Source: Gnetum montanum (lineage: Eukaryota > Plantae > Gnetophyta). Taken from it: DNA of 64,000 nucleotides. Below the pieces are notes generated by a model. The model did not search any database, had not been told where the DNA came from, and saw nothing but the letters and a program-made list of their open reading frames with translations. Below are positions 1-64,000 of this stretch, piece by piece; within the stretch, counting starts at the first letter, position 1, and the number at the start of each line of letters is the position of its first letter. Where the stretch lies: positions 125,542 through 189,541 of the forward strand of contig MNCI01002996.1 of the NCBI GenBank assembly GCA_015680685.1, read 5' to 3'. The translations under genes were made by a program, and so were the position numbers.

Positions 1-28
1 CTTCCTATTGTGTGCGTTTCAGGGCCAT
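1..28 (-). pseudogene. Start of env-like/extra ORF of element A (MALKRTQ*), after a 67-nt intron
   Basis: Minus strand: donor AAG|GTAAG at 95, acceptor TTGCAG|ATG GCC CTG AAA CGC at 29/28, TATA-like run near 520. Confidence 0.4.
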
Positions 29-1639
29 CTGCAATCACACAGGGCCAATCATCAGTAAGGTTGTTACCAAAGTTAGGTTATACCCTACTGCTTACCTTAA
101 TGAATTTTCTTTATCTCCGTGTGACATTACTTATTAGAAGAAAATGTCCCTGAAAGATTATAATATTGAATTCTCTTTCCTTAGGTGGTTTCCAATCTAG
201 TTTCCTAGTATAACTAAGGAGATAAAATTATTTTTGGCACATTTATCCTTAATTTTATAACTAATTACCCTTAATAATGTCCTTTCGGTGATGAAGAATT
301 TCAAAACATTTATGCACTATTCGGCGTTTGCCCCTCCCCCACGACTAAGATGAACACTCTGGGTTCAAGTAGGTTCAAACAGAATGAAAATCAGAGTACT
401 AGTGAGAGAGTTATGGATATGAAAGCAAGGGATGCGCAATCATGAGTCATAGAGTGAAATTTGAAAAACTTCCACCATGTGAACAGTTGCAATGATGTTG
501 ATTAGCGCAGGGGGGTCGCATATATATATATTTTTGGGATGTGATATCACATACGCGATATGACATACATGATATCGCGGCCTATCGAAGCTAGGGCACT
601 TTATAGAATGTACCAAATTTTTAATATTTTTTGAAATTAAACAATGTAAACTAAGGAAATTTGGACAAGTGTTAAAGGGTTCCAGGGTAATTGAACTAGT
701 TCTGAAGGCATGAAAATTATGATGGTGTGGAATTTATCAATAAGGACCTCGGATGGTAAGGGGGAGAAAAAGGCTATGTGATGGTTCATAGGANNNNNNN
801 NNNNNNNNNNNNNNNNNNNNNNNNNNNNNNNNNNNNNNNNNNNNNNNNNNNNNNNNNNNNNNNNNNNNNNNNNNNNNNNNNNNNNNNNNNNNNNNNNNNN
901 NNNNNNNNNNNNNNNNNNNNNNNNNNNNNNNNNNNNNNNNNNNNNNNNNNNNNNNNNNNNNNNNNNNNNNNNNNNNNNNNNNNNNNNNNNNNNNNNNNNN
1001 NNNNNNNNNNNNNNNNNNNNNNNNNNNNNNNNNNNNNNNNNNNNNNNNNNNNNNNNNNNNNNNNNNNNNNNNNNNNNNNNNNNNNNNNNNNNNNNNNNNN
1101 NNNNNNNNNNNNNNNNNNNNNNNNNNNNNNNNNNNNNNNNNNNNNNNNNNNNNNNNNNNNNNNNNNNNNNNNNNNNNNNNNNNNNNNNNNNNNNNNNNNN
1201 NNNNNNNNNNNNNNNNNNNNNNNNNNNNNNNNNNNNNNNNNNNNNNNNNNNNNNNNNNNNNNNNNNNNNNNNNNNNNNNNNNNNNNNNNNNNNNNNNNNN
1301 NNNNNNNNNNNNNNNNNNNNNNNNNNNNNNNNNNNNNNNNNNNNNNNNNNNNNNNNNNNNNNNNNNNNNNNNNNNNNNNNNNNNNNNNNNNNNNNNNNNN
1401 NNNNNNNNNNNNNNAGAATGGATGAGTGTGTGTAATGGGCTCACTATCCAAATAATTGATCACTCGAGACTCGACAACATAGAACACACCTCAACCAATG
1501 AGCCACCTAAGTGTTTTATTTGTAGATGAGATTACTTATAAAATGATAAAAACACAAAAAGACAAAAATATAAAACAAGAAATTGAAAAATGAAAAATAG
1601 GAAAACAAAAAATTGTAAAATTAAAGAAAATGAAAAATA

Positions 1640-4600
1640 TTTATTAATCCTGCTTGTTATTAGAATGCGGGATATCCCCCATAACTAAACAATTGAGCAT
1701 GGTGAGGATTAATAAATGAAAGATGAGGATCCTTGCATGTTGGAAATATTGAAACTTGGTCATACTTACCCCATTGGGGTTCACACACCTGATTATAGTA
1801 AGCATAGTGGGGCAATTTATAAGATGTGGTTCCCGGGTAAAGAGTTGATCCACTATGATACTTGAGACCATAAGATGGTATGCAAGGATCAGGATGTCGT
1901 CCTCCATGACTATATTCATTGGGCCATATGGTTGTTGGAGTGTTAATTGGTGGCCCTAATGAACTGACACTAGGCATTGGGTTCAAGGAGGAGGATGCAT
2001 CACAGTGTTGGACTTGTGCTGAGTTGGAGAATGTACTGGCCTTGAAACTATGTTTTCCCTTCCTACGGTCATGTCTAAAGAAGGGACGCCTTTGCTATTG
2101 AGGAGGTCTCTCACTGCTGTTGGCAATAGTAGCACAAGTAATGTTCGTGGGTTGTTGCTATGGTCCAGACACTTCAGGAACAGTTAGTGGTGATGTAGAA
2201 TGAGGGAAAGGATGAGAATGTTGAAATTTAGGAGAAGTGTAAGGTACACAGGGGGTAGTTGTGTTGAGGACATGGGCTGATAGTACTGAGGAGAATAATA
2301 ATGCGGCGAGATAGAGTATGTTGACCTAGTTGGGGAAATAGGATGTTGGACTAGATAAACATTTGGATTCAGATGATACGAAGGGTGTCTCCAGTTTAGG
2401 GATGGCCTCCCCCACAAATGGGATTGTTGCCACTATGATCAAACACAGTATCTCTGTATGAACTCTAGGTGTAATGTGCTTCCCCAATGGTCATATAAAT
2501 GTAATAGGATTAGGCATTGGCCCTTGGGGTGATTGTACAAGAAAATGTTGCATTCATACGTATGATTGGCAGTTAAGCTCTTATTTTCCTCATCCCTTCT
2601 TTCTAATTGTCTAATGATATTTTTTCCTACTTCTTGGGTTGTCAAAACTCTATCTCCAATAATATTGATAGATTCCCCACACTTTTTATGCATCCATTCC
2701 AGCATCTTATTGATCTTTGCCTCAATTTCCTCAAATGATTGGTGTACTGGCAAAGATGGTTCTTCCTCCTTGAGATAGGTTGATTTCTCCTTTTTGTGAT
2801 TATGGACCTCTGTTAAGTTGAGATTTTGGTCTTGTTGATGTTTTCAACACTCTCCCCTAGCCATTTCTCCTTCTTCTCTTGCTACCTGCTTAATAAGCTT
2901 TTGGAATTGATGGGTTCGTAGTTTGTATAGTTGACCTTGGGCATACATCCCTAGGGTCTCTCTTGTTTCATTACGAAGCCCATCAATGATATGGTACATT
3001 AGCCTTTCCTCGGAGAACTCATGGCCTGGACAATTTTTTAACAATGAATAATATCTTTCTAAGTGTATTGACCTAAATCATCGGTGTAAGGCTAGAAAGG
3101 AAACAGACACCGAGAGATTGTTGGACAGCCATAGCTGACCCTGCCTTCGCCCAAGGGCAAGCTGGAAAAGTAAATGAAGGTAGAGTGCCTTGGATGATCT
3201 GCATGTAGATCAACCAAGGACTTCCCCGAGCGTAAGCTATGGCTAGCACTGGGGTTATCATAAATGGGATGTAAATGGAATGCAAACAGCAATATGAAAT
3301 GTAAATAGAGCGTATTGAATTTTAAATAAAGCTTAAACAGAACTGTATTGTAAACAAAGCATAAACCGAAGTAAATAATGTAAATGGGAGGCAATAATGA
3401 AACTGTATTGTATTGCTTAAATAGGAATATGCACCGATCAAAGTGTAGTTGCACACGTGTGGATGGCAAGTCAAACGTCTAGCCTTGGAATGATATGATG
3501 CGATGATGTGACGATGAAATGAGATGAACGTGAGAAATACTTGGAAGCCAACAATCAGGTTTGCCGAGTGCCCAAGGATTGCAAATTCTATCCTTCTTCA
3601 GAGTTGCCAATCTCTCCAATTTTTACCTCCCCGTTTATGTGAATTGATAGGGTATTTATAGGGTTGGGCTAGGTGCTGGATAGTTGCATTCTTTGACCAC
3701 GTTCAATGTATTTATGTTTGGATAGTTGTGCACGAGTTGGATGTGTGCTGGATATTTGTCTTCTTTAACCAGATTCAATGTATCTCACAACATGTGGGTC
3801 ATTCAAGCCCATGAAAATACAAATAATTTAGACAAGCCCTCAAATGATAAAAATTTACAAAGAAAATCAAGGAGGATTAACTTTGCCTCGCTTGTCTAGC
3901 ATCCAGCGTGACCTGCAGTGTGACCTCCAAAACTTGCAATTTTGAGCTGAAATCTAGAATTTCTGAAGGCTGGGACCCATAGTTATTAATAGTGGATCCT
4001 AAGGATGACTTGCACCCTTGAAATCAAGTCATTTTGGCTCAGTTTTGGGACTCTAAAAATTGGTGACGCTAATCCTTACGCTGTGCAACGTCTGAAAAAG
4101 TAACCCCAGCGTCACCACGCCAAAATGGCATATTTCAGGCCCAAATCTTAATTTTCTGGAGGCTAGGAGCTATTGGGGACCTTGGTGAAGGTCATGGGGG
4201 GTCCTTGTGCTCAATTTTGGCCTATTTTAACCCAATTTCGGGGCTCCAAAAGTTGGTGACGCTGATCCTTACGTTGTGAAGCATCTGAAAAAGTAACCAA
4301 AGTGTACTTAGCCAAAACCAAATATTTTGAACCTGAAACTTTTGATTCTGGATGCTAGAAGTTGGTGCAGTCGCCTGTGGGCCTTGGGGGAACCTTGCCT
4401 ATTGAATCATGGGCCATCGGGGGCTGTTTTGGAGGCCTCCAAGTTTGGTCACATTGTACTCATGTTGGGCAGCAGCATGACTTAGCTTGATTTTTGTCTA
4501 AAGTGCTAGGCCAAAATTAGTGGTGTTTCACTAAGGCCATGTCCAAGGGTTCATGTTGTGCTTGTTTCCACTCTTCGATTTATTTCCTCAAGGCCGACAC

Positions 4601-5150
4601 TCTTGCGTAAGTTTGATATCTTTTGTTAAAGAGTTCTACCATTGTTGGCCAACGTCGAATTGAATTTGGTTTTAATGATCTATACCATACTTTTGCTTGG
4701 CCAACGAGTGTCATAGGAAAGAGCTTGAGTTTTTGCCAACCATTATCAATGTTATTCCATGCACAGGCATTGTAGAACACTTGTAAATGTTGTTGCAAAT
4801 CTGAGTCATAGCCTCCTGAGAAATTGGGAAAGTTGTTTAAATCGAGCCTGGGTAGGCGGCTCTCTTTACNGAATCTGAGTCATAGCCTCCTGAGAAATTG
4901 GAAAAGTTGTTTAAATCGAGCCTGGGTAGGCGGCTCTCTTTACGATTCCTACGGGAGATTCAAACAGCCTCTTGTATTTGCGTTAGGCTTGTAGTGGTTA
5001 TTAGGGGTTCATCGTCATCAAGTAAGTTATGCCTTCGTGCATTGGGACGATGCTACCTTCATTTATGTTTATAAGAAAACTCCACCTCGGATTGCGTAAT
5101 CCAAACTTCATTGTCATATAATTCATTGGTTCTCCAGTGAATTGCCTCAC
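1640..5150 (-). pseudogene. gag: Degenerate Athila-type gag, split by solo-LTR 3064-4530
   Basis: FPNFSGGYDSD..QHLQVFYNAC..KLKLFPMTLVGQAKVWY..W..MVELFNKRY (4580-4940), CPGH motif (2844-3044), Cys/His knuckle remnant (2439-2753), Pro/Gln-rich tail. Many stops. Confidence 0.85.
3064..4530 (-). mobile_element. Solo-LTR, Ogre/Tat-type (1467 bp)
   Basis: TG..CA ends, TSD CTAAG (3059-3063 and 4531-4535), terminus AAAATTAGTGGTGTTTCA shared with the Ogre LTR end at 20344, minus-strand TATA near 3654. Removing it rejoins gag. Confidence 0.9.
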
Positions 5151-5309
5151 TAGATGTGGCATTATCGTAGTCTTGTAGGAGAGGCATGGTTGTGAAATTG
5201 TGTGTGAATTTGCATGTGACTTTTTGTAATTATTTCTTCCTAAAAGGTATATCATTAATTCCTATAGAGCAACCTTGTATGATATAACTAATCTAGATAA
5301 CTAGCACCG

Positions 5310-5327
5310 TCCCCAGCAACGGCGCCA
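5310..5327 (-). promoter_or_regulatory. Primer-binding site (Athila-type, tRNA-Asp-like)
   Basis: TGGCGCCGTTGCTGGGGA, one nt after the LTR end ...CCACTCATCA. Confidence 0.9.
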
Positions 5328-5328
5328 A

Positions 5329-6203
5329 TGATGAGTGGCAAGGTACCCTTACACTCAACCATACGAATACGAGTGTTTCACGCACCATCCAGTCGAACTC
5401 CACAAACAGACTAGTTGTGGTATCTAGACAATTACTCATAGATCGCAGTTCGATGTCTTCCCACCTAGACTATTATTAGCTTTGTCACGTATGGTTTAGT
5501 CCAAAGTGAGGTGTATGATGTGTTCCTACACTAATGCTACTCCTGGGTATGATGGGAAATAATATCAACTAAGCTAGGAGAGAGAGGGTGAGAGAGAATC
5601 TAAACTAGCCTAAGTGCAATGAGCATCTGTTCCTTAATCATCCGTACACATCTTGGACCTCGTGCACGACTACCACTAGGATTACGAAGCGCATGGCCTA
5701 GGTACACTACTGGGTTACCAAGTAGTCACACTTAAATGCTTGTGATTAAGTCGTACTCATTCCGCATTACTAGGAGATAAGGGTAGAGATATGAACTAAG
5801 AAAGCAATAAATAACAATAACAATTAAATAATTAAGCTAAGTGGATGCTACAATGATGAAGTAATCTCGATCTTTATTGTCGGTCATGTGCATCTCCAAG
5901 TACGTCACACTCGAGTAAGGATGTTGTACAATTACAATCATCACACTACGGGCATGCACTGGGAGAAAGGGTTGAGAGGAAAGACTGACAAAAAGTCCCT
6001 ACCTTAATACTAAAAAACTAAAAAACTTAAAACTTCCAACCTTAAAACTTAAAAGGGAACTTCTTAACCAAATCTGCCTACCTCTTATTTATAGATGAGG
6101 AGATAAGTTGCGATATTGTGTACCTGAGATCATGTCTAGGCTACGATATCGTGTACATGATATCGTGGATGTGATATCGCAACCAACAATTCATGACTCA
6201 TCA
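5329..6203 (-). repeat. 5' LTR of element A
   Basis: TGATGAG..CTCATCA termini, minus-strand TATA near 6088, CGATATCG palindromes. Homologous to LTRs at 21134, 26197, 35316 and 63556. Confidence 0.9.
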
Positions 6204-8363
6204 AGAGCTATGCTTAAGGCTAAAGTAGCTAGTACGTCAGCTATGGCATTTTCATTGTGAGGGATATGTTGGACATCTATGCTTGCAAATTATTTAAGTA
6301 AGTGTTTTGCCAGATCCTAGTAAGGTTGTAGATGTTGTGCTTTACAAGCGTAGACATCTGTGACTTGGTTAATAACTAGTTCCGAATCACCTCAGACTGC
6401 TATGTTTTGAATTCCTAACTCTTGAGTTGCTAAAATGCCTCTAAGGAAACCTTCGTTCTTTGCCATGTTGTTTGTACAAAGAAATGCAAAGTGGTATGTA
6501 AAGGGTCAGATCTCCCCGGAGGGGAATGTGATAATGGTAGCAACACTACCCCCTTGTGAGGTCGAAGCATCATCAAAGTATAAAACGGCCTCAAAATTTA
6601 TAGGTACTTAGCTTATACTACTAACATACTCATTCGGGAATTCTGGATCTATCATTGCTTGATCATCTATGAATGAAGCCGTGAGTTGTGTGGCTATTGC
6701 TTGACCTTTTGTGGATGCCCACGCTATGTAGTGCAGGTCAAACTCCATGGTTATTGCCTTCCATCTTGCTATTCTACTACTTTCATATATGTTTGTTGTA
6801 ATAGCCCTAAGTACATTGCTCTTGTAGATGACATTAACTTGACTGTAGAAAAGGTAGTGTCTCCACTTTTTAAGTGCAAAGACTAAGGCAAGAAAATTTC
6901 TCTCCACATCATTATATTTTACCTTGTGTGCTACTAATGTATGGCTTAAATAGTAGATAGGAACCTCAAAGCCCTTATCTTGCTTTTGACAAAGCAGGGA
7001 AGCAATGGATGTGTCTGAAGTTGCAAGGTAGATGTAGAAAGGTTTATCTCTTTACGAAGGATAGATTGTTGGAAGTTGAACCAACTCCTTTTTCAGGTTT
7101 TCACATGCCTCTTGGCATTGATCTGTCCACTCAAAGTTGATCCTCTTTTTGAGTAGATGTTACATTGGCTGCAACTTATCAGTCAACCTTGCGATAAACC
7201 TACGTATGAATTGCATCCTACATTGTAATCTGTGTAACTCCTTAAGGTTTGCTAGTGCCACCAAGTTGGTGATAGCCTTGACCTTATTAGGGTCTACACT
7301 TATTCTTGCTTCTAATACCACAAAGCCTAACATGCAACCGGTTTTAACGCCAGAGACACACTTTTTGGGATTAAGCCTAAGGTCATGTCTACAACAACAT
7401 TTGAGAACATGGTCCAAGTCATTCGCGTGGCCATGAGCCATTTTGGACTTAACCACTATGTCGTTAACGTAGTCATTGAGCAATTCTAACAAATAGTGAC
7501 TAAAGATGTATGTCATTGCGTGTTGATATGTTGCTTCTGCGTTCTTTAGTCCAAAGGGGCATCATTGTATAACAAAATGTACCCCAGGGGGTCATGAAAG
7601 TAGTGGTAAGTTGGTGCTCTGGGTTGATGCGAACCTATCCATGAAGGACAACAAGGCATGACTAGTTGTAGTATCGATGAGTTGGTCAATATTAGGCAAT
7701 GGGAAATCATCTGTGATGGTTGCCTTGTTTAGGTCTCGGAAGTTAATGCAAATGCATATACCTCCATTTTTCTTGGGGAAAACTATGATGTTTGAAACCT
7801 AGTTAGTATAATCTACTACCTGGATGAAACCAGCTTTGTAAAGCTTAGTGATCTCATTGTGGATGGCCAACATGACCTTCGGCTTGATTTTACAAGCTGT
7901 TTGTTTAACTAGTTTAACGTGTGGATCTAGGATAATGTTATGTTGTATTATACATAGGTCTAAGCCCAGCATGTCCTCGTAAGACCATGCAAACACCTTG
8001 ACATCATCACTAAGAACTTTAGAGATGCTTTGTTGGATTTGAGGCTCTAGTAAGGAACTAAGTTTCAATGTTTTTGCATCACCTTTGCATGTTGTTACAA
8101 GGACTTCTATGAGGGGATCCTCAGTCACATCACCTGCTTCTAAGTTTAGAGCTCGGACTAGATGTTTTGGCCAATCTAGTGACGTCTCTAGGGATGCTAT
8201 ATTGGTGTCATAAGGAAGTGGTTCGAAGTCCAAAAGTTTTATGTTTATGTGTCTCATGAGTTTTCCATACGTTCGACTCAAGGCTAAGGGCGAATGAAGA
8301 CTCTCGTATGCATTCATTTTTCAAGAGATATTGTAAGATAACTAGAAAAATGTCAAGTAGCAC
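6204..8363 (-). pseudogene. pol: Ogre pol remnant: RT, RNase H and additional (archaeal-type) RNase H
   Basis: VFAWSYEDMLGLD, YVNDIVVKS, LRLNPKKC, ALVFALKKWRHYL, RIARW, KGQAIA, then YFDDAS..TNNMAKNE..DSELVINQV (aRH). Confidence 0.9.
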
Positions 8364-8796
8364 CTGTTTTAATGAAGTAAAATGCATAAAATAAGGAAGA
8401 CAATGCTATGAAAATTAACTATGAAGTATCTAAAGTAACTTATTTATGTATATTTTATTATTTTTTGTATTTTTTGTTGTGGCCTTGATTGGTCACAAAA
8501 TTGCTAGTTTAAGGTCATAGCGGACCATAGACTATGCGTGAGGTGTAAGTCTAAGTAAGGCTTGAAAGGTTTGAAACATGGGGCTAGGTTGAACATTCAT
8601 CGAGCAAGCAGAAAAAATGTAAAAAATTTACTAAAGTGTAAAAAGTTCAAAAAGTTAGAAAATTTTTCTAACTCTAGGTGTTACGTTGCGTGGGACATGG
8701 GATGTTCCACATTAGGCATGGGACATGGAGTGTTCTGCATTATGCATAGGACATAGGATGTCTTAGAAGGGTGACATGTCATTTGACTTTAAAGGG

Positions 8797-8804
8797 TATA
8801 AATA
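8797..8804 (+). promoter_or_regulatory. TATA box of the antisense gene inside the Ogre element
   Basis: TATAAATA, followed by a leader ending at donor CAG|GTAGG (9055/9056). Confidence 0.55.
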
Positions 8805-9604
8805 GAGGCTTTACCCATGGTAAACCTGTCATTTTCACCATTAGAACCAATAGTCATCCAAGCATAGCGTGGCCAAGGCAAAGCATATTAACCACAGAAC
8901 GTGACAACAAGAGAGCTAGAGCATGACAATAAGAAGATGGCATGTAGGAGCGAGTGTAGACACCCTAGCCTTGCCAATGTTCACGAAGGCGAGCAAACCC
9001 TGCAGCATCTTCCCAACACACATGTTGAAGAGCACCAATAGACATCGTCTGTCAGGTAGGCCGTCATACTACACTCATGATTGATTTTTTTTTTTTCTGC
9101 TTCCACATGTTTGGGCTTTGGTTTTTGGGAGTTTGAAAGGTGGCTTGCTATGGGCAGGGATTGCTATTACCGTCGCTGCGACTAGGGAGGGGGTGCATGT
9201 CATGGATCCTGCTCTTTTTTTTTTTTGAGAGGGTTTGAGGGTGTCCTGCACCACGGCACTAGGCAAGGGTTTTTCGACAAGGGCTTCTAAGCATTCAGCA
9301 CCGTGGGATAGGGCAAGGTATTCTGTAATGTCTCACACTGCAAGAGGAAATGGGAATTTTATATGTACCGCTTAGTGTAGCGCATCAGGAGGGTTTTGGG
9401 TGCTCTACGTCCCATATTGCAAAACAAGGGCTTTCCTACATGTCCCGCGTAGTGGGACAACACAAGGGTTTCATGAGCCTCCTGCTCCACTACGCAAGAC
9501 AAGGGTTTTTTTTAATGTCCCATGTTATGGGACAGGACTCGACCAAGGCAATCAAGGGTCCCAATTGGCAAGCTCTAGGCATCCCTAAGAGTGTGACAAA
9601 AAGT

Positions 9605-10070
9605 CAGAAAAATTTTGACATTGCTACATTCAACGTTTGGATTTTTGCACTGAAAAAAATTTTCAGCATTTGGATTATACATTAAGAAAATTTTTAGCGT
9701 TTGAATTTTTGCACCGAGAAAAATTTCTAGTATTTGGATTTTACACTCAGAAAATTTTTGTGACTTTTTGCCAGTAACTTTGCAGTTGTTACACTCCCTG
9801 GTAGCATGACCAGTACTAAAAAAACTTTTTACATTTTTTGATAATTATTTTACAATTGACCAACAATTGAAAAAATTTTGTGCAAATTTTCTACCAATAT
9901 CTCTGCAGTTGTCATGCTCAAACACTTAGAAAAAATTTTCAAAATTTTTTCCAATTATTCCACAATTGTCACATTCTCTAGGAGCATGACAAACATTTAG
10001 AAAAATTTTTCTTGGAAAGTGTCACACTTTGCAAGGGAGTGTGACCAACAGTTAGAAAATTTTTAAGTTT
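9605..10070. repeat. Imperfect tandem repeats (AAAATTTTT..TTTGGATTTT..CAC and CTTAGAAAAATTTT motifs)
   Basis: Units of ~30 and ~65 bp. The same (CA)CTTAGAAAA(A)TTT core recurs in the LTR at 19640-20290. Confidence 0.7.
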
Positions 10071-10227
10071 TTTTTTGTAACATTCGAAAAACCTATAAAT
10101 GTTAGTTTTTTTTATATTACTTTATGCATTGTTTGTCTGTTACTTTTATCATTTTTGTTACCATTTTCCAATACTGATGCTTTCATTATTGTGGCATTGC
10201 AGGGTCCTGCTTAAACCTGCCCTTGTC

Positions 10228-13200
10228 ATGGTTAAACTAGTAAGGATTTTGTGTTGTATGAGCGATCCTGTGCTCAATGTCCCCACACCTCATGCATGCA
10301 TAGGATACTAGGTGGTCTAGTTTCGGGAGGGTGCATAGGAATTCTTAGAATTCCTACTTCGCCACTTCAATGTGATCATATGGTCACACTTGTCCACTAA
10401 AGCATCAAGTGCCCTAGTCGAAATGTTGATGCCTTGGGTAAACCGAGGCATTTTAAAATTTATGTCAAATGAACCTACTGAAGGTGAAGGGGCAAGGAGC
10501 TTAAGCTAGCGCCCAAGAGGTCTCAGGCCCTTATCTTGGATTTAGGAGATGCCCGAGTTTCAGTGTTATCATAAATACAACACTATATTCCTTGCTCCCT
10601 ATGTGGGCATGGTCTTCCAAAATCCACCTGAAATAGTTTACTATGCTGGAGGGTGAGCCCTATTATGATGATTTTTTTTATGACTCGGAATGCTTACTAC
10701 ACTTTTGCCTATTGCCAGATTTTCTGTTGATGAAGATGGCCTTCACAATGGAGAAGGGATATTAACCCTAGTCCAAAAAACCCTACAAGATTTCTCATCT
10801 ATTGAGAACATGCATGCTAGCGTTATAGGGCAGATTGGGGCAGATATGACAAATTACCTTACTAGATACTCCAAATCCTATGTGAAATGCTTGGATCTCA
10901 ATTGGTTGGATGTTGAATGGATATCCTAGATATCGTCATTCCCCACACCATTTGTACCAGGTAAGTTATGTCACTCGTTTATTTTCATGCATTTTTTTAA
11001 TTTTTTACATTTTCATCATGTTGCTGATTTTACTTTTGTTTACTGCAACTAGAGCCAAGTTTAGGGGGGTCACAGTAATTGTCTTAGGATGCACTAAGGC
11101 CAATCTTCTTTTCAAGTATGGTGAGGTTGATGGTTCGTAGCGCTGGTTGTGCCACAAGGCCCAAGCAAGGATACCCCAAAATCTTCAATGAGCTGGGCTC
11201 TTAGACCTATTCTTGGCCATGAACCCAAGCATCCCGATTGTGGAGATGATTGCCCTTGTCAATTCTTTCACGGAGAGTGCCGACCATTTCTACACATGGG
11301 TTTACAATGTGCAAGTGGTCTTTGAGATCATAGAAGACCTCTTTTCGAATCTCTTTGGAGTCCCCTTTGAAGGTTTACCTATAGGTAAAAACACGAACAA
11401 AGAGCTAAACCACAAAGGGGACATTGAAAAGTGGCTAGGCACCAAGAAAGGCCACAAGGGCATTCCCATGAAGCAGGTAAAATTGCTGGTGGCCCAACAC
11501 CTTTATCCCATCTTCTGGGCTCGCATATTTCTTAAGTTTCTTTCCTAATGAAAGGTCCTTGGGGTAGCGCGAGCTTAGGTTATCAAGGATGTGATAGAGG
11601 AAGGGGCATAATACAATTGGGCCAAATACCTTGCTGATGGCATGTGAGCCAAAATAATCAAATTTCGTGGTAATCTTAAAGCACGCTCTCATGTACATTT
11701 TGCCATTTTTGTGGTGTGCTTGTGAAGGTTTATGAAATTCCTAATGGTCCATGAAAACAGGCTATGGATGATGCAAGATCACACCCAGATATTCAAACCA
11801 TGGATCCACCATTTATTCAGCACAACATGGTCATAAGACCCCCTGGAGGCTATTGGTGATTCGTTTTCAATAACCACCAAGGGCCACACGAGGCCATCCT
11901 ACTACGTGCATGACAGTGCTGGAGAGCCTCCTCCCATCAACATAGGCAACTTAGTGAGGGGGGCACGACTCATCGTTGAGATGGTGAAATCGAAGATGCA
12001 AATCAAGAAGCCTCGTGCCATGGAGGTGCCCATGCGTGAAATTGAAGAAAAGGATAAGAAGCTACGCCTTAGACTCAACAATGCATGATCAGAGTTTTCT
12101 AGTAAGTATACATCATTTAGTATATTTTCTTTTTTATAGATATAGATTTTTTTTAGTAAGTGCTTTAACTTAAGTTTGTGCAACATAGGTGAGGAAGATC
12201 CTACTGTAGAAGAGGAGCCCTTAGAGGAGGATGTCCCTTAGCCCAAGGGACACATGACAAATGAAGACATCGTCAAAATCTTAAGTCAACTCAAAGAGGA
12301 GGGGCTGAGATTTAAGAATGGTGAGTTTGATCGTTTATTTAAAGGTGTGCAAATGGGCAATTCCCTTGGTCTCACCCCTGAGGGTTTGCTGGGTAGGAGC
12401 TTAGCATCACCATTTTCATTATGCTCTTCCTCTCCCTCTTCTCTCTCTTCCTTTTCTTACTTTTTTAATACTTTTTTATGTTTTTTTTAGAATGCTAACA
12501 TGCTTTATCTTACAGCGGGTGATGCTTCTACTAAGTGTCCTAAATCTACATCCACTTTCCGCTCATAACCGTGGACAGAAACTCTAGACAAGTTTACCTT
12601 CATGCAAGGCATAGTGGATGACATGATCGATTGTCTAAAATAGATAGATCCCAAGAGAGGTATTTTTATGTTATTGGTTTTTTGTTGTTGTGTTTTTTTC
12701 CCTTTGTCTTACAACTAATGTTTTTCCTTTTTGGTATAATAGCCTCACGACTCAAGTGGAACCCACAAAGGGTGGTCCAAGTTGATGGTGTACCTGAGTT
12801 CCCTCTTGAGGTAGAACAGGTGTCTCGTCGTATATATGACAAGGCAAGAAAATGCACACTACACTCAGCATGATCATTGTGGGAGTGTAGATGCGTGAAC
12901 AAGGAGCTCTGGAAATAAATAGAGCTTCGGGAGTAGAAGGTGAACCAGGCAATCCAGCTAGAGGATTTACAGTCACAATACGACTTCTTGGCAGCTCGCG
13001 ATAAATTAGACGGTAGCTAGTGTATAGCTATAATTGACTAAACTAGGTATTGGTCAGCCATCAGGGGCAAGAATGGGGCTACTCACGAGGTTATTAAGCA
13101 GCACTTGTAGATGGACCTCTTGGCTCGGAAGAACCAAGATTGGAAGGACTATAGCATCAAAGTGTATGAGTGGGGATAGACTTAGAAGAATCACAAGTAC

Positions 13201-13709
13201 CATTACAAGATGGAATACATGGCCTATCGTAAGAAATATAGGGATGAGTTTGTGAAACATTGATGTTGCGACATATTCCTTAATGCCATCGGTGTAACGT
13301 AAGCTTACAATAGGTTTGCGAAACACTTGGTGGTTAGTGAGTCCCTAGAGAGAGAAATTGCTATTCCTTCTAGAGAGGTTACATCTGCCACATTTTCTCT
13401 AGGGTTGCTCATATGGACAACCATTGCAAAAGGGAAGACCCTCGCAGGCGTTAATCTAGGAGAGGAGGATTGGGCACACATGACAAAGGAGGAAATCCTC
13501 TGACACCTAGAGGCTAGCCTCAACAGGATACCCCTAGACATGGACGCAAGCCCATCTCAGGTTGGTTAAATTTACTTTATTGCTATCTATTTCATTATAA
13601 TTTCACATGTTATCCTCTTTATTAATTGATTTATTGTTTTGTGTAGGATCTAGGTGAAGACGCAGGGCCTAGTGGAGCAGCAAATAAAGATGGAGGGGAA
13701 GAGCCTTAG
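10228..13709 (+). pseudogene. Degenerate multi-exon antisense gene in the Ogre PR-RT spacer (NIF/FCP1-like, PMD/DUF1985-like, coiled coil)
   Basis: GT-AG, T-rich introns at 9056-10202, 10961-11052, 12102-12188, ~12393-12515, 12660-12742 and 13561-13646. Peptides FREGA*EFLEFLLRHFNVIIWS, YNTIFL..NPPE, FEIIEDLFSNLFGVPFEG, YNWAKYLADGM. Stop TAG at 13707-13709. Confidence 0.65.
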
Positions 13710-13956
13710 CTTTCCATTAATACACATTTAAAACATTTGAAATGTAGCTCTATTGTTGGCAATTTTTTTGTATCTTTTGATGTGGATGTAATCCTAGACT
13801 ATGTATTTTCTTTATAATTTAATGAAAAGTATGATACTTATTTTATCTCTCATTTTATCATTTTAGCTTGTAACTCAGTTGATATATTTCTTTTTTTTCT
13901 CTTTTTTTTTACTTAGGATTTTTGTTGATGTAATTAGACCCCTTGTGGACCCCATG

Positions 13957-14192
13957 CAATAGTTTAAGGCCATTTCAGGCCATCACTAATTCAAGGCCAT
14001 TGTGGGCCATCAATAGTTTAAGGCCATTTCGGGCCACAGGATAGTTTAAGGTCATTTCAGGCCATCACGTAAAAAGAAGTCAGTTGCTAGTTTTAGGCTT
14101 GGGCGGGCCATGCGATAATTTAAAGTCATTTCAGGTCATCAGTAGTTTAAGGCTATTTTGGGCCTTCACTAGTTTAAGGCCATTTTGGACCC
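13957..14192. repeat. Tandem array of ~28-bp unit (ATAGTTTAAGGCCATTTCGGGCCATC-like), about 8 degenerate copies
   Basis: Directly visible repeats between the 3' end of the antisense gene and the end of gag-PR. Confidence 0.8.
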
Positions 14193-14339
14193 CACTTCTT
14201 TTTTTTATGTTCTATTCTTTTTTTTTTTTAGAAAAACAAAAGCATAACTAATGCAAGAACCAAACATGATGCAAACTGAAACTATCGAGGCAAAAGGGGC
14301 TAAAGACAAGTTAGACAAGTAAGCAAGTTAGGGACATGC

Positions 14340-17300
14340 CCTAATCGCACAGACGTTTCCTAACTTGATGTGGGTTAGGCAATGCATAAGGCCTAGGAGA
14401 CACAAGGTGATACTCCTCTAGGTCATCATCTGCCATAAAAAAGGTCAATTCTACCCATAGAGCTTCCTCATGGAGATCACTCATTTTGCTTGGTTAATCG
14501 GCCAAACAACATTGGCTTTCATTATAAACAGGTGGTGTGTCTTGGAGATTTCTACCTACAATCCTTACTCAGTGTCTACATTGTTGATGGCCCGAGGAGC
14601 CATGTTATCATCAAAGATCACAACTTCTCCACCCTCATAAGGTAAGTGGATCTCTTGGTGGATTGGTGAAGAGACAAGCCTTAGTTAGGTTAACCAAGAT
14701 CTCCCTAGAATTAGGTTGAATCCGAGCATCTCTTCAACTGTGATGAACTCTGCATTAGTGGGGAATTGCTCCCCTACCATGAAATCAATCGTGACTATTC
14801 CCTTGACAACCACGCATCCTCCATTGAAGGACTTTAAACAAGCTATTATTGTTGGTCTAATTTGATCTACTAGGCCAAGCTTATCGACAACAATGAATGG
14901 GATAACATTAGTTGTTGTCCCATCATCGATGTGCACCCTACGAATTTTGTACTAACCCATGCAAATTGTTATGAACATGGGTGCAGTAGTTACTTGATCC
15001 TTCTTAAGGTCAACTTTGATTGCTTCATCGTGAAAGGTCAAAAGTGTTAACCTTGGTTCTTCGATTGCAAGCAGGAGCATTATGGCATGGATAGCCCTTT
15101 CCTCTATTGGCATGTCTTCCTTAACAGGAATGGATGCCAACATGTGAACCAAAGCCTCACGATGGGCTAGGGAGGTCATAATTAGATCATATAGGCTTAA
15201 AGTTGTATTCTTTTGTTTTAGAGCCTGCTTGACCTGTGCAAGTGCATTTAGAAAATCTTTTCCACCATCTAGTTGTTTGGTGGTCTTTATCTTCTCCATA
15301 TGTCCTAAGAGACGAATTTCTTGAGGAGGAGGAGACTTGACTTTTGGTTGGACAGTGGACCTTTGAGCCTCGATTATTGCTTGTTATGTATGCATGTCTG
15401 TGTTGGTGACCTTAGATGATGGGGCCATGGGAACTACTAACAAGGAGATTGGCTTAGCGAGACCTAGTTTAGTGCATTCCCTAGCCATCTTATCAATCAA
15501 ATGCTTGTCACACCTCTTTGGGTAAGTAGGTTGTGATGTAGTCCCCACCATCGAACCTTAGGCAAATGGGGGGTCTGCACGTTTTGGCACCCTTATGACA
15601 AAAGGTGTTTGGGTCATTGCCACAACGTGCTGCGGGGCCCTAACCACGAAGGGTGTCACTGGCGCTCGAGGTGGTACCTTGATGATAAAAGGGGCCTGCG
15701 GCCTAGTTGACCCTGAGGCTTCAACATCACCAGAGGGCACACAGATCACAAACGGTTTATGTGTTGGATCTAGGTTATCATCAACGTTGATAGCATTAAT
15801 GATATATCCTACACCACTAGCATTTAATGGGTCCTTATAGACGTTCATGGACTGGTTGTCCAGTCGAACAAGATTACTTTCATCAAGGACCAACTTGCCT
15901 TCATTGATCATGCATTGGATATCATCCTTCAATGCTAGGCAATAATCTGTGTCATGGCCGTACAACTGATGATAGTTGTAGAATTTGTCCAACCTAAAAT
16001 TTTTGGGTACCAAAGGCTCATTGGGCATAGCCGTAGAGGGGTCTCGAAGGATCTGACAATACCTCTCATGGCATTTGTGAGCATCCTCTGACATTTTCTT
16101 ATGTTGAATGCACTCAACACTTAGCAGTTGATCCAAAAGTTCTAATGACTTGATTGGAAAAGGGGTATATTTTGAGCAATCCTTGCACTCAAAGTTTGGC
16201 CTTGGTGGAGCTTGCCCCATGGCTGTTGACGATGTGAGTTGGTTGGTTCTCGCATTGCCAGAACTTGATATTTTGTTGGTATTGGCTGAGGCCTTAGGTA
16301 CCTTAGCCTTCTACTTATTGTTGTTGGGCTTAGCTTCATTAGCCACAGCTTACATGGTGGTTGTCATGGCTTTCCCCTTTTCCTTGTCTCTCTTTGCATG
16401 CACATTCTTGTAGGCTATGTAAGTTGGGTCCTTGCTAGCCTCTACCGCATCCTGTATGATCTTTGTTTGAGCGAAAGCTTGGCTAAGGGAGTGTGAGGCT
16501 AAATAGTATAGCTTTGATTTAATGAAATCATTTACTGCACCTTTAAAAATGGCCAATAGATGGGTTTCAATGATTGGCTCACAAATCTCATTTAGAGAGG
16601 CACTCCAACATTGTATGAATTTTTGCATTGGTTCTAGCGCTTCTTGCTTAACGTTCATGAGTTGATCCAATGTGGCTTCCAGCTTCAAGTTGTACTTGAA
16701 GTAGGTTATGAACTGGCTTAACAACTCTTCTAGAGTTGAAATTGAAGCTCAAGAAAGTGCATGATACTAATCTAAAGCTTTGCTGGTCAGAGACATGGCA
16801 AAGACATAGATAACCGCATGTGGCCACGCTTGTAGTAATAAGGACTTGGAACAGAAAGTGACTAAGTGGGCATTTGGGTCACCCTCACCATTGAATTTTG
16901 TAAACTAGGGAAGTTAGACCTTGGGAGGCAGTGTGAATAGAGGAATAGTAGGGCTAATGGGATCATCCTGATAAAATTCCATTACATGGACTATCTCTAA
17001 GTTGGTTATTTTAAGCCACTTGACCTCCTCAGTGAGGGTTTGGATAAGCTGGAACACTTGGTCCAAACTTAGGGATGTTGCAGAGGGTTGCAACGGTTGT
17101 GTTGTTAGTGGTGTCGTTAAAGCGTCCCACAGCCATGTAGTAAGTTGTGTCATATGTGACGCTTGGTACATTTGTGGTTGTGTGTATTGTGACATCTGGG
17201 AAAATTGAACAATAGGTAAAGTTATTGCTACCCACCAGGCAGTTGAGGTTGAAGTTGTTGTTGGTGGTGGGACTAATATGGCTATAATGATAGAAATGTG

Positions 17301-17683
17301 ACTCATTTGTGATTGTGATATGGGCATGGTGTGCACATATAGCAACATTGGTATCACAAATGTTGGCTACAAAGGCTGAATACATTGCAAGGAAATGACA
17401 AAGGGAAAAGGGGCAAAAGGTCATGCATTCTGTTGCGTACACAAGACCAAGTGGCTAGCTACTGTTGACAAATTTTTAGGCTACGGAAGTGTCACAACTG
17501 CCTCAAAGAAGGCAGAAGACTACGACTATTGTGGCAGGAATGTAGAGGTAGAATGCGAGGCAGAGACATAGAGCAGGATGCCGCCATCAGAATGAGACTA
17601 GAACTCCTCCTGCCCATCTTACGAGGGATGCCAAGTCCTACTATTTTAGCCCACTCATCTGGATATGTTGGTCCAAAATCCAT
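14340..17683 (-). pseudogene. gag: Ogre gag-protease remnant
   Basis: FTKFNGEGDPNAHL (gag), YHQLYGHDTDYCLALKDDIQCMINEGKL, LSLYDLIMTSLAHREAL (Ogre-typical), IDDGTTTNVI..FNLILGRSWL (aspartic protease). Confidence 0.88.
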
Positions 17684-18446
17684 TTGAAAGATTTAATGAG
17701 CAGTATCACCATGCTAAGGGTAGGGAGAAACTCCCTTCCATTTCGGTGAATAATTTCAAAATTACACTTTTCTTTCATTTCCTAGAAGTCCAATGGTAGG
17801 CCCGCCTGAACCTTTGTACATGAAAAGTTGTATCATTTATCATCAAGTATCGTGTGTTTGGGGGACTAGTGTTGCAATCTAAGAGACTACCATTGTGGTT
17901 GCATCGAGCTAACTGGTTGCTCGACGTCTACCATGTGTTGCATGGGTGGACTAACTCCAAGTTCAAGGCGGCAGTTGAGGTGCTAACTAGGTTCATTTGT
18001 GTTACGTAAGAAGGACGTGAGAAAGAGGGATGTTTGCTAAAAATGCTTAAGTATAAAAAATTCTAGATAAAATGGCTAAATGTGAAAACTGTAAAGAAAA
18101 TAGGCCAAAAATGGTTGAGTTTAGAAACACTAAAAAATAGTTATCTCTGTTATTACGCTTGTCATGCTCTAAGGGACTGTTATGCTCATAGGGTGTCATG
18201 CTCTACAAAACACTTAGAGCTTGATGTAGTAAATAGTCTGGGCTTTCCATTCTACAGGGTTCAAGGGAACCGTTAACTGGGACCAATCTACACCAACCAG
18301 AACATAGACAACTCCTGCGCTAGCCTATAATCCAGCTATTGCCGTGGCAAGTCCACAGGGGTGTTATGTCTATGCTAGCTTGTTACTAGTGATGAGGGTA
18401 CAAAAAGCACGTGGGACTACCCATGGCACATAGAAGGAATGGGGGG

Positions 18447-18463
18447 CCCTCCTTCTGGCACCA
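18447..18463 (-). promoter_or_regulatory. Primer-binding site, Tat/Ogre-type
   Basis: TGGTGCCAGAAGGAGGG, a few nt after the LTR end ...ATGTCACA. Confidence 0.75.
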
Positions 18464-18468
18464 ACAAC

Positions 18469-20344
18469 TGTGACATATAAAAATGTCGGTGGCCAAAACA
18501 CCAAGAGGTTGATGGGTGTAGAGCCTAACCCCAAATCTATGGGAGGGTCATGCTGGGAAAAATGGAAATGAGGTACCCTAAATAGTCTAGTCGATCAGAT
18601 AGGGAGTTACATAGTGTAACAATAACTATTTGTGAGCAGAGTTTTAGTGAGCTTCGTGTAGGAGCCGAGACAACGAGCAAGAAAAAAATATAACGTAACG
18701 TAAATATGTGAATACGTATTGATAGTAGAAGAAGGCACAAAAAGTAAATGCTAAGAAATTTGAAACAAATGCTAAGAATATAGAACCAGAGTTCAAGGGT
18801 GGAGGAATGCACTACTTGAAGATCGAGACATGCAAATTTTGATTCAATAATGTTTGAAGCTAGTACACAGTGTTAGACAGGTATAGCGGCAGTGTAGTGG
18901 TGAGGTCACAATCTCTCGGTTGTCATGGACGTGGTGCTGGCAGCTGCAAAGGAGGTTGGACCTGCCAAGATTACAGTCGTCATGATGTGCTGGTGCAAGA
19001 AAGACTATGTCATAGTACTCAACCAGGTGTCAAGCTCGAGTGCTCAAGTGCGAGAGTGATGAAGATGCTAAGAGTGCTCTAATGCTTGATGCTTAAGATG
19101 ATTTTACTGATCAACACTTAAAATGTTGATTATTAGGGTATTTATAGAGCTAGGATTGACGTGAGATGCAGACTAGATGCCATGTGGCCTGGGTCCCATG
19201 TAGCATGAGCATGGACAAGTCACATTGACATGTTACGCTCAAAGTGTCAATCTCTAAGTGTTAAGCTCAAAGTATAATGCTCTGTAGGACAAAAATATGA
19301 ACTAAGAATATGCCAAACTGTGACCACACTGCCTGGACTGCATGTGCCAAAGTCTAAAGGACCACCATGTACCTACAAATAATGCTAAGACAAATGCAAC
19401 TTGGACTCTATGCTCCGAGACTACATCTTCCCACTCTTTCGAGCAAGGTCAAATGTAGGGACAATTTTGGGCATCAATGGGGGGGGGGGGGGGGGGTGTA
19501 AAAACAAAGCAAATTGTTGATCTTGGCCATCAGAGGGACATCAAAGCTGAAATTAAGGTCGATGCCAAGTTTTGGGAGCTTCTAGAGGCATTTCCCAAGT
19601 GTCACGCTATCTATGCTGCATAGCATGACGAAGCATAGCATGAACACTTAGAAAATTTTTGCATATTTTGACTTATCATGTTGTTTACACTGCGTAGCGT
19701 AGTAGAGCATAGCACAAGTACTTTGACAAAATTTGCCAAAATTTACAATCTTTCTTCATGGCGCGCTAACCATACTTTGAGGTATAGTAGAATAGGTAGC
19801 CTTGGAAATTAGAAAATTACCAAATGCATCTTCCATGTCTAGATAGCTTGAAGGATTCATGTTCAACACTTAGAAAAATTTCACCCTGAAACCTATGTAG
19901 CATAGCAGAGCATGACAAGCCCAAAAGATAGAAAATTTTCCAAACTGTTTCGTCCATCCTAAGCACTTTTAACAACCTCTAGCATCGTACTTGAGTGGAC
20001 TGGCAACTGAGACATGTGTCAAGCTGGGTAAGCCAGAGAGCATAGTGAGCTTGACAATCTGGGAGAGAAAATTTGCCAAACTATTTGGTCCATCCCTAGT
20101 GACCCTTGATTGCTTTTGGCCTAACATTTGTGCAAACTAGCCATGGAAGTGTGTGCTACACTGGTTGTGCTATGGAGCGTAGCAGGCAGACTTAGAAAAT
20201 TTTTGCAAAAGTCAAGACTTCCAGTGTGTTACGCTATCTACACTAGACAATATAACACCAAACTTAGAAAAATTTTGCCCAAGTCTTGACACTTAGACAA
20301 ATCTATCATTGAACATGCAAGAGCCTAAAATTAGTGGTGTTTCA
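18469..20344 (-). repeat. 5' LTR of the Ogre element
   Basis: Starts TGAAACACCACTAATTTT (minus), ends TCACA, TATA near 19139, adjacent PBS. Confidence 0.75.
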
Positions 20345-23300
20345 ATGTTCACGATCACTATTTTGTTCTTTGGATGAGTCGGCAATCTTTATAGCAATTT
20401 GAAATTTTTCATCCAAAGAGTTCCATAATTCGTTAGCCTTTACTGAGATATTAGAAACATATTTTTGTATGGGTAAGGTTTTTTTATTTACCACCTTGTC
20501 AAGTCATGCATCTTGCTCATCATAGAATCAAACCTCCCTTTTTCTTATGGAAGAGTCCCTATTATACTCTTCTGCACTTTCTCTTTTTTACAACTCACCT
20601 TCTTCTTTCGCTACCTACTCTATAACCCTTTAGATTTGATGAGCTCTTAATTCAGATAGTCTCTCTTAGGCATAAACCACAAGAGTTCTTATAGCTTCTA
20701 CTCTAAGCCCATCTATGATGTGGTGGAGTTGCTTCCTTTGAGAATAATCATGGCCAAAGCATTAATGTAAGAGAATAATACCTGGCCATCGTGGCATCCA
20801 AGGGTTCATGTGTTCCCTGTTTCTAGCCTTGGATTTGCCTTCTTAGGTTGCAAACTCTGGAGTACGTTTGGTATTTATCATTAAATAGTTCCAACATGGT
20901 ACTCCATCTGCGAATGGATCCCAACTCCAAGGACCAGTACTAACTTTTAGCTTCCTTAATGAGTGTCCTAGGGAATAGCTTGAATTTTTGCCAATCATTT
21001 TCAATGTTTTGTAAGACACAGGCATCATGGAAAGCTTGTAGATGTGTTTGCGGATCAGAATTATATCCCCCCTCAAATCTTGGGACATTATTCATGTCTA
21101 AGCACTTGATTTGACTATTTTTCACATGCTTGGTGATGAGACGTGATATCGCATGCACCGCGATATTGCGTACGCGATATCGTGGCCGTCATGATATCAC
21201 ATCCCATGCAATATCGCGTACGCGATATCGCATCGTCCCCTACGATATCGCGGTCCACCACCAAATCTATAAATAAGAGGCAGCACTCCCCTCATTTCTC
21301 ATCCTAGGCTTAAAGTAGGGAAACTGTAGCAGTTTGATCACTCCAGAGATAGAATATTTTCCATGTGCCCGCAGTAGGAGTCCCCAAGTGAACGGATCTT
21401 TATTCGAGCAGCTTTGTACCTGAACGCAAGTTGTGTACGGTAATAAAGACGAGCTTTGTGGATAAACCTTGCAGTGCATGGAATAGGATTTATTACTTGT
21501 TATTTATTACATGTTATTTATTACCTGCATTAGCACAGCATGAGTACGACTTGATTACGAGCATTGACGAATGTGTACGGCTAATCAAGGAATCGGCTAC
21601 TCATCACGATTAGTCTCTCTCATCCTTATCTCCTAGAATGTGAGATCAGTATGACTTGATTATGAGCATATACGAATGTGTACAGCTAGTCAAGGAATCA
21701 GCTGCTCATCACGTTTAGGCTGGTTAAGTGCCTCAGTACGACCACTTCGAGCACGTGTGTTATGTGTGGTGATCCTAGTAACGATTAGCATTTGGTAGCC
21801 ACATTTGCATAGTTCAGGGTGTGTATGGTAAGTGGGAACGGATGCTGATGCTAGTTAATTTAGACTTAGTCCTTAGTTAGAGTTAGTTAGCTCTCTCAAC
21901 CCTTCACCTTCATAGCATAGGAGAAAAACCATAAAAGACCATAAAAATCATGTACCTCGGACTTACTTAACCATACACCGTGACAACAACAAGTAAGTCT
22001 GGAAAGACAATGAATGATTAACCCCAAGTGTTCCATGGGGCATTTAGGTATTTAGTCTGTAGAGTTCGACCGAATCGCGCGTGCTACGCTCGTTTCGTAT
22101 GGTTGAGTGAAGGGGTACCTCGCCACTCATCACTTGGTTAGAATCTTAATTACCTCTACAATGTTAAGCATGCTTCAAGTAGCCAACAGAGGCTCATCAT
22201 CATCATTATTATGTTGTCTTCGATGATGTTCTCTGTTACCTCAATGTTCTTAGCAGGTTCGATGATCATTGTTGTCTCATTGATCATCTTCATCATGATT
22301 ATTTCTACAGTAACTACTATGAGAACCAACAGATGAAGATGAATGTTTGAAATTGAATGAAGAGGATGAAGGGGAAGGTGGACTACCACTGCCACCATGG
22401 TATCCACCACCACCTCTTCGCTCATTACGACCACCATCCTTGGGTCCCTTACCATCATGATGCTTACAAAAGTTCCTACCTTGACTGTTACGTTTTCCTA
22501 AACCTGGTTTATGAATAGTGGATCGTAGGTTCAGGGTCACACCCTCATCACTAGCAATAAAGGGTGGAGAATCTTCATGTTGGAAACCCTCAAGAAGAGG
22601 ATCCACATTATCATCTTCATTTAGTAGGAACAAAGGGTTAGTGAAGTGTTTCCCCTTTGTAAACTTGTGGTGCTTTCCCTAGTGTCAATCTCTTCTACAT
22701 TTTGTTTTAGTGGGATGCTAGTCTCAAGTGTCATAACCATTCACAACATATTCTTCGTGAATATTTGGGACACCCAACTTTTTAAGAGTTTGAAAGAGCA
22801 TCTATGGCATAGATCGATCAGGAGGCAATACGATGTTGCCCTCCATATCATGCCATCACAATTGTTCATCCTAATGTAGGATGAAGATGAAGTCCAGTAC
22901 ATACTCATTTGGATGAGTATATACCACTTTGCACTATTGTGGGACCAACAGTTTGACATCTTCATGCATGTGGGAAAAGTCCTTAGCAATGGCGCTAATG
23001 ATGAGTGACAAGATACCCCTATGTCCAACCATACAAATCATAAAGCATTCACATGCGATCCAGTTGAATTCCGTGGACTTTATAGTTTTTGATGCACTAG
23101 TCTTCTAGGCAGTGAACCTTTCCCTAAGGTTGTTCATTGTCTTCTTGATTACACTTATGAAGTACAAAGGTATGGTTAAGTGAAATCAAGGCATATGATT
23201 GTTATCATTTTATATTTTATGTTCTTTAGTGCTTTGTAGAGAGAGATAAAGTAGTTTAATGACTGATCTAAATTAACTAACTAACTAATCTCTAACTGAT

Positions 23301-23883
23301 CCTAACATAAGCATCCAGTCCCACTATTCATACACATCCTAAACCCACATATCCACTGCTTGGTGACCAAGCACTATGCCATTGGGCACACCAAGCAATA
23401 ATGCTATTGGGATTACCAAGCGAGTACGTGTTACGCTTGAAGCGATCGTACTTATGTATTTAATCCATCTAGCTTATCTCACTTAATTAGGTTAATTACT
23501 GTAAAACATTAGATAATTAACTGAAAGCATTAAATGCATAAATAAATATCTAAACTATCTAGAATGCTGCAAGGTTTATCAAGAATTTCATCTTTATTGT
23601 CGTACATACTGTCATGCTCAAGTACAATAATGCTCAAATAAAGATCTATACACTCAATGACTCCTGCTATGGGCAATCGGGAAAAATATTCTAACTTTCA
23701 AATAGACAAATTACAAGAGCTCTACTACTACTATGAATCGAATGCCATAAATGTGGCTAGTGAGCATGTATTTATAGCAAAAAATAGACCCTACGTCGAC
23801 GGGGCCATGTCGATGTAGCAAATGATGCATTAATAGGGCTACATCAATGAGGCCTCATCAATGTAGCTAATTGTAACCCATCG
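20345..23883 (-). mobile_element. Athila-like element B (5' LTR 22999-~23883, degenerate PBS 22980-22997, leader domain, gag)
   Basis: gag DMNNVPRFEGGYNSDPQTHLQAFHDAC..KFKLFPRTL, leader homologous to element C, PBS TAGCGCCATTGCTAAGGA. Interrupted by Ogre (20344) and a solo-LTR (21134-22132). Confidence 0.8.
21134..22132 (+). mobile_element. Solo-LTR, Athila-like (999 bp)
   Basis: TGATGAG..CTCATCA, TSD CTTGG on both sides, TATAAATA near 21268. Closely similar to the LTR at 63556. Confidence 0.92.
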
Positions 23884-26196
23884 ACATGGTTTCTTTTTCA
23901 TGAAAGACGTAGCGAGTCCACATCATCTACCCATAAAAAAAACTCTATGGTATTCCTTGTTTTGGAAATATGATGTCCCTTCCTTAATAAGACTTTTAAC
24001 GAACTTGTGACCTTAGTAGTCTCCAAACTTGGAAAGGATTAAATGAATTGATACGGGTGTGACTTCAAGGGGATTCGATACTCTTTGTACTTGCCTACCC
24101 TCTTGAGTGCATGAGTGTTTTCATGGATTTCTCATCATTCTACTATTGACCAATAATAGGAAGCTAAAAGTCTTTGCATGGTGTGGCTCCGATCCAAAAA
24201 TCATAAAAATATAAACTTAAAAAAATGATGGTAATTCAAAGCATACCCCTTAGACTCAATAATGAGCTACAAGCACTAGTTATGGGACTAGAAAGACATG
24301 TTACCCATGCATGAAGGTCTCCTCTAACTAAAGCCCTTTCTCACTTTCTACTTCTCTTTTCTTCTCTTTAAGGAATGTTGATTGATTTGTGGGAGCATTC
24401 TTGTGTCTTGAGGGGGTGGACTAGTCTGAGAGTATCGATGCAAAGTCACTAGAAGTGGTTGATTTTGATCTAGACTAAGGATGAACTTTATCAGGTCATC
24501 TTAACCATAAGATTCATAAGGAACTTCATGTAACCACAATTCGAGACTCCATTCCACCTTCTCTTTCATCTACTACAACTTCCCATAATTCACTTCACTA
24601 CTAATTTTTCATGGTTTTGTTCAATGTCCTAGTTTGATGTGTTAAAATTCTTAGGTAGGTTCTTACAAGATTTTGTCCTTAACTTTCCATGACCATTAAT
24701 CAACCATGGGGCCCATGAACTCTTTGGTTTGAAGGTATGCAAGGGCATGAGCCTGATTTGGGGAGGATCCACTTAGATACCTCTTGCTTGGGCTAGTTAT
24801 GTTCTTTATCCTTAGGCATTTTTGCAATCAAATCCTTTGTGTGCCCATTGGTGACATCTAATTGTGCACTCCTTCATAGTGTTCTTTAATGAAAACCTTT
24901 CTTTTTTGTGAAATATTTAACCCTCTTCAAGCATTTCATCTTGTTCATGGCTTTTCTGGCTCTTCAAGAACATCATGTTGTGTCAAAACTCTTTTATTTT
25001 TTTCCTTATCTTTAATGTTAAAAATTTTTAGAGCCTAGAACCTTTCATAGCCCATAACTTTCCAATCGCTTGTTTGATTTACATCATTTTTTTAGTCTTA
25101 CCGCTATTGGAGGTAAGCTCTACGTTGTGGGGGTCACCTTTTGGCAATTTTTTTTTTCCAAAATTTCTCTCACTTCCACAAGGGTCTAATGAATAAAATA
25201 ACATTATAGTCATCAATATATGAGGTTAAATGCTTTCAACAAACTCTGGTGGCCACATAAATCAAATAATATTAAAATAATCGATATACCATAATCACAA
25301 CTTAACCAAGTGTAATTGTCCAAGAGAGACAAGGTACCTATATGTTATAAGTTACCCATCACATGCTAATCCTTAATTCTATTGTGATCATAGATGGAAC
25401 CAAAAGGGAAGCATGGATTAGAAGCAGGATTGTCTCAACTTAGGGACAAGCGGCCTAGAGCAAGAAGGAGTTAATAACCTAAATAACCCTAGGAGTAGGT
25501 AATAAAAGCCCATGCAATAGGACCTCTTTGAGATCATTTAATCTTTTCTCTCGTTTTCATGCTGCCAGAGGGATTTGGATGTCAATTTTTACCAAGGTGT
25601 TCAATTTTATTGTCATGAATAGCAAATTTTATAATAGATTGTAAATCCATACACTTGAGCACTTAGTGTTTGCTTGTTTGGTCTAAGTCAATTTGTGTGT
25701 CACTTAGTGAGTCAGTAATCCCAGACCTTCCTAATATTTTGTAAAGAACTTGTTTCTCTTTTTGTTCACTGAAGGAAGAGTTTTTATTTAGTCATGGGGG
25801 TATGATGAATTATTTTTTGCTTAGGTGCCAACATTGAATCCTTAATATCGGAGCCTCACTATCCAATCACATGCTATGTTATTGAATATTTGATATCACG
25901 AGATGTGTGCCTTCCTATAAATATAACACTCAAATGCATGATTCATTCATTTCATTCCCTGGTCATAGCAAAGCTCTTGTAGTTTATTTTCTCCAGAGTT
26001 AAAATATTTTCTGAGTGCCTACAGTAGGAGTCAAAAAAATATACAGATCTTTATCCGAGCACTGATGTACCTAAGCACGATAGTATGAACAACAATAAAG
26101 ATGAGCTTTTTTGGTTAAGCCTTGTGGCACTTAAAATAGATTAACGTTTTCTTTATGCATTTAATAGTCAAGCAATTTACTTTAATGTTTATAAGT

Positions 26197-29100
26197 TGAT
26201 GAGTGGTGAGGTACCCCTACACTCAACCATACGAATACGAGCGTTACACGCACGATCCGATCGAACTCTGCAGACTAAGTGCCTACACGCCTTATGGAAC
26301 ACTTAAGGTTAATCATTCGTTGTCTTCCCAAACTTACTTGTATTTGTCACGGTTGTATGGTTAAGTAAGTTTGAGGTATGTGATTTTTATATCTTTTATG
26401 TTTTATCTCCTATGTTAATGAGCTAAAGGGTGAAGAGACTAATTAGCTAACTTTAACTAACTAACAAAGCCTTAATTAACCTAGCATCAGCATTTGTTCC
26501 CACTTACCGTTCACACCCTGAACCAATGCAACCTTGATTACCAAACACTATTCATTACTGGGATCACCAAGCATAACGCACGTGCTCGAAGTGGTCATAC
26601 TGAATGCACTTAACTATGGGAGAAAGGTTGAGAGAGATTTAATTAACTAATAAAGAATTTAAATAATCAACAATAAATAACAATAATTAAAATCCTAATT
26701 AGCTTAGTCCATGCACTGCAAGGTTTATCCAACAGTTTGTCTTTATTTCCGTACACAAACTTGTGTTCAAGNAAATTATTCTATCTCTGGAGAGATAAAA
26801 CTGCCAGAGTTTCGCTAAGGGTCTAGATCTAAACTGAGAAAAAAGGGAGAGCTGCTTCTTATTTATAGAAATGGTAGCAGACCGTGATATCGCGTACGCA
26901 ATATCACAGGAAAGATGCGATATTGCGTACGATACATCACATACGCGATATCGTAGTGAGGACGCGATATTGTGGCCCATGCGATATCGTGTCCCATCAT
27001 AGCCCCATGACTGAATAAAAACTCGTCCTTGAGTTCCTTATAAAATATTGGAAAGGTATGGGATTATTAACTTGAATGGAACTAATGGTGAACGAGACGA
27101 CATGTAAACGGATCATCATTACAGAACATGACAAAATTGGTGTTCATGACAACAAGAGTGAACACCTTATACATTTGACATCAAACCTTATTCAGCAGCT
27201 GAGAGAGAAGAGAGAAGAAGTCTACTGCTGCCAACGCCAAGATTGCACCTTTCATTATCTATCCATAAACACGCCATCGATCTTGCTCCTTTCATAGCTA
27301 CTTTCAGCATTGGTCCATTCCAAGTGTTCCCTCCAGATCCAATCCATTGTTGCATGATTGCCATTTGCACACACAACACAGTCTTTTATTAGCAAGGGTA
27401 AATGAATCACAATGCAGTTGATACCTTGCTTCGGTGAAAGGTCCATTAGTTGAGTTGTGGTATGGCTGATTGCGGATCTGAAGATATAATAGTGGTGACT
27501 ACCGAAGGTGTAGGGGTTAGGAGAAAATTGAAAAAATTGGGTCAGGACCCCCATGACTAAGAGCGAACCTCCGGTAGCGATAAAATGGAGAAAAAGAAAA
27601 GGAACAAGAAGGATGGAGAAAGAGAGACAACTATAACATCGATGAAATGGATGTCAAGATGAAAATGAACAAAATAGAGTGGATTGAGAAAATGTTAAGG
27701 GAAAGAACTTAACTGATGTACCAAAGAGGAATGCCAGTGGGTCCTCCCCAAAGCAAGCTCATGCCCTTAATGCCCTATCAAACCCACATTCGAAGAGTCC
27801 GTAGGCTTTGGGAATGTCATTTGGAATAAGAGTTAAAGTCTTAACCACAAGAATTTACCAAAAAGAAAACAATGCGTCAACCAAAATATACACTAATGAT
27901 ACAACCGGAAATGATGTGAATAATGGAGGAAGAATGATGGAAAGAAGAGAATGGAATGGAGTCTCAAGAACAAGGTGGTGTACAGCCCCTTATGTAGTTA
28001 ATGATTAATGTGACTCAATAGATCCCATTCCAAGTCCATCCTCAAAAAAACCACATCCAGTGACTTCACATTAATGCATTCGACGAATCCATCCTCTTGA
28101 AGTAACAAGAATGCATCCCTCAAAGAGCCACCACCATTCCGATGAAATGAAGGAGGAGAGAATGGAAAGTGAGAAGGGCCTTAGTTAGAGGGAACATTTT
28201 TATTTTTAGTTCCATAACCAGTGCTTGTAGCCCAAATGATTATTTTTTCTAAGGTGTGTGCTTTGAATTCTCACTTTTTTTTTCACTCTTTTTTTTATGT
28301 GTTTATGCGTGAGAACCACACCATGCAAAGACTTCGTTATTTTTATTAGCTCAGCTTCTCGATAATGGAGCAATGTTGGAATGGGAAGGAAAAATCAAGA
28401 AGAAAACATCCAAGCACCCAAGATAATGGCCAACACAATGCATCAAGTTCCCTTGAAGTCACACCCTTTTCAATCCTTGAGTCCTTCCTTAGTTTGAAAA
28501 ATGCCCAGTCACCGATTCGTTGTAGTTCTTATTATTGAAAAAGGGACTATATAGTTCCAAGCCAAGAGAGACCATAGAAATTTGTGGATGTATGGATGAA
28601 GTGGACTCATTTCCTGTCATATCAAAAGAACCATACCTTGGTATCAACATCATAATCTTAAGGGTAAAATCCAAACATTAGCAATCAATATGGGATAGTT
28701 CATACCATCTTTGGAACACTTATTGGATGAAAAACTTAACAAAATGGATAAAACACACACACCCACACTCATACATAAAGAAATGAAAAAGAATAAACGA
28801 TGTTGTAAAACAAAAACAAGAAAAGTTAAAGAAATTTGTAAAACAAAAATGTGCAAAAAAAATGTGTAAAAAAAAATTAAAAAGAACTAAGGGCCTCAAT
28901 TGGTTAGTACAGGTGGCCATCTCCCCCATGACTGAATTGAAAGGGGGAGATCTAAAATAATGAGCGAGGCTATCTGTTATCAGAGGTGTAATTTGCACTA
29001 GCTGTTCTTACTTCATGGAAGGGTTTGGTTTGTTGCACATTGACTAGTAATCTCTTATCAGGGCTTTTAGGCTTGTATATTGTCATGGCTCCCAAGGGAA

Positions 29101-32100
29101 AGGTCGTATGAATAATGTAGGGTCCTTCCCACAATGTTTGAAATTTTTTTCATTGTGGTACATGCGTGGGGTTCCAGTAAAGGACCTTGTCTCCTGGTTG
29201 ATACTTAACCCTTCGAATTCTTAAGTTATGACATTGTTTATTATGTGCCTTGTGCAACTCATTTGATGACAGAGCAACCAATCTATTCTCGTCTAGCACA
29301 TTTAGAGCTGCCAATCTTCATTTTTGTGCTAGTTCGAGGTCAAGGTGGAGGTCACATGCCATGGATAATGTACGGAGCTCAGTTTGTATTGGGAGCTTTG
29401 GAAGTTTTCCGTATACTAACTCATAGGGAGAGTAGCCTGTGGGGAGTTTCCAAGTGGAGCGGTACGCCCAGAGAGTGTTGTTCAGTTTCATGCTCCAATC
29501 TCTCCTAAATTTACTAATTGTTCTTGTTAATATTCTCGTAATCTCTCGATTAGTGACCTCAACTTGGCCATTAGCTTGGGGGTGATAAGGTGTGGTCAAT
29601 TTATGTTCAACCCCTAAGCGTTGCATCAACTTGCAAAAGGTTGCACCTGTAAAATGTGTTCCATTATCAGAGATGAGTGCACGTGGCACACCAAACCTAT
29701 TTATGATTTGTTGTTGTACAAATTGTGCAACCATAGACAATGTGCAGTCTGTTATAGTAGCTGCTTTAGCCTATTTGGTTAAATAGTCAACAACAACAAT
29801 GATATAAGCTTTCCCATTAGACATCGATGTAATGGGCTCCATAAAATCTATTCCCCAAATGTCGAAGGGTTCCAAATGTTGAATCCATTGTTGTAGACCC
29901 TCGATTCTAGTAGTCATTCCACCATCATGTTAATAGTGCTCATAGGATTGGGCAAATTGATGGGCATCCTGAAATAGCGTTGGCCAGTAATATCCTGCAA
30001 GCAGGATCTTAATGGTCGTTCGTCTCCCTGCATAGTGGCCCCCACAAGGACCCTCATGAGCATCTTAGAGAACTCTTAATTGATCCTCATTGGACACACA
30101 CCATCGAACCAAGCCATCAGGACAGACTTTATAGAGTTATTCCTTGATTTCCATGAAGTACTTGGTTTTATGAAGAAACTATTGCTTCTTCCTAAAGTCC
30201 AACCCCTGTGGTGTTTTTTGGGAAAGGAGATAAGTAAGAATGCTACTATACCAATTTGTTCTTATGGGTTGGTTATTCACTACCCTGGCAAAGAGGGTTT
30301 TGTCAGGAAAATGATCCGATACGGCATATTCATCCTCTTTGTTATCCTAGTGCAACCGAGATAAGTGATTTGCGACTACATTCTCGGTGCCCTTCCGGTC
30401 TACTATTGTTAAGTCAAACTCTTGAAGGATTACCAACCAACGTATAATGCAAGGGCTAATCATTAGCTTGTTCATGAGGAACCTAATTGCACTATGATCT
30501 GTATGAATATACACTTTGTAGCCTAACACATAGTGCCTAAATTTGTCCATTGCAAACACTACAGCCATTAATTCCTTTTCTGTAGTTATGTAGTTGAGTT
30601 GTGCACTGGTGATACTTTTACTTGCACAGTGGATGTAATAAGGGCGTTTTTGTTCATCTAACTGTGTTAGTACGACTTCTAAGGCATAATTAGATGCGTT
30701 GGTCATGATATGGAATGGTCTGGACTAGTTAAGGGCTTGTAGAATGGGAGTTTCCACAAGCCTCTGTTTTAGAGTTTGGAATGCTCATTCACATTCCCTG
30801 GTCCATTCAAATGGTGCATCCTTCTTCGTTAATTCCACCAATGGTTTGGCAATTTTGGAGAAGTTCTCAATGAATCTCCTATAGTAGCCAGTGTGTCCAA
30901 GGAATGATTGAATGTCTTTGACAGTTTCTAATTGTCGGATGATTCCTTGGATGACTTTTACCTTTTCCGGGTCCACCTCTATTCTTGACTATGAAATCTT
31001 ATGCCCCAATACTATGCCCTCTCAAACCATCAAGTGGCTTTTCTGCCAGTTGAGCTTCAGGTTGGTTTCAACACATTGTTTTAGCACTTGCTCTAATCGG
31101 TACAGGGCTTGATCAAAGCTTGTCCCATAAGTGGAGAAGTCATTTATAAAGACTTCCACTCTGTTTCCTATCTGTTGTTGAAATATGCTTAGGACTAAAC
31201 GTTGGAACATGGTAGAGGCATTGCACAAGCCAAATGGCATTTGCTTATATGCAAACGTTCCCTAGGGACTGGTGAAAGTTGTTTTGGCTTGATCTTCTGG
31301 TGCTATTCGTATTTGATTATATCCACTATACCTGTCCAGAAAACTATAATAGCAATGCCTCGCTATAGTGTCCAAGACTTGGTCGATGAACGACAACGGA
31401 AAATGATCTTTGAATGTTGCCATGTTCAATTGCCTAAAATCTATACATACCCTCCATTTGCCTCCCTTCTTAGGCATGATTACTAGAGGACTAACCCATT
31501 CACTATCAGTAATGGGATATATGAACCCAACCTTGAGGAGCTATTCTATCTCTTCTTTTACTGCTTTTTTCAATTTCAAGTTCAATCGCCTCTGTGGTTG
31601 TTATCGAGGCTTCATGGAGGGGTCCGTGTAAATCCTATGCTAGCATATCCTAGGGTCTATTCCAGTTAAATTGAGATATAACTAGGCAAAGGCTTTTGAC
31701 CATTTATTTATTACTTTCAATAGGCATTCTGTTTGCTTGGGGACAAGTTTTACCTTGATAATTACCTGTTTTCCGTTTTCAAGGATCATGTATTCCAAAC
31801 CAGTCGGTAATGGTTTTAGATCTAGGGGCTCCTGTCTAAATTCCTCAGGAATCTCCAACTTCCCTCAGTTAATGTTTTCAAAGTTAAAGGCTGGAAGTTG
31901 GCAACGAACTTGCTCTAGTGCGTCTGTGCTTTCAATGTAAGCATTAGTTATCCCCTCAGTTAGTTCCATGCATGTTATTGAATTGCTCTCTTGATCAGCC
32001 ATCAGCCTCTGGGTGTTTTCTTGTCGTGTGGCTTCTGCATATAGGCACTTTTGTATGTCAATGTCTTGTGCACATCGATTGCATGCAAGTAATGTTAAAC

Positions 32101-35100
32101 TCTGCATTACCCATGATTTCTGCATGCAATGGCACCCTGTGTCACTATATGCGATGCATGGAACTTTCTTCTTCTCAAACTTTCCAAAGTATTTTTCTTG
32201 GATATTTCTAGGGAAAGATTACAGATTCCTAGGCGTGCATCTATTGTACTCAGCCACGCCCTTCCCATTATTATCGAGAAGTCCCCTTGTCATTGTTTAT
32301 TTGGATCACCAAGAAATCAGCTGGGTATGACCAACCACCCATGGTGGTAACAATGTCCTCAACCTATCCCAAAGCAAAAATGATGGACTAGTCAGCTAGC
32401 TCTAAGTGAACATTGCTCTTCTTGAGTGGAGGAAGGTTCTAAGTTTTATACAATTCTTGTTAAATTAAGTTGACTTTGGAGCCTAAGTCAAGAAGAGCCT
32501 TATGAGGTTCATTCCCAGTGACTTGGAGATAAATTAGGGGGCTTCCAGGATCAGAGAATTTCTTGGGAAGGTGGCCTACCTTAATCCAGTCGGTGACGGT
32601 ATGTGTTAACATAACCGTATGCATTGGGCTCAATTTTTGGTTTGAAGGGGGTCCTGAAACCTTATTTGGTACAGAGGTGTTGAGATGTTCAACCGCTTGT
32701 GAGGCTGAGGGCTTGGTTGGATTGTTGGTTCTGAAGAAAGGTCTTTTCAGCATAAGATTGTCAGGACCAACTGAGAATTGAGGATTGGAAGCCCTCGTGA
32801 CATTGGGTTGTTGCAGTTAAGTGGGAAATACCCTTGGCATTGTTGGAGTGGTTGGTGGTGGAACTATCGACGTATGAGTGGCGGATGGATTTGGAGGATG
32901 GTACGCGTGTGGTATGCCTTCCATAGGTGAAGGAGTCCTAAAATACTCCCAAACTTGGTAGTGACGTTGTGGGGTTGCATGACCCATAGAGTCACTTGGA
33001 GAAACCAACTGCTACACATAGTAGCCATACAAATCTGGTTGCCGGTAAGGGTATTGTTGTCTAGGCGGTGGCATCCCCCATGACTGTGGGTGTTGCCACT
33101 GCTGATGTTGCCCAATAGGTTGTGGCGGAGTTCCACTTGGATAATATGTTAACGGTTGGTGGAACTGCCTTGGGTTACCTTGGGGATAAGGTAACCTTCG
33201 AGGTGCCTTCCATCTATTAAGTCTTGGGTTGAGTGCATACACCCCAGACTCTTGTAGATGTGAGATTATTGGGCAACATCCCTTAGGATGGTCATATTGG
33301 CAGATCTCACATCCACTGTCATTGTTTGTATCTGAATCCACAACCTCATCGGTGATAGTCATTTTTCCCTTACCCTTATCACGTGCATGAGCTAAATCTC
33401 TCTGCTTTTTCTTACCATGGTCACTACTTCGTTCCTCCTTAGAATCCTCTACAATTTTTAGGACAATTTCAATTTTACTATCTAAGGAGCTCCATATTTC
33501 GTCTACCTTAGCCGATACTTCCGTTGTTAGCTTTTGAAGCAGCAAGGTTTTTCTATTCATCAACTCTTCGAGTGGTGACTCATCCTCTTCATTGCAGAAT
33601 CTTACTCCCTTCTTTCGGGAGGGAAGGATTGCGGTTATGCTCTTCCGTGCTTTCTCTTTTTCATAGCTCCCCTTCTTCTTTAGCTGCTTACTCCAACAAT
33701 CAATGAATTTCATGGGATCTAAGTTCATATAGGGTTCTCCTGGTTTCATGTCTTTGCCCATCTACAAGGTGGCAGAGTTGATCCCATTGTGCGTAACCAT
33801 GGCCCGGGCAACGATGTAGCAATGCGTAATATCGGCCCATGGTAGCATCCAAGGGTTCATGATTACCCTACTTGCATCCTTGGATCTACTTACGCAAGTT
33901 GGACACTCTAGAGTACATTTGGTATTTATCGTTAAACAATTCTAGCATTGTACTCCACCTCCTAATGGTTTCCGACTCTAAGGACCGGTACTAACTCTGC
34001 GCTTCTTTTATGAGTGTCTTAGGGAACAACTTTAACTTCTGCCACTCATTCTCAATATTCTACAAGGCACAAACATCGTGGAATGCTTGTAAGTGGTTCT
34101 GCGAATTAGCGTTGTATCCNACATCGTGGAATGCTTGTAAGTGGTTCTGCGAATTAGCGTTGTATCCCCCTTCGAACCGTGGGATATTATTCATGTCTAG
34201 TCTTTTGATCCGGCTATCCTTTTGGTGCCTTGTAGGTATTCTAACTACCTCAGTAATGTCTAGCATACTTCAGGTGGCAAGTAGGGGTTCATCATGATCA
34301 TCTCTCTCATGATGTCTATGATGCCTACGTGGTTCCCTACTTTCCCTTCTTTCATGCCTTGACTCTCTCGAATGCCCTCGTCCTCGCTCTCAACTCTCTT
34401 GTCAAGGTCTCTCAATTTGCTTACCCTTATCCTCACCATTGTGCTCTTGGTGACTACGTCCTGATGTGGAAGGAGAGGGTGAATGATGTGATGAAGGGAA
34501 AGAAGAAGGGGAACCATCACCATGACAATGTTTCTTACCTTCTCTTTGGTGACTACGGCCTTGATCGTGATGACGATCTGAGTGCCCGTCCTTGTCATGT
34601 GCTTTTGTTCCCTCAGTGAACACTTGGTGTTCATGGGGATTAGAACCAGGGTTGTGTATCGTGTAGCATAGGTTCTGATACCCCACCTCCTCACTATTGT
34701 TAGGAGGAGGAACATCATTTGATGGAGAACCTGTTATAATTGGTTCACCATCTCCAATTTTGCTTAGGACATGCGGGACACCTTTGCCCTTCAACAATGT
34801 ATGGTGACTCTCCTGCCATGAGTCCCTTAAACGTTGTGCTTCTATGGGATGGTAGTCCCTTATGCTGTAATCACATGCAACGTATTCAGTGTATAGTTGT
34901 GTCATGCCTATTTGTGCAAGGGCACAAAGGAGCATGTTGGGGACTACACGATCTGGGGGTAACACTATGTTACCTTGCAAATCACGCCAACGCAGTTATT
35001 CATCCTGATGGAGGATAAAAGTAAAATTAGGTATATACTCATCGGGATGAATATACATCACCCGATACTATTGAGGAACTGGCGGTTTGCAGTTATGTGT

Positions 35101-35834
35101 GTTAGACTGCCAACGGTCTCTTGTGTGATCCCTAGGTGGTGAAGTGCTTTTGTCAGAAGAAGAAGACATTGTGTCTTATTCGGTGTGCTGATTAACCGTT
35201 ATATAATTTTTCGTTTAATTAACCCTAAGGGTTCGTTTAAGATTCCCAATGATGTGGATGATTTCCTATGTTCTACTTAGCTCACAAACAACTTAGTCCT
35301 TAGCAACAACGCCAATGATGAGTGGCGAGGTACCCCTACACTCAACCATATGAATACGAGCTTTACACGCACGATCTGGTCGAACTCCGTAGACTAAGTG
35401 CCTACACACCTTATGGAACACTTAAGGTTAATCATTCGTTGTCTTCCCAGACTTACTTGTATTTGTCACGGTTGTATGGTTAAGTAAGTCTGAGGTATGT
35501 GATTTTTATATCTTTTATGTTTTATCTCCTATGCTAATGAGGTAAAGGGTGAAAAGACTAATTAACTAACTTTAACTAACTAACTAAGNATCCATTCACT
35601 TTGGAGCTCCTACTGCGGGCACATGGAAATTATTCTATCTTTGGAGAGGTAAAACTGCCAGAGTTTTGCTAAGGGTCTAGATCTAAACTGAGAAACAAGG
35701 GAGAGCTGCTTCTTATTTATAGATATGACGGTAGACCGCGATATCGCGTACGCGATATTGCGTACGATACATCGTGTACGCAATATTGCAATGAGGATGC
35801 AATATCGCAGCCCATGCGATATTGCGTCCCATGA
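26197..35834 (-). mobile_element. Full-length degenerate Athila-like element C
   Basis: 3' LTR 26197-26999, 5' LTR 35316-35834 (about 9 differences in the first ~155 bp, mostly transitions), TSD TAAGT (26192-26196 and 35835-35839), PBS 35297-35314, PPT 27000-27020. Confidence 0.93.
29040..35169 (-). pseudogene. gag-pol: gag-pol of element C (leader domain, Gag, PR, RT, RNase H, integrase)
   Basis: CEICQYDHPKGCC knuckle, ALLDLGSKVNL (PR), KKGGKWRVCIDFR / FLDRYSGYNQI / MPFGLCNA / VEVFINDF (RT), NYITTEKELMAVVFA / TDHSAI (RH), GVPRALISDNGTHF / YHPQANGQVE (INT). Many stops and frameshifts. Confidence 0.93.
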
Positions 35835-36327
35835 TAAGTAATTAATCAATATCGATTAAATAGCAAACATAAGTATAACCACTTCGAGCATATGTTTAAC
35901 GCTTGGTAACTTAGAGGCACTATAACATGTTTAGGATGTGTATAGAAAGTGGGAATGGATGTTTATGTTAGGATTACTTAAGTATTAGTTAGTTACTAGA
36001 TTAATTACACATTAAATTTACTTTGTTTCCAACACTTAAGCAATTAAACCATAAAAGACAAAATGATAAAAATCATATGCCTCAGTTACACTTAACCATA
36101 TACTTGCACTTCGTAAGTGGAACTGAGAAGACAACGATTGCAATAGTTAGATTCACTTCATAAAACCTAGTGTACCTAGAGAGCCAAAGTCTACGAAATT
36201 CGACCGAATTGCTTCGTGAATGCTAGTGATTCATATGGTTGAACATAGGGTATACTTGTTGCTCATCACTCCACCTTCATTGTAAACAACTTAAAATTTC
36301 TTCTTCTTGGGGAGGGGGAGGGGGTGT

Positions 36328-36466
36328 TGGAACCCAAAATAAGTGAAACATAAGTACATTCTAAGATTTACATAATTTTATAACTTGATGCTACCTTATA
36401 TAATTGAAGTTGTGAGCTAGTATTACCAAGAAAAGACCTATACCACTAGGCAAATACCTCATCACA
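36328..36466 (-). mobile_element. tRNA-derived SINE-like copy (old)
   Basis: Aligns to the 37981-38130 copy (AACC.AAAATAAGTGAAACATA..TACCACTAGGC); C-rich tail on minus. Confidence 0.55.
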
Positions 36467-37419
36467 AAATATCTATTTTTTGAAGGAGTAGTAACATTCC
36501 TTATCTTCTAAATTTGTTACTTCCATAATTACACATTTTGATTAACCTTCCAAAGGTAATTGAATCCTAGTCAAATGTTAGTATTAGAATTGATAATAGA
36601 ATACAATATCTTAGATCGATATGGAAAAACATGATGGTAATTAATTTAAGAAAAATCAAGAAAATCATTATGAAAATTTGAATTGTTACATTTCTATCCA
36701 AACTATCTAAAAAAAGTAAAAACTTGTAAGGACACTTTCCTACCCCACATGGGAAGGTTTATCGAATTAATTGTAAAGATAAAACCTGAAAAACGCATCC
36801 CAAAAACCATTGGGCTATTTATTTAGTCTCTCTTTGATGATTTTATGTACTCTAAATTTTTTTATATTATTATTCATTTTTTGTAGTCTCATACCCCCTC
36901 ACCATCCTTGAACTATCTAAAATATCCAAAAAAGCTCACTTTTAGAAACATTAATGCCAACTACTTAGTCATTGGTACTATGTCATTGTGTATCTTACAC
37001 AACATGTTAACATGTTGTAAATCCTAGGTTCAATGCCACTATGTTGAAGTGGAAATTTCTTATTTATGGTTAAATCTCCTTTAACATAGAACATGCCACA
37101 ACACTTATTTCCAATGTTGTCCTGTAACAACACAACCTTACATATAACTTGACACCACCTAAGAGCCCTTAATTTTTTAAGGTCAAATTTAGTGTGAACT
37201 ATACCTAAAATACCTAATTTATGCATTCATGGATAGCATCCTTGTGTAGCTAAAATGTGTGTCTAACTATATATAAATCAAGAATATAAGAAGGAGGATG
37301 CTGCAACCCAAAACAATTTGACTATAAGTACATCCCAATATATATAAGCAACATGATACTTTAAAAGAAACTTAAAAATAACATAATAATACCTCATATG
37401 TATGTCAAATTAGTAACCT

Positions 37420-37635
37420 TTTAACAATGAGGCGTTAGCCTGATGGTAAGACTATTGATTTGAAAGCTACAAGTGATAGGTTTAATTTTGGTGGATAATA
37501 CTGAGTTATAAAGTTCTAATTGGACTACATATTTTGAGATGTTCCTTTATTACAATTATTTCGGAGTTCCAACATAGGCCTCCTAGCCACACACACACCC
37601 CACACCCCCACACCCCCAAACCCACCCTTCCCACN
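37420..37635 (+). mobile_element. tRNA-derived SINE-like copy
   Basis: A-box-like TAGCCTGATGG, degenerate B-box, body matching the reverse complement of 38015-38135, CA/CCCA-rich tail. Confidence 0.6.
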
Positions 37636-37974
37636 ACCTTTCCTCATGTCCTTGCAAATAAAATCTAGAACTTGAAACTTTCAAATCAAGTCTTATCGCT
37701 ATGCTAACATGTCAATATACCTATTGGAATCCAAACAAACAACTTTAACCAAATATGTTATGTCTTGATGATTCTTAAATCCTAGTATTCTTGCAAATGA
37801 TAACATAGGTAAATTAGGAAGGTGTTAGAACTTTAAACCTTTTTTGTTAATTATATGTACCTCTAAGACATATAGCCGATTTTTGTAGAACTTATATAAA
37901 ATATAAATGTGTTCTCCCAAGACATACAGCCAATTATTATGGAACTTAATAGAACATAAAAGTGTCTTAAGTGT

Positions 37975-38130
37975 GAGAGTGTTTGAACCTAAAATAAGTG
38001 AAACATATGTACACCTAAGATATTTAGTCCAATTAGAACTTTATATAACTCAACATTGCCCATCGAAATCAAACCCATGACTTGAAGCTTCCAAATCAAG
38101 TGTTTTACCACTAGGCTAACATCTCATTGT
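37975..38130 (-). mobile_element. tRNA-derived SINE with 18-bp target-site duplication
   Basis: TSD TAAAAGTGTCTTAAGTGT at 37957-37974 and 38131-38148; A-box TAGCCTAGTGG, B-box-like GGTTTGATTTC. Confidence 0.75.
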
Positions 38131-39447
38131 TAAAAGTGTCTTAAGTGTAACTCAAATTAACAATCTTGTATCTACAAATCCTTATTAGGAGCCACAACTC
38201 ATTGGTAAGAGAATGGCAATTATCAAGTTTGTTTTTTCGGATGTAAGAAGTTGCATGTTTCTATATGCTTATTTAATTTTTCTTTTAAAGATATTTGTTC
38301 ATTTTACAATAAGCTATTTACATGACAAGATTGTAATTCTACTACCAGTGTAAAGCAAGCATCTCTCCAATTTACTCTTGAGGAAGTCACAAAGGTTATT
38401 AAAAAGGTAGCATCTAGCAAAGTTGTATATTCAGATAGTTTATATGTAGAATTATTAAAGTGTGCAGAATTTGCTATTCATAGAGAACTTTGGCACAAAT
38501 TAAATTAAGTGTAACAACTTGTATTTTAGCAAAGGTTAATGACCTTTTACTTTGTATGCCTAGTAAAGGCAAATTGGTTGAGGATGGTTAACAATATTGA
38601 TATTAATTTTTATATGCATATTTAATTTTTCTTACCATATAGTAAATTTTTACTACCCATGTTTACTTATTTTTTACCATTATTCATGTTAATTATTTTT
38701 ACCTATCACTGGTGCGCCCAACCTAGCCCCATGAGACCTATCCTCGACTTAGCCAGAAGAGGATGCCAATCTTTCTCTCTTAGCAGTAGCTAATAATTTT
38801 GTTTTATGTACAGGTATTTTGGGCTAGGAAGAACATGGAGTATATATGGTACTTTGATGATTTTCATAGCACATGATAAAGCTATATGCTATTTGGAACT
38901 ATGTTTGCTACTTCATAAGTAGATGTTTATTAATTTGATTCACGTGCTTAGTCTTTTGTAAAAGACATTGTTGGATCATGTATTGATGATGAGAACTTAT
39001 CATATGTCTTTATGTAAGGTGTTTGAAATGAAACAATTATAGAATTTATAATATTATTGAATTTGAAATTTCTTTTTAATAGTTGCTTATAATTTAAATC
39101 TTTATTACATGTATATATATATTCATGTTAACATTAAAAGATANNNNNNNNNNNNNNNNNNNNNNNNNNNNNNNNNNNNNNNNNNNNNNNNNNNNNNNNN
39201 NNNNNNNNNNNNNNNNNNNNNNNNNNNNNNNNNNNNNNNNNNNNNNNNNNNNNNNNNNNNNNNNNNNNNNNNNNNNNNNNNNNNNNNNNNNNNNNNNNNN
39301 NNNNNNNNNNNNNNNNNNNNNNNNNNNNNNNNNNNNNNNNNNNNNNNNNNNNNNNNNNNNNNNNNNNNNNNNNNNNNNNNNNNNNNNNNNNNNNNNNNNN
39401 NNNNNNNNNNNNNNNNNNNNNNNNNNNNNNNNNNNNNNNNNNNNNNN

Positions 39448-39909
39448 TTGAATGTTTAATTGCTTTCCTAGATAAGTAATCTCTCTCAACCCTTGACTCT
39501 CCTAGTTATGTGCATTTAGTACGACCGCTTCAAGCACGTGTGTAACACTTGGTAACCCAGTAACGAGTAGTGTTTGGTAATCCCAGTAGCATTACACTGG
39601 TTTAGGGTGTGTGCGGCAAGTGGGAATGGATACTAGTGCTAGGACAATTAGAACTTGGTTAGCGAATAGTTAGTCACTTAGTCTCTTCACCCTTCCCTCT
39701 TAGCATAAGGCGTTAAAAAGATAAAAGACATAAAAATCACATACCCCAAACTTACTTAACTATACAACCGTGACAATACAAGTAAGTTTGGGACAACGAT
39801 TGATTAACCTTAAGTGTTCCATTAGGGCGCGTAAGCACTTAGTCCTCGGAGTTCGACCGAATCGCGCGTGAGACGCTCGTATTCGTATGGTTGACCTCTC
39901 CACTCATCA
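39448..39909 (+). repeat. Athila-like LTR, 3' part (probable solo-LTR; left end lies in the gap)
   Basis: Similar to 21730-22132, ends CCACTCATCA, no PBS after it. Confidence 0.85.
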
Positions 39910-40800
39910 ATTATTATATAAAAAGGTGGATAAAAATATTTTGAACAATTATCAAACGTTATGAATAATATTTTTACTAAGTTGCTAGGTGCTCTACTAG
40001 AAAAGAGAATCATTTCTTGGCTAAAGGTGACCAAATCAAGGCAAGATGTCAAGCAAGTTTTAGACAAAATCACTTTACTATTGATCACTAGTTACTCTTA
40101 AACCCTATATAAAGTTTGCAAAGTTTCCTAATAAAAAAGTTTTTATTTGTTTTATTGAATTTGCAAAAAAAAATGATTTAGTGATCCATACAAAACTATG
40201 GTTGGGCTTGTATAAAATTGACCTCCATTTAAATTTGATTAAAGCAACTTAAATATTGTATGAGGGAATGATTATTCAAATTACAGACATCAATTCGGAC
40301 AAAAAAATTTCAATTCCAAACTAAATTTGGAGTTAAGCAAAGTTATCCACTTTCTTCAACTCTCTTTGGTATCTTTATTGACTTAGGAAAAGACCGAACG
40401 CATATTGGATGGGAAGAATTTGACCGCTCGTATTGTGTTTAAAATACGATGCCTAAAAAACGAAAAAATCAATTTTTTTTTTCAAATTCCCCGGTGATTA
40501 TTTCCCTACAAAACCAGTAGGAGACCGAAATCGTCAGGCTAAAAAATATTATTCAGCTAAAAAAACCATTCGAAAAATAAGTGGTGCGGTTTTGGTAATC
40601 CACTTGGCCGCGCTACGACAACTATTAAATCTCGACGCATTGGACGATATTTAAATCATGCATGCCGACGATTGTGTACCTCCGATGGAGTTATTACCCA
40701 GTACGAACGCATTAAACGTTTAACTGGAATTCACGCCATTATGCTTTTGTCTTTCACATACTGAACTCAGTTGTAGCTGAAGTTTCTAGCATTTTCCTTC

Positions 40801-43800
40801 ATGGACGAGCAACCCACAAATGTGCCCAACTCCTCTTCAGGTTGGTTCGCCTTGAAATTCGTTTGAATTTTTGGTTTTCCGCAGCTTTGTTCGCATTTTC
40901 TGATACACTTTTCCAGGGCCACAGTAAGTTTGTAATATATTTTTCTGGTTGCTCGCGGATTTCAGAATGATGTTTATTGTTGTTTTTGGGTTTCAAAAAT
41001 ATGTTTACTGTTGTTCGCGGATAGAAATTCCCGTATTGGGAATTGAATTCGGTGCTGTGGATTATAGTTTTTTTGGGATGGGTTTTGATTGTGTGTCGCC
41101 CATTTCTCGGGATTTTAGGGTTTACAGGGATGCCGAATGATTAGGACATAGAAACATGTTTAGTCTTTTAAAAGAACTGTGATATAGAATTACTTTTCCT
41201 CTCCATTTTTTTTCCAGATAAACTCTAAATTTGGATAAATTTGGACATGGAAAATTCTCTTACAACGAATGTTTAAAAATTTCCTATTCAGGAGAGCCTT
41301 TCCAGCCTTTGCAACCGGCATCAAATTTATCCGGTCCAAATTGGCCCGATATTGGAATGAGACAGGAAGAGGAAAAAATGTCAGTTGACCAGAACCAGGA
41401 ACAAGAAGAGGAGCATAAGAAAGAGGATCAGGCTCCACAAGAACAGCCAGACCAACAGATAGAAACCGAGAATTTGGATCAGGAAGAACCTTTACATGAA
41501 AATAAGTTAGAAGAAACTGAAGCGAATTTGTCAGAGCGAATTCATGAGCAGTTAGAGCCTCAGTCTCAGGAAGTAATGGAGCCCCCTTATCCTCAACAAG
41601 ATTTTCAGCAGGAAAATTTTCAAGATTTCCAGACACACGCAACAGATCTCCATGAAGAAGAAGGACATCAGCAGAATGTTCATTCTGTGCCGGAATCAAA
41701 TCTGCAAAATGAAACTCAAAATCAGCTTTCAAATTTGCAGCAAATGGAGGAACAGCAACAGCAATTTGTTCCACAGCAACCACAAACAATGTCATCGCCA
41801 TCACAATTTCAACAAGGGCAGCAGCCGCATCATCAAACTACCTTTTCTACACAGCAACCACAAACAATTCCACCGCCATCACAATTTCAGCAAGGGCAGC
41901 AGCAGCATCAAAGTACCCTTTCTCCACAGCAACCACAAACAATTCCATTGCCATCACAATTTCAACAAGGGCAGCAGCATGAAAGTACCCTTTCACACAA
42001 TCTCTCTGAGCAGCAGTCACTGCCACAGGCTATAGAGCAGCAGCATCAAAATACCATTTCACACAATCTATCTGAGCAGCAGTCATTGCCACAGGTTCTG
42101 GAGCAGCATCAGCAGCAAGAGAACGTGCACCAACAAGGACTTTCATCTTTACAGGCACAACAACAATCTTCACAAAAGAAAGTATACCCTCAATCTCAAC
42201 AGCAACAGCAAATATCCCAGACAATGCAAGTTCATCAAACACCAACAACACAACCACAGTTGCATCATCATATGGCACAACATCAGCAGCATATTGGACT
42301 GCAACAGCAACAGCAACACCAATTGCAGCAGCAGCAACAAATGCAACAAGTACAGCAACAGCATCAGCACCAGCAAATTCAACAACAGCAACCGCATCTT
42401 GGTCCTCAACAGCAACAACACATGCAGCAACAGAAACAATTGCAACAACAGATATTTCATCAGCAGCCAGGCTCTCATCCCTTACAAATGCAACATCAGG
42501 CACAACCCCAATCTCAACAACAAATACAACATCAGAACCCACAACCAAAGCACCAACAAATTCAGTATCAGAAAATACCCCATCCACAAGCACAGCACCC
42601 ACAAATACCCCATCCACAAGCTCAGCAACAACATCAGTTGTCACAGGTGCATATGCCACGACAACAAATGCAGATGCAGCGACAACCTCAGCTTTCCCCA
42701 TTGGCCTCTCAGACTTCAATGGGCCAATTGTCAAATGCTGCTGCAAGGAGACCAAATCATCATGCCAATTCAATTTCTTTTGGCTCATTAATACCTATAA
42801 TTATGCCTAAAATTTCAAAAGAGCAAGCACAACAGCTTCAAGGATTGTACCAGAAACTTAGAGTAAGTCTATCTCATATCTTTTATATAATTTTTGTTTT
42901 CAAGCAGGTTAATTGGGCGTTTTTATTTAGTTATTTCTTAAGCCTGTTTAGGGTTTCAACATTTTTGTCACTGTGAAATGTTCCATAGAACTGTACTGGA
43001 AAGCTAGAACGAGGAAGACATTTTGGTTTAATATATACGACGTAGATGCAAGCAAATGGCTTTGGAAACCAGGACATGACATGATGTTGAGATGATATAG
43101 AGAAGTCCTATAAGGATTTTTTTAAATAACCCTTCTGAGAATGAATAAACCATGTAGTGAATAATATTAGAGTATAAATAAATATAATGTAGAGCAAACA
43201 TTTTTTAAGCCATGTTATGAGGAATCAAGGTGGAGCTATTTTATGTTTTTTATTAAAAGAGGTTAGACATGTATATTAATGTTGATTGATTAAATTCCTA
43301 TATCCAATGGTTACATTCCTGATTAGACTCTTCTAATCAGTATGTTTACGAAGAGCGCATTTGTTGATAATTGTCCTTTCTATTTCCTACTAGATCGACA
43401 GAGTTTCCACATGTATTTTTCTTTCTTTATACTCTTTATGCCTTATCTCATTTTGCATGCTTACAAATCTTGTGCTGACTTGAATTATTGTATTGATAGA
43501 AGGTTTACTTTTACATGATACTTTAACACCGAGTAATAATTTTTGTTTGGATTGATGGTATGATTTTTGCTGTGTATGCTACAGAATAATGAAGTAACGA
43601 AAGAAGACTTCCTGAGGATGACCAGAACAATAGTTGGAGACCAGATGCTTGTCACTGCAGTTCGTCAAATGCAAATGAAGGTAACATTGTCTATCAATAC
43701 CTTAAACTATGTCTCTTGTAAATTTGAATTTACTTTGCATTATACAGGTACAGCAGCAGCATGCAGAATCGCAAACTGCACAAGGCTCACAACAAAGGCT

Positions 43801-46800
43801 TCAACAGCAGCAATCTCATTTTCAGCCACAATTACCTCAGCAAAATCTTCCTAGTCTACCTTCAAATGAATCGACAGCATTCCCACAAATTCCTCCTTTG
43901 AACATTCATTCCCAAACTCAGCAGCCTGCAGATTATCAGTTCCAATCACCAAGCACTGCGCCGCATTCCTCTGCAGATGGCATTTGTCAACACAGCATGC
44001 AATCAGGGGAACAGCGATCAGATCCCTCCAACCTAAATATGAATCAAAATTCTTCAATTAATCTCCATCAAGTTAAGCATGAGGTAGACCGAACAATGGC
44101 ATCACGTCAATTACCCAACCAGCATCAACAAATGTCAACGGCACAGCCTCCTTTTGCTATGTATGCTAGAGCTCATAGCAGTTATTCAGGGCATGCTTTT
44201 CCAGTTTCTGCAGGTATCAGTCAACCAAATGCATTAAAACCACCAATTTTTGATTCACAAATAAGAGGCACTATGCATCCACAAGGACCTATGCAATCTC
44301 AGGGGATCGCAGCCCCAGTAGCCAATCCAAAGGTTATGTCAAAATTTGAATCCCAAAAATTACCGAGAAGATTAGAAGATGATGACAGATTAAAGACCCT
44401 TCAAGCTGGAGCACACTTGTCTACACAGCATCATCAAGGTGTTTGGGGAACTGCAATAGAAAGAGAGCAGACATTAAGCACTACGATGTCAGCATCTACA
44501 CAAGCAATTGTTAAGCAGGAAGCTAATGATGAGAGCTTTGATCAACAAAACAAAATGCGTACTTTGCAGGCAGGCACAGATAATTCTTTTGCAGTAAAGG
44601 GGTCACTAGATCAAGGACAATCCTTTTCACAACAAAAACCTGAATCCGCTGAACAACTCATGAAAACAAGTGGCACATTGACAATGAATCAAACCTTTAA
44701 TTCTGCTGGAACACATACAGAACATGCAATGCAGGTACTACCTACTTATGCATTGGCATCTTTCATGAAAGAGCTTTTCTGATGAACTTTATAAATTTAG
44801 GTTTTGTTTATCTAAATGATGCTTTTTTGATGAACTTTATAAATTTAGGTTTTGTTTATCTAAATGATGCTTTTTTGATGAACTTTATAAATTTAGGTTT
44901 TGTTTATCTAAATGATGCTTTTGATTTAACTTATGCCTGTAATAATGGGTGATGTTATTGTTTCTTGTTCCCACTTTCCCAATTTTGTTGTTACTGGATT
45001 GCCTTGTTTATTGAAACTGAAGCTATTTTTTATTACAGTCTTCACCTTACAGATATCTTGGACCACCTCAGTTCCAACCATATTTTGAATAATGCCTATG
45101 GACTTATGGTGTTTGTTTTTTCTTTTTTCTTTTTGCATATTTTTATTGTGTTCATTTGTCTGTTATGGTCAGTGTTATGTGTCTGGCAGACAGGTTTGGT
45201 TTTTATGGTTTTGGTTGGGATTTCTATCTGTTAGATCCAAAGGATCTCTTATACAGGCAATTAAACATTTTCATTTTCAATTCATAGTATCATATATAAT
45301 TGGTTTTTGAAAATAGCTTAATTTACTAAAGTAACTTGGTGGCAGATGCCATGAATAAGTTGCTTTCTCAAGAAATAGCAATAGCTGAATAACAACAGCA
45401 GCAATTAAGCAGCGTGGACAAAATTTTGTTGCTATTAGTTTTATATTATAATGGGTGAATGGTGATGTGATGGGTTTCTTATTGCCTAACTTCCATTACC
45501 TACCTTGGCCACCTATTACGACCTTAGTTTGCTTGTTTTCTTCACTGATGCATTTATAGGTACTTGCTGTAACACCCTGCGCTAGCTAGGGCAGGGTGAT
45601 GCCTAGGATCAAGTAATCTTAGAATGGTGGCATGATAACTAAAAACCAATAATGTGTAGAATACATGATATTAAGGAAGGTCAAATTGCACAGAACTTTC
45701 ATACCACACCAAAAACTAAACATACACTTCAATTCGTTCTGCTAAAATACAATCAACACATAAACACCATTCTTGTATATATAAGAGTACATAGAGTTTC
45801 ATACAACAATACATAGTCCATACTACTATCCATGAAATAGACATTAATTAAGCACTGAAGATTTTTCTCTCCTCTACTCTCCCTCTTCGTGCTTGTCTAG
45901 GCTCCTGCACCTTTCACTTGTAATTTAAATAAAGTCAGTACACAATTGAGTGGGAAGCTTTTACACTTCCCCTACTAGATGGTCGACAAGTGCTACACTA
46001 GAGGAGAGGAGTGGGTTACAAGGCAACCTGCAACAACTGTTAGTCTTGCACATGCTCAAAACAACACACACCATATCATCCATAATGCTAACATACTATC
46101 ATACAATCACAGATAAAGTCAGGGTCTGACATTATCTATCCTGCCCATGTTATCATATCCATTATATACTGTAAACAATCTATGATTCACACAATCATTA
46201 TCCAATTAGAACACATATTATCAATGATATGACTTACAAACCAATACTATCATATACATAGCCCATGTGGTTGCTATTATATCCGTGCTTAGTGTAGCAT
46301 GTGAAACATTGCCCTGACTACTCATAACAGCCATTGCCTGTAGGTCTTTTATTTATCCAATCGGTGCTAGGGTCCATCAACTTGTGATGCACAACCACTA
46401 GCCTTTTTGAGGACTGGCAATAGGGATGAACACACCTATGCCATGGACCAGTTGTAGGGACAAATACACTTACGCTCTCCCATTCTCAGGATGAGGCATG
46501 AGATAGGAGCCTCATCGATGCATTAGAGTGGGCGTTAATCCATGCTACCTCTAGGGTGCCTCATCACCAATTGGTCCACACCCTCATGCTAGCACCACTC
46601 ACCAACGACTGTCACAAGCGTCATTGTGAAAATATGTACACATTTTGGCTAGCTTAAGCTAACACATGTCATAAGCACAACACACCCAAACAAACATAAC
46701 CACACATGTCCACCCCTAATAGTTACAGTCGTACCATGAAAACAATAAAGACAACCCACCAATTAAAATTGTTGGGTAGAAAGGCCGAAACAAGTAGAAA

Positions 46801-47048
46801 ACCCTTGAAAATCCTGCAAGACTCCGTTTTGCTCCCAACAAGTTCTACACCCATGTAGATATGACTGCAGCAATCCCAAAGCTAGGTTTAGAGCAAGCAA
46901 AAACTGTCTACAAAGCTCAAAATTCAAAAAAATGTGAAACAAAAGAAAGAAAAATGAAAGAACAGGCTCCTGGGCGTTTCTGTTAACGCGCATAGAAAAA
47001 AGAGAAACCCAAAACCCAATTTCTATGGGCAAGTGGTGGTGAGGCTGT

Positions 47049-47085
<37 letters not shown>

Positions 47086-50000
47086 ATATTTTCANAAACA
47101 TAAAACCTATACTTTCACTTTATGCTTTGTATAAAACAAACAAAAACCAATGATGCGCTTTTCTCACGTGATGTGAGTTCCCTTTTTTTTTTTCCTTTGA
47201 ATTATTTTTTTTATGAATGATTTTCGTAAGCTATCCTTATTTTTTCCCTCTGCACTTAATGCTATAACCTTTAATGTGTAACAAACACACTAGGACTCCA
47301 AATCAAAATCTGTTTGAACCTACTAGATCCGTATCATATGTACTACACATTCACATGCCAAGACCACACCCGAACATCATGCAACATAGTGTTATAGTAC
47401 AAATGTATAAATACCGAAGTTGCACATAAAGCATAAAGACATACCGGATAGGTGCTCTTGTACCCTAGTTCAACACCCCTACCAGCAACCTCACTCGTCT
47501 AACACATCACACAGGGCTAGTGTATATAATCACATTAGTCAAGCATCATAATCGTAACATAAAGACGAAGCCTCATAACAGATAAAATACATTTATATTA
47601 CATTAACTCATCCCTGACAACCCACTGGGACTGTACATGTAATGTATAAATTATAAGCATATGACCATACCTAATGTCTTTACATGGGATGTAACACTTG
47701 CCGTTTTAACTCTGCAGAAAGCTAAGCATAACCTCAATGGATACCTTTTAGTGTCCAAATTGTCAGAGCTCATTATTCTTTGGTGAAAACTGAACACGTT
47801 CATGCCCAAATGTTTAGGGCTTAGCACAAGCTACTAGTTACTGCAACTAAAGTCCTCAATTCTTGTTATGTTGCCCAATAGTTACTATAACCATATGGCT
47901 TTTAGAGTAGGGGTGGGAGGTTGCTAGACCATATGCTCAACAAAGACATATGGCCAGCACAACAGTTTGCTATATCTTAAGAAATAACACAGTAAATATA
48001 GCGATCCCTCAAGAGCAGCTTGACGTTGCAACGTGCTTCTTGCAAAGTAACAAGCTTAGCAGTTGAGCTATGCTCTCATTGGCATCTAGCTCTTAAGAGT
48101 GGTGGTGTTCAAGCAAGGGTTATCAATGCAGAAAAGATTTTTTTTTTGGTCTTTATATTATGCAAGACATTCTTGGATGAGTCTCCCACTTAAAATATTA
48201 TGCAAGACATTCTTGGATGAATCTCCAACGCAACGACCATGCATCATTGTTATGGCCTTGCCTAATGTTGTTGAACTCATTGACTAATATTTAGCATTAT
48301 AATTGATTAGTATGTCTTATTAGAGTCATTTATCGGTTGAATTGGTTAATGCTTTTTCTTGAATATTTATTTAACTGTGTTATCGTATTAATTTAAGTCC
48401 ATAAACATAATCATTTGTCTCAAACTTATTTGACTTCTAGATTGTTGTTGTTGATACTATACGATTCTGTTGATTATGATGTAGTTCGTTCATATCTATA
48501 CATAACATCTTACGTCCGACACCCAACTCTATATATATATATATATATAAACGTATTGCTTTTTTGCTTCACTCCTATTGGGTTGGTAAATTTTCTGACT
48601 TTTGAAAGGCTATGGGTTCTCACTCCTTGTGTTTCTGATGAATGTTAAAAAGGAGCAAGTACCTTTTACTTTTAATTTCTACCCTTTTTGCGTTCTTATT
48701 TTGTATTACTCGGGATGACACAATTATAGCTTCATTTTTATTAAAGCCCCTTCACTTTATATTGCTATCGATTTTATGAGTATGTGTCAGACATGTATGG
48801 TAATGCTGTTGACATTATAAGCAAATGACTAGGAGGATGCGGCAATGGTTCACTGTCACAATGATCATGCAAACATTGTAAACACTAGGTATATAGAACA
48901 TACGAGACAAATGGAAAGCAATATCAGTATTGCTATTGTTTTGTATCCTTATGTTAGTTAGGAATTTGCTCGTTCCTTGTCTTTGTTGATGCAGCCTTGA
49001 AGCCCATTGTGATGCAATGTCAATATCATATCTAAAATATTTTGAATTTGATGTTAAGGGTCAACATCGTGCACAGCTGCCTTCTACAGCTCCTTCAGTG
49101 CCCGCAGGTTCTCAAATTAAGACACCGACAAAGAAATCTGTACTGGGACATAAGAAACCAAATGACAATATTGGTTCTTCACAGACACCCAGGTTTATTT
49201 GTTCTCAGTTCTTTTACAATATTTTATTCTATCAGGTCATATTAGCCAAGGCAAAACTGAATTCTAATAGCTTTTTCTAAATTCCAGGTTTCCTCTTTAT
49301 TAGTATACATAACATATCTAATTTTATTGCTGCAGCAAGAAACAAAAGGTTTCTGGTAGCTTTCCTGACCAAAGCATTGACCAACTAAATGATGTTACTG
49401 CTGTTAGTGGAGTGAATTTGAGGGTATGCAGTATTTTTCAGGAATACAAGTGCAATATTTTTTCTGGTTTTTGTTATTCAAAATCTTTTCTCAAAATAAT
49501 GGCATGAATGTTTGTTATTTCTGATTTCATTTAGGAAGAGGAGGAACAACTGTTCGCTGGGTCAAAAGAAGAAAGCCATACAACAGAAGCAATGAGAAGG
49601 GTTGTGCAAGAGGAGGAAGAGAGAATGTTCTTAGAAAAGGGTCCTCTTCATGATAAAATTGTTGAAATTAGTTACTGACCTCCTCTATCTTTTGAATTCT
49701 ATTATTTGAAAATGATAAAGAAGCCATGTTTTATCGTTTTTTATTCAATATACGTAATTTTTATTTGCTATGCAGAACCACAGAAATTAAATTGTTTCAT
49801 TTTTTTGATAGTGGCAAAATGTGGGATAAAAAACATTGGTAGTGATACTGAACGATGTTTGTCTCTGGTAAATACATGAAATCATTACTGAACTCTGCTG
49901 TAGTCCCTTCATATGCAGCAGATAACCTTAATATTATCAAATTTTCAGGGTGTTGAAGAGCGCATGCGTACTATGATTAGTGGTTTAATTAAATTGTCTA

Positions 50001-52068
50001 GACAAGTAAGTTATAGTAGTCACATTTACTCTTCTGGTATATGTTTAAAGTGATGTTACCAAAGTGTTTCATCTTTTTGACAAAATAGTAAAGTTGGCCT
50101 TATTTTAAATTTCAGTTTCTTTCTGTTTTTACAGAGAGAGGATAAGGAGAGAGGAAAACACAAAGTAGTTATTACATCTGATGTACGTAGTCAGATTCAA
50201 CAAATAAACAAGAAGGCAAAGGACGAGTGGGAAAAGAAACAGGCTGAAGAAGCAGAGAAGCTTCGTAAAGTAACTGAGGTGTGCAAAACCCAGCTATTAT
50301 ATATATATTTATTCTGTAGGCATCTAAAACACAAGTGTTGGTTGTTCAATATTGCTTGACATTTCTGTTTAAGAAAAATTAAAAAAGAAAAAAAGAAAAA
50401 GGGATTTGACTGGTTGTGAATGCATCTTATGCTTCTGTGATTTTTGTTTATATGTTATGGATTTTAAAATTTATTGTTTAACTGCAGATGCCAGTGAGGC
50501 ATACCTAGCTTAATCAGAACATATGACTTATGGTAGTGCCAGTTACATGTTTGAAGCCGATGAGGCTATGCTGAGACATTTCCCACCTTGGGGCAGGGTA
50601 AAAATCTAGATGGTATCAAATAGATAGTCATAGGAAAATTACCTTCCATTCATCCACCCACCTCAACGGGGAGCCCATGTTATTGGCATAAAGGCACCAT
50701 ACGGCAAAATGTTTTTTGAAATGTTGCTTTGGTACAAATCAATAGAGTGAACTTGTTGGTACTTCGGGAAACATGAAATTGAAAATTATAGGAAACACTG
50801 AAATAGCTTGATAACAATTTTGTTTATGAATTTTTTTTTCAGATTTTTTTGGCAATATTAAGGGCTGTTACACAACCATGATAAGGCTGCCAAGGTTTAG
50901 AGTCATAAGCATGTTTTTTGATAGGTTCAAATTCATGATCTATAGGTAACAAATATCACCAGATTTAGGGCTGAAAATCACCACCAATCGAAGCATACAC
51001 TAAATGATTTATTGACTTCAATATTGATGTAGGTCTCAAAATTAACCAAGTCAGATTGTCATTCCGGCATGGGCAATATCAAATGAATCTCTTCGTCATT
51101 GCTATATCATGCCTGAATATAGTTTTGTTGGTAAAAATATTGCGTTAACCATCTGTGATTAAAATTTGATTACTCTTGTAAGCCGTATGCGAGGCTACAT
51201 TTTACCACCTTTGCAACCCAATGAACTTCAGGAGTCATTTAAATCTTTTATTTATTTATTTTATCAGGTAGAAAATAATGTTGAGATTGAGAAGGAGGAG
51301 ACACGTTCAAAAGCTCAAAAGGTGTGAAATTGTACTTGATAGCTTAATTTATTGAAAGATCTTTTTGATTCTCGTGGAACTATTCTCATCTCTTTGCTAG
51401 CAATAAAGTGATTTATTTTTCTGGATCATTGCAGCCTAACAAGGAAGAAGAGGATAAAATGAGGGCAAATGCAGCAAATGTTGCTGCTCGCGCAGCTATT
51501 GGTGGGGATGATTTGCTTACGAAGTGGCAGTTTTTGGCTGAACAAGCTCGACAAAAGCGTGAAGGTTTTTTATCTTCAGATATTGTAATTTTTCATTCTG
51601 GGTCTTTTTAAATACTGGTTTACATGTAGATACTGATGACACAAACTTCGAATTTTTTGCTTCATAAATAGGTGCATCAGATGGAACCGCCTCCAATGTT
51701 CGTGGTAACAAAGAGATGAAAAAGAAACCTACCAGTGTGTTGAAGTCTGCGGGTGGTTCTGAACAACAAGAAGTTGACAAGAGGAATGATAAAATGATTG
51801 GTTAGTACCTTTAATTATATCACATGAACAAATACCCCGAATATTGTATCTTTGAATTTATATTTACAGTTGAATTGCTCCGTCACTTGGTGCAGGTCCC
51901 GCAGGAAATGCTGGAAGGAACCCTGGTCCATCATCACAGATCAAATTCACTGGCACGATAACTTTAAACGATTTAATTGCATATTTAGAGTCTGAACCAC
52001 AGATGACAAAATCTAATGTTCTTTATCGGCTGTATGTGATGGGGGCACTACAAAACAAAGATACATGA
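40801..52068 (+). CDS. TAF4: Transcription initiation factor TFIID subunit 4 (TAF4/TAF4b-like), ~1264 aa, 14 coding exons
   Basis: Phase-consistent GT-AG exons 40801-40840, 41292-42862, 43585-43680, 43748-44734, 49059-49192, 49336-49423, 49535-49670, 49812-49867, 49949-50005, 50135-50278, 51268-51321, 51435-51564, 51672-51800, 51896-52068 (3795 nt). Motifs [70 protein letters not shown]. Exon 1 is less certain (alternative ATG at 41357). Confidence 0.93.
41771..42100 (+). repeat. Coding tandem repeats in the TAF4 Gln-rich region
   Basis: (P/T)[17 protein letters not shown] x3 (75-78 nt spacing) and [12 protein letters not shown] x2 (66 nt spacing). Confidence 0.9.
42770..43680 (+). other. 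RST (RCD1-SRO-TAF4) domain coding segment
   Basis: [30 protein letters not shown]|[22 protein letters not shown]. Confidence 0.9.
44781..44922. repeat. Intronic 48-bp tandem repeat x3
   Basis: GATGAACTTTATAAATTTAGGTTTTGTTTATCTAAATGATGCTTTTTT starting at 44781, 44829 and 44877. Confidence 0.95.
45568..47696 (-). mobile_element. Solo-LTR (Tekay/Del-like termini, 2129 bp) in TAF4 intron 4
   Basis: TGTAACACCC..GGGATGTAACA ends, TSD CTTGC (45563-45567 and 47697-47701), no coding domains. Strand inferred from composition. Confidence 0.85.
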
Positions 52069-53546
52069 TCCAAATATAACTCAGGAACTGTACATTCCCA
52101 TTAATGTTTTGTCATGATGAATCCATGATAAGGGCGATAGCTATGAAATGTTTTCCAAATTATTATGAAAATTTTGGTCTAATGCCAGAAAATTGCCCCA
52201 AGTGGCTAGCTTGTTCCATACACAACTGGTATTGCCATTAAACTTTGGCAAACCACTATCAGCCGTGATGTAATGAAAGGATTTACCAGCAACTAGTGAA
52301 CAATGTGTACATGTTTTTGATGCCATGTTGTCTTTGTTTGAAGTATTACAGCTTTCCAAAATTGGCCTTATGCTTCTCCATTTTTCCAAACGTTGGTAAA
52401 CCTTTTATTACAGGACATTTCATTGATGCAGGTTAAATTAACATTTTGATGGATGGCTTGAGTCCTGGATGCTTGTATATTTCCTTGATTGTTCCGACGG
52501 GCAAGCCTTACACTTATAAATACTCGGAAATGACGATTGTGAATGTTATGGGTTTCCCGTGATATAAAATATTAGCGTGTTGAATACTTTGATTTATAAT
52601 GTCCATTCATAAGCAAGATTACAGTTCTGAAATTTATAGATTTATTGGCAACACCACTCAAATAAAATAGATTGTGTTTTGTATGATTTTATGCATGATC
52701 AAATTTGTTAATCACCGTTCTTTGATGGGTTAAATGAAGAGCTGAGGTGAGAGTTGAAATCAAGTTCCTACACACGGAATTGTAGCAATTGGTCTCTTTC
52801 ATAATTATGAAGAGTGTTTGTCAACAATGTATAATTTAGTGTTGAATGTCAAGTTGTAACTATGATTTGATTGAAACAATGATGTAAAGTTGTCTCCACT
52901 AGAGTCGTTGAAAATATGATGATTCATTCATAGAGTAGTTGAAGAAATGAGGGATTCTTGGAGAGCAATTTAAAGATTTATTATAGACTAATTTGTTCAT
53001 GGGTAAATCTTATAGAGGATTTATGTGAGATTCCATTTTGATGCAACATTAGTGTGCTCAATGTACAAATCAAATTAATTTGTGGTTTGAGGAGACAAAT
53101 TGTATTGATTTGTAAAATTAAGTTAATTTGTTGTCTATAAATATCTGAATTTTGTTATTATGAAACCTTTGAATTGATCCCAGTAGGAATTGATGTTACA
53201 TAGTAGTTAAAGTTTTCATAATTTCTTAATAGTATGAAACCCATGTTTTGCTAAGAAATGATTGTAAAATAGAAAGTTGGTGGTTTAATTTGCATGTGAG
53301 ATAGAAAGTAAACTCCTCTTAATTAATTATTTAAGATTAATTATGCAAATAATGTGCATGAAATATTTGACTTGAGAAAATTAATTAGAATTCAAGAAGT
53401 GTTTTTTGGAGAGTTTTATTTAGAGCCTTTTGACTTAGGAAGTCATATTTTAAAATTAATTTAAGATTTGTAATGTATTTTCTACTTTAAATTATAGAGT
53501 ATGAAATAACTTGCCAAAGAAAGGATGCATTAAAGATGAAAATATC

Positions 53547-53678
53547 TCTTGAATCAACCAAGAAATAGGAATATGATAAGAAAGCACTTTTGATAATTCG
53601 TAGTAATTAGAATCTTGAATCAACCAAGAAATAGAAATATGATAAGAAAGCACTTTTGATAATTCGTAGTAATTAGAA
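53547..53678. repeat. 66-bp tandem duplication
   Basis: Two near-identical copies starting at 53547 and 53613. Confidence 0.9.
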
Positions 53679-56525
53679 GCTTTTACCTATTCTTGTGCTC
53701 ATAGAGCTATGCAAGGTTTGAAGGTAAAATTTACCAATGAATTAAATTTATTTACCAAATTCCTTATCTTGAAAACCTTAAAAGATGATAATTAAGTTAT
53801 ATTTTGTAAGCAAAAATTTGCTCAAAGGCATTTTTTTTTCAAAAAAATAAAAAACCTCCAAATGGCTAGAAACTTGTCCATAGGACTAGAAAAGCTCCAC
53901 AAAATAGCCATTTGAGAGAATATAGCTAATGCTAAATATAAATACAAGGAGTTGCAAAATCCAAATACTAAACAAATAGAGAAAAACTCAATTAACTTCA
54001 TTCGGGGGGCCAAGCTTTTGTAAGAGTTAGTCATCACTTGCAACAAATCTTTGTGGGCTACTAGGAAAACTCAAGACCGCGTAGCATGCATTAGTTCCCC
54101 TTGAAGCTCCTTCACCAAGAACGAGTTCTCCATATCATCAAGATGAAACCTACAAAGCAAGTAGAAGTAGAAACTAGATAAAATAGCGGCTCTAGACCAT
54201 ACACAAATCCCCATTTCATGATTAAGTTACTTAGACCACCCACGAATGAGGGTAGCCATGGAGCTCAAAACATTTTATCAAACTCATTTTTTTGTCATGT
54301 TAAAATCCCTTACAAGAAGCCAAACAACATCTAGAAAAATGAGACAAAGCTAATTGTAATACCTCCTAACCTAATTTGGACTAGAAGAGTATTACTGGAT
54401 GGAAAAATGAAAGTAAATAATTGGCAATAAGATACATTGGCACATCATGTGGAAAATCCCTTGGCCACGAGATATTCCTAAGGGGCAAGAAATAATAAAT
54501 AAATCTAATAATGGCAATAGCCTAGGAATATTATTTAACCTTTTATGTAATTAAAAATTTTAAAGTAACAGCGTAAAATTAATGTCGTTGTAATTTGAAA
54601 AAAGTATTCCGGGAGCATGAAGCATGTCTTGTGATCTTTAACAAAAGAAAACGTGGATGTCAACATGCAGAGATGACGAAGACCAGATGCGGTGTAGGAA
54701 AATACCAAACTGACGACCCATCCATCCGTAACCTCCAAACATATCTGAATTTTGGGTGACAACTCAAGTTAATATCAAAATGACATGGGCCAAACAGATC
54801 CGCGTCGTGAAGATAGTTCACCAGGAAATCACTTCGGTAATTGTTGAGTACTTAGGTTCAATAATTCATTCAGTAAATCTATCCATGGCTGCCTAAATCA
54901 GTAAATCTATATATTGCAATCTCCTCATTTCCGTTGCTGCTGTTTCAATAACTCATTCAACGTTTTAGCTTCTGTTATGTTTCTTCTTCTTCTTAATTCT
55001 TGTGGATTTCCCTCTGCGAACCTGGCCTCTCTCTCTCTCTGTGATCATGTTTCTGTTTCTGTTCCTTTCCCAAGCGCAAGCAATGTAGATCTCTGTCGTC
55101 AGTTGTTGTAACATGACAACGTTTTTTCTATTAATAACTTATTTCCACTGCTACCCAAATCGACCCCCACTACGTTTAACGGATTAAGCGAAAATGGCAA
55201 CAGCGTTCCTTGTTATTATTCTATCACTGTAATCAATAATAAATAATATAAAAACTGTTTTTAATCTTAATGAATTTGGTAGAATAATGGTAGAAAACTG
55301 GAATAATAAGTAGATTTTGAAGGTTAATGTCTATTTGATGTTGAATAGCAATTACGAGTACATAAACGAAGATGGTAGCCCCTTCTCGATTAAAGACAGC
55401 CTCCACTTGAGTGTTCTTTTAACGAACCATCCTTCGAAATTGTGGACTGTGCCGCATTCTTGTTAAGAATAATTGAATATTATCATCCAAATTCAACGTC
55501 CATCCGGGCACAGCCAAACTGTAAGGGACAATAATAACTAGGACTTTTACCGCTAGGAACTGGATTCAGGCTTAAAAATTGAAAAAAAACATTTAATTAT
55601 GAAGTATATTATAAAATATTTGTTGAAGACTGGAATATTAAGAATCATGATTCTGACAAAATTTTGAAACATTGGTAGCGAAACTTTTGAAAAAGCTTGA
55701 AGTACGTGTGATTAATAAAACCAAAATATTATGTTTTTATTAAAAAAGAAAAAAATATTAAAATTAACTTTTAAAAGTAAAATTGATTACACTATGCTTT
55801 GAAAAAATATATATATGTTGATTTTGGGCATATCAAAATCGAGACTATACTATCCAGAGCACAAGTACAGAACCAAATACGGCTATGTAACGTTAAATGA
55901 TTAAATGGGATCCTACCCTTGTTGTTGCTGCGCTGCCATTGTTCGCAGCAATTTCCTGAAAAAAAAAAGAAAAGGAAAAAAATACCACGTCCGCCCCTGC
56001 TCCACCACGTCGTCCACGTCGCTACCTCCGCCACGTTGCCCACATCCACAGCCGTTACGTAACCGCTGCCACTGCCGCTGCTGGTTGCTTTGCTGTGCAT
56101 CCTTGTTATCTTAATCTAATCTCAGTCGGTTGAACTCACTATATTAAATAATACGAAAAGTATTTAATTACCTTCAGTTTTGTAACTCTCACATGCTTAT
56201 ATATTTCGAGGGAGGTCTAAATCTACTCGTAAAAAAAACAAATTACACTTCCAGTAATAGCAAAATCTAACCCCATCAATTTCAATAGAAATGATTCTTC
56301 AAACTTAATGAAAATGCTACGGTCTCTCATGTATAGTTTTCTATATTTATGAGTCCTTGTGCCTTTGGTTTCCATCTACCTTAAGTTTATTTAAAAAAAT
56401 TGTTATATTTAAATACCACTTCAAAAATGGGGATGAGGTATTGTTGGTAGATGACAATAATTTAAAAGTTGTATGATACCTCTCATTGAAAGTCCTCCTT
56501 ATGTATCATGTAATTAGTGATTAGA

Positions 56526-56560
56526 CTAATAAGTCATGGTCCCGTGCACACAGCATGGGA
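56526..56560 (-). mobile_element. Possible Helitron 3' terminus
   Basis: Hairpin CCCATGC-N5-GCACGGG, then 11 nt and TTAG|T on minus (canonical CTAG|T). 5' end not identified. Confidence 0.35.
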
Positions 56561-59559
56561 TGTTGGCATCAACAATATATAGTTAGTTTTTTAAGCTTCA
56601 AGAGGCCAAATAAGCGTGGATGAACATAGTATTTGGAAATGCTCCATTTGTTCTCAAAAATCTAAAAGGAATCATTAGGAAATGATAGATTTTGAAAGTT
56701 CAAAACGATGTTAGTTTAAGTCATTGTAAACTATGAGTTACTCTAATGAGCCATCTCAAGTATGTGAAAAAAATTACCAGCAATTAAACCTCAAAGCAAA
56801 AATCATTGCTAAATGTGGAATCATGAATCTATAATGCAATATGTCAACATAAAATTTGCATAGGTTTAATTATGTAATGTTATCATATGTATTTCAATAA
56901 GATAGTTCTAATTTTATGACTAAAATATATGATTACATTATTGTAGTTACTATTATTGTTATTGTTTTTATTAATGTTGTTGTTGTTACTATTGTCCTAT
57001 ATATATATAAGTGAATACAATATGCTTGTTAGAACATTTTGTTAAAGTTTTGTATCTTTTCCTTTTACTACTATTAGAGCTTAGTCATAGATCTTGTGTA
57101 TATTTATGATTAAATGTTGAAATCTAGCTACCCCTTGGAGTTTTTCTTGCTATCAATTATCATGCATTTACAAGTATTTGGCTATGCATATTGTATTCTA
57201 CATTCTGCATATTTTATTCTTATTATTCATATCTAATTATATAATACTTTATTCATGGAGCATTATACCCCTTGTTACTTTTTGTCATTAAACTAGAATT
57301 CTGAGTTTTTTAAATTATAATTAAATAGGGCATAAAATAGCTTTGTTAAGAAAGTATCTTAAGATTATGTCTTACCTAGAATTTGACCTTACCGATGTGT
57401 TCGGGATATTCAAAAATGCTAGTTTTAACCCTTGGTTCACTAGAATTGGAGTTATAGTTGTCAAGATATCACATTTTTAATTTACTAAAAATCCTACAAA
57501 AGTTTCGACATTTAAATTGTATGGCTAGAATAAATGATGCTTATATATGATTTCAGCATATGGTTGGGTAGTCTACTTGATAGTGATTCCATAGGTTCAA
57601 ACAAATTTTGATTTAGAATCCATATGTATCTATTTTTGATTTAGAATTCGGGATACTTAAAAACACATGTTTAAACCTTGAGGGCATTGGTTAAAAGGAA
57701 AAAATTAGAAAATGAATTTATGAAAATGATTATGAAAAAAATAAATTAAAATTTAAGTTAGTTAAGTCCATGTAACACATAAAAAAGCAAAGGTGATTAC
57801 ATAAACTTAAAAGTAACGTAAACGTATAAGTTTTATATATATAACATATATGCATAATATTTCACTATCCTTTTCTCATCACCACCTTACCTCTACATCA
57901 TGTTTTCTATTTGTCTAGAAACAAAAATCATTTTCAGCTCAGTTTCTTCTATTCTAAGCTTGTTTCTTTTGTTTCTATACTCAATAATATGCACATTAAG
58001 AAATCAACCTTAATCACTATTTTTTGTAGAACATATTTAGAGTTTCTTATATCTAGCATGAGGATAGCAATACACCACTAACACTTCCTAAACTTCTAGA
58101 ACCATGACTATGAGTAGCATACCACTAATATTCCTTTCTTTATTTAAGATAGGGCCTAAATATAAGAGTCTTCTTCTATAGTTAAAGGAGAACATTTTGT
58201 ATTCCAAGATTCTCAATAATCAACTAGCTTCTCTCTCTTTATGTGCTAGTTCTATTCAAACATAAATATTTCCATATTCACAATCAATTGCAAAGCATGT
58301 TAATACAACAAACAAGCAATATCAAAACTAATATGATAACCTAGGTGGTAGAGAGCAAACATACATATTCCATTTGCCTTTCATAAGCAAGCCACCAAAG
58401 TTGTCAACCTCTCGCTCAGTTTTTTAACCTCAATTCAACATCATAGCCTAGCATCCTAGTTCTTGGTTCAAGTTTATTTCATGCTTAATTTTTTGATTTT
58501 TATTGGAAGCCTCATGATTAGCAACAAGTATGCCCAATAATTCACCATATGATCGACAAGCATAATGGTAAATCATGTCATAATTCATGGATAATACTAG
58601 TGTTATTATTTAGAAAGTTAGTTGATAATCACACATTGTTGTCTTCTTGCTTGGGCTAATAGTAAGTCCTTTGCTTGTATGGTTTAGTCTAAGCAATGTG
58701 TAAGATTATGATGTTAGATGAAAATTAATGAAACTAATCAAAACTATAGACATTTAATTAAGCTAATTCATGAGAAAGTAAATTCTATTCTAGCCTTGGA
58801 CAATGAGTGTCAATTCCCAACATATCATATATATCATGAACTCAAATACCCACTACTCAAATTATGAAGCACTATGTTACTTGTTAAACAAAGCAATAAT
58901 GCTACTGGGATTACCATGTAAATATGTATTTATGCTAAAAGGTGGTTGCATTTATTCCACCAAGTACTATCATTCATGGAACAATAAACTATTAAGCTAA
59001 ACTATAATGAAGGAAATGCAATAAATTAAATCTATTCTAAGTTAGAGTGCTACAATGGAATTAAATTAATCTTAATCTTTATTGTCACTCATGGAATATG
59101 TTTAGGCACATCTCACTTAAATAAAGATAGTGTACAATTAATTCATAACCACACTGTAGGCACTCATAAATTGCTACTATGAATTAAGAAATAAAATTGC
59201 AAGAGTTTGATTACCTACTGCATTAATGGATGCCATGACATGAATGTGGTAGGCGAATATTATGTATACGCATTTATTATGATAATAACTTTGTATCATC
59301 GGATGCAACATTGTATCTATGATATCACAAATACAATTTTATATTTGACTATAAAACTAATAATCATACTCATACAATTGACTGAAAAGTCATCCTCCAA
59401 ATTGGAACATAATTTATTAAAAAATTTGTGCGAGTAACACTAAAAAACTAGTTGACTAACTGTCATCTAACAAAACATTTTATTTGAGTGGACTTGCAAA
59501 AATAAAAAATCATTGATCATATATCAAAATTCTATAAAATTTTTGTATGAATCTTTAAA

Positions 59560-62243
59560 ATTACTAAAAAAATTTTAAGGTTGTCCTTGGTGACGATGGC
59601 TCCTCTTGCCTTAGCAATTCTTACAGTGGTTTGGTTAGTGCTTCTCTCTTCATGCAAAAGTAGTCCAAAAGCACTTTGAGTTTCTCATCATTTGTGTGTA
59701 AATCCCCTATAGTTCAAGCAAGCTTGGCCAAATTAGAAATCATTGGGATGTCCCACGAACATGATAGTATTGAAAGCATTTTATTAGCCTACATAAACCA
59801 AGTGTCAAAAGTGTTGCACTCAACTTCATGCACCCTTAATCATTCCTTGGTAACCTAGTAGTCAACTATTCTCTTTGCCATGTTCTTGCAAACATCTCAT
59901 TAACTAGTGTATTATACTCTAAGAACCTCCAACTTCGCATTTGTAGTTTGCATTTTCTACTTAACTTGATTTTGAGGTTGGCACTCATATTCTTAAAGAC
60001 TAAATATGGTGGAAACTTGTTTCTCTAGTTCAATCCTAGGCCTTCTTGCTGTATGTATGGAAAGATTAACATAAAGGAGCTTATCTAGCTCCATGTAGTA
60101 AGTCATTTCCTCAATCTGTAGCTTTTTTATTTTGATCTTTGTTTGATTCATTGTATTAATTTCTCAAGGATACTCTTCCATGCAGTTTTAGATTATTGCT
60201 ACAAGGTGATGTTTAGTTGGATCTTGGCCATTCTGATCTCCTTCTCATAGATTATTTTTTAAGTCAACCTGATCTCTATAGTGTTTCTTGAATGCCTCTT
60301 GCCTTTTAGGTTCATTCTTCCAAGCCCTAATCTCAATTATAAATCTTTGTTGAATCACTTGAACTCTCTTCATGGATAGGTTATGGTTCTTCTTAGCTAA
60401 CTTCTTTATCTTCAAACTTCCCCTTACCATTTGTTCATAGAGATGATTCAGGCTTTATTGCATCTTTGTTTCTTTTGCCACCTAAGTCAATCTTTGGCTT
60501 TGAACTATAGGATCTATATTTTCTTCTAGCAACATTGCAATGGTCTTCTTTAATCCATGCATCTTTGCCTTTGTTTTAGATGCATCTCAATTTCTTGCTT
60601 TCTTTCTTTTTTTTTTCCTGTGCTTAGCCACCAATTAATTAAACTCATCTTGATGGAATTGTAGCTACTTTAGGGTGACAAACCACACTAGGTTGTCCAA
60701 CTGGGCATGAAGTTGAGAAACTTCATCTTATAGTTTCTGGATATCAAGCTTGGCCTATTGCAATTGGGTTTCAGATACTTTTCTCTTGATTGTGATAAGC
60801 TCATACTACAAGGCGATGATATCTTTATGTATGTCAAGTAGGATTTCCACTATCTACCTTATCTAAAGCAATCTATTCAATGTGTCTTCATGTTGGGTAG
60901 CAATCATGCTTCCTTTAGCTCTAGTGTCTATCCCTATGAATACTTGGATATTTTTGGTAGCACTAAAAGTAGGAATCAATGTTGTAAAGACATTGAGGGC
61001 TCCACTAATATGATTAGTTAGCAACTTTGTAGCAGCCTCTTAACCTTTGTGTGGCATTATCATGATGATTGCATATTCTATAGACTCTAACATAACCTAG
61101 TATGCAACCAAAAATTTGTAGCCAATCATATTGAGTGATGTTGATCTTAACCTTTTCGATCATAGAATCCATTGCAACAACTATGTCTTTGTCCCTGATG
61201 GTGTTGAATAGGTTTGCAAGATCCTATTTCTATCAACTCATGGTTTTAGATATCTCCTAGAGATGACTCATAGTAGAGTGATATACTTTAGAGCCACTCA
61301 CAAGTGCATGAGTGCTAGTGCTTGGGGCACTAGTTTATGTTGTGTTAGGACTAGTACTTATGGTTCTTGTTGTGGGAATAATGGCTACGATAGTTGAGGT
61401 TGTTATTGCAGTAGAGGTGCTAGTTGATGCTGCTTTGGTATTTGGAAATGCTGTAAGCTTCTCTTTGATCTTCTTGGTAAGGATCGTCTTCATGATTTTG
61501 GATCATGATTTGGTAGGAGCCATCTGAAGAGTGTTATTAGGGTAAGGGGCAATCCCTTCCCTTTTGCATAATTTTTTGATGAGACATGGAAAAAGAAGTA
61601 TCTTCCTATCATGCTCATTATTCTTGAAGTGTTGTTCAATCTCCATGAAAAGGAGATGAGGTAGGTTGGACAGACAATGCCCACTAAGGACCATGCATGC
61701 CTTGGTAGAGCAGGATATGGCTTTGTTCAACCAAACTATTGGAATAATGTGGTAGGTTGCAATCTTGAAATATATCTTCTTTACTAGCGTCAAGAAGTTG
61801 TACTCGTGGTTTACATCATATGCTTTGCAAAACCATTCAATCTTGATCTTCATGTCAAAGTGGATGGAGACTTTAGCAACCTTCATCCTAACATTTGTGA
61901 TTCCCAACATCTTCGCGATTGCATCCATCAAGTAAGAGATAGTGATTTCCTTGACCTTGATGGTGGCATCTACTTTATGATTATTCCATACGCGGTGGGT
62001 CTCACTAAGATACTACTTCCTATTGGTCGACAAGGTTAGCCAAAGAGGAGAGGCTTCCAGTTGTGGAGCAAACTCCAACACCTCATGTGGAGCAAACTCC
62101 AAGTGTGGAGCACAATTTGGCTCTGAAAGGATATTTCTTAAGACTATCTTTTTCTAGATGTTCACTAAGCAACTATTTGTAAGGGTTACCTTAACAATAG
62201 GTTGTAACTATTCTCATGCCTCAAGAATGCACTTGAGCGAAAT
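59560..62243 (-). pseudogene. Degenerate env-like / plant transposon protein ORF with coiled-coil tail
   Basis: DAIAKMLGI..NLPHLLF..LLFPCLIKKLCKREGI (61503-61931), charged helical segments 60200-61300, acceptor TTGCAG at 62244, minus-strand TATA near 62670. Confidence 0.6.
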
Positions 62244-63247
62244 CTGCAAGCACCCATGGTTGACATTAGTTTTCTAATAAATTTTCCTAATGCCCTCAAC
62301 CATTATTGAACCTTAAGTTTGATTAAGAATTTTGAAAAATATAGTATTTAAGGCTTACGATGATTGTGAAGCTAAATCTCCAAGGTCCTACAATAACTAA
62401 AGTATCAAATTATTAATTATTTTTCTTGATTTTATCATTAGTTACATTTTCATTTAAAATTGGGGTGTTAAGAAGGTTTTTAAATGCACATGCTAGGGGT
62501 CCTCATGGTACAAAGTTCAACTCTTAGAGCTCATAGGTTTTTGAATGGGTTGAATTAGAGGCTTGGATTGCAAGAAATCATGCTTAGAAGGCTTTAAGAC
62601 TCTTGGAATGACAAAAACTTCTTTTACGTTGGAAGAAAAATGTGAGAAAGTGAAAGGGGATCACTAGCTATTTATAGAGTTGTCACTATGGCATCATTAT
62701 AGGACTTGTGACATTGCAACCCTTAGAACCCCTATTTTCCACTTGATTTTCTTGAGTTTTTGATGTCCAGTTTTGAGGTTTTAAAGGGTTTTGAGTTTCT
62801 TAGGATATGCTAGGCCATCACATGGATCTTGTTGATGCTCTAAAATATTAGAAATCATGAGATTTACTTGTTCAAGTGCCCAAATAATCGACAATGAAGT
62901 GTTAAAGAGAGAATTATTAAAATTCAAGGAAAATTTAACAAGAAGTTGGCTCAATAATGATGCATAAAATTAGAAAAGTTGCCCGTGATGCTCAAAGGGT
63001 GTAAGAATGATTCTTGATCATGATTCCCTAGAGAAGGCCAAGTCCAAATTTCATAAGTGTAGTATGGGGCATAGATGGAGCTACCTTGTTAGATGACATT
63101 ACAATGTTACCCTACATGGCCCTCCATCAAAATTGATCATCTTGACGAAATGCAAAGTTGAAGCTAGGCATACAAGGATCTTCTTGAACAAAGGAAACCT
63201 TTACTTGCAACAACACATATTAATTGTTATCGTCTCCTATTCCATCA

Positions 63248-63333
63248 TTACCCCTTGCAAGAATTTCAAGGTATGATGGGCTATTTAACTTACCCCTTGC
63301 AAGAATTTCAAGGTATGATGGGCTATTTAACTT
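63248..63333. repeat. 42-bp perfect tandem duplication
   Basis: TTACCCCTTGCAAGAATTTCAAGGTATGATGGGCTATTTAAC x2. Confidence 0.9.
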
Positions 63334-63555
63334 ATAGGAAGCATACATGATGGATTAGTAGTTTGTATCTTATCAATATTCTCAAAAGGATAAGTCTTTC
63401 AAAACTTGTATGATGTAACTTCTTAGACTACTAGCAAAATCCCTGACGATGATGCTAAATGATAAGTAACGAGTACGTCCAACACTCCACCTTACACTTA
63501 CGCTCTACGCTCTATAAGCATCATAGTAGACTATGTTGTAATTCACAAATGGTAT

Positions 63556-64000
63556 TGATGAGACGTGGATTGCACAAGCCGCGATATCGCGGACGCGATA
63601 TCGAGTCATTCCCTGCGATATTGCGTACGCGATATCGCGGTCCGCTGCCAAATCTATAAATAAGAGGCAGCACTCCCCTCATTCCACATCCTAGAAGTAA
63701 AGTAGCGAAGCTCTGGCGGATTGATCACCCTAGAGAGAATATTTTCCATGTGCCTACAGTAGGAGTCCCCCAAGTGAACGGTTCTTTATTCGAGCAGCTT
63801 TGTACCTGAACACAAGTTGTGTACGGCAATAAAGACGAGCTTTGTGGATAAACCTTGCAGTGCATGGATAGGTTTAATTAATGTTATTTATTGCTTTCCT
63901 AGTAACGCGGCATGAGTACGACTTGGTTACGAGCATTGACGAATGTGTACGGCTAGCCAAGGAATCGGCTACTCATCGCGATTAGATTCTCTCACCCTTA
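63556..64000 (+). repeat. Young Athila-like LTR (runs off window), inserted into the 5' LTR of element D
   Basis: TGATGAGACGTG start, intact CGCGATATCGCG palindromes, TATAAATA near 63655. Highly similar to 21134-21630. Confidence 0.9.

Follow-up and report, generated by a model that had tools for sequence, protein, structure and literature searches.

Ogre and Retand elements, which belong to the Tat group of Ty3/Gypsy retrotransposons, carry their pol domains in the order RT-RH-aRH (PMC6317226), and in Ogre an intron parts gag-protease from pol (PMC4408406). Antisense extra open reading frames (ORFs) are known in Tat elements, where they usually lie 3' of pol (PMC7264820, PMC11963269). The element described here resembles the Ogre/Retand elements with extra ORFs in its RT-RH-aRH order, in the uncoupling of gag-protease from pol and in having an antisense extra gene, which probably encodes a PMD-like domain and, after it, a stretch that looks coiled-coil-like (PMC6317226, PMC4408406). 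The published extra ORFs, in a study that describes the RH-aRH order for angiosperm elements, are sorted into those that lie 5' and those that lie 3' of the polyprotein, whereas the present gene sits inside the gap between protease and RT and appears to be multi-exon (PMC6317226).

The domains that we propose for this gene also have described counterparts. In the Gypsy elements of Phalaenopsis, which are Tat-related (dual RNase H), a host enzyme domain, AlkB, has likewise become fixed in an extra ORF; AlkB, however, is catalytically active there, whereas the present domain belongs to a different enzyme family and has apparently lost its catalytic residues (PMC9289625). Among host proteins, PMD-PP7 fusions and complexes exist, namely MAIL3 and MAIN/MAIL1-PP7L, in which a PMD-type domain is fused to or paired with a phosphatase-family domain and the PMD proteins act at DNA motifs; unlike the gene studied here, these have a PPP metallophosphatase fold, are encoded by host genes and help to silence transposable elements (PMC7156037). 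Modules of PMD proteins and DNA motifs also oppose Polycomb (bioRxiv 2024.09.27.615353). The VANC proteins of VANDAL transposons, which have tandem targets, resemble the present case as accessory proteins encoded by an element with tandem motif arrays in its non-coding parts, although VANDALs are DNA transposons and the analogy is one of function, with no homology shown (PMC5735166). Finally, the NIF or FCP1/SCP-type Asp phosphatases require the motif DxDx(T/V), and fungal Tim50, in which it is imperfect, is inactive (PMC8346121); the present domain matches their profile over positions 35-136 and has no DxDx(T/V) and no DD, in which it recalls fungal Tim50.

The window, by which we mean the whole 64-kb stretch of DNA analysed, is a nest of LTR elements next to one host gene. 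Within it, the element that carries the gene is, as judged from its sequence, a decayed plant Tat/Ogre-like Ty3/Gypsy element of a many-copy kind (Table 1). On the minus strand the putative 5' LTR is followed by a PBS-like tract, which we take to resemble the PBSs of Tat elements, and then by gag; a second LTR of this element was not found in the 64-kb window. The gag-protease frame gave no Pfam match, and its identity is presumed from gag and protease motifs assigned by eye. The pol frame matched RVT_1 (E 4.9e-10), RT_RNaseH_2 (E 1.1e-24) and RVT_3 (E 4.1e-14) and is interrupted at ~6195 by another LTR, ahead of any integrase. Two marks of the Tat clade are found, a second, archaeal-type RH (aRH) after the RH (RVT_1, RT_RNaseH, RVT_3) and a gag-protease, named by eye, that stands apart from RT, with a stop after protease, a 6-kb gap and an acceptor-like site near 8364. 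As to the further marks (integrase after aRH, paired LTRs, a 5-bp TSD and a tRNA-Arg/Lys PBS), the element as cut at ~6195 offers one inferred LTR and a PBS-like tract only. The gap itself is likely an Ogre-type intron, predicted from the acceptor-like site at its pol-side end; a matching donor was not located.

Table 1. Features of the element and of its antisense gene (positions in the 64-kb window).
Feature	Position	Strand	Remarks
Decayed pol, RT-RH-aRH	6195..8320	-	Pfam RVT_1, RT_RNaseH_2 and RVT_3, in order
Protease-RT gap, ~6 kb	8365..14400	-	stop after protease; AT-rich tract ending ..TTAAAACAG/G near 8364
TATA-like box of antisense gene	8790..8806 (8796)	+	GGGTATAAATAG
Predicted exon 1	8937..9055	+	ATG, 39 codons, 1 stop; GTAGG donor; phase fits exon 2
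(ACTT)AGAAAATTTT-type motif array, intron 1	9580..10080		11 copies
Predicted exon 2 (NIF/HAD-like domain)	10203..10960	+	Pfam PF03031; 10 stops in 252 codons; frame disturbed ~10650-10690
Inferred motif I	10222..10251	+	Asp absent; residue 11 is Lys in the window copy and Glu in the majority of close copies; outside Pfam match
Inferred motif IV region, NTIFLAPY..NPP	10579..10629	+	no DD
Predicted exon 3 (accessory-type domain)	11053..12101	+	9 stops in 344 codons vs 23 and 20 for the remaining + frames
Predicted exon 4	12189-~12403	+	phase fits at intron 3; intron 4 without clear donor
Predicted exon 5	12516-12659	+	phase fits at intron 5
Predicted exon 6	12743-13560	+	phase fits at introns 5 and 6
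Predicted exon 7	13647-13709	+	holds final stop
TAGTTTAAGGCC tandem array	13952..14194	+	lone copy of array core at 8505, on the opposite side of the antisense gene
Decayed gag-protease frame	14450..17500	-	17 stops in 1,016 codons vs 73 and 82 for the remaining - frames
PBS-like tract	18447..18463	-	from the sequence
Putative 5' LTR	18469..20315	-	TG at 20315, CA at 18470-69, then TGG-led PBS-like tract; ends inferred
TATA-like box of putative 5' LTR	near 19140	-	
AGAAAATTTT-type motif array, putative LTR U3	19600..20320		6 copies

Inside the gap we predict a seven-exon gene of ~1,050 codons on the plus strand, antisense to gag-pol, which was likely spliced. Its TATA core is identical to the TATA core of the LTR on the opposite strand. 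The NIF-like domain is likely one exon of this gene, a point absent from the earlier note on this DNA. The frame of that exon opens at a splice-acceptor-like TGCAG/G at 10202/3 and closes at a GTAAGT donor at 10961; the ATG at 10228 was rejected as a start codon in favour of this acceptor, preceded by an in-phase exon, which gives the better fit. Four of the six predicted introns (1, 3, 5 and 6) have GT..AG ends and matching phase. Intron 2, between exons 2 and 3, keeps the frame only if its tandem acceptor is used at the second AG (GAG), and for intron 4 a clear donor is missing. Since the junctions were picked with the reading frames in view, the agreement of phases supports the gene model and does not prove it. 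Intron 1 measures 1.15 kb, whereas introns 2-6 span just 82-112 nt each, with 69-79% A+T. Exons 4-7 (12189..13709) would encode an acidic linker, a stretch that looks coiled-coil-like by eye, and a tail. The copy of the gene in the window is dead.

The earlier note had proposed, from the letters alone, an FCP1/SCP (NIF) domain with frameshifts at this place, and the peptides that it quoted can indeed be read in one plus frame (codons 10204+3k): ..FREGA*EFLEFLLRHFNVIIWS..LRPLSWI*EMPEF..YNTIFLAPYVGMVFQNPPE. Further on, its LLP lies back in that first frame, but YDDFFMT is a composite of two other frames (YDDFF in the second, FFMT in the third) joined across the T-run at 10672-10679. The Pfam search that the note had suggested, run on the window copy with X at the stops, matched PF03031 (NIF) in the frame 10204-10653 with 23.3 bits, against a cut-off of 21.8, and E 5.8e-5, residues 36-135 aligning with positions 35-136 of the 160 in the profile. 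With the whole exon frame (10204-10960) the match fell to 21.8 bits and E 1.7e-4, and among the ten proteins scanned this was the one that matched. PF03031 is the sole Pfam family matched by the exon 2 frame, while the other five frames over the exon (two plus, three minus) matched none. We consider the match real yet marginal, with a score just above the cut-off, as expected of a decayed copy. We take the layout of the exon to be closest to that of the plant 'DLNG' NIF proteins, rather than of FCP1/SCP/CPL proper. For a HAD fold, this one profile match is the evidence: the single-sequence AlphaFold model of the exon reached a pLDDT of 38, and Foldseek with such a poor model gave no match at E 0.001. 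The assignment to the NIF/HAD family can thus be kept, but nothing points to FCP1/SCP specifically: Tim50, UBLCP and Dullard are NIF proteins as well (PMC8346121).

Sequence searches beyond Pfam returned no confirmed relatives. In a word-indexed search among proteins of up to 639 residues, the NIF exon had none of 133 candidates confirmed at E 0.01 and none of 148 at E 10, and exon 3 none of 498 at E 0.1. A phmmer search against 1.84 billion representatives gave none at E 0.001, PDB sequences gave chance matches only (E 0.45 or worse), and none of three proteins matched an NCBIfam profile. Pattern matches were confirmed neither in metagenome contigs (0 of 360, and no match for the DNA pattern) nor in viral contigs (0 of 2).

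The note had further placed the domain in a gene of a retrotransposon, and this is borne out by its position between gag-protease and RT-RH-aRH and by its many copies. A 461-base stretch of the antisense gene retrieved between 1,069 and 2,063 contig pieces from sequencing runs with three organism labels: at 80% likeness on 10190-10650, there were 1,655 pieces in run X1 (organism A), which may be the source sample, 2,063 in X6 (C) and 1,069 in X8 (D). Most pieces are less than 90% alike, and 47, 63 and 25, respectively, are at least 99% alike. Part of 10150-13750 is contained in 9 of the 21 runs listed, which come from three studies. A free-standing host pseudogene was rejected, given the many copies and their place inside an element. 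A second copy of the NIF exon was not found within the 64-kb window, and, among the pieces listed, none connects the antisense gene with gag or pol in any copy other than that of the window. Summed contig depth over 5000-20500 in X1, which is not usable as copy number, was 73-145 in intron 1, 727-3,751 in the exons and 1,833-25,050 in gag and pol; the depth of a single piece is ~5-12.

Within the NIF exon, FNVIIWS has the highest depth (21,894 in X1 vs 682-1,210 for bins 10398-10445); GILKF and EF..YNT form minor peaks, and the profile is alike in X1, X6 and X8. These peaks coincide with the best-conserved parts of the NIF family, which argues for protein-level constraint across diverged copies; this is our main argument for selection, and an indirect one. 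It is also what sits badly with a reading that we consider quite improbable, in which a fragment of a host gene was transduced once and travelled as a neutral hitch-hiker in a successful element, its protein doing nothing for that element. The majority differences do look as that reading would have it: those listed, 40 of 61, comprise 26 non-synonymous changes, 12 synonymous ones and 2 at stops, a split that looks neutral, probably reflects the decay of the window copy, and lends selection no support. Expression of note is lacking too, since mean depth over the antisense gene in RNA runs is mostly below 1 and no splice joint is listed; run X15 gave 10 reads, sparse and diverged, none of them at least 95% alike. 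Reads so sparse and diverged, however, speak neither for nor against activity in ancestral copies. Apart from the peaks on NIF protein motifs in three runs, a neutral passenger is hard to square with an ATG exon upstream that agrees in phase with the NIF exon and with the phase-matched exons after it, and transduction is usually in sense (PMC7264820), from which an antisense, intron-bearing cargo differs. A peak at 12238-12754 in RNA run X11 was accompanied by poly-T loose ends and treated as an artefact. As for the stops, at two of the five in the compared stretch 47% and 76% of X1 depth carries another letter, and the remaining three are absent among the rows shown.

We then come to the catalytic residues, for which the note had claimed that DxD and DD appear absent. 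This agrees with what we observe: the window copy and most close copies lack Asp where we infer the catalytic motifs to lie. We set motif I at residues 7-16 (LVMVKLVRIL) on the strength of a plant NIF pattern and of the distance to an RP-like motif, but the absence is independent of the exact placement, because residues 1-20 of the exon 2 frame hold no Asp in the window copy. The Pfam match omits profile positions 1-34, which contain motif I, and spans from motif II to the motif IV region. At motif IV the expected DD is Ala-Pro in the window copy, with His at the second position in about half of the close copies, whereas the Ser of motif II is retained; Arg stands at the inferred position of the motif III Lys. 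Glu occupies residue 11 in 68% of X1 depth and, under the three organism labels, in 14-28 contigs of each run; residue 14 is Gly in 91% of X1 depth. Both residues presumably bring the close copies nearer the plant NIF pattern, with Glu then at the place of the nucleophile. DxDx(T/V) and the acidic motif IV are accordingly missing from the window copy, and in X1 and X6 no Asp reaches 45% at inferred motifs I and IV among close copies. By the totals of change types in these two runs, no unlisted change could turn any of residues 1-20 or 130-133 into Asp; in X8 two changes are unlisted, a C>A and a T>G, either of them possibly relevant to Asp. Since Asp is missing in most close copies too, its loss predates the decay of the window copy.

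Depth over the two motifs bears on a different explanation, that the family encodes an active HAD phosphatase and that only the subfamily at least 80% alike to the window at motif I has lost its Asp, perhaps as it neared extinction. In its favour, motif I has 60-68 times less depth than the core, in part through an edge effect, which leaves most of the distant relatives out of view at this motif; the Ser of motif II is kept, and the AlkB domain captured by orchid Gypsy elements stayed active (PMC9289625). We nevertheless think an active family unlikely: neither motif has a majority Asp in X1 or X6, the Glu at residue 11 recurs under all three organism labels, and depth drops at motif IV to 930, from 2,972 in the preceding bin, as expected if the catalytic motifs are relaxed. 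The exon 2 domain is, on its sequence, likely an enzymatically dead module captured from a host gene, and that this subfamily had a selected accessory gene with a pseudo-phosphatase seems to us probable.

Exon 3 matched no Pfam family at E 1 and no NCBIfam profile. In the atlas, a stop-free stretch of 118 residues lies at 0.90 to an unnamed plant cluster; the named neighbours, all below 0.9, are DUF1985 (0.84, 48% of members), ATHILA (0.79), Transposase_32 (0.79) and PMD (0.78), and all of these are accessory families of retroelements. The single-sequence AlphaFold model was unusable (pLDDT 40). We treat this weak resemblance to PMD, DUF1985, ATHILA and Transposase_32 accessory domains as a lead only. 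The NIF domain is probably fused to this accessory-type domain.

The non-coding parts of the element contain arrays of an A/T motif. The AGAAAATTTT-type motif, often placed after ACACTT or ACTT, is repeated in intron 1 and in the U3 of the putative LTR, and two further copies lie upstream of the TATA box of the antisense gene. These three clusters, which occupy 2% of the window and were delimited after being seen, hold 19 of its 44 matches, where Markov controls expect 1.2 (intron 1), 0.2 (LTR U3) and 0.1 (upstream of TATA); in two AT-rich regions used as controls the counts were 0 and 2. That LTR and intron 1 have the motif in common argues that the antisense gene belongs to the host element, and counts against a reading that we find very improbable, namely that the cassette at 8.5-14 kb is a separate mobile element, for instance an accessory gene of a DNA transposon, nested in the Tat gap. 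For such nesting speak a joint 8518-14040 that skips the cassette, seen in three contigs each in X1 and X5, the depth of the cassette in X1 (73-3,751), below that of gag and pol (1,833-25,050), and the occurrence of PMD-like domains in MULEs as well (PMC4408406). The joint, however, has 25 letters on its short side, inside the shared TAGTTTAAG repeat, and neither inverted nor direct terminal repeats are listed at the ends of the cassette. Its decay is also similar to that of gag-pol: exons 2-3, with the shifted segment left aside, have 15 stops in 582 codons vs 27 in 1,724 (Fisher p 0.15), consistent with the antisense gene and gag-pol having decayed together.

Overall, the explanation towards which we lean is that of a captured, non-catalytic NIF module with a likely PMD-like domain, in an antisense gene of a Tat/Ogre-like element. 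On this view a host gene would have supplied the NIF domain, which would then have been retained for binding, without catalysis, joined to the PMD-like accessory domain. Ancestors that were still active would have transcribed the gene from its own TATA promoter and spliced the transcript, and from established retrotransposon biology we infer that its antisense orientation would let the introns survive reverse transcription. The product, of ~1,050 residues, might bind the A/T motif arrays of LTR and intron 1 through its accessory domain, while the dead phosphatase pocket, with the Ser of motif II kept and Arg for the Lys of motif III, might dock a phosphorylated host protein, and this docking could keep the element transcribed or resistant to silencing. 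The whole DNA-binding, anti-silencing mechanism, which leans on analogy, is a tentative proposal. We hold as more doubtful still the wider idea that the Tat lineage built a sequence-specific anti-silencing or trans-activating factor, in which a HAD pseudo-phosphatase, reading phosphorylation on the Pol II CTD or on another nuclear phosphoprotein, would be joined to a PMD-like DNA-binding domain aimed at the LTR arrays, all encoded by a spliced gene hidden antisense in the gag-pol intron. No evidence here singles out the polymerase CTD as the partner of the NIF domain. If true, such a factor would be the element-side mirror of the host PMD-PP7 modules. PP7L is inactive. The present module would differ from MAIL and PP7L in its HAD fold and in standing on the side of the element, its likeness to PMD being a lead only.

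In the literature, taken by titles and abstract openings, we found no NIF/FCP1-like domain in any retrotransposon. The 12 extra-ORF domains tabulated in PMC6317226 (E 1e-10, five or more elements) include none of NIF/HAD type, and five supplements of that paper contain none of the terms NIF, pfam03031, CPDc, HAD, FCP1 and phosphatase. A screen of angiosperms reports 15 extra domains, and those named in its text include no phosphatase (PMC9289625). Antisense extra ORFs being already known, what appears to be new here is NIF as a cargo domain and its unusual position inside the protease-RT gap.

What the antisense extra ORFs do for Tat elements has yet to be settled (PMC7264820, PMC11963269), and most of these ORFs carry domains of unknown function. 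As the NIF domain, to which one of them is here likely joined, has a well-understood chemistry and candidate DNA targets are present in the same element, it becomes testable here what the pseudo-phosphatase binds and whether the accessory domain recognises the arrays. With this finding, the known cargo of retrotransposons would gain a new captured domain and a new position, the protease-RT gap.

The repeat TAGTTTAAGG lies on both sides of the antisense gene, the plus-strand gene with a NIF domain in the protease-RT gap of the decayed Tat/Ogre-like element, at window 8505 and 13952-14194. A joint of 8518 to 14040 was found in the contigs of two runs, three in each. This joint may be a repeat artefact or may mark derivatives that have no cassette.

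The aRH of the Tat element is interrupted by one of the GATATCG-rich LTRs, which, like the related copies in the window, we take to be of Athila type. In the aRH region, no DNA contig shows a 6-letter deletion at 6502 that 5 of 15 reads carry in one RNA run and 10 of 11 in the other; these reads possibly derive from a host RNase H gene or from a single diverged copy that is expressed. At 4798-4943, a near-perfect 72-nt tandem duplicate with a single N between its halves is likely a scaffolding artefact.

Genes and LTRs elsewhere in the window
Feature	Window position	Strand	Detail
LTR rich in GATATCG repeats	5309-6193	-	TGGCGCCGTTG-type PBS
Related LTR copies, also GATATCG-rich and with a TGGCGCCGTTG-type PBS	near 21100-22130, 23000, 26177-27000, 35296-36000		
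Further, nested Ty3/Gypsy element	27700-35000	-	integrase match, 29318-29770
Host gene with very long Gln-rich exon	41222-44782	+	RST-domain match at exon end
ORF	61503-62012	-	Transposase_32 (PF20167), E 3e-7

The nested Ty3/Gypsy element sits between related LTR copies at ~26200 and ~35300. The Transposase_32 ORF is another retroelement accessory gene, and tblastn gave no cross-match between it and the exons of the antisense gene.

The host gene is split by introns, and in one of them an AT-rich unit of ~50 nt occurs three times in almost identical form, at ~44780-44930. Its RST-domain match is weak (E 0.0025), and the gene is presumably TAF4-like.
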